Shown: positions 1 through 32,000 of the stretch, piece by piece | Position numbering within the stretch: the stretch's first letter is position 1 | Layout: each line of letters starts with the position of its first letter | Assembly (NCBI GenBank): GCA_964475825.1 | Contig: CAYYXT010000003.1 | Span: 96,570-128,569, forward strand | From: an uncultured Nitrosopumilaceae archaeon | GTDB lineage: Archaea > Thermoproteota > Nitrososphaeria > Nitrososphaerales > Nitrosopumilaceae | DNA length: 32,000 nt | Direction: 5' to 3' | Position numbers and translations under genes: made by a program | Notes under the pieces: generated by a model | Told to the model about the DNA's origin: nothing | The model's database searches: none | Seen by the model: only the letters and a program-made list of their open reading frames with translations

Positions 1-919
1 CAAATTCTTTTCCAAATTTTTCTGTCCATCTTTTTTGATACTCTTCTAAATCTGACTTGTCTTTTGATTCTAAGAATTTTGAGATTGCTTGTCCTGCATA
101 CAGTCCTCCCATTCCACTAGAGTAAATTCCTCCAGCCGTAGTTGGTTTTGCTTGTCCTGCTGCGTCTCCAACTGTCACTATTTTTCCATCGATAAATTTG
201 TCAATTGGTCCTTTGATCCAAATGGGAGCATAAATTTTCCTAATTGTTGAATAATTTCCCCTTGTTTCAAGAAATTTTTCTATTGCTTCTACAACATTGA
301 TTCCTTTTCCTGCAACTCCTACCTTTCCTTTACCTTCATCCGATGGTATTATCCATGCAAAAAATCCTGGATACTTTTCTTGATCAAAAAACACTCCTAC
401 CTTTCCTTTCTTTATCCAATCTGCATAAATTTCGTATTGAGCAGATGATAAAATTCCTGTTCTATCTTTATGGATAAGAGATGACACTCCTCTTGCATCA
501 ACAAAAATCTGACATTCGATTTCTCCTTCACTTGTTCTTACTCCTTTATCTGTTAATTCTTGAAAACTAGTTCTTACTTTGATTGTAGCACCATTTTTTT
601 GGGCTTGATGTGCTATTTGTTTATCTAACTCTCTTCTACTAATCTCTGCAACTTTTTGTTTCTTTGAATTTATGGAAAAACTATTTCCGTTTGGTGCATG
701 AATTTCTGCAGACTCTATTAAATGATCAAAAGTTTTTCTAAATGGAACTATGCCAAGTTCTTCCAACCCTGCAGTACTGACCAATCCTCCACAGTGTTCA
801 GGCGTACCAATCTCATAATCTTCTTCTATGACAAGAACACTGTGATTATTGCTGGCAATTTCTCTTGCACAGATTAATCCTGCAACACTTCCGCCAGCAA
901 TTACTACATCCCAGTACAT
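1..919 (-). CDS. FAD-dependent geranylgeranyl reductase family oxidoreductase (C-terminus beyond window edge)
   Basis: Own translation of the minus strand from ATG (complement of 917-919): MYWDVVIAGGSVAGLICAREIA (GxGxxG FAD fold) ... VTVGDAAGQAKPTTAGGIY (GDAAG motif typical of GGR family). Frame stays open to position 1. Absent from the ORF track because it is truncated by the window edge. Confidence 0.8.
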   Translation of the reverse strand, partial: MYWDVVIAGGSVAGLICAREIASNNHSVLVIEEDYEIGTPEHCGGLVSTAGLEELGIVPFRKTFDHLIESAEIHAPNGNSFSINSKKQKVAEISRRELDKQIAHQAQKNGATIKVRTSFQELTDKGVRTSEGEIECQIFVDARGVSSLIHKDRTGILSSAQYEIYADWIKKGKVGVFFDQEKYPGFFAWIIPSDEGKGKVGVAGKGINVVEAIEKFLETRGNYSTIRKIYAPIWIKGPIDKFIDGKIVTVGDAAGQAKPTTAGGIYSSGMGGLYAGQAISKFLESKDKSDLEEYQKRWTEKFGKEF

Positions 920-1085
920 AGATTTTGTTTCTTTGTCAATTATTTAATTCAATTATTTAGTGCACGATGGAGATATACGCACCACTTTCCTATACAATAC
1001 ATGAAAGAAAGGTCAATTGTCCGCTTTGAGCTATCTCTTTTCCACAAATAAGACAAAATGTCAATAATTCTCTAAATTTTGTATT

Positions 1086-1119
1086 AACTTAAGGATTTAG
1101 AGATAGAGACTAGAATCTA
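1086..1119 (-). promoter_or_regulatory. Conserved promoter-like element, copy A (AACTTAAGGATTTAGA...TAGAATCTA), followed on the minus strand by a TATA-like AATACAAAAT
   Basis: The 16-nt core is identical to 4131-4146. The extended match of about 34 nt needs one indel. In both copies the minus-sense element directly abuts an ATAYAAAAT box. Confidence 0.3.
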
Positions 1120-1246
1120 ATTTAATTTTATTATTTCGTCTTTAACTAAAAATTGAATTTTCAAGTATGTTTTCATAATCCAAATTCTTTTAAATTCAAA
1201 ATCAAATACGGTGAAAATTTAATGTACTTGTCTGAAAATCTAATGT

Positions 1247-2065
1247 GTGACACCTAGAAATTTTTTCATATTCAAAGCAGATGGAAGTAAAGTCAAATTT
1301 AACGCAAATAAAATTTTGAGTACTTGTATGCGAGCAGGGGCAAGCAGAAAGATTGCACAAAGAATTTTGAAAAAAGTGCGTTTGGATGTTTACCGTGATA
1401 TGGGAACTAGTGATATTTACAAATTGGTTTTACAAGCTATTTCAGAAGAAAAAGATGGAGGATTACATCAAAGATATCAGCTTAAGGAAGCAATTATGCG
1501 ACTTGGCCCTTCTGGATTTGTTTTTGAAAATTACGTAGCAGATTTACTGAAATATTATGATTTACAAGTTTCTGGAATTAGAGTGAATGTTAAAGGTAAA
1601 TGTGCTTTGCATGAAATTGATCTGATTGGCATGTCTAATTCTGGACAATTTATGATAGAATGTAAGCATAATTCTCATCGCGGTACATATGTTGGACTTA
1701 AAGTAGCACTTTACACTCATGCGAGATTTTTAGATACGTCTCCTAGATTTTATGGTGAAATTATTTTTTGTAATACTAAAATATCTGAAAATGCAAAAAA
1801 ATACGCAAACTGCATTGGTCAGCAAGTTTTTTCTTGGAGATACCCATCAGAAAAAAGTCTCGAAAAGATTATTGAACAAAATAAATTATATCCTATCACT
1901 ATTCTGAATCTAACTTCAAAAGAATTAGGAATCTTTGCTGGTATTGGTATGATGATTGCAAAAGATCTTCTTGAATATGATGAAATTAAATTATCCAAAA
2001 AGACGGGTATTCATACAAAAAGAATACATAATTTACAAGCATTGATCAAAAAAATCTTACAATAA
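1247..2065 (+). CDS. ATP-cone domain protein fused to a restriction-endonuclease-like (Mrr-type) domain
   Basis: The N-terminus FIFKADGSKVKFNANKILSTCMRAG...IAQRILKKV fits the ATP-cone pattern. The central FENYVADLL...HEIDLIG...ECKH resembles a PD-(D/E)xK endonuclease core. GTG start. Confidence 0.6.
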   Translation: MTPRNFFIFKADGSKVKFNANKILSTCMRAGASRKIAQRILKKVRLDVYRDMGTSDIYKLVLQAISEEKDGGLHQRYQLKEAIMRLGPSGFVFENYVADLLKYYDLQVSGIRVNVKGKCALHEIDLIGMSNSGQFMIECKHNSHRGTYVGLKVALYTHARFLDTSPRFYGEIIFCNTKISENAKKYANCIGQQVFSWRYPSEKSLEKIIEQNKLYPITILNLTSKELGIFAGIGMMIAKDLLEYDEIKLSKKTGIHTKRIHNLQALIKKILQ

Positions 2066-2159
2066 TTATCTATATGTTATCCAAAAACTGATGATTGAGG
2101 TGTTAATACACCCTTGATTAATTCTTAAAATCCCTTAGTAATCATGTCTTTGAAAAAAA

Positions 2160-2588
2160 TTATTTTACTATGGTCACGGGAACTTTGGATTTATGCAAAA
2201 CAAAATTTGAAGTACTTCCCAAGAAAATCTCTCTCGCAAAACTAATTCCCCGAGATCCAATTACAATAAGATCAATCTTATTTCTTCTACCGTTTCCAAA
2301 AAGTACAATGTCATATCCTGCATTATTGCCAGGTATTACGGTTGCCTCAAATGATACTTGTTTACTTTTTGATTTCTCACTAGCAAGATCCATGAAAGAT
2401 TTTGTTTTCTTGGGCCACTTGTCTTCTTGGATTTTAATCGCATGTACAGCAGTAAAAAGACCAACATTAGTCATTACATGAAGGCCAACAACTGTGGCTT
2501 TACATTGTTTGGCTAATTCAATTGCCTTGTCCAGTGCTCTAAAGGAATTTTTTGATCCATCAAGTGGAACAAGTATTCTTTTGTACAT
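2160..2588 (-). CDS. Universal stress protein (UspA family)
   Basis: MYKRILVPLDGSKNSFRALDKAIELAK ... DLIVIGSRG...FLGSTSNFVLHKSKVPVTIVK. Canonical USP N-terminal and C-terminal ATP-binding motifs. Confidence 0.85.
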   Translation of the reverse strand: MYKRILVPLDGSKNSFRALDKAIELAKQCKATVVGLHVMTNVGLFTAVHAIKIQEDKWPKKTKSFMDLASEKSKSKQVSFEATVIPGNNAGYDIVLFGNGRRNKIDLIVIGSRGISFAREIFLGSTSNFVLHKSKVPVTIVK

Positions 2589-2610
2589 GTTTTACTTTGA
2601 TAGGAAATGA

Positions 2611-3900
2611 CTATTTATCTCTAGATGATTTTCTATTAAAAATTACATAAAACAGTGCCCCTGCTGATATGATTGCAAGTCCTATCAACATAACTTCCAT
2701 TTCAAATTGAAATGCCATATACACTGAAATTCCTAATCCGAACATTGGTAAAATTGGAAACTTGCCAATATTGATAGGAACTCTGAATTTTCGTTCAATA
2801 TCTGGTTCTGTATATCGAAGAACAATCACAACCAAATTTACTGTTGCAAAAGTGATTACAACTGCAAAAACCGTAATGTTTGCTACAATTACAATATCGC
2901 CAATAAAAGAAAAACCAATAGATATTAGCATGATTACAATAATTGCCACCCACGGTGTTTTAGTTTTAGAATGAACTTTTGCAAGAATATCTGGAAATGA
3001 TTTTTCTCTTGCCATTCCATAAATCATTCTGGAGCCAGCTACAAGTGTAATCAAAATTGTATTTGTTATGGCAAAAAGTGCAATACCTAAAAATATTATG
3101 TGGCCTTGCATACCTAGTCCTCTTTTTGCCACATCTGCTAACGGTGCAGCTGATAAAGAGAGATCTTCCCAATTAATTACTCTAACTACCGCTAAAGAAA
3201 CCAGTACATAGATTATTCCTGATATCATAACTGACAAAATTATTGCTCTTGGGATCACCTTTTTGGGATTTCGTACTTCTTCTGCAACGTTTGCCATATC
3301 CTCAAATCCAATAAATGCAAAAAAAATCAATACAAATGCAATAATAATTCCTGTAAATCCAGTTGGACTTTCAAAATAATTAACTGATTCTGGTTCACTA
3401 ATGGTAAAACCAATTATAATAATTAGAATTAATCCAACTACTTCAATTATTGTAAAAACTGTATTTGTCCAAGATGATTCTTTGATGCCTATGAAATTTA
3501 TTATTGAGAGAATTCCTATCAGTACAATTGCAGATATTATTATTGGAATATTGAAAAATTCTGAAAAATAACCACCAAATCCCAAGGCAACAGTTGCCGC
3601 CATAATCATAGATGTAATTACCGTTAACCATCCAATAATAAAAGCAAAAAAATTATTTTTGAATGCATTCTTTACGAATGTATATTCTGCAGCTGCTTTA
3701 GGAAACATTGATGATAATTCTGCATAACTAAGTCCAGCAAACAATGCAACAACAGATCCTAAAACAAATGCAATCCATACAGAATTCCCGGCTAAACCTA
3801 TAGCTTCTCCTATTAATACATAAATTCCAGCTCCAAGAATTAGTCCTACCCCATACATAGTTAGATGGAAAAGTCCCATTCTACGCTTTAGTTCAAACAT
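2611..3900 (-). CDS. APC-superfamily amino acid permease
   Basis: 429 aa and highly hydrophobic with about 12 predicted TM segments. GAGIYVLIGEA and FPKAAAEYTF motifs are typical of APC transporters. Same strand as the USP gene, 22 nt upstream of it. Confidence 0.85.
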   Translation of the reverse strand: MFELKRRMGLFHLTMYGVGLILGAGIYVLIGEAIGLAGNSVWIAFVLGSVVALFAGLSYAELSSMFPKAAAEYTFVKNAFKNNFFAFIIGWLTVITSMIMAATVALGFGGYFSEFFNIPIIISAIVLIGILSIINFIGIKESSWTNTVFTIIEVVGLILIIIIGFTISEPESVNYFESPTGFTGIIIAFVLIFFAFIGFEDMANVAEEVRNPKKVIPRAIILSVMISGIIYVLVSLAVVRVINWEDLSLSAAPLADVAKRGLGMQGHIIFLGIALFAITNTILITLVAGSRMIYGMAREKSFPDILAKVHSKTKTPWVAIIVIMLISIGFSFIGDIVIVANITVFAVVITFATVNLVVIVLRYTEPDIERKFRVPINIGKFPILPMFGLGISVYMAFQFEMEVMLIGLAIISAGALFYVIFNRKSSRDK

Positions 3901-3965
3901 TTTAACACTCCAATAATTTGTAAAATAATATCATAATACATTGAATGCAAAAATTAGTGACCATA

Positions 3966-4109
3966 TTAGATCACGGTGTGCTTAGAACTCCAAACAAATA
4001 TCCGGTAACTACTGAAAGCACTTCTATCATCAGCATCGACTCTTTTTTCTAACTTCACTAATCTTCTTTCTTGCTGTTGTTCGTATTGTTTGTTAGTTAA
4101 TTTCGCCAT
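3966..4109 (-). CDS. Hypothetical 47-aa protein (MAKLTNKQYEQQQERRLVKLEKRVDADDRSAFSSYRIFVWSSKHTVI)
   Basis: ATG ORF found by own translation and below the track cutoff. The TATA-like box sits only about 15-20 nt upstream of the ATG, so translation from this ATG is doubtful. Confidence 0.2.
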   Translation of the reverse strand: MAKLTNKQYEQQQERRLVKLEKRVDADDRSAFSSYRIFVWSSKHTVI

Positions 4110-4130
4110 AAATTTTCTTGATTTTATATG

Positions 4131-4165
4131 AACTTAAGGATTTAGAAAAAAGAGTTTAGAATTTA
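4131..4165 (-). promoter_or_regulatory. Conserved promoter-like element, copy B (AACTTAAGGATTTAGA...TAGAATTTA), followed on the minus strand by CATATAAAAT
   Basis: See copy A at 1086-1119. Lies between the hsp20 stop and the small ORF at 3966-4109. Confidence 0.3.
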
Positions 4166-4184
4166 GAAAATAAAAAAGAGAAAT

Positions 4185-4691
4185 CTACTGTACAGATATA
4201 GATTTTTTCTTTTGTGTTTCAGTCGGTTTTGATTTTGGCAGTGTAATATCTAATATGCCATCAGCAAGTTTTGCAGTTACTTTGTCTGACAATATTTTCT
4301 CAGATAAAGGCAGAGATCGGTAATAAGATACTTGGCTTCGTTCTTTTCGAAGATAGTTCTTTTTCTTTTCTTCAGATTCTTCTTTATGTTCTGCAGATAT
4401 CTCTACATAGTTATCGGTCACATTCAGATTGACTTCACTTTTCTTTATTCCAGGAACATCCATTTTTACACGAAATTGATTCCCTTCATCTATAACATCG
4501 CATGATGCATGTGACATTTTTGGCATAGATATTGTTGGAAATGATGAAAATGCTTTTTCCATATCTTTGCGAAAATTTTCTATTGACCTGTCAATTTCTG
4601 TCCAGCTAGATACCCCAGATGGAGTAATTCCTGTACTTTTTTTTGGAACGTTTTTTGTTTCGACCATAACCAATTTTTCCATTGTTTGCAC
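4185..4691 (-). CDS. Small heat-shock protein, Hsp20/alpha-crystallin family
   Basis: Alpha-crystallin domain: DVIDEGNQFRVKMDVPGIKKSEVNLNVTDNYVEISAEHKEE...KLADGILDITLPK. Confidence 0.85.
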   Translation of the reverse strand: MQTMEKLVMVETKNVPKKSTGITPSGVSSWTEIDRSIENFRKDMEKAFSSFPTISMPKMSHASCDVIDEGNQFRVKMDVPGIKKSEVNLNVTDNYVEISAEHKEESEEKKKNYLRKERSQVSYYRSLPLSEKILSDKVTAKLADGILDITLPKSKPTETQKKKSISVQ

Positions 4692-4766
4692 TTAAAGTAT
4701 TAATAACATTTCCAATTATGATAATAATGCTTGTAAAATAATTACTTTGACTGTATTTTAACCAAA

Positions 4767-5426
4767 ATGAAAACTAATAAAAATTATCAACAAAGATTAG
4801 ATGATTTAATCATCATTATGAAAAAGTCAGGATTTCTTAATGACGATAAAGTAGAATCTGCCATTAGAAAAATGCCCAGATATGAATTTGTACCAACATC
4901 GCTTAAAGAAAAGGCATATGAAGACACCCCCCTATCCATAATGAAAAATCAAACAATATCTCAACCGTCAGTGGTGTCAAGAATGACTGAATGGCTAGAT
5001 ATCAGGGAAGGACAAAAAATTCTGGAGATTGGTAGCGGTTCAGGTTGGCAAACTGCCATTCTTTCCTACTTGGTAGGACATGGCAAAGTTTACTCTATTG
5101 AAAGACATTCAGAACTTGCAGAATTTGCAAAAAAAAATCTAGATAAATTAGGAATTAGTAATGTCAAAGTAATTTTAGGCGACGGTAAATTGGGGTTTCC
5201 AGAAGAATCTCCTTTTGATAGAATCATAATTACTGCCGCATGTAAAAAAGTTCCAGAATCATTACTTGAACAATTATCTGCAGATGGTTTGTTGATTGCA
5301 CCTGTGGGGGAATTTCCACAATCACTGGTTTTACTAAAAAAGACATCTCATGGAATTGTGGAAATTAAAAATCAACCAGGTTATGTGTTTGTGCCCCTTT
5401 TAGGGAAATTTGACAAAGAAAAATAG
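4767..5426 (+). CDS. pcm: Protein-L-isoaspartate O-methyltransferase
   Basis: MPRYEFVP...AYEDTPLSI..NQTISQPSVV...ILEIGSGSGWQTAIL (SAM-binding motif I)...DRIIITAA...LIAPVG. Full-length PCMT pattern. Confidence 0.9.
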   Translation: MKTNKNYQQRLDDLIIIMKKSGFLNDDKVESAIRKMPRYEFVPTSLKEKAYEDTPLSIMKNQTISQPSVVSRMTEWLDIREGQKILEIGSGSGWQTAILSYLVGHGKVYSIERHSELAEFAKKNLDKLGISNVKVILGDGKLGFPEESPFDRIIITAACKKVPESLLEQLSADGLLIAPVGEFPQSLVLLKKTSHGIVEIKNQPGYVFVPLLGKFDKEK

Positions 5427-5475
5427 AGTAATTTAGAGTATATGAATATCATATGCTCCAAATGTCAAAATCAGA

Positions 5476-5676
5476 TTATGCTATTGGATGTTTGCCTGAG
5501 ATCAATTCATTACAAAACTCGTGTATGTTTTGCAGGTTACTTTCAACTATTTCATTGATTTGATTTTTTTCCGCATCATGTAATTGCCCTACAATAGTGG
5601 GCTGTACAATGACTGCCTTGGGATCATTTACTGGTCTTCCAATCACATTATACATCCATACACATACTTCATCCAA
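5476..5676 (-). CDS. Hypothetical protein (66 aa, TTG start)
   Basis: ORF only. No recognisable motif. No in-frame ATG before residue 8. Confidence 0.3.
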   Translation of the reverse strand: MDEVCVWMYNVIGRPVNDPKAVIVQPTIVGQLHDAEKNQINEIVESNLQNIHEFCNELISGKHPIA

Positions 5677-6121
5677 ACCGGATACTTTGGTGTGTATTTC
5701 ATTGGCAATTTTAAAACATGATGAAATGTACGATTAATTTATCATTAAGTTATTTAGAACATCCAAAGGCGCACTCTAATTAATTTTTATCAGCGTTTTT
5801 TTGATATCAACACAAAGGATATAGAAAAGAGATCAAAGAAAAGTTGACTCAAATATATCGCCATTTAGGAAAGAACACGGAATACTTTCACCATCACCCC
5901 ATCTATGTATGAAGACATATTGGTGCCCATTACTTGCTGTCAAAAACAAATTACAGCTATAGAATTATTTCTGAAGTCGGGGGATGGAATAACATTGATG
6001 AATTAAAAGAGTTTGAGTAATAATGAATTTCAAACATATTTTGCCTTTAATGTCAATTGTGCTGATCTTCAATAAAGATGAGGTGACAGAATTATAGATA
6101 AGGAGTGACTAATCGTAGTAT

Positions 6122-6244
6122 ATGCAAATCAAGTGTGCTGACTGTGATTGTCTTCCATCTGAATGTAAAACAAGTAAAACCCCAAAAGAATGCCCTAACT
6201 GTTCTTGGGAAGAATGTTGTTGCTGGAATGCAATTAATTTTTAA
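6122..6244 (+). CDS. Cys-rich 40-aa mini-protein, metallothionein-like (MQIKCADCDCLPSECKTSKTPKECPNCSWEECCCWNAINF)
   Basis: Own translation gives an ATG ORF with 9 Cys in 40 residues (CxxCxC, CxxC, CCC). A TATA-like TTATAGATAA lies about 21-30 nt upstream of the ATG. The frame differs from track ORF 6105..6293. Confidence 0.45.
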   Translation: MQIKCADCDCLPSECKTSKTPKECPNCSWEECCCWNAINF

Positions 6245-6262
6245 TCTTTATCCTATTGGAAA

Positions 6263-6763
6263 TTATCTTGCTATAATTCCAATGTCCATGTGATTATTCA
6301 TCATAGACATCATTGACTTTCCTTGTAGTATGGCATGTGTATGCATTGTATAGTATCCTTTCTCAGTTGGTGTAAATTTCACTTGATATTGACCAGACCC
6401 AATGTTTTCTGCTTGAATCATTCTTCCCATCATATCCATCATGGACATTTTATCCATAGATGCCATTGGTGCACCGTCTTCTATGTGAAGAATCACATCG
6501 GCATTATCTAGAGGATTACTTTTTTTATCCGTTACAAGCAAAATAATTTTAGATTCTTCTCCAACCTTTGCAACCTGACTTGAAGTTGTTTTTATTATGA
6601 CATCTTGTGGAATTTTATTCATCATTGATTGGCACATACCCATCATTCCACCCATTTTATTTTGAGACATCATTGATTGACCAGATTCAGAATATGCAGA
6701 TAGATAGAATGTACCGCTAGTAGATACAATAATTGTAACTAGTATAATCATCAATATTTTCAT
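6263..6763 (-). CDS. Secreted/anchored methionine-rich protein with FixH/YtkA-like Ig-fold core, putative Cu(I) binder
   Basis: N-terminal signal/anchor. About 24 Met in 166 aa by my count, clustered as SMMSQNKMGGMMGMCQSMM, PMASMDKMSMMDMMGRM and KSMMSMMNNHM. The core LLVTDKKSNPLDNADVILHIEDG...GSGQYQVKFTPTEKGYYTMHTH resembles YtkA/FixH-type domains. Confidence 0.75.
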   Translation of the reverse strand: MKILMIILVTIIVSTSGTFYLSAYSESGQSMMSQNKMGGMMGMCQSMMNKIPQDVIIKTTSSQVAKVGEESKIILLVTDKKSNPLDNADVILHIEDGAPMASMDKMSMMDMMGRMIQAENIGSGQYQVKFTPTEKGYYTMHTHAILQGKSMMSMMNNHMDIGIIAR

Positions 6764-6804
6764 TTCACTTTCTAATTGTATTTTCTATATATCAATATGG
6801 TATG

Positions 6805-6816
6805 TTACAATTGTAA
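6805..6816. promoter_or_regulatory. Palindromic operator TTACAATTGTAA (perfect) between the divergent Met-rich gene and dsbA-like 1
   Basis: Exact 12-bp palindrome. It lies 41 nt from the minus-strand ATG (6763) and 57 nt from the plus-strand TTG (6874). TATA-like boxes follow on both sides. Confidence 0.7.
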
Positions 6817-6873
6817 AGTATCATAAATAAATATACTAAATAAAAAACATCATCATTAAGGAGACAATGATTT

Positions 6874-7653
6874 TTGGACATAGAAAAAACACCAGATACT
6901 ACAAATGTAATTATAAAAAAATCCACTTTTAATAAATTAATTATTGGTGGGGTAGCAATTGCAATCATCTCTGCATTTTTTGGAGGTTATTTTGTTGGAG
7001 TAAACAGCATAGAGCCAGAACAAATCTACATTCGTAATGCAGAAGATGTTTTAGGCACAACTGAAAACAAGCAAGCAACTAAACCTCAAACTGTTTTGGC
7101 TTCAATAGACGATGATCCAATGATGGGAAATCTAAATGCCCAGATAACAATTATAGAATTTTCTGACTTTCAGTGTCCATTCTGTAAAAGATTCCATAGT
7201 GACACTCTTCCTCTAGTTCAAACAAATTACATTGATACAGGTAAAGTTAGGTTTGTTTATCGAGATTTTCCAATCCAAAGTATCCACCCTAATGCAATGC
7301 CAGCTGCACTTGCAACAGAATGTGCAGACGACCAAGGAAAGTTTTGGCCATACCACGATAAGATATTCCAGAATCAGGGCCAATGGAAAGATCTTGAATT
7401 GATACAAGCAGTAAATTTATTCAAACAATATGCTAGCGAATTACAGTTAAACGAAGATGAGTTTGGAACTTGTTTGGATTCAGGTAAATATCTTGATGAA
7501 GTAAATAATGATCTTCAAGATGGACAAGATTATGGCATTGAAGGCACGCCTGGATTTTTCATAGGAAATGATGAACTAGGTTATACCAAAGTTTCAGGAG
7601 CAAAACCCTATCAATCTTTCCAAACAGTTCTTGATGAGGCACTTGCAAAATGA
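6874..7653 (+). CDS. DsbA-family thiol:disulfide oxidoreductase, membrane-anchored (paralog 1)
   Basis: N-terminal TM anchor and thioredoxin fold with active site FQCPFCKRF. TTG is the first possible start after an in-frame stop. Paralog of 13460..14254. Confidence 0.85.
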   Translation: MDIEKTPDTTNVIIKKSTFNKLIIGGVAIAIISAFFGGYFVGVNSIEPEQIYIRNAEDVLGTTENKQATKPQTVLASIDDDPMMGNLNAQITIIEFSDFQCPFCKRFHSDTLPLVQTNYIDTGKVRFVYRDFPIQSIHPNAMPAALATECADDQGKFWPYHDKIFQNQGQWKDLELIQAVNLFKQYASELQLNEDEFGTCLDSGKYLDEVNNDLQDGQDYGIEGTPGFFIGNDELGYTKVSGAKPYQSFQTVLDEALAK

Positions 7654-7663
7654 GAGATAATCT

Positions 7664-7675
7664 TTACAATTGTAA
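7664..7675. promoter_or_regulatory. Palindromic operator TTACAATTGTAA (perfect) upstream of the BNR-propeller gene
   Basis: Exact match, 41 nt upstream of ATG 7717, followed by TTCTTTAATACA. Confidence 0.7.
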
Positions 7676-7716
7676 TCTATTGTTCTTTAATACATCACCA
7701 ACTTGGAATTGATTAG

Positions 7717-8703
7717 ATGAAAAAATTGCGATCATCAAAATCAAAAAATAAAAAATATGTATTACTTGGAATAGTATCTATCGTAGTCATTGGAGTTATT
7801 GTAAGTTATACGTCAAGTTCGCAAAATAATACGAGTGATCCAAAATCTAAACTCCTAGGATCCTGGATGGACGTACATGGTGTTGGTATGTTTCTTTCAG
7901 GAACTGATGACACGTTATATCTTGCAACCCACAACGGTCTATTCAAAAAAGAGTCAGACGGATGGAAACGAATAGGACAAGATACCGCAGACCTTATGGG
8001 TTTTTCTATTAATTCTAATGACGGAATAATGTACTCTAGTGGACACCCAGCTGCAATGAATGGTAACCTTGGTTTTAGGGTTAGTACTGATAAAGGAAAT
8101 TCATGGACAATGATTTCCAAAGTAAAAGAAAAACCAGTGGACTTTCACGCAATGACTGCAAGTTCAGCACAAAAAGGTTTGATTTACGGCTCACCTGGAG
8201 GAGGTTCTGAACTTTTTGTAACTGTGGATGAAGGTGCATCATGGAAATCACTTACTCCGCCAGACAGAATTATTTCACTTGCTGCAGATCCACTAAATCA
8301 AGACACAGTATACGCAGGAACAGTTTCTGGACTATATGTTAGTGATGACAAAGGACAACAATGGAAGCATGTTGATTCAAGTATAGAAAACGGTGCAATA
8401 ACGGGAATAGGATTTTCATCAGATGGAAAAACTATGTATATATTTTCAACATTAGATGGAAATGGATTAATTGCAATTTCCATTGATGGTGGAAGTACAA
8501 TGGTAAAAACGCAAGGTCAAATTACCAATACAGGAGCCGTGTTTAACTTTGCTCCAGGACGAAATGGAGAAATGTATGCGATAGCAATGGAAAAAGTCTC
8601 AAGTGGCATGGCTGCAAGTGTCTATATGACAAATGATGGGGGAATTACATGGATTCTAGAAGGCACCAATAATTCTGAATTGGCCATGACTAACAATACC
8701 TAA
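7717..8703 (+). CDS. Membrane-anchored BNR/Asp-box repeat beta-propeller protein (sialidase/Ycf48-like fold)
   Basis: N-terminal anchor. Four SxDxGxxW Asp-boxes: STDKGNSW, TVDEGASW, SDDKGQQW, TNDGGITW. Confidence 0.75.
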   Translation: MKKLRSSKSKNKKYVLLGIVSIVVIGVIVSYTSSSQNNTSDPKSKLLGSWMDVHGVGMFLSGTDDTLYLATHNGLFKKESDGWKRIGQDTADLMGFSINSNDGIMYSSGHPAAMNGNLGFRVSTDKGNSWTMISKVKEKPVDFHAMTASSAQKGLIYGSPGGGSELFVTVDEGASWKSLTPPDRIISLAADPLNQDTVYAGTVSGLYVSDDKGQQWKHVDSSIENGAITGIGFSSDGKTMYIFSTLDGNGLIAISIDGGSTMVKTQGQITNTGAVFNFAPGRNGEMYAIAMEKVSSGMAASVYMTNDGGITWILEGTNNSELAMTNNT

Positions 8704-8734
8704 GTTAACAAAAAGGAAGTCTATTGGATTAGTT

Positions 8735-8875
8735 TTATTTTTGGTATTTGCTTGGATTTTTTTCAAAAACGGCTTTACATGATGGGCAGCAAAAATGGAA
8801 TGTATTCCCATTATGTTCTAAAGTTACTGCATTGTGTTCTTCCACTTCCATTTTGCAGACAGGATCTATTTTCAT
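8735..8875 (-). CDS. YHS/TRASH-domain metal-binding mini-protein (46 aa), CopT/CopM-like chaperone candidate
   Basis: Own base-by-base translation: MKIDPVCKMEVEEHNAVTLEHNGNTFHFCCPSCKAVFEKNPSKYQK. This fits the DPVC...FCCPSC...F....P..Y YHS/TRASH pattern. The ORF is hidden antisense to track ORF 8748..8951. Confidence 0.7.
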   Translation of the reverse strand: MKIDPVCKMEVEEHNAVTLEHNGNTFHFCCPSCKAVFEKNPSKYQK

Positions 8876-8914
8876 TGTTATACAAGGTTTGATTCTTCAA
8901 ATAAAGTATGTTGT

Positions 8915-8926
8915 TTACAAATGTAA
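8915..8926. promoter_or_regulatory. Operator variant TTACAAATGTAA (half-sites intact, centre AT changed to AA) between the YHS mini-gene and the regulator gene
   Basis: It lies 39 nt from minus ATG 8875 and 38 nt from plus ATG 8965, with TATA-like boxes on both sides (TTTATTT / ATATAGATAATA). Confidence 0.55.
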
Positions 8927-8964
8927 GATGTATGATATAGATAATAGCTAGCCATAGGATAGCC

Positions 8965-9393
8965 ATGTCGTTTCCTCTGGATGAAACAGATATTGCAATA
9001 CTTGAATCTCTAATTCAGGACGGCAGAAAGTCATTTAGACAGATTTCAAGGGAAATCAAAGTAAGCACACCTACAGTACAGATACGTTATGACAGAATGA
9101 TAAACATGGGAATAATAAAATCAATTTCACCTATATTGGATATGAAAAAACTTGGTATGAAATTAGATCTTAGTAAAACGGATATCAAATCACAAGGAAC
9201 TGCAACTAAAAAACTCAATTCAAATTTACATGTAAAAATAAAATGTGATTATTGTGATAGAAAGATTGCTGAAAAACCTAGCATATTAAAAGTGGCAAAC
9301 ATTCAAAGATTTTTTTGTTGTCCTTCCTGTAAAGTTCTCTTTCAAGACAAATATCAACGAAGAATTAAGGCAATCATGAACTCACAGAAATAA
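8965..9393 (+). CDS. Lrp/AsnC-type HTH regulator with C-terminal TRASH metal-sensing domain (archaeal CopR-like copper regulator)
   Basis: N-terminal LDETDIAILESLIQDGRKSFRQISREIKVSTPTVQIRYDRM (HTH_AsnC). C-terminal CDYC-x20-CCPSC matches the TRASH consensus C-x2-C-x19-22-C-x3-C. Confidence 0.8.
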   Translation: MSFPLDETDIAILESLIQDGRKSFRQISREIKVSTPTVQIRYDRMINMGIIKSISPILDMKKLGMKLDLSKTDIKSQGTATKKLNSNLHVKIKCDYCDRKIAEKPSILKVANIQRFFCCPSCKVLFQDKYQRRIKAIMNSQK

Positions 9394-9408
9394 TTAAAAA
9401 TATTTTGA

Positions 9409-11091
9409 CTATTCTTGTTTTGAAAACTTTTTCTGCTTTACTATTTTAATTCTATTATACACAAATAATGCTACTAGTATTATTATTGCCGCTATTGCAG
9501 TGTTCTGTATTGTATCTTTGATGGCAAATTCTGGTTCAGGGTCAGTTTTCTTTATAGTTGGAGGTAGAATTGGTTTTGGTAGATCTACGTTTATTGTTAA
9601 CGGATAAAGTTTGGATATTGTCATAGTTTTATCAATCTGTTCTGATGCTGAGACTTGAATCATTATCTGATATGTGCCTGATTTGGCATTTTTGTCAACT
9701 GATACATCCAAAGTAGATTCTACATTATTTTCTTGATTCAAGTCAATTATGGAAGGAGTGGCAGTAAAAGAAATACCATTCAATCCCGAATCAGTCATGC
9801 CAACTAGTGAAATATTGATATTGTCTAGTGATGCCACGTCATTGCTATTTTTCAGATTATTTACGATAACTTTTACTTGCTTTGATGTCTCTTTTTCGGT
9901 AAAATCAATTTCTTCTTTGTCAACTTGTATATTAAAAGGAACAGAAATGCTCGTATCTAGGTAACCAATTTTATTTGCTAAAACTTCTGTAAACCACACT
10001 TTCCCATCTTTTGATGCATCAAGATAGACTACCGTAGAGAGTGGACCTGTTGGAACATCATACTCTGTAATGGTACCTGATACGTCAATTTTTGAGATCT
10101 TGTTTCCACCGTGTTGTGCAAAATAGATATTTCCATATTCATCAGTATCTATCTGACTTGGAAGAGTCTGTGGATATAGTGTGTTGGGGGATGTCCATAA
10201 TGATGTATATGTTTTCAAACTAGAATCTAATTCTGAGACAATTACCCTACTTGAGCCATGATCTGATAGAATCAGTTTTTCTACTCCTTTAGAGTCTTTG
10301 AATATTACAATTCCAAAAGGTGAGAAAAAGTCTGGCTTTGGCAGGCTGATCTCAGAAAGATTTGGAAATGTATCTGATTGCATGTTTGTAACATCAATAA
10401 TTAAAACACTATTCGAATAAGTAAGAGTTATCAGTAAAGAGCCCTTTTCATCAAATGCAAGAAATATCGGACCGCTGTTTTCTTTGATTTTATATTCTTT
10501 AATTTCATTTGTCTTTATATCTAAACTTGCAAATTTATCTGAACTTAGTTCTGTAAACCAAATCTTTGATTTATCTGGTGATAAAATTATTCCCATTGGT
10601 CCAGAATTTTCTGTCGGTATATTGATTGTGTCCATTTGTTGATTTTCTATATTGAATTTGCCTATAGAATTGGTTCTTGCATCTGTAAACCATATCATAT
10701 TTCTTGATTCATCATAAATGATATGCCCTCCAGAAAGATTAACAATCACATCTTTTGTATTGGTCTTTTTTAATATATCAAAATTTGAGAATTTTTCAGT
10801 GACTGGATCAAACTTGAAAATTGAACTTGCATTTTGTGTTGCATGATAGATCCAGGCATTTCCAGTTTTATCTGTTGTAATTCCCCTCAAACCAAAGTCA
10901 TCAACGGGAATAGAAATTTCTTTGATGAAATTGCTTTTTTTAGAGTATGTGACAAATTCATCATTGGATATTTCTTGCGCAAAAACATTACTGAATGATA
11001 AAAGTGAAAAAAGAATAACAGGCAGTAGAAATAATGCAGTTGATTGAATTCTAGTATTTTTCAACTTATTTTTCCACCTTATTTCCAGCAT
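9409..11091 (-). CDS. Surface beta-propeller protein, streptogramin-lyase (Vgb)/NHL-like repeats, with C-terminal Ig-like domain and TM anchor
   Basis: Signal peptide. Repeated hydrophobic-W/Y-F-T/A motif blades (MIWFTDARTNSIGKF, KIWFTELSSDKFASL, NIYFAQHGGNKISKI, KVWFTEVLANKIGYL). C-terminal AIAAIIILVALFVY anchor. Paralog of 20552..22123. Confidence 0.7.
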   Translation of the reverse strand: MLEIRWKNKLKNTRIQSTALFLLPVILFSLLSFSNVFAQEISNDEFVTYSKKSNFIKEISIPVDDFGLRGITTDKTGNAWIYHATQNASSIFKFDPVTEKFSNFDILKKTNTKDVIVNLSGGHIIYDESRNMIWFTDARTNSIGKFNIENQQMDTINIPTENSGPMGIILSPDKSKIWFTELSSDKFASLDIKTNEIKEYKIKENSGPIFLAFDEKGSLLITLTYSNSVLIIDVTNMQSDTFPNLSEISLPKPDFFSPFGIVIFKDSKGVEKLILSDHGSSRVIVSELDSSLKTYTSLWTSPNTLYPQTLPSQIDTDEYGNIYFAQHGGNKISKIDVSGTITEYDVPTGPLSTVVYLDASKDGKVWFTEVLANKIGYLDTSISVPFNIQVDKEEIDFTEKETSKQVKVIVNNLKNSNDVASLDNINISLVGMTDSGLNGISFTATPSIIDLNQENNVESTLDVSVDKNAKSGTYQIMIQVSASEQIDKTMTISKLYPLTINVDLPKPILPPTIKKTDPEPEFAIKDTIQNTAIAAIIILVALFVYNRIKIVKQKKFSKQE

Positions 11092-11118
11092 TAGTTATCA
11101 TAAAAAATCCAACGTATC

Positions 11119-11547
11119 CTATTTTTCAAGAAAAACTGAAACTGGCCCCAGAATATTTCCATGCGGATTGATTACTATCTGGATATTTTGTTCATTTGGA
11201 ATTTGGATTTTGTCTTGTCCTAGATATTTCCATGTATAGTAAGTTCCAGGCTCTTGTAGAGTTCCATTCAGCTTGAAATCTTCAAAAAATGAAAACGAAT
11301 CTCCTTTGAGTGCAACTGTCAAAACTTTAGGACTATCGCCACTTGAAACAAATCTAAATTTGTACGTTCCATTTTTGATAGTAAATGTATCTGAAAAAAT
11401 CCCATCCTCGTACAGTTTTGGATCAGCAAGTCTTACATGAAAAATTTTTGTGTTTTCTTTTTTCTCAGGTGATATAAGCGATATGGATGATATGGAAACT
11501 ATAACTGCAATTACAACAATACTTCCAAGAATCAATTTTTTCTTCAA
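11119..11547 (-). CDS. Hypothetical secreted/anchored protein (142 aa)
   Basis: N-terminal hydrophobic anchor and a beta-rich sequence. Lies between the TRASH mini-gene and the propeller gene on the same strand, so probably in one operon. TTG start. Confidence 0.55.
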   Translation of the reverse strand: MKKKLILGSIVVIAVIVSISSISLISPEKKENTKIFHVRLADPKLYEDGIFSDTFTIKNGTYKFRFVSSGDSPKVLTVALKGDSFSFFEDFKLNGTLQEPGTYYTWKYLGQDKIQIPNEQNIQIVINPHGNILGPVSVFLEK

Positions 11548-11615
11548 GTATAATCACTTAATTTTAATAGCATAGACTCTTTTTTCTAGATTCTGATTTA
11601 CACAACAAAATTATG

Positions 11616-11786
11616 CTAGCAGCAACCACCACGACGATCTCTATGACTCTCTTCATTTTGTCTTTGTTGTTCTCTTACTGCAAATTCTTCAGCATGCTGC
11701 TCAGAGCAGAGATATTTTCCGAATCTTTTGACTGCGGTATCTTTTTTGACTTCCACTCCACACATCGGACAATGTTTTTCAAACAT
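11616..11786 (-). CDS. TRASH/YHS-like metal-binding mini-protein (56 aa) with C-terminal GGCC
   Basis: Own base-by-base translation: MFEKHCPMCGVEVKKDTAVKRFGKYLCSEQHAEEFAVREQQRQNEESHRDRRGGCC. Shows the CPxCG...G.YLCSxxH..xF pattern. TATTAAAATA lies 23-32 nt upstream of the ATG. The ORF is hidden antisense to track ORF 11613..11795. Confidence 0.7.
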   Translation of the reverse strand: MFEKHCPMCGVEVKKDTAVKRFGKYLCSEQHAEEFAVREQQRQNEESHRDRRGGCC

Positions 11787-11825
11787 GTTTGGTAATGAAA
11801 CTAGTGCATATTTTAATACAGATCT

Positions 11826-11837
11826 TTACAATTGTAA
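11826..11837. promoter_or_regulatory. Palindromic operator TTACAATTGTAA (perfect) upstream of the minus-strand TRASH mini-gene operon
   Basis: Exact match, 39 nt from ATG 11786. Confidence 0.7.
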
Positions 11838-11878
11838 CATTAATCTTTAGACTAGAATTCAAAATCTATAAGTGTTTT

Positions 11879-11890
11879 TTACATTTGTAA
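11879..11890. promoter_or_regulatory. Operator variant TTACATTTGTAA (centre AT changed to TT) upstream of the Cys-containing membrane protein gene
   Basis: It lies 31 nt upstream of TTG 11922 and is followed by GTATTAAAATAC. Confidence 0.5.
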
Positions 11891-11921
11891 ACTTGTGTAT
11901 TAAAATACTTGGCTAAAACTA

Positions 11922-12272
11922 TTGAAAGTGATTAGTGTGTGGTGTATTGGGTGTAAAAGTCTCTCAAAAAAGAAAATCATTATTTTGGCTTTAGTAACAG
12001 CAGTAGCTGCTGTGGTTCTGTATTATTCATTTACAATAAATCCAGTAACAACACTTGCTATTTTGCCTTTTCTTCTTCCTTTCGTAGGTTGTATCGTAAT
12101 GTGTGGAGTTATACTGGGAGTTGTGTTTCTGGCAGGCCGTTTTTCAAAAAAATCTGATAAATCACATAATTCTTGTTGTACAAGTGAATCAACTGACATG
12201 AGCGAATCTATCACAAAACCAGAAATCAATACAAATAACAAAAAAAACAGTTCGTCTAACTTTACAAAATAA
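11922..12272 (+). CDS. Small membrane protein with Cys motifs (WCIGC, GCIVMCG, SCC); start uncertain
   Basis: Two predicted TM helices with an intramembrane CxxxC and a polar C-terminal tail with CC. The start is TTG 11922, or GTG 11928 or 11937. Confidence 0.5.
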   Translation: MKVISVWCIGCKSLSKKKIIILALVTAVAAVVLYYSFTINPVTTLAILPFLLPFVGCIVMCGVILGVVFLAGRFSKKSDKSHNSCCTSESTDMSESITKPEINTNNKKNSSSNFTK

Positions 12273-12295
12273 TCATATCTGTAAAAATCATTATC

Positions 12296-12307
12296 TTACA
12301 ATTGTAA
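12296..12307. promoter_or_regulatory. Palindromic operator TTACAATTGTAA (perfect) upstream of the rhodanese gene
   Basis: Exact match, 39 nt upstream of ATG 12347, followed by CATATTAAAATA. Confidence 0.7.
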
Positions 12308-12346
12308 ACGACCATATTAAAATACAATACAAATGATATCTATTCT

Positions 12347-13192
12347 ATGAATTATTCTAATCCTGAGGTTTTAGTAGATACTGAATGGGTTTCAAAAAAT
12401 ACACCATCTGAAAAAATACAACTTGTTGAAGTTGATTATGATCCTGAAAACGGATACAGAAAAGGTCACATTAAAGGTGCCACACTAATTTGGTGGAAAC
12501 GTGACATAAACGATCCAATAACCAGAGACATCATTAGTAAAAAACAGTTTGAAGATCTTATGAACAGAAATGGAATTACCGCAGATAGTCAAGTTGTACT
12601 TTATGGGGATTTCAACAATTGGTTTGCAGCATTTGTTTTCTGGGTCTTCAAATATTATGGTCACAAAAATATCAAAATAATGAATGGAGCTAGAAAAAAA
12701 TGGGAGATGGAAAAAAGACCATACACAATAGAAGAACCCAAAGTCACACCCACTGTATATGTTGCTCAGCCGCCAAATGAAGGTCTTAGGGCTTATCTCT
12801 TTGATGTCAAACGTGCACTAGCCAAAAATGACACTGTTCTAGTTGATGTAAGATCACCAAAAGAGTTCACAGGCGAGATAACCGCACCGCCAGAATATCC
12901 AATGGAACATGCACAAAGAGGGGGACATATTCCAGGTGCAAATAATATTCCATGGGCTATGGCAGTAAATGATACTGATGGAACTTTCAAGACATATGAA
13001 GAATTGAAACAAAACTATGTCCCAAAAGGCGTAACTCCTGACAAGGATGTAATCTGTTATTGTAGAATTGGTGAAAGATCCTCGCACAGTTGGTTTGTCC
13101 TAAAGTATCTACTTGGATACCCTCAAGTACGAAACTATGATGGTTCTTGGACTGAATGGGGCAACATGATTGGAAATCCTGTAGAGAAATAA
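12347..13192 (+). CDS. Two-domain rhodanese (thiosulfate/3-mercaptopyruvate sulfurtransferase)
   Basis: Tandem rhodanese domains. The catalytic loop CYCRIGERSS fits the CRxGxR[ST] thiosulfate-sulfurtransferase signature. C-terminal YDGSWTEWG. Confidence 0.9.
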   Translation: MNYSNPEVLVDTEWVSKNTPSEKIQLVEVDYDPENGYRKGHIKGATLIWWKRDINDPITRDIISKKQFEDLMNRNGITADSQVVLYGDFNNWFAAFVFWVFKYYGHKNIKIMNGARKKWEMEKRPYTIEEPKVTPTVYVAQPPNEGLRAYLFDVKRALAKNDTVLVDVRSPKEFTGEITAPPEYPMEHAQRGGHIPGANNIPWAMAVNDTDGTFKTYEELKQNYVPKGVTPDKDVICYCRIGERSSHSWFVLKYLLGYPQVRNYDGSWTEWGNMIGNPVEK

Positions 13193-13390
13193 CTGTTTTA
13201 AAAAAATTCATACATTTTCTATGCAAAATAATGTTCATTGTTGGAATTGAGAAAGACAATTATTAATTGATAGTAATTTTGCACCAACAGGTAATTGCAC
13301 ACTTGCTATTAGCGCTACAGACGGATTGGTAACAAAATCGGTATTTGTGAATATGATGATTAATTGAAAATCAAAACCTCGATTATCACT

Positions 13391-13402
13391 TTACAATTGT
13401 AA
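13391..13402. promoter_or_regulatory. Palindromic operator TTACAATTGTAA (perfect) upstream of dsbA-like 2
   Basis: Exact match, 57 nt upstream of TTG 13460. This is the same spacing as at dsbA-like 1. Confidence 0.7.
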
Positions 13403-13459
13403 TGTATAAGAGATAAATATCCTGATTAAAAAATATTATCATTAAGGAGATAATGGTTT

Positions 13460-14254
13460 TTGGACATAGATGATATAGAAAAAACAACAAATACTGCAAA
13501 TATAACTATAAAAAAATCCACTTTTAATAAATTAATTATCGGTATTGTAGCAATTGCAATTATCTCTGCATTTTTTGGAGGATATGTTTTGGGAAACATC
13601 ATGCCTTTCTCTACAAACATTTTAGAATCTCAAAAACAAAATTCGGATGGCATACCCGTATCCACTATAGTAGAACAAGAGCTTCCAATTGCAAAGACTA
13701 CACCAACATCTGAAATTCCTGTGTATGCAAAATATGTGGGAGCATCTTCTGCTACTATAAATATAATTGAATTTGGGGATTTCCAGTGCCCATTTTGTAA
13801 GAGATTTTTTGATCAAACAGAACCGGAGATCAAAAAAGAGTATATTGATACTGGAAAAGCAAGGTTTTCCTTTATTGGGATAAGTATTACCGGTCCAGAT
13901 TCATTGCCTCTTGCTGCTAGTTCTTGGTGTGCTAATGAGCAAGAAAAGTATTATCAATATCATAATTATATCTACACAAATCAGGGAGATGAAAATTCTG
14001 GTTGGGGAACATATGAAAAAATAAAGATTCTTGCAAAAAACATACCTGATCTTGATATGGAATCATTCAATACTTGTCTGGACAGTAAAAAGTATGAACC
14101 GCGAGTAAACGAACTAACGCAACTCAGTGCAAATATTGGAGTGACAGGAACACCTACAACATTTATCGGAAATTCAGAAAATGGTTACACAAAGATTACT
14201 GGAGCCCAACCGTATGAGGTTTTCAAAAATACCATCGACATGTACATACAATAG
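13460..14254 (+). CDS. DsbA-family thiol:disulfide oxidoreductase, membrane-anchored (paralog 2)
   Basis: FQCPFCKRF active site, the same anchor sequence as paralog 1, and a TTG start directly after an in-frame stop. Confidence 0.85.
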   Translation: MDIDDIEKTTNTANITIKKSTFNKLIIGIVAIAIISAFFGGYVLGNIMPFSTNILESQKQNSDGIPVSTIVEQELPIAKTTPTSEIPVYAKYVGASSATINIIEFGDFQCPFCKRFFDQTEPEIKKEYIDTGKARFSFIGISITGPDSLPLAASSWCANEQEKYYQYHNYIYTNQGDENSGWGTYEKIKILAKNIPDLDMESFNTCLDSKKYEPRVNELTQLSANIGVTGTPTTFIGNSENGYTKITGAQPYEVFKNTIDMYIQ

Positions 14255-14272
14255 ATTCCAAACCAATTATAA

Positions 14273-14692
14273 TTACATCCTGAGTGTTTTGCTAACTCTA
14301 AAACTGTACATTGGCAAGTAGGTAAATGCCATTATTACTGTGCCAAGAATTTGTAGCCAGAGAGAATGTGTGTGATACATTCCAGCAAACATGAAAACTG
14401 CACCTATTGCTGCCACTGGAATCAATCTTGTCTTTTTTCTATACCACATACCTACAAGCATTGAGGCAAATGAAACTAAAAGAACTGTCATGCCTGTTGT
14501 GCTATCAAAGAATTTCATCATTTTATCAACAAAACTATCCGAATTATCATACATCGTATTCATGTTATTTAGAGCAGCATTTGAAATTGTTGCAGCCGCC
14601 ATTCCAATAGTACTAAACCCTATTAGAATAGTGCATAAAATCATGCCAATTATTCCAAAGGAGCAAACACATTTGCACGTGGAGATTCTCAT
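14273..14692 (-). CDS. Four-TM membrane protein with N-terminal CKCVC motif (MerC-like topology, speculative)
   Basis: 139 aa with about 4 hydrophobic segments, a Cys cluster at residues 6-10, and Met/His-rich loops. Lies 81 nt downstream of the Zn-ribbon mini-gene on the same strand. Confidence 0.55.
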   Translation of the reverse strand: MRISTCKCVCSFGIIGMILCTILIGFSTIGMAAATISNAALNNMNTMYDNSDSFVDKMMKFFDSTTGMTVLLVSFASMLVGMWYRKKTRLIPVAAIGAVFMFAGMYHTHSLWLQILGTVIMAFTYLPMYSFRVSKTLRM

Positions 14693-14773
14693 CTTTTGCG
14701 CTTAAATTGCTTGTTCTATAAATTTTTCAATTTAGCCAAGTAATTTGTCCAGTCTTCTATAAGGCATTCATGT

Positions 14774-14941
14774 CTAGTCTCGGTGTTCAAAACATAAAAT
14801 CGCGTCGCAGTCATTGCAGTAAATTGTATCTTTTTCTATTTTGATGTTAGTTGATCCGCATCTTGTACAAATTCTAATTTCATCTACTTGACAATGCTTC
14901 ATTGAATCTGGTTTTTCTACGTGTTGGCTTTCCACTGGCAT
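14774..14941 (-). CDS. Zinc-ribbon mini-protein (55 aa; C-x2-C-x13-C-x2-C)
   Basis: Own base-by-base translation: MPVESQHVEKPDSMKHCQVDEIRICTRCGSTNIKIEKDTIYCNDCDAILCFEHRD. Divergent from copA. An alternative start is M14. Confidence 0.5.
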   Translation of the reverse strand: MPVESQHVEKPDSMKHCQVDEIRICTRCGSTNIKIEKDTIYCNDCDAILCFEHRD

Positions 14942-14974
14942 TACATGTTTTTTGATTTATTTAATGATTGTACT

Positions 14975-14986
14975 TTACAATTGTAA
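14975..14986. promoter_or_regulatory. Palindromic operator TTACAATTGTAA (perfect) between the Zn-ribbon mini-gene and copA
   Basis: Exact match, 33 nt from minus ATG 14941 and 43 nt from the proposed copA TTG 15030. TATA-like boxes on both sides (ATTAAATAAAT / CATATTAATTAT). Confidence 0.7.
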
Positions 14987-15029
14987 AGATGTCATATTAA
15001 TTATCAGAAGTTCATCATTATTAATCAGA

Positions 15030-17486
15030 TTGAAACAAGATGCAAACACTCTGAATGCAGGCATTAGAAAAACTGCCCTAAAAATTGGAGGCATGCACTG
15101 TGCTGGCTGTATAACTGCAATTCAAAACCACATGTCAGATATTGAGGGCATAACAAAATGTGAGGTAAATCTGGCGGCTGAAAAAGCCGTTTTAGAGTTT
15201 GATTCATCATTAATTGATCTAGAGAAAATTGAAAACGCACTAAAAGATATTGGATATTCTACTGTCTATGAAAAATTCTCAGTAAAGATAGCAGCAATTA
15301 CGGATTCCAGTGATTCAGAAAAATTAGAAAAGAGATTACTGGAAATAGAAGGAGTCAAAGAAGCATCTGTTAATTATGGAAATAATCAAGTTGTCATTAA
15401 ATACAATTCTACTCTACTCTCAATTTCAGATCTTAGGAGAATAATTAACAAATTAGGATTTCAAATTTTAAGTGAAGATGACATCGTAACATCAGAAGAA
15501 ATTGAAGCAAAGAAACTAAAAAAACTATTCATCATCGGACTTGTGTTTTCAATTCCTGTCATGTTTCTTGGTTATCCAGAATTTTTTTCATTCATTCCAT
15601 TTGCAGGAACTGGAGTTGCAGCATTGATAATTTTTGTTTGTGCAAGTATAGTCCAGTTTGTTACTGGAAGCAGGTTCTACATTGGAGCATACAGAATAAC
15701 TAAAATGAAGTCTGCAAACATGGATACTCTGGTTGTTACTGGAACTACAGCCGCATATCTATTTAGTGTGTTTAACACATTTCCAACACCTGCTTGGCAC
15801 AACATCTACTATGATGCAGCTTCCATTGTGATAACTTTCATAATTCTTGGTAAGTATCTTGAAAACAAGACCAAGGGAAAGGCATCATCAATAATTAAAA
15901 AGATGTTAGAACTTCAACCAAAGACTGCAAGAATCAGAAAAAATGAAACAGAGACTGAAATTTCAATTGAATTAATCCAGCCTGGAGATATCTTGATCAT
16001 AAAACCCGGTGAAAAAATTCCCGTAGATAGTATAGTAGTTGAAGGTCACTCAGCAGTTGATGAATCTATGATAACTGGTGAATCAATGCCTGTAGAAAAG
16101 AAACCAGGCGATGTTGTGATTGGGAGTACAATAAACAAGGAGGGTGCTCTTTTGGTAAGAGCTGAAAAGGTTGGAAGCGATACAATGCTCTCACAGATAA
16201 TGAATCTTGTTGAAGACGCAATGGGAAGAAAGCCACCGATGCAACGCCTTGTTGACAAGATTGCGGGATATTTTGCAATTATAGTTCTAATTGTTGCCAC
16301 TGTAACATTTGTGTCGTGGTATTTTGTTACCCCGCCTGGAGAACATCATATTGCAGCTGCATTAATTCCAGCAGTAGCCATTCTAGTTGTTGCATGTCCA
16401 TGTGCACTTGGTCTTGCAACTCCAACTGCAGTAATGGTGGGAATGGGGAAAGGTGCCCAGTATGGGGTAATCTTTAAAGGCGGTGATGCCCTTGAGATGC
16501 TCAGCAAAATAAAGATTGCAGTATTTGACAAAACCGGAACTCTTACTGAAGGAAAGCCGCAAGTAATTGATTTGCTATCTTTAAAACCGATTACGCTAAC
16601 AGATGGTAATATTATACCTAATTCAGAAGAAAAATTTTTAGAGTTTGCTGCAATTGCTGAAAAAAATTCTGAACATCCATTGGCAAAATCAATTGTAAAA
16701 AAAGCAAGAGAATTAAATCTTGATCTACAAAACCCAACAGACTTTGTTGCAATTCCTGGAAGAGGTGTTAGGGCAACATACAACGGAAACACAATACTCG
16801 TTGGCAGCCCAAAACAGATAGAATTAGAAGGAGTTGAGATCAGTACAGCAGAAGAACATATCTCACAATTCCAACAGGAGGGAAAGACTGTCGTACTTGT
16901 AGCCCTTAACAGTCAATTAGTCGGATTGATTTCATTGCTGGATTCTCCAAAACAGAGTGCAAAGTCTGCTATTATGGCATTAAAAGACAACGGAGTGGAA
17001 GTAGTGATGCTTACGGGAGATAACAAAAGAACAGCTGCCACAATAGCTAATGAGCTTTCCATAGATAGAGTGATTGCCAATGTAATGCCATCTGAGAAGG
17101 TTAATGTGATAAAAGAATTACAGAGTGGTGGAAAAAAGGTTGCAATGATTGGGGATGGCATAAATGACGCTGCAGCAATAATGCAATCCGATGTTGGTAT
17201 CGCAATAGGAAGTGGTACAGATGTTGCAATAGAATCTGGCAAAGTTATTCTTTTAAGAGATGATCTAAACAGTGTAGTAACTGCCATAGAGATAAGCAAA
17301 AAAACGGTTGGTAAAATAAAACAAAATCTAATTTACGCATTTGCATATAATACAATACTCATACCAGTTGCAGGTATTGGTTTGCTTTACCCAGCTTTAG
17401 CAGGGTTGGCAATGGCTGCAAGCTCTGTTTCTGTCACAAGCAGCTCATTGCTTCTAAAAAGATGGTCTCCAAAGAGGCAAAAGTAA
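15030..17486 (+). CDS. copA: Copper-translocating P1B-type ATPase
   Basis: HMA domain GMHCAGC, TM CPC motif (VACPCALGLATP), phosphorylation site FDKTGTLT, SEHPLA, and hinge GDGINDAAA. The track start 14952 reads through the promoter/operator. I prefer the in-frame TTG at 15030, but the start is uncertain. Confidence 0.95.
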   Translation: MKQDANTLNAGIRKTALKIGGMHCAGCITAIQNHMSDIEGITKCEVNLAAEKAVLEFDSSLIDLEKIENALKDIGYSTVYEKFSVKIAAITDSSDSEKLEKRLLEIEGVKEASVNYGNNQVVIKYNSTLLSISDLRRIINKLGFQILSEDDIVTSEEIEAKKLKKLFIIGLVFSIPVMFLGYPEFFSFIPFAGTGVAALIIFVCASIVQFVTGSRFYIGAYRITKMKSANMDTLVVTGTTAAYLFSVFNTFPTPAWHNIYYDAASIVITFIILGKYLENKTKGKASSIIKKMLELQPKTARIRKNETETEISIELIQPGDILIIKPGEKIPVDSIVVEGHSAVDESMITGESMPVEKKPGDVVIGSTINKEGALLVRAEKVGSDTMLSQIMNLVEDAMGRKPPMQRLVDKIAGYFAIIVLIVATVTFVSWYFVTPPGEHHIAAALIPAVAILVVACPCALGLATPTAVMVGMGKGAQYGVIFKGGDALEMLSKIKIAVFDKTGTLTEGKPQVIDLLSLKPITLTDGNIIPNSEEKFLEFAAIAEKNSEHPLAKSIVKKARELNLDLQNPTDFVAIPGRGVRATYNGNTILVGSPKQIELEGVEISTAEEHISQFQQEGKTVVLVALNSQLVGLISLLDSPKQSAKSAIMALKDNGVEVVMLTGDNKRTAATIANELSIDRVIANVMPSEKVNVIKELQSGGKKVAMIGDGINDAAAIMQSDVGIAIGSGTDVAIESGKVILLRDDLNSVVTAIEISKKTVGKIKQNLIYAFAYNTILIPVAGIGLLYPALAGLAMAASSVSVTSSSLLLKRWSPKRQK

Positions 17487-17509
17487 AAACCAGCAAAAGG
17501 GATCATACA

Positions 17510-18097
17510 ATGAAAGCAATACAATTTTCAGACAAATATTTGGTCTTGTGGATACTACCGTTTTTGTTTGTAATTGCTTTTTATTCCACGGTGTCAGAAA
17601 AACCAGATGTTACAATTGACAGATTCGATGAGAAATTTATCATCCTGAGTAATGCCCATACGAATTATTGCGCATCTGCAGATTTCTTGAACTCCAAGTC
17701 TGATGATGACAGACTGCAGGGATCTTGTTGTTCCAAGATGGACTCTCACAGATACACAGAGCAAATTGAGGGCCTCAAGCAATATTCGTACATTGATGTA
17801 ATTCCTTCAGATCCTTATGACATCAAGGCATCTCTTGCAAAAACCCTTGTGTCCTATGATAAAAACATCATATTGAACACACAGCAGCAAAAAGTGTATG
17901 ATGATGCGATGAAAATGTCATCAGAAGGTGGACCATGTTGTTGCAAGTGTTGGAGATGGACTGCCTTTGAAGGACAGGCAAAATATCTAATCACAGAATA
18001 TAATTTTGATGAAAAGCAAATCGCATATGTGTGGGATCTGGAAGATGGTTGCGGTGGGAAAGGACATACAGATCATTTTGAGCCAAAACCTTCATAG
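17510..18097 (+). CDS. Membrane-anchored Cys-rich protein of unknown function, co-transcribed with copA
   Basis: ATG 17510 lies 23 nt after the copA stop. N-terminal TM helix. Cys clusters GSCCSKMD, GGPCCCKCWRW and DGCGGKGHTDH. Confidence 0.65.
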   Translation: MKAIQFSDKYLVLWILPFLFVIAFYSTVSEKPDVTIDRFDEKFIILSNAHTNYCASADFLNSKSDDDRLQGSCCSKMDSHRYTEQIEGLKQYSYIDVIPSDPYDIKASLAKTLVSYDKNIILNTQQQKVYDDAMKMSSEGGPCCCKCWRWTAFEGQAKYLITEYNFDEKQIAYVWDLEDGCGGKGHTDHFEPKPS

Positions 18098-18201
18098 TGT
18101 GATGTAAGATGAATTTGGATTCTTAGATGATTTAATCCTCTTTTCATAAAACAAGTGACAAAAAGATATGTCTCACATTGTAGACATCCACTAAGGGTTC
18201 T

Positions 18202-18428
18202 ATTCATTGAATCTCAGAGAATTATTCAATCAGTCAAAGTATGTTTTAATTATTCAGGCGTGATTCAGTGTTGAATATACAATAAATTCATGCGTGAATA
18301 GTGAATATTTTCACATTCACCAGTTGTCACGCGTGAATGTCTCATAATGAATCATTCACCATTCAAAAAAACATTCACTCGCATTCAAGAGTACCGACAT
18401 GATTCACGCATGCCATTCAAGAGTACCG
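18202..18428. repeat. Dense array of ATTCA/TGAAT pentamers with nested palindromes and direct repeats
   Basis: 18 copies by my count in 227 nt. An 11-nt inverted repeat CATGCGTGAAT (18289-18299) / ATTCACGCATG (18402-18412). Palindromes ATTCATTGAAT (18202-18212), TCACGCGTGA (18327-18336) and TGAATCATTCA (18348-18358). A 15-nt direct repeat CATTCAAGAGTACCG (18382-18396, 18414-18428). Confidence 0.7.
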
Positions 18429-18681
18429 TATATTTTCACATGAAAAATATTAACGTACTATCTATCGTACACTTTTTGTACGATTACAGGCATCAATCAT
18501 TCAATAATATATATTTTAAAAGAGAGTGCATTGTAGATTTTACCAATATGACTGACGGGGTTTTTGCCAGCAGTGGCTTCAGAACCCGCAGGTCTGCTGG
18601 GAGATATTATACGACTTGCCATATTAAAATAAATTTAAAAGATAAATTTTAACCCTATCAACGATTATCAACTCTGGTTAA

Positions 18682-18863
18682 CAAAAAATAATTTTCGGGA
18701 AACCAGGTCCAGAAATTGTAAAGTTTGCTCATAATAAAAAGGATGTAATCGACATAGTTGTATAGGTTCACGAGGGTTAGGTTCAATGTGAGAAGCATTT
18801 CTTGGTAGCACATCAAATTATGTATTGCACAAATCAGAGATTCCTGTTATGATTATGAAATAG
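18682..18863 (+). pseudogene. Universal stress protein pseudogene (C-terminal remnant with one frameshift and one in-frame TGA)
   Basis: Own translation: FGKPGPEIVKFAHNKKDVIDIVV*, then after a frame change IGSRGLGSM*EAFLGSTSNYVLHKSEIPVMIMK*. It aligns with the C-terminus of the intact USP at 2160..2588 (IGSRG, FLGSTSNFVLHKSKVPVTIVK). The N-terminal half is missing. Confidence 0.65.
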
Positions 18864-18935
18864 ATGACTTTTAGAATTTTTGTACCATGTGATGGAACGT
18901 TATTTGTAGAAATGATCTTTAAAATTCTCTTTGGA

Positions 18936-19751
18936 CTATCCCAAAAATTCAATTCTGTCTGATTGTAACGCCATACAAATATCCCAAGGTGTAATCACTT
19001 GATCTTGAAAAAATATGTAGGGGTGTAACATTCCGTACATAATTTTTGAAATTTCTGCCAAATTAACATCCTTGGAAATTTTTTTTGCTTCTTCTAGTTT
19101 GAATGATTCTTCAATCCTATGATCCAAGAATTTTATATTTCTAAAAAAATTAAGTTCCTGCGCTACAGTTTGAATGATCAAACGATCGCTAATAAAATTA
19201 TTTGTGTTTTTTAATCTCAATTTCCTAGTATTTTTTTGAAGCATTAAATTTATGATGTCTCTCATTGTATCATTGAGATCAAATGTGACCACCTCTTTCT
19301 TTGGTAATTCAGAAATGGTCAAATCTGTGATACAATTAGCACCAATTTCAAGTAATTTTCTTCCAGATATGGCCGAATATCCTCCTAAATTGTTGGGAAT
19401 TATTGAAAATGCTCTTCTAGTTTGTTTCCATTTCTCAAGGAGTTCTTTTAGTTTGATTTTTTCAGATAGGATTGTAAGATCTTTATTCATGACCTGCTCT
19501 ACTGTGGCTTCATCGAAAAATTCAGAAGTAGGATTTTTGAAAATATTCTCAATTATTTCTCTTCCTCCAATTACTCCAATTGGCTTTTCATCTTCTTCTG
19601 TTACGACAAGGGAATCTGTAAATGATTCCAAATAATGAATTAGCATGCCAGTGGCTACCCACATTTTATTTTCTTTTCTAATGCTTACAGCAGGAGTAGA
19701 CCTCAAAGATAGCGGTAGTAGATCTTTCAGAGTTTGATTATAGATAGGCAA
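18936..19751 (-). CDS. CBS-domain pair protein (start uncertain)
   Basis: CBS-like segments such as SLVVTEEDEKPIGVIGGREIIENI and VEQVMNKDLTILSEKIKLKELLEKW. The track start is TTG. An internal ATG at residue 30 is an alternative start. Confidence 0.5.
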   Translation of the reverse strand: MPIYNQTLKDLLPLSLRSTPAVSIRKENKMWVATGMLIHYLESFTDSLVVTEEDEKPIGVIGGREIIENIFKNPTSEFFDEATVEQVMNKDLTILSEKIKLKELLEKWKQTRRAFSIIPNNLGGYSAISGRKLLEIGANCITDLTISELPKKEVVTFDLNDTMRDIINLMLQKNTRKLRLKNTNNFISDRLIIQTVAQELNFFRNIKFLDHRIEESFKLEEAKKISKDVNLAEISKIMYGMLHPYIFFQDQVITPWDICMALQSDRIEFLG

Positions 19752-20123
19752 AAATTCTCTAACATTCTAAAGATAAGGATGTTTATCTATGTAAAGATGA
19801 TTTTCATTTTCTGAATTAAAGGTGTTTTATTTTCTTTCAATCTTGAATCAGACAACATAGAACGACTAGATGAAATTATACAGACCTGTTAGTAGGTCCG
19901 ATGTTATTGATGTTGTGATCAGTTATGTATTGCAGAGGTCTGATATTATGATTTTGCCTAATTTCATGTGTAAATATAGTTGGGGTGTCAAAGTGATCTG
20001 ACAAATCGCCCTCCCGGCTTATGATTAACAGTTCATATCTCTAAATTTCATCCTTTGAAATAAATTGTACAAAAAATAAGTGTGTAAAACCGAGCTATTT
20101 AATTCAAAAGTTTTTCATCAAGT

Positions 20124-20495
20124 ATGTTTTTTGATATCTTTATGGGCGATATCAAACAAGTAATTGTGATTCGAACTGACCTTGAAATGGGAAAAGGAAA
20201 GATTGCCGCACAAGTAGGTCATGCCTGTGTTCTAGGCGCTGAACATGTTAGAAAATCTCATCCTGAGTGGTTCAATAAATGGTGGGGTGGCCAAGAGAAA
20301 GTCGTACTCAAAGTTTCAGGCATTAAAGAATTACAAGAAGTAAAAAGGCATGCAATTGATTTGGACCTTCCATGGTCTGAAGTTACAGATGCAGGTCATA
20401 CTCAAATTGCTCCGGGTACCGTGACTTGTATTTCTATTGGCCCAGCTCCTGAGAATCTTATCGATAAAATAACTGGCAACTTGAAATTGCTTTAG
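20124..20495 (+). CDS. pth2: Peptidyl-tRNA hydrolase, archaeal/eukaryotic type
   Basis: KQVIVIRTDLEMGKGKIAAQVGHA...KVVLKV...TDAGHTQI.PGT.T.ISIGP is the canonical Pth2 pattern. An alternative ATG at 20142 gives 117 aa. Confidence 0.9.
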   Translation: MFFDIFMGDIKQVIVIRTDLEMGKGKIAAQVGHACVLGAEHVRKSHPEWFNKWWGGQEKVVLKVSGIKELQEVKRHAIDLDLPWSEVTDAGHTQIAPGTVTCISIGPAPENLIDKITGNLKLL

Positions 20496-20551
20496 TTTTT
20501 CATTAATTTTTCTTGGAATGAGATATAACAAGGCTTGATATTTTTTGAATT

Positions 20552-22123
20552 GTGAATAAAAAAGGACTAATGGTTGCTATCTTTTTTGGAACAATAATGC
20601 TGACATCTTTGGCTGCAGGAGTACTTCTTAACAACACTCCAACACCATCTGAAATAACTCCTACTGGCACCCCAGCTGATAATTTCCCTGATGCTCAACG
20701 TGCACAATACTGTGGTTCAGGAGATGCAAAATCAACAGCATTTGTCAAAGAATACACCATTCCAACTGCTTGTACAAATCCTTTGGCAATAGTTGCTGAC
20801 TATGATGGAAATGTGTGGTTTGCACAAACCAACACGGGTAAACTAGCAAAATTTGATCCTACTACTGAATCTTTTACTGAATTTGATAATACTCTCTGGC
20901 CAAAAAATGGTCGCTCGATGATCTGGGGGATTGATTATTCTCCTGACGGTTCACTGTGGTTTACAGACGAATCTTATGATTCTGTATGGCGATTCTCCAC
21001 ACAAGATGAAAAATATCAACAAATAGATTATCCTTCTGAAGGTAATTCATTACCACAAAAATTGAAAGTTGATGGTTCACAAATAGTGATAAATGATTTT
21101 ACTGGAAACAAAATCACCTTTTTAGATCCTACTCAATCCAATGATAACTTGAGATATCTGAGTCTCCCTTCTCCTGTTAATGGTTCTGTAACTGGTGATT
21201 TTGCAATTGATACTGATAAAAATGTCTGGTATACAAATTGGCTTTTCCAACAAGGCGGAGTTTTGGTAAAATTTGATCAAGAAGGCTATCGCAACTCTAT
21301 AGCTAACGTTAATGGAGAATCTCTTCCTGCACTTGATTACATCGAAATATTCCAGTTACCTCCTGAATTACTTACTCCAAACGGTATGGCTGTATCTGAT
21401 GATGGTATGATTTGGTTAGCAGACACATCAAGCTCTGCTATCTTTAACTTTGATCCTGCCACACAACAATTTACTCAGTATGTTACATCTGATCCAAAAA
21501 TATCTACATATGGTAACTCTACTGGAGTTATAAAATCTCCAATATCTAGACCATATTGGATTAAAACTAATTCTGATGGACAATTAGTTTTCAATGAACA
21601 AACCGCAAATAGTATTGCAGTCATGGATCCAAAATCTGAATCACTCGTAGAATATCTGATTCCATCAAAAAATCCATCTTGGGGTGACTGTGATGTTGAT
21701 TCTGATTGCGGCTTGGCTCAAATCTTTGATTTTACCACACACGGTGATAAAATCTGGTTTACTGAATGGGTGGAAAATAATATTGGTGTAGTTGATACTT
21801 CTATTGCACTTCCATTTGGAATTGAACTTGACTCTAAAGATATTTCACTTGTACCCGGCGAGTCAAAGAACTTGTCTTTCATAATATCTCCGCAGCAAGA
21901 CTTGTCTGATGTATCTCTGATATTGTCAGATCCTCACAACTTTTTGAATGTCATTTCAAATGTATCTGATCCTTTCCAATTAAATTCTGATGCTCCTAGA
22001 CCTGTGGAGGTGACAATTTCTGCATCTGATGAGGCAACTCCTGGAAAATACAAAGTATTGCTAGGAGCTCAAATTGAAGATGTTTCAATAAGTAAATTTG
22101 TTACAGTGACAATATTACCGTGA
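20552..22123 (+). CDS. Secreted beta-propeller protein, streptogramin-lyase (Vgb)/NHL-like repeats, with C-terminal Ig-like domain
   Basis: Signal peptide. Blades NVWFAQTNTGKLAKF, SLWFTDESYDSVWRF, MIWLADTSSSAIFNF and KIWFTEWVENNIGVV. Paralog of 9409..11091 but lacks the C-terminal TM anchor. GTG start. Confidence 0.7.
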   Translation: MNKKGLMVAIFFGTIMLTSLAAGVLLNNTPTPSEITPTGTPADNFPDAQRAQYCGSGDAKSTAFVKEYTIPTACTNPLAIVADYDGNVWFAQTNTGKLAKFDPTTESFTEFDNTLWPKNGRSMIWGIDYSPDGSLWFTDESYDSVWRFSTQDEKYQQIDYPSEGNSLPQKLKVDGSQIVINDFTGNKITFLDPTQSNDNLRYLSLPSPVNGSVTGDFAIDTDKNVWYTNWLFQQGGVLVKFDQEGYRNSIANVNGESLPALDYIEIFQLPPELLTPNGMAVSDDGMIWLADTSSSAIFNFDPATQQFTQYVTSDPKISTYGNSTGVIKSPISRPYWIKTNSDGQLVFNEQTANSIAVMDPKSESLVEYLIPSKNPSWGDCDVDSDCGLAQIFDFTTHGDKIWFTEWVENNIGVVDTSIALPFGIELDSKDISLVPGESKNLSFIISPQQDLSDVSLILSDPHNFLNVISNVSDPFQLNSDAPRPVEVTISASDEATPGKYKVLLGAQIEDVSISKFVTVTILP

Positions 22124-23316
22124 TACCTAAAATAGATTCTCAAATAGGCATCTCTGTTTATAGTACAAAATTTAATGGAATTGGAGGACGAATCAGAACC
22201 AAAGTTGAGAACTTTCAAGTAACCGAGGTACTCTCTGAGAAATCATTAAAATCAATTAGTCAACAAGATGGCTATGCTGTTTACAAACTAAAAAAGAAAA
22301 AAATAGATACAAACCATGCACTTTCTGATATTTTTAGAAAAAAAAAAATTCGATTAAAAGCCCTTGGACTAAAGGATGCTTTTGCAGTAACTGAACAATT
22401 TGTTTGCTCTGATAACAAAGGTAAATCCATAGAAAACTATGTTTCTGAAAAATACTCACTTGAAAAAATTGGTTTTGTAAAAAAACCATTATCCAAAAAA
22501 GACATGATTGCTAATCATTTTATCATAAAAATTTCTGAATGTGCTGGTAATCTCTCTGATTTTACCGAGTATGATAAAATTCTAAATTTTTATGGTTACC
22601 AAAGATTTGGCTCCAAAAGACCAGTCACGCATCTCATTGGTAAGGCACTTTTACAGCGCAATTTCAAAAAGGCAGTCGAGTTAATCGTCTCTTTTACATC
22701 TCCTTATGACTCTAAAGAAAATACCGAGATCAGAGAAAAACTCGCTGACAAATCAAACTACAAAAAATACTTTGAACAAGTTCCATTACAAATGGACATT
22801 GAAAGAATCGTACTTCAAGAAATGATTGAACATGATAATGAGCAAAAAGCAATTCATGTAATACCGTTATTCCTTAGAAGATTTTACATTCAAGCGTACC
22901 AATCTTTTCTTTTCAATCATGCATTAAGTGCCGCATTTACAGATGGGGAAAATCTCTTTGAGGCACAAGAAGGTGATGTTTGCTATGATTTTCATGGGAT
23001 AATTGGAAAATATGTTAAAGGTCTAGATCAACATCTTGCATTACCTTTTGTAGGATATTCGTATTACAAAAAAACCCGCTTTGATTTTCAAATATCCAAA
23101 ATTTTAGAAACTGAAGAGATTACTCCGAAGGATTTTTTCATTAAAGAAATGCAGGAAATTAGTAGTGAAGGTGGATTCAGACAAGCTGCAATACAATGTA
23201 CTAATTATTCATCAAAAGATACTACTGTAGAGTTTACTCTTTCCAGAGGTTCGTTTGCTACTATACTATTACGTGAAATAATGAAACCCGAAGATCCGAT
23301 TCTTGCAGGATTTTAA
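22120..23316 (+). CDS. truD: tRNA pseudouridine(13) synthase TruD/Pus7 family
   Basis: N-terminal GISVYST...GIGGRIR...NFQVTEV and the YGYQRFG motif are characteristic of TruD. The GTG start overlaps the upstream stop (GTGA). Confidence 0.85.
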   Translation: MIPKIDSQIGISVYSTKFNGIGGRIRTKVENFQVTEVLSEKSLKSISQQDGYAVYKLKKKKIDTNHALSDIFRKKKIRLKALGLKDAFAVTEQFVCSDNKGKSIENYVSEKYSLEKIGFVKKPLSKKDMIANHFIIKISECAGNLSDFTEYDKILNFYGYQRFGSKRPVTHLIGKALLQRNFKKAVELIVSFTSPYDSKENTEIREKLADKSNYKKYFEQVPLQMDIERIVLQEMIEHDNEQKAIHVIPLFLRRFYIQAYQSFLFNHALSAAFTDGENLFEAQEGDVCYDFHGIIGKYVKGLDQHLALPFVGYSYYKKTRFDFQISKILETEEITPKDFFIKEMQEISSEGGFRQAAIQCTNYSSKDTTVEFTLSRGSFATILLREIMKPEDPILAGF

Positions 23317-23382
23317 GATCTCTCTGTAAATATTTTTTCAGATGTCTTTAAGTTACAGTTTATTTTAGAAAGCGCAATTGGA

Positions 23383-23613
23383 ATGGAAAAAGCATACATG
23401 TTGATTAGCTGTGAAATAGGAGAAGAGCATTCAATTTATTCACAACTAAAAGAACTTCCAGAAATTAAAGATTGCATTATCACTTATGGCAGTTATGATC
23501 TTGTTGTTAAATTTGAAACTAACACTGCAGAAGAAATGAATAAAATTATTTCAACCAAGATTCGAAAATTAGACAAAATTCGTAGTACCATAACCCTTCG
23601 TGTAACTGACTAG
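23383..23613 (+). CDS. Stand-alone Lrp/AsnC ligand-binding (RAM) domain protein
   Basis: 76 aa. AYMLISCEIGEEHSIYSQLKELPEIKDCIITYGSYDLVVKFET...IRSTITL matches the AsnC_trans_reg beta-alpha-beta-beta-alpha-beta pattern. Confidence 0.7.
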   Translation: MEKAYMLISCEIGEEHSIYSQLKELPEIKDCIITYGSYDLVVKFETNTAEEMNKIISTKIRKLDKIRSTITLRVTD

Positions 23614-23876
23614 TTTTTTTTGATAAAACTCAAACCTATCCCGATTGCCAGAATAATGCCTCCTGAAACAGCTATCTGAATTCCATATGTGATCCACTGT
23701 GGATTTGAATACATGAATGATGATTCTGGCCCTACTATTGATTGTCCTTGAAGATGAAAAATCACACCCATAATCATAATGCCAATACCTGTAACTATGA
23801 CTGCTTTTTTGCCTTTCATTGTATTTTCTAGGCAGGTACTAGTAAAAAGGGTAAAGAGAATTGATAATTTGACCAA
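23610..23876 (-). CDS. Small membrane protein (88 aa, about 3 TM)
   Basis: Hydrophobic segments only. No motif. Confidence 0.45.
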   Translation of the reverse strand: MVKLSILFTLFTSTCLENTMKGKKAVIVTGIGIMIMGVIFHLQGQSIVGPESSFMYSNPQWITYGIQIAVSGGIILAIGIGLSFIKKN

Positions 23877-23923
23877 ATGATTTTTTGACTTGATCTTTAA
23901 TGATTTTCTTCTGATTCTTAAAA

Positions 23924-24613
23924 ATGTACAATTGGGAATATAATGCCTCAGAGTCAGGTGACCGTAAATATCTTAATCTGATATTGTTTGTAGTATCTGC
24001 CTCTCTTGCAGTGCTTTTGTTTTTAGTATTTTATCCTCAAATTGAGGCAATTAATCGAGAATCACCGTTTTTAATTAATCTCATGTTTCTTCCTGCAGCT
24101 GCCGTAGGATTTCTTTATGGTGTTAGAATCACTGAAAGAGCTGTAAGACCAAGCGAAATACGTAGTCCCATTAAAAGATCAATTGTTAAAATTTTCTTGT
24201 TCTTTTTTGTTATAGGCGGTATATTTAGTTCTGTTAATTTTGCATTAAATGGTGGTAGTATAATGCCTGAATTCAATATTTTAGCAGACGGTCTCCTACC
24301 TTGGTTAAATGAATATGTGACTGCAAACGGTGGTGCAACGTTTCTAATAATTACTAGCATTGCTTTGATGGCAGGAGCAACAAAAAGAATCGTTGGAATG
24401 GATTCTGGATTTATTAATAAACTGGTGATATGTGTTGGAACTTTTGTTTTCTTTACAATGCTTATACTCAGCTTTACAAAATCTGATCCTACTTCTTCAG
24501 GTGTATTTTTGTATACATTTTACCAGGCGGGAATTGTTGGTGGTGCATTTTATGCAATGAATAGATTGACAAAAAATCTAAACACTATGGAAGATTTTGC
24601 AAACGGATACTGA
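23924..24613 (+). CDS. Integral membrane protein (229 aa, about 6 TM)
   Basis: Hydropathy pattern only. No recognisable motif. Confidence 0.55.
   Translation: MYNWEYNASESGDRKYLNLILFVVSASLAVLLFLVFYPQIEAINRESPFLINLMFLPAAAVGFLYGVRITERAVRPSEIRSPIKRSIVKIFLFFFVIGGIFSSVNFALNGGSIMPEFNILADGLLPWLNEYVTANGGATFLIITSIALMAGATKRIVGMDSGFINKLVICVGTFVFFTMLILSFTKSDPTSSGVFLYTFYQAGIVGGAFYAMNRLTKNLNTMEDFANGY

Positions 24614-32000: not shown

Follow-up and report, generated by a model that had tools for sequence, protein, structure and literature searches.

The question raised by this stretch of DNA from an uncultured Nitrosopumilaceae archaeon (the window, 32 kb at its full length) is what a 12-bp palindrome is doing in front of so many genes for copper and thiol proteins. 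An earlier note had proposed it as the candidate operator of an undescribed regulon. We believe that the copper-sensing regulator encoded in the island very probably docks on this palindrome. In more general terms TTACA-WW-TGTAA is likely to be the operator of CopR-type regulators (AsnC/Lrp winged HTH plus TRASH), one of them encoded at 8965-9393, a reading strongly supported by the cross-genome comparison on which it rests.

An exact search recovered six perfect copies of TTACAATTGTAA (at 6805, 7664, 11826, 12296, 13391 and 14975), with no seventh in the 32-kb window, and the relaxed pattern TTACAWWTGTAA added two centre variants (8915, TTACAAATGTAA; 11879, TTACATTTGTAA), making eight sites in the window. 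All of this is as the earlier note had it, including the intergenic position of all eight sites, the consensus and the excess over chance. The expectation for the perfect palindrome in the window is 0.01, and 0/100 shuffles reached six copies; for TTACAWWTGTAA a 2nd-order Markov model expects 0.06, vs eight observed. The sites are confined to 6.8-15.0 kb of the window, the remaining ca. 24 kb being free of the motif, and the genes outside 6.8-15 kb all lack it. Two one-mismatch matches look like chance, the one at 6899 falling within the DsbA-1 coding region and the one at 29288 having neither a TATA box nor a gene start at the right distance. The extended consensus, A-Y-T-TTACAWWTGTAA-A-R-T, is a palindrome of 18 bp. 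The predicted operator sites and the promoters that they would serve are the following:

Site 1, 6805..6816, TTACAATTGTAA: common to the divergent Met-rich (-) and DsbA-1 (+) genes; TATA 6788-6795 (-) and 6826-6833 (+)
Site 2, 7664..7675: BNR-propeller gene; TATA 7685-7692 (CTTTAATA)
Site 3, 8915..8926, TTACAAATGTAA: common to the YHS mini-gene (-) and the regulator gene (+); TATA 8898-8905 (-) and 8936-8943 (+)
Site 4, 11826..11837: operon of TRASH-like mini-gene, 142-aa protein and Vgb-like propeller (-); TATA 11809-11816
Site 5, 11879..11890, TTACATTTGTAA: Cys-containing membrane protein gene (+); TATA 11900-11907
Site 6, 12296..12307: rhodanese gene (+); TATA 12317-12324
Site 7, 13391..13402: DsbA-2 gene (+); TATA 13412-13419
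Site 8, 14975..14986: common to the Zn-ribbon mini-gene and CxCxC membrane protein (-) and to CopA and the Cys-rich protein (+); TATA 14958-14965 (-) and 14996-15003 (+)

The island itself comprises about 19 genes, read from 11 promoter directions that each have a motif site of their own. The gene assignments made earlier were borne out by Pfam, the Met-rich protein as YtkA-like below threshold:

6263..6763, -: Met-rich exported protein, YtkA-like Ig fold (below the Pfam threshold), putative target gene
6874..7653, +: DsbA-1, membrane-anchored thioredoxin-fold protein with a CPFC motif, putative target gene
7717..8703, +: BNR/sortilin-type beta-propeller with N-terminal anchor (Pfam), putative target gene
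8735..8875, -: YHS-domain mini-protein, 46 aa, putative metallochaperone, divergent to the regulator gene
8965..9393, +: regulator, 142 aa, with AsnC/Lrp-type winged HTH (residues 5-52), linker (53-83) and TRASH domain
9409..11786, -: three-gene operon of TRASH-like mini-protein (11616-11786, -; CxxC...CxxxH pattern only), 142-aa exported protein (11119-11547, -) and Vgb-lyase-like propeller (9409-11091, -; Pfam)
11922..12272, +: Cys-containing membrane protein, 116 aa, putative target gene
12347..13192, +: tandem-domain rhodanese (sulfurtransferase; Pfam), putative target gene
13460..14254, +: DsbA-2, DsbA-1 paralogue with a CPFC motif, putative target gene
14273..14941, -: Zn-ribbon mini-protein (14774-14941), then CxCxC membrane protein (14273-14692)
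15030..18097, +: CopA (15030-17486) and overlapping gene for a Cys-rich 211-aa protein (17462-18097)

Two window proteins are DsbA/Thioredoxin_4 by Pfam, and CopA, a Cu(I) ATPase of type P1B-1, has two HMA domains and carries the signatures CPC, N-x6-YN-x4-P and M-x2-SS.

The promoters are arranged in a stereotyped way. The distance of 31-57 nt from motif end to nearest start codon, given before, holds in all 11 promoter directions of the window, and the A/T-rich TATA-like box described right after each site turned out to be an octamer lying exactly at +10 to +17 past the 12-mer in 11/11 of them. The same three divergent gene pairs with one common site were recovered (6763/6874, 8875/8965 and 14941/15030). 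Among 157 aligned promoters a TTTAAATA-type box is found at +10 to +17, and start codons most often lie 38-39 nt past the motif. With the TATA box fixed in this position, the palindrome would have its centre near -45 and lie immediately ahead of the BRE slot, in keeping with the proposed location just upstream of BRE/TATA. The 6-nt slot between palindrome and TATA, where the BRE should lie, is non-conserved. At DsbA-2 the predicted transcript would have a 5' leader of ca. 18 nt, with GGAG. Site 3 (8915..8926) is, as a predicted operator, the autoregulatory site of the regulator gene.

The regulator scores well with both halves of its architecture (HTH_AsnC, E 9.8e-13; Arc_trans_TRASH, 35.2 bits against a cut-off of 27), and the cysteines of its TRASH domain (C94-x2-C97-x20-C118-x3-C122) are invariant throughout the homologues. 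The RAM domain, which mediates oligomerisation in Lrp-type regulators, is absent from the 142-aa protein, and linker 53-83 is predicted to be disordered; both features weigh against the main reading, which has the protein bind as a dimer. The recognition region (DGRKSFRQI[SA]RE..STPTV..RY.RL) is near-invariant over all paralogues, parallel to the invariant DNA motif. Genomes of the clade carry two or three HTH+TRASH paralogues with this same recognition region, and therefore the sites are not assignable to the 8965-9393 paralogue alone.

For the comparison we used 80 species-level Nitrosopumilaceae loci (1.05 Mb), with gene starts called by simple ORF rules. They contain 141 copies of the motif, vs 1.1-1.3 expected, and 139 of the 141 are intergenic while 79% of the sequence is coding. 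Motif density is 21 per 10 kb at the regulator promoter and drops to 0.13 per 10 kb once 8-10 kb away, an enrichment conditional on the loci having been retrieved via the regulator, and 846 of 1015 called genes (83%) have no site. It stands, exact, 31-46 nt upstream of the start codon in 67/83 regulator homologues (43-99% identity), rising to 73/83 with one mismatch, the extra six being mostly centre variants AC or AG. All CopA homologues have it upstream (36/36), as do those of the rhodanese (6/6), the TRASH-like mini-protein (11/11), the Met-rich protein (6/6) and the Cys membrane protein (4/4), and 5/6 of those of the Zn-ribbon protein; DsbA, DsbD-like, BNR-propeller and YHS mini-protein genes are also found behind it, and for the island families other than CopA most homologues have the motif. 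The motif is retained at these families although gene order is shuffled between genomes, and orthologous promoters keep their sites across genera at 40-60% protein identity. Divergent pairs on a single site include regulator/CopA (20), regulator/DsbD-like (16) and regulator/YHS (9). The motif, its enrichment, the fixed promoter geometry and the co-conservation with regulator and target families are all shown by these data, and the same predicted site-regulator pair is conserved across ammonia-oxidizing archaea, a group in which the control of copper genes had been an open question. The enrichment at orthologous promoters that the earlier note had looked to is there, and its operator of an Lrp+TRASH regulon gains from the regulator and CopA counts, with the caveat on paralogues given above. 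The link that it drew between Cu efflux and extracytoplasmic thiol/sulfur proteins is also supported, with the motif at CopA, DsbA, rhodanese and propeller homologues.

There are other ways to account for such a motif. It is improbable that a different transcription factor, encoded elsewhere, binds the palindrome, with the HTH+TRASH genes as mere members of the regulon: an ArsR-type HTH gene and a TFB-like gene do carry the motif in a few loci, and its 10-bp core is the operator of bacterial CopY/BlaI-type proteins, yet the motif is tied to the regulator gene in 73/83 cases across genera and its invariance parallels that of the recognition helix. No CopY/BlaI-type protein was found in the 32-kb window, and sequence similarity between the regulator and solved CopY or BlaI structures is not detectable. 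Thaumarchaea have many TFB paralogues, which, together with the constant distance to TATA and the motif at one TFB-like gene (locus L065), could suggest a generic promoter element, for instance a variant BRE that one of them recognises. This we consider very unlikely, as most called genes in related loci and the window genes outside the island lack it, it is a perfect palindrome set off from TATA by a non-conserved slot, and a single copy serves two divergent promoters. Still less credible is a non-regulatory repeat (duplicated promoters, ends of miniature mobile elements or recombination sites for cassette shuffling). The variable gene order round the sites, as with moved cassettes, the two fragments of one SAM-synthetase gene that flank the island and the paralogous upstream regions of DsbA-1 and DsbA-2 would fit it, but the likeness between sites stops after the 18 bp and the TATA box, and orthologous promoters retain their sites across genera; no recombinase, transposase or target duplication was seen.

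The preferred reading, a CopR-type regulator on its operator, has known relatives. Pyrococcus furiosus CopR (PF0739; Gruenberger et al., 2021, PMC7830388) likewise joins an Lrp/AsnC-type HTH to TRASH, and its site is a palindrome with an A/T centre, found immediately ahead of the BRE where promoters are copper-induced and also between divergent copR/copA-type promoters; its regulon too exceeds the cop cluster and includes thiol-redox proteins. The geometry matches, so this kind of system is known, and the 'undescribed regulon' stands only for Thaumarchaea, where our literature search found no description of motif or regulon. There are three departures: no RAM domain, whereas P. furiosus CopR forms Lrp-like octamers wrapping about 150 bp; a different and far better conserved operator, a near-invariant 12/18-bp palindrome against a weakly conserved 15-mer, TTNNCAWWWTGNNAA, with 0 matches in the 32-kb window; and a regulon that would reach to thiol and sulfur proteins outside the cytoplasm, its targets being mostly extracytoplasmic (DsbA, DsbD-like, propellers, Met-rich). 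VNG1179C of Halobacterium salinarum (PMC4236453) is a copper regulator of the Lrp family that also bears TRASH and acts as activator of a Cu efflux ATPase; it is described as a full-length FFRP with RAM and fused TRASH, unlike the RAM-less island protein; the fusion is given there only for Crenarchaeota and Euryarchaeota. The Sulfolobales copR/copT-copT/copM-copA cluster, with copper-induced copA (Ettema 2006, Villafane 2011, as summarised in PMC7830388 and PMC3595675), also has an HTH+TRASH regulator, a TRASH-only mini-chaperone and a CPx Cu-ATPase. Compared by genes and layout, it is a three-gene tandem, whereas the regulator here is mostly divergent from CopA, a DsbD-like gene or the YHS mini-gene.

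The bacterial CopY/CopR 'cop box' (E. hirae, L. lactis, S. pneumoniae; O'Brien et al., 2020, PMC7253601) has the same sequence, with TACANNTGTA as its core; in L. lactis the operators of copB and yahC, GTTTACAATTGTAAAC, include the identical 14-mer. Control of a copper ATPase is common to that system and, presumably, the island. However, CopY has a winged helix of BlaI/MecI type, ends in a CxCx4CxC tail and represses sigma-70 promoters, and the refined cop-box 16-mer, RNYKACANNYGTMRNY, fits 0/8 island sites; the resemblance looks convergent or coincidental. The ammonia-oxidizing archaeon Nitrososphaera viennensis (Reyes et al., 2020, PMC7785015) has a CopA2-CopZ-CopT cluster, its CopT being 38% identical to SSO2652, and copper-responsive families that recall the island targets. 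There copper limitation raises DsbD, a BNR 'sialidase' and CopA2, and the motif proposed for limitation-induced genes, TTCSGSMTTTGWACYANT, differs from the island palindrome; both facts count against the main reading. CopT was given no operator, and regulation of the cop genes 'remains an open question' (PMC7785015).

As to the sign of regulation, activation by an HTH+TRASH regulator is plausible. CopR homologues have been reported as activators in S. solfataricus 98/2, H. salinarum and P. furiosus and as repressors in T. onnurineus and S. solfataricus P2 (PMC7830388, PMC3595675). With the same operator and regulator, a pure repressor is possible, if doubtful: the apo-protein beside the BRE would block TFB/TBP and Cu(I) would release it, as in the T. 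onnurineus CopR model and the original S. solfataricus CopT model. Homologues with repression or Cu-induced release have been reported (PMC7830388; PMC3595675), the BRE slot begins exactly where the 18-bp palindrome stops, which could let a bound dimer keep TFB out by steric hindrance, and the TATA boxes (TTAAAATA and the like) look strong, so an activator is perhaps dispensable. Yet the site never overlaps the TATA/start region, the usual place of archaeal repressor sites, 3/4 studied CopR homologues activate copA (PMC7830388), and the strictly fixed phase to TATA suits recruitment better than occlusion. Activation by copper is, on balance, the likelier sign, with copper-released repression as its main alternative.

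We infer binding, dimer stoichiometry, metal, sign and transcription start sites along these lines. A regulator dimer would occupy the palindrome, its centre some 45 bp ahead of the predicted start, adjoining the 6-bp BRE slot and then the TATA box, a single site driving two mirror-image promoters at divergent genes. Cu(I) on the four TRASH cysteines would alter its effect on TFB/TBP recruitment and switch on its own gene, the Cu(I) exporter CopA, the YHS/TRASH mini-chaperones, exported Met-rich and beta-propeller proteins, DsbA/DsbD-type thiol-disulfide proteins and rhodanese.

An exact search of the 32 kb placed TTACAATTGTAA at 6805, 7664, 11826, 12296, 13391 and 14975 with no further copy, and allowing a W-W centre added two more sites, at 8915 and 11879. 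The six perfect and two centre-variant palindromes TTACA-WW-TGTAA read in the earlier note, all of them intergenic (8 of 8), were thus recovered by the exact and degenerate searches together. In shuffled sequences the exact 12-mer occurred 0.01 times on average and six copies were reached in none of 100 shuffles, while a second-order Markov model predicts 0.06 sites with a W-W centre in the window. The motif ends 31-57 nt before the start codon in 11 promoter directions and three sites are common to divergent gene pairs, the same values as had been proposed. Two one-mismatch sites were judged to be chance occurrences, one (6899) lying within the DsbA-1 coding region and the other (29288) having neither a TATA box nor a gene at the right distance. 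The Pfam scan agreed with the gene calls that had been made from sequence alone (two DsbA proteins, propellers, YHS, regulator, rhodanese, P1B ATPase).

Genes of the copper/thiol island and of the rest of the window
8735-8875: YHS mini-protein, divergent from the regulator gene (PF04945, E 5.3e-13)
8965-9393 (+): HTH+TRASH regulator
9409-11091: Vgb-lyase-like propeller (Pfam)
11616-11786: TRASH-like mini-protein (Cys pattern only)
15030-17486: CopA, P1B ATPase with two HMA domains (Pfam)
island: two DsbA/Thioredoxin_4 proteins (Pfam)
island: BNR/sortilin-type propeller (Pfam)
island: tandem rhodanese (Pfam)
20552-22123 (+): second Vgb-lyase-like propeller, 523 aa, in the site-free rest of the window
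site-free rest of the window: Usp, amino-acid permease, Hsp20, PCMT, CBS protein, PTH2, TruD, Fic, a ferredoxin-reductase-type protein and others

CopA carries CPC, N-x6-YN-x4-P and M-x2-SS, which we take to be the Cu(I)-exporter signatures of the Arguello classification, making it a P1B-1 type enzyme. The second Vgb-like propeller, outside the island and without a palindrome, is paralogous in type to the island gene at 9409-11091. At the left edge of the island, a 40-codon ORF with 12 cysteines (6122-6244, +; MQIKCADCDCLPSECKTSKTPKECPNCSWEECCCWNAINF) could encode a metallothionein-like peptide; no palindrome precedes it and Pfam gives no match. Outside the island, ADH_zinc_N (29901-30263, -) and ADH_N (30603-30932, -) fall on separate neighbouring ORFs of the same strand, so that the zinc alcohol dehydrogenase gene at 29901-30932 is probably disrupted.

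Pooling 149 sites extended the palindrome to 18 bp, A(0.72) Y(0.83) T(0.86) TTACA-WW-TGTAA A R T, the centre dinucleotide being AT in 95 of them, AA/TT in 53 and TA in one. When 157 target promoters were aligned on the motif, a TATA box appeared at a fixed +10 to +17 after it (T.51, T.65, T.65, A.67, A.61, A.53, T.78, A.81), a rule kept by 11 of 11 window promoters, where TTAAAATA is the TATA box at 11809-11816, 11900-11907 and 12317-12324. The placement of the sites upstream of BRE/TATA suggested in the earlier note is thereby borne out. The 6 nt from the 18-mer to the TATA box, the expected place of the BRE, are not conserved. From the motif to the start codon the modal distance is 38-39 nt, which leaves 21-22 nt from TATA to ATG; applying the usual archaeal TATA-to-start spacing, transcription would begin at or beside the start codon, so that the transcripts would be leaderless and the centre of the palindrome would lie near -45 of the predicted starts. 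The DsbA genes are the exception, with a predicted leader of about 18 nt containing GGAG. Non-regulon genes show a weak TATA peak at -32 to -24, and the leaderless prediction thus draws mainly on the regulon promoters.

An alignment of 24 regulator homologues was the query that fetched 80 loci from species-representative genomes, by record title Nitrosarchaeum, Nitrosotenuis, Nitrosotalea, Nitrosopumilus and other Nitrosopumilaceae. In the 1.05 Mb of these loci, which were selected via the regulator, come mostly from MAGs and have gene starts set by simple rules, TTACAWWTGTAA was observed 141 times against 1.1-1.3 expected, and only 2 of the 141 sites fall inside called genes, though about 79% of the sequence is coding. 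The families represented among the motif-bearing genes are those of the window, despite other gene order and 40-80% protein identity.

Homologues of island genes carrying the motif in the related loci
CopA: 36 of 36 (33 exact, 3 with one mismatch)
rhodanese: 6 of 6
TRASH-like mini-protein: 11 of 11
Met-rich protein: 6 of 6
Cys membrane protein: 4 of 4
Zn-ribbon protein: 5 of 6
DsbA: 7 of 9-10
BNR propeller: 5 of 8

No site of their own precedes the genes of the Vgb-like protein, the 142-aa protein and the Cys-rich protein of 211 aa, which fits the operon positions proposed for them in the earlier note. Further recurrent targets are a ~330-aa DsbD_TM-family membrane protein (20 cases), an ArsR-type HTH protein, an HtrA-like protease and a Kelch-type protein (10677 and 13312 of locus L027), a multicopper oxidase (559 aa, L030, 16548) and a TFB-like gene (314 aa, L065, 18184), from which the regulon may extend to copper enzymes and to a paralogue of a general transcription factor. 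Divergent genes have a common site in 61 cases, among them regulator/DsbD-like (16), regulator/YHS (9), BNR/Met-rich (5) and regulator/CopA (20), the last being the classic arrangement of archaeal cop clusters. Could the palindrome instead be a generic promoter element, given its fixed place beside the TATA box? Read as a BRE, it is separated from that box by a non-conserved slot, 9 nt from the 12-mer and 6 nt from the 18-mer. Read as a core element, it is missing near the start of 846 of the 1015 called genes of the related loci (83%) and, by exact search of the 32 kb, from all window genes outside the island. We consider a generic element very unlikely and favour a dedicated candidate operator.

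The exact motif lies 31-46 nt upstream of the regulator's own start codon in 67 of 83 regulator copies (43-99% identity to the window protein). Six further copies have a one-mismatch motif (raising the count to 73 of 83), four of these six being centre variants AC or AG in an otherwise perfect ACTTTACA-NN-TGTAAAGT. Within 200 bp of a regulator start there are 21 sites per 10 kb; the density drops to about 1.1 per 10 kb up to a distance of 4 kb and to 0.13 per 10 kb in the 8-10 kb zone. By these comparisons the palindrome is conserved together with the HTH+TRASH genes and marks a conserved set of promoters; co-conservation, promoter set and geometry together give strong comparative support to the operator and regulon first proposed.

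Single genomes hold two or three paralogous HTH+TRASH regulators (loci L001/L040, L002/L043, L003/L048, L027/L030, L065), about 97%, 52% and 44% identical to the window protein. Each has the same upstream palindrome and recognition region, which makes competition for the sites, or sharing of them, probable among the paralogues. All paralogues show the recognition region DGRKSFRQI[SA]RE..STPTV..RY.RL with little or no variation, an invariance that parallels that of the DNA motif. We assign the palindromes to the HTH+TRASH regulators as a group, the paralogues appearing indistinguishable by site. The canonical site is missing upstream of the regulator gene itself in one subgroup, with QIGREIK..RYRRLVNLGF (L053, L025, L052, L067); L053 has TTGCAAATGCAA instead, a symmetric A-to-G / T-to-C variant, and protein and operator may have co-varied here. 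A contig labelled 'Candidatus Saccharibacteria bacterium' (L032, CAZYLF010000005.1) has a full thaumarchaeal-type cop regulon with six palindromes, including CopA, regulator, rhodanese, BNR and Vgb-like genes, and is probably mis-binned. A metagenome-wide scan with the 18-mer AYTTTACAWWTGTAAART was set aside as a genome-wide specificity test: its 120 stretches came mostly from unrelated organisms (GC 0.20-0.69, with recombinases, XRE repressors and phage genes), thaumarchaeal cop-type loci making up about 21 of them.

The regulator has an HTH at residues 5-52 (PF13404 HTH_AsnC-type, E 9.8e-13; PF13412, E 1.2e-12), with LrpC, PH0140, PH1519 and LrpA as its best solved relatives, and a PF08394 Arc_trans_TRASH domain at residues 93-131 (35.2 bits, cut-off 27). 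The TRASH cysteines, C94-x2-C97-x20-C118-x3-C122, fit C-x2-C-x19-22-C-x3-C and are invariant in the 24 homologues. An AlphaFold model from the 24-sequence alignment (mean pLDDT 71.5) consists of a three-helix HTH (residues 7-47), a linker (53-83) with pLDDT below 50 and without secondary structure and, from about residue 90, a TRASH domain made of a beta-hairpin plus helices. The Pfam scan found in the regulator no match to PF01037 (AsnC_trans_reg), the Lrp-type oligomerisation domain RAM. Among 1.84 billion representatives searched there were 1462 relatives at E up to 0.001; those sampled at about 195-215 aa combine HTH, PF01037 and TRASH, and those at about 140-160 aa have HTH and TRASH only, from which we conclude that the window protein is of the two-domain, RAM-less form. 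The CopR family thus includes a minimal two-domain form without the Lrp oligomerisation domain, which implies a simpler mechanism than the octamer-wrapping model. Without RAM-mediated octamers or cooperative wrapping, a single high-affinity dimer site would be needed, and this would explain an operator far better conserved than the 'weakly conserved' Pyrococcus motif; dimerisation through metal-bridged TRASH domains is one possibility. A stand-alone RAM-domain protein of 76 aa (23383-23613, +; PF01037, E 2.8e-11) is encoded 14 kb from the regulator, and that it might act as an oligomerisation module in trans is pure speculation.

By the predicted domains of its regulator, the linkage of copA and a mini-chaperone, and the position of its sites, the system is of the CopR type. 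Archaeal CopR/CopT clusters likewise have an Lrp/AsnC-type winged HTH with a C-terminal TRASH, a copA that is typically divergent from the regulator (here CopA lies in the island, and the related loci hold 20 divergent pairs) and a small TRASH/YHS/HMA metallochaperone gene (here YHS, 8735-8875, and TRASH-like, 11616-11786). As with P. furiosus CopR, a candidate palindromic site adjoins BRE/TATA on the upstream side, at the promoter of the regulator gene as well as at those of the targets, and the mechanism proposed here agrees with that system in three ways (PMC7830388). The departures from known CopR systems are the missing RAM domain, a different operator and a much larger, mostly extracytoplasmic regulon. 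P. furiosus CopR is described as an Lrp-like octamer even without its TRASH domain and H. salinarum VNG1179C as an FFRP of full length to which a TRASH domain is fused (PMC4236453), whereas the regulator here is RAM-less by sequence; in this comparison, the RAM of characterised CopR proteins (e.g., PF0739, SSO2652) is taken from the literature and the ~200-aa relatives, not from their own sequences.

Neither of the two published site models that we tried fits. The P. furiosus CopR consensus TTNNCAWWWTGNNAA has 0 matches in the window, the local motif being 3 bp shorter (TT-A-CA-WW-TG-T-AA), and the refined 16-bp CopY operator RNYKACANNYGTMRNY matches 0 of 8 sites, its sole window match (3037) lying inside a permease gene. 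The bacterial cop box TACANNTGTA is contained in the 12-mer, all eight window sites fit its core KACANNTGTA (as TACAWWTGTA), and the experimentally bound operators of L. lactis CopR at copB and yahC have 14 bp (TTTACAATTGTAAA) identical to the site here (PMC7253601). However, L. lactis CopR and our regulator belong to different winged-helix families, the 38 window proteins scanned include no Pfam family of BlaI/MecI-type winged-helix repressors with a C-terminal CxCx4CxC, and comparison of the regulator with the solved CopY and BlaI chains gives no similarity even when E is allowed up to 10. We treat the cop-box likeness as apparent convergence or coincidence. The earlier note had called the regulon undescribed, which holds in so far as no description of the thaumarchaeal motif or regulon was found in the full-text literature (a scope outside which most subscription journals fall), but CopR-type systems as such are already known.

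Two fragments of an archaeal SAM-synthetase gene (PF01941) flank the island, at 5476-5676 (-) and 18497-18622 (-). They are consecutive and non-overlapping (profile positions 334-395 on the left, 290-322 on the right), with the first ~289 codons missing. With fragments on both sides and on the same strand, the ~12.8-kb island sits inside a SAM-synthetase remnant as if it had been inserted there; the fragments are absent from the fetched parts of seven related loci (L001-L007). The idea that the island is a mobile element was rejected, as there is no tRNA, Rfam family or compositional shift, there are no att-like direct repeats between the two flanks and there is no integrase among the scanned proteins. 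A non-coding stretch at the right edge of the island (18289-18430) is crowded with GTGAAT/ATTCAC repeats. The window's only three copies of GCGTGAAT lie here, CATGCGTGAAT and ATTCACGCATG, 102 nt apart, are perfect complements, and CATTCAAGAGTACCG is found twice, 32 nt apart.

Mechanistically, a regulator dimer would bind the palindrome beside the BRE, and Cu(I) at the TRASH cysteines would alter the complex in a way that, to judge from homologues, favours TFB/TBP recruitment; at divergent genes a single site would act on both promoters. We lean slightly towards copper activating the regulon. Repression is the role described for T. onnurineus CopR and, in the original S. solfataricus model, for CopT (PMC7830388, PMC3595675), and in N. 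viennensis copper limitation makes DsbD, a BNR 'sialidase' and CopA2 rise (PMC7785015). From this rise, the regulon might serve pseudo-periplasmic copper supply as well as detoxification. A broader joint reading would have RAM-less HTH+TRASH proteins act as single dimers, their assembly or activity set by Cu(I) at the TRASH cysteines. With their paralogues they would form the main copper-economy switch of the Nitrosopumilaceae, for detoxification and for pseudo-periplasmic copper delivery and handling (CopA, DsbA/DsbD, Met-rich, propellers, rhodanese), the operator being an independently re-invented Firmicutes cop box or a copy retained after replacement of the regulator. Taken as a whole we consider this reading unlikely.

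Ammonia-oxidizing archaea depend on copper enzymes, those of ammonia oxidation being housed in the pseudo-periplasm, and are sensitive to copper shortage and copper excess alike. Genetic work on them hardly exists, and to our knowledge none of their transcription factors has been validated together with its operator. How their cop genes are regulated was stated as an open question in the N. viennensis study of 2020 (PMC7785015). The present analysis offers a precise 12/18-bp candidate operator whose position is fixed (about -45), a candidate sensor protein whose small size suits purification and a predicted regulon conserved over at least four genera. For archaeal transcription as for ammonia-oxidizer physiology, the main interest is that the question becomes directly testable. 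It also gives marker genes for copper stress in environmental metatranscriptomes, and, with the predicted regulon, copper control in archaea would extend to thiol-disulfide and sulfurtransferase proteins that act outside the cytoplasm.

Follow-up and report, generated by a model that had tools for sequence, protein, structure and literature searches.

In Saccharolobus solfataricus, the cop cluster comprises the regulator CopR/CopT (SSO2652), a TRASH chaperone called CopM/CopT and the ATPase CopA (Ettema et al., 2003/2006; PMC7830388). In P. furiosus, CopR (PF0739) acts as a global copper regulator that recognises TTNNCAWWWTGNNAA directly upstream of the BRE at many copper-induced promoters, and its sites include the spacer between copR and copA (PMC7830388). 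'CopT' genes have also been noted in Nitrososphaera viennensis, where the authors call the regulation of the Cop genes an open question (PMC7785015); nothing specific was found in the literature on TRASH or YHS proteins in ammonia oxidisers, CopT genes being mentioned only in that paper.

The locus described here lies in a window of 32,000 nucleotides (the whole stretch of DNA that was analysed) from an uncultured archaeon of the Nitrosopumilaceae. The exact contig occurs in groundwater samples, whose DNA runs are SRR6868922/3. Compared by description and not by sequence alignment, the locus resembles the S. solfataricus cluster in having a P1B Cu-ATPase, a regulator that joins an HTH to a C-terminal TRASH domain, and a small protein that is TRASH only, with the TRASH fold common to the latter two. 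We regard it as likely that these genes form, in Nitrosarchaeum, a cop module of the CopR/CopT-CopM-CopA type that responds to copper(I) and is spread out as a regulon. The initial annotation had described two divergent genes 89 nt apart flanking an operator copy, with the ATPase 6 kb away; the coordinates and sequences of both frames, their layout, the spacer and the distance to copA (14952/15030..17486) are all borne out by the sequence. The features are as follows.

6805..13402, no strand assigned: six additional exact copies of the operator, at 6805, 7664, 11826, 11879, 12296 and 13391 (palindrome scan)
8735..8875, minus strand: gene of a 46-aa mini-protein of the YHS/TRASH clan (Pfam YHS, orthologues, dN/dS, AF2 model)
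8748..8951, plus strand: antisense 67-aa ORF, not a gene (stops in orthologous loci)
8896..8906, minus strand: TATA-like box of the putative mini-gene promoter, CTTTATTTGAA on the minus strand (invariant in nine aligned orthologous spacers)
8915..8926, no strand assigned: operator TTACAAATGTAA common to both divergent promoters (invariance in orthologous spacers; binding predicted)
8935..8947, plus strand: TATA-like box of the putative regulator promoter, ATATAGATAATAG (near-invariant in orthologous spacers)
8965..9393, plus strand: gene of a 142-aa CopR/CopT-type regulator (Pfam, family alignment, AF2, fold match)
14975..14986, no strand assigned: exact operator copy before copA, TTACAATTGTAA (palindrome scan)
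15030..17486, plus strand: copA, P1B-1-type Cu(I) ATPase with two N-terminal HMA domains (Pfam and motifs)

The mini-gene encodes MKIDPVCKMEVEEHNAVTLEHNGNTFHFCCPSCKAVFEKNPSKYQK, which matches YHS (PF04945) in Pfam with 49.2 bits (cut-off 30.3, E 5.3e-13) and TRASH_HVO_1752_C with 32.1 bits (cut-off 27); it is a stand-alone YHS/TRASH domain with conserved Cys ligands. Among 16 homologues, D4, P5, C7, C29 and C33 do not vary, and C30 hardly does. The first knuckle, D4-P-V-C7, is the YHS variant and the canonical C-x2-C of TRASH is absent, which makes the mini-protein a member of the YHS subfamily and not a canonical four-Cys TRASH protein. D4, C7, C29, C30, C33 and perhaps M9 are candidate ligands, and the protein is a candidate CopM-like Cu(I) chaperone or buffer. 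The AF2 model (pLDDT 89.8) consists of a beta-hairpin and a helix; in the fold search, YHS segments of diiron hydroxylases, L24e and a MYM TRASH domain matched weakly (best E about 1e-2), which is consistent with the YHS/TRASH fold but not decisive. A sequence search of the PDB found no standalone YHS protein with a solved structure.

The coding status of this short frame was a central claim of the initial annotation, and comparative evidence upholds it. Variable sites are distributed 9/5/19 over the three codon positions, dN/dS against orthologues is 0.07-0.13 and the indels are of whole codons only; judged by this pattern, the 46-aa ORF at 8735..8875 (minus strand) is a real gene under purifying selection. 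Orthologues were located in three species genomes and several MAGs, and the gene neighbourhood is retained among the orthologous loci, so that the claimed synteny is likewise conserved. The claim that the gene is unannotated applies only to the DNA of the window and not across the family: no gene is called there on a public contig that matches window positions 6915..13536 with 100% identity, and the exact 46-aa sequence was not found in a collection of 15 billion proteins in which the exact sequence of the regulator is present, whereas orthologues are called in other Nitrosarchaeum MAGs (clusters 78-87% identical) under the NCBI name 'YHS domain-containing protein'. The mini-gene is thus an example of a systematic annotation gap. 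The 67-aa ORF on the opposite strand (8748..8951, plus strand), suspected from the start to be a decoy, does exist but was rejected as a gene, since its frame carries one or two stops at 10/10 orthologous loci and is open in the source genome alone.

The regulator consists of an AsnC-type winged HTH (residues ~5-52), a flexible linker (~54-83) and a TRASH domain (~90-132), and its C-terminal sequence ends in ...KCDYCDRKIAEKPSILKVANIQRFFCCPSCKVLFQDKYQRRIKAIMNSQK. The N-terminal part matches HTH_AsnC-type with 48.1 bits (cut-off 27, E 9.8e-13) and HTH_24 with an E value of 1.2e-12; the C-terminal part matches Arc_trans_TRASH (PF08394) with 35.2 bits and TRASH_HVO_1752_C with 35.0 bits (cut-off 27 for each). 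The domains proposed for the pair, YHS/TRASH and HTH_AsnC, are therefore both detected above curated Pfam cut-offs. The TRASH cysteines are arranged as C94-x2-C97-x20-C118,C119-x2-C122; in a 15-sequence alignment of the regulator family, the C94-x2-C97-x20-C118-x3-C122 pattern and the HTH core are invariant, and the recognition region DGRKSFRQISRE.KVSTPTV is near-invariant throughout the family. An N-terminal winged HTH of AsnC/Lrp type combined with a C-terminal C-x2-C-x19-22-C-x3-C TRASH domain is the architecture of CopR/CopT. Full-length Lrp/AsnC (feast/famine) proteins differ by a C-terminal RAM (ACT-like) effector and oligomerisation domain; the regulator has no AsnC_trans_reg/RAM match in Pfam, and in the AF2 model the HTH is followed by a disordered linker (pLDDT <50) and then TRASH, the two domains being confidently predicted. 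Over about 50 residues, the HTH fits Lrp/AsnC HTH structures to 1.0-1.4 A. Sequence matches in the PDB end near residue 67-98 of the regulator, and no HTH-TRASH regulator with a solved structure was found by that search. The 659 clusters of homologues are named only 'AsnC family transcriptional regulator'.

The two proteins were initially said to carry nearly the same metal-binding module. This stands for the C-terminal knuckle, FCCPSCK, which is identical in both, but not for the first knuckle, which is DPVC (DxxC) in the mini-protein versus CDYC (CxxC) in the regulator and assigns them to different subfamilies. Mini-proteins score 113-127 against each other and regulator TRASH domains 144-157 against those of other regulators, whereas the pair scores 69. 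A recent duplication within the pair was rejected, as each module clusters with its own subfamily and not with its partner.

The spacer (8876..8964, 89 nt) is symmetric: TATA, 8 nt, TTACAAATGTAA, 8 nt, TATA. From the operator it is 39 nt to the mini-gene start and 38 nt to that of the regulator, as originally proposed, and the predicted site, 8 nt from either TATA-like box, would abut both BRE positions. The box centres are ~26 nt from the ATG of the mini-gene and ~24 nt from that of the regulator, which would imply leaderless mRNAs if, as their position and conservation suggest, both boxes serve as promoter elements. Nine aligned orthologous spacers show three invariant blocks (TATA, operator, TATA) and variable start-proximal ends, the operator being exact and invariant including its flanks G-T...GAT; the arrangement is kept in all 11 orthologous loci that were aligned or scanned, with 39 nt separating the operator from the mini start in 11/11. 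A scan of 80 regulator loci from Nitrosarchaeum, Nitrosotenuis, Nitrosotalea and Nitrosopumilus (Nitrosopumilaceae) placed this class of palindrome upstream of 67 of the homologous regulator genes, in 63 of them at 31-46 nt, which is a signature of autoregulation. The palindrome TTACAAATGTAA is not a chance feature: the window holds 14 matches with at most one mismatch versus 2.7 expected (8 of the 14 exact), 0 of 100 shuffles reached 14, and the whole 1.69-Mb genome holds 18 exact palindromes versus ~4.7 expected, 8 of them in an 8.2-kb part of the window.

The operator copy before copA is followed 9 nt on by a TATA-like ATTAATTATC and 43 nt on by an in-frame TTG, and copA probably starts at this TTG (15030) rather than at 14952. 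CopA matches E1-E2_ATPase, Hydrolase and two HMA domains in Pfam and carries CPC, N-x6-YN-x4-P and M-x2-SS, a combination which, following the established P1B signature scheme, we take to define class P1B-1. About nine genes and 5.6 kb separate the regulator stop from the start of copA, and regulator, chaperone and CopA are not adjacent in one locus of the window. Behind the six further operators are genes for a Met-rich YtkA-like protein, two DsbA-like proteins, a BNR propeller, a small membrane protein and a rhodanese, and an operon with a 56-aa Cys protein. Each of the exact operator copies lies 6-10 nt upstream of a TATA-like box, and the placement of operator and box is alike at 10 promoters of the island. 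A standalone HMA chaperone was not found in the source genome.

The regulator and CopA are also linked by their distribution. The island-type regulator (>90% identity) occurs in 6/7 genomes of the genus with island-type CopA and in 0/21 CopA-less genomes screened for the island pair (the CopA-less genomes G042, G043 and G046 lie outside this screen), and regulator and copA are on one contig, ~6-7 kb apart, in two genomes. In Nitrosotenuis relatives (L049, L052), the regulator, the operator, the YHS mini-gene and a YHS-fronted copA are adjacent, and in Nitrosarchaeum G004 the regulator and operator are followed by a copA with a fused YHS domain. These arrangements support the likeness to the Sulfolobus cop logic proposed in the initial annotation. 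The reading is weakened by five Nitrosarchaeum genomes, at least 99% complete, which lack any P-type ATPase and each retain a YHS mini-gene, leaving room for other roles; the mini-protein is therefore not necessarily a pump chaperone. A homologous regulator and operator stand beside the YHS gene in three of the five (G024, G002, G010) and were not seen within ~1.5-kb flanks in G005 and G003. The YHS gene of the ATPase-free genomes is part of a DsbD_TM-YHS-thioredoxin operon, so that the ancestral output of the system in the genus is not copper export. The source genome holds two Arc_trans_TRASH regulators, the second being a core paralogue on contig C10 with an almost identical recognition helix, so that either protein may occupy a given site. 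The mini-gene and regulator pair is an accessory second copy in this genome.

The mechanism that we infer, including DNA binding, the metal, the sign of regulation and the partner of the mini-protein, would run as follows. The 142-aa regulator, most likely as a dimer, would bind the 12-bp palindrome TTACA-WW-TGTAA, which lies midway between two back-to-back, probably leaderless promoters, and the regulator would thereby control both its own gene and that of the mini-protein; the same operator would act before copA and before some eight further transcription units in the ~12-kb accessory island, and this sharing across the island is what makes the system a classical cop operon spread out as a regulon. 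Binding of Cu(I) to the TRASH thiolates would alter the interaction of the DNA-bound regulator with TFB/TBP. We favour, on the model of P. furiosus CopR, a regulator that activates the mini-gene and copA and represses its own gene; a simple derepression as in T. onnurineus would be equally allowed. The mini-protein may bind Cu(I) through C7/C29/C30/C33 and serve as a cytoplasmic copper carrier or buffer. Since the regulator lacks the RAM oligomerisation domain, the octamer-wrapping model of P. furiosus CopR may not transfer to it. The fold of the mini-protein is unlike the HMA domains of the island CopA and so gives no reason to assume that it docks directly on the pump as like with like.

The partner of the mini-protein might instead be the sensor. 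In Enterococcus, the chaperone CopZ hands Cu(I) to the repressor CopY, and the mini-protein could similarly pass Cu(I) to the regulator TRASH domain by thiolate exchange, or compete for it and withhold it, so as to set the threshold of the regulon; transcription of the mini-gene from the divergent promoter of the regulator itself would then tune the set-point by feedback. The TRASH-clan fold and identical FCCPSCK knuckle of the two proteins are in line with such an exchange, as are the HMA and not YHS domains of the island CopA, the YHS mini-genes of the five ATPase-free genomes with the regulator alongside in three, and a divergent transcription unit that includes the YHS mini-gene in 31/80 regulator-family loci. 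If true, this would explain why regulator and YHS stay together in ATPase-free Nitrosarchaeum, and the pair would be the archaeal equivalent, built on TRASH, of the relay from CopZ to CopY in bacteria. We nevertheless consider it possible but unlikely: the YHS domain adjoins or is fused to the Cu-ATPase in Nitrosotenuis and G004, the classical signature of chaperone-to-pump delivery, and the regulator TRASH domain scores no differently against its own mini-protein (69) than against a core-locus mini-protein from another genome (70), giving no sign of pair-specific co-evolution.

Two other readings concern the signal and the binder. The inducer could be another thiophilic metal (Ag, Cd, Zn, Hg) or thiol/disulfide stress, with the Cys4 TRASH domain acting as a structural zinc site or a redox switch. 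Thiol-redox genes are abundant in the regulon (the island has two DsbA-like proteins and a rhodanese, the core operon DsbD_TM and a thioredoxin), the TRASH-fold relatives L24e and MYM fingers bind Zn, and the core system occurs without any metal pump. Copper stress, however, causes disulfide damage, which would account for the Dsb genes; moreover, the motifs of CopA are the Cu(I)/Ag(I) P1B-1 signature and accompany HMA domains, the operator is common to the Met-rich, YtkA-like secreted protein, and characterised HTH-TRASH regulators respond to copper (PMC7830388). A signal other than copper thus appears improbable. It is more doubtful still that the palindrome belongs to another factor, either the core paralogue on contig C10 or an unrelated protein, with the island regulator having its targets elsewhere. 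The coexistence of two Arc_trans_TRASH regulators with near-identical recognition helices would allow it, and the unrelated bacterial CopY/BlaI family has the same 10-bp core, TACAnnTGTA, as its operator (PMC7253601), yet the palindrome accompanies regulator-family genes in 67 of the 80 loci, over several genera, and all island orthologues. A CopY-like protein was rejected as the true binder of the palindrome, because none was found in the source genome, where the sole Penicillinase_R-type match scores 23 bits and lacks the Cys motif. Cross-talk between the two paralogues is likely; it would refine and not refute the proposal that the regulator family acts on the palindrome.

Ammonia-oxidising archaea rely on copper enzymes for their energy metabolism. 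The locus provides a compact unit conserved across the Nitrosopumilaceae, made up of an 89-bp spacer, a 12-bp site, a 142-aa sensor and a 46-aa metal protein, and the regulator/YHS pair of genomes free of P-type ATPases points to a copper-handling role of YHS mini-proteins beyond the feeding of efflux pumps.

With respect to S. solfataricus cop, the three genes of the window do not form one cluster, copA being ~6 kb away and tied to the pair by the operator only, and the small protein, whose first knuckle is DxxC and not CxxC, falls within the YHS subfamily. P. furiosus CopR shares with the window regulator the AsnC-type HTH joined to TRASH and a semi-palindrome, TT..CA(W)nTG..AA, upstream of the BRE and in a divergent spacer, of similar size in both: 90 bp from start to start in the window and 96 bp from TSS to TSS for copR/copA. 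The motif is 12 bp in the window (TTACAWWTGTAA) and 15 bp in P. furiosus (TTNNCAWWWTGNNAA); the window regulator has no His-rich tail and no detectable RAM-like domain, whereas P. furiosus CopR is reported to be octameric (compared by description); the divergent partner is the mini-protein gene in the window and copA in P. furiosus, whose chaperone is of the HMA type. N. viennensis is likewise an ammonia-oxidising archaeon in which HTH-TRASH regulators adjoin copA and chaperone genes, but the paper presents no operator and a CopZ (HMA) chaperone, whereas the window has an operator derived from comparative genomics and a YHS small protein (PMC7785015). The 'cop box' of Firmicutes CopY/CopR has the same core, TACAnnTGTA, as in the L. 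lactis sites GTTTACAATTGTAAAC (PMC7253601), and the CopY/CopZ pair also combines a winged-helix protein, whose Cys-rich tail senses metal, with a small chaperone able to feed the sensor. The proteins themselves are different, CopY being of the BlaI/MecI type (a Penicillinase_R winged helix with a CxCx4CxC tail) and working with the bacterial transcription machinery, while the window regulator is of the AsnC type, ends in TRASH and has no PF03965 match; the likeness of the operators is probably convergent or coincidental. Among these systems, the gene pair is a real and fairly ordinary representative of the known archaeal cop design.

Judged from sequence, the 46-aa YHS/TRASH-clan ORF and the 142-aa HTH+TRASH gene form a divergent pair of a CopM-like YHS mini-protein and a CopR/CopT-type sensor within an accessory copper island, and the pair is probably autoregulated through the 12-bp palindromic operator in its spacer. 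The observation made in the initial annotation is confirmed and its interpretation is supported with qualifications; both ORFs, the 89-nt intergenic gap, the operator placement and the antisense 67-aa ORF were all reproduced from the sequence:

8735..8875, minus strand: mini-gene, 46 residues, product MKIDPVCKMEVEEHNAVTLEHNGNTFHFCCPSCKAVFEKNPSKYQK
8915..8926: operator TTACAAATGTAA, 39 nt to the mini-gene start codon and 38 nt to the regulator start codon
8965..9393, plus strand: regulator gene, 142 residues, C-terminal end ...KCDYCDRKIAEKPSILKVANIQRFFCCPSCKVLFQDKYQRRIKAIMNSQK
8748..8951, antisense to the mini-gene: 67-aa ORF, present in the sequence

The pair is of moderate interest because copper regulation in ammonia-oxidising archaea could be tested on it as a clean unit; a second reason for interest is the question which function the YHS mini-protein has.

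The domains expected of the two proteins (YHS/TRASH and HTH_AsnC) were detected by HMM searches at scores beyond the Pfam curated cut-offs. The mini-protein matches Pfam YHS (E 5.3e-13; 49.2 bits, cut-off 30.3) and also TRASH_HVO_1752_C, while the regulator matches an HTH_AsnC-type model (E 9.8e-13), Arc_trans_TRASH (35.2 bits, cut-off 27) and TRASH_HVO_1752_C; two further TRASH-clan models, zf-FCS and ATPase-cat_bd, are touched by both. The AF2 model of the mini-protein (pLDDT 89.8) comprises a short beta-hairpin and then two helices, and the same hairpin-helix-helix order is seen in the C-terminal unit of the regulator model, which follows a confident three-helix HTH and a linker (residues 54-83) with pLDDT <50. 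Since the PDB sequence matches of the regulator to Lrp/AsnC proteins end after the HTH, and a RAM domain is absent from both its domain calls and its AF2 model, the regulator is an "HTH_AsnC + TRASH" protein and not a full Lrp.

The 46-aa frame is a gene, conserved with a coding-like substitution pattern. Its orthologue clusters are 78-87% identical to the query (16-sequence alignment), at least one of them bearing the NCBI name "YHS domain-containing protein", and six-frame searches of 24 other Nitrosarchaeum species genomes found copies 84-87% identical in three, with additional copies in several MAGs. Variable sites among the orthologues are distributed 9/5/19 by codon position, pairwise dN/dS between the window mini-gene and its orthologues is 0.07-0.13, and length changes consist of whole-codon indels only. 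The label "unannotated" holds for this DNA and fails for the family: a public contig that is 100% identical to window 6915..13536 leaves the interval from the propeller gene to the regulator without a gene call, and the exact 46-aa sequence is missing from a collection of 15 billion proteins (where the exact regulator sequence is present, from NCBI), but orthologues are called and named. The antisense 67-aa ORF was considered as a gene and rejected because its frame is broken by 1-2 stops in 10/10 orthologous loci. Another antisense frame opposite the mini-gene is open in most orthologous loci; open antisense frames are common opposite AT-rich coding sequence.

An alignment of nine orthologous spacers contains three invariant blocks, TTCAAATAAAG (CTTTATTTGAA on the mini-gene strand), G-TTTACAAATGTAA-GAT and T(A/T)TAGATAAT(A/G)G, and variable ends adjoining each start codon; the distance from operator to mini-gene start is 39 nt in 11/11 loci. 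The outer blocks would each be a TATA-like box, separated by 8 nt from the palindrome and centred some 24-26 nt from the start codon of its gene. Such spacing would fit leaderless archaeal transcription, the operator then directly adjoining the BRE position on either side.

A one-genome-per-species scan gave 298 loci with regulator relatives, and the best 80 of these 298, drawn from Nitrosarchaeum, Nitrosotenuis, Nitrosotalea, Nitrosopumilus and unnamed Nitrosopumilaceae, were analysed. In 67 of the 80, the 150 nt preceding the regulator gene include an exact TTACAnnTGTAA, and in 63 of those 67 it is 31-46 nt from the start codon. The HTH recognition region is nearly invariant throughout the family, to which, on these counts, the operator belongs. 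Exact TTACAATTGTAA was also seen 43 nt upstream of an ammonia-oxidiser-type HTH-TRASH regulator (49% identical) at L072 (CAZYLF010000005.1), a contig that belongs to a MAG labelled "Candidatus Saccharibacteria bacterium" but is probably thaumarchaeal and mis-binned.

Cluster members bear names that assign the source organism to Nitrosarchaeum, an ammonia-oxidising archaeon. The genome of the window (G000) encodes exactly two Arc_trans_TRASH regulators and, by a genome-wide profile search, no CopY-like protein. It carries 18 exact operator copies against about 4.7 expected, 8 of them inside an 8.2-kb stretch of the window, and three further copies outside the island are promoter-like:

Window 6805, 7664, 11826, 11879, 12296, 13391 and 14975: exact operator copies besides 8915-8926
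G000:C2:160716 and G000:C10:33585: promoter-like copies, one before a third DsbA-like paralogue, the other before a BNR-propeller paralogue
Third promoter-like copy outside the island: precedes the core DsbD-YHS-thioredoxin operon

Each of the eight window copies is followed after 6-10 nt by a TATA-like box. Their distance to a start codon is 37-43 nt, rising to 57 nt where there is an intervening leader with a Shine-Dalgarno sequence. The copies at G000:C2:160716 and G000:C10:33585 indicate that the regulon reaches beyond the window, and the other seven resemble chance matches inside genes. The two DsbA-like genes (window 6842-6990 and 13428-13585) start with TTG and have a common leader, ...cattaaggaga(c/t)aatg(a/g)tttTTGgacataga, whose Shine-Dalgarno is GGAG; the leaderless-looking promoters of other island genes have no such feature.

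The island CopA carries two HMA domains and, in its translation, the motifs CPC, N-x6-YN-x4-P and M-x2-SS, the established signature of Cu(I)/Ag(I) P1B-1 pumps. The operator (14975-14986) and TATA-like box of copA would fall inside its longest ORF, which starts at a TTG at 14952; the true start is probably the in-frame TTG at 15030, 43 nt past the operator. The operator also precedes genes for a Met-rich YtkA-like secreted protein, two DsbA-like proteins, a rhodanese and propeller proteins. The gene calls of the identical public contig L034 include a 56-aa Cys-rich ORF (window 11616-11786, minus strand), whose start is 39 nt away from an exact operator copy. This ORF is the first of an operon that also encodes a 142-aa protein and a 560-aa Vgb-lyase-like propeller; its only Pfam match is a weak one to prokaryotic metallothionein (E 0.004).

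Regulator and pump also co-occur elsewhere, and some related genomes have these parts packed more tightly. Two Nitrosotenuis MAGs (L049 3499-6432, L052 3500-6417) have the regulator, operator and YHS mini-gene followed by a copA that encodes a YHS domain at its N-terminus, and in Nitrosarchaeum G004 (L127, G004:C3:39700-42600) regulator and operator lie opposite a copA to which a YHS domain is fused. The island-type regulator (>90% identity) was found in 6 of 7 genus genomes with island-type CopA and in 0 of the 21 CopA-less genomes that the screen for the island pair covered; the CopA-less G042, G043 and G046 lay outside it. All these genomes are kin and not independent samples. As in the window, regulator and copA are about 6-7 kb apart on one contig in G001 and G041.

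The initial annotation had likened the pair to the Sulfolobus cop logic. The archaeal cop system consists of an HTH+TRASH regulator, a TRASH-only protein and CopA (PMC7830388), and this architecture is matched here. Several findings complicate the simple reading of the mini-protein as a chaperone for CopA. G000 has no standalone HMA chaperone, and the metal-binding domains of the island CopA are HMA, not YHS. On another contig of G000 lies a second, core copy of the system, consisting of operator, DsbD_TM membrane protein, 45-aa YHS, small thioredoxin and regulator, this core regulator being divergent from the DsbD_TM-YHS-thioredoxin operon in most Nitrosarchaeum. Five Nitrosarchaeum genomes ≥99% complete (G024, G002, G010, G005, G003) have no P-type ATPase (no PF00122 match), and all five keep a core-type YHS mini-gene, which in G024 (locus L024) lies within a DsbD_TM/45-aa YHS/small thioredoxin operon. 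A homologous HTH-TRASH regulator with operator stands beside the YHS mini-gene in G024, G002 and G010 and was not seen within its ~1.5-kb flanks in G005 and G003. On these findings, the regulator-YHS association is older and wider in the genus than the pump association. The mini-protein may accordingly serve as copper donor or buffer for the sensor, a role that we nevertheless regard as rather unlikely. A third YHS paralogue (G000:C2:81417-81551; L003 1480-1644; 54 aa, ~40% identical), present in nearly all genus genomes, adjoins an asparagine-synthase-like gene with neither operator nor regulator nearby, and therefore probably has a different role.

The claim that both proteins share the same metal-binding module stands as to homology (15/36 identical, tblastn E ~1e-4) and the identical FCCPSCK. 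However, the first knuckle is DPVC in the mini-protein and CDYC in the regulator, and the two belong to different subfamilies, the mini-protein clustering with other YHS mini-proteins and the regulator TRASH with that of other regulators. Local duplication as the source of the common FCCPSCK was rejected on this clustering, and the string is a family feature.

With regard to known systems, "CopT" genes have been noted in the ammonia oxidiser N. viennensis, where cop regulation was called an open question (PMC7785015). A literature search found no paper with this operator for archaea, and the sole match for the 12-mer was a bacterial CopY/CopR paper (PMC7253601). The Firmicutes CopY/CopR "cop box" is TACAnnTGTA, with L. 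lactis CopR sites GTTTACAATTGTAAAC (PMC7253601); the archaeal palindrome contains this box and matches the L. lactis sites. CopY/CopR are BlaI-type whereas the regulator here has an AsnC-type HTH, and since these families are unrelated the likeness is regarded as convergence or coincidence. The closest mechanistic precedent for the sensor is P. furiosus CopR, whose site TTNNCAWWWTGNNAA lies directly upstream of the BRE at many copper-induced promoters, and which sits between the divergent TBP/TFB sites of copR and copA, repressing its own gene and stimulating copA (PMC7830388). The start-to-start distance is 90 bp here, compared to 96 bp between the copR and copA TSSs of P. furiosus. Unlike P. 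furiosus CopR, the present regulator is without a His tail or a detected RAM-like domain, its palindrome is 12 bp, and its divergent partner is the mini-protein, the pump being tied in through the operator only.
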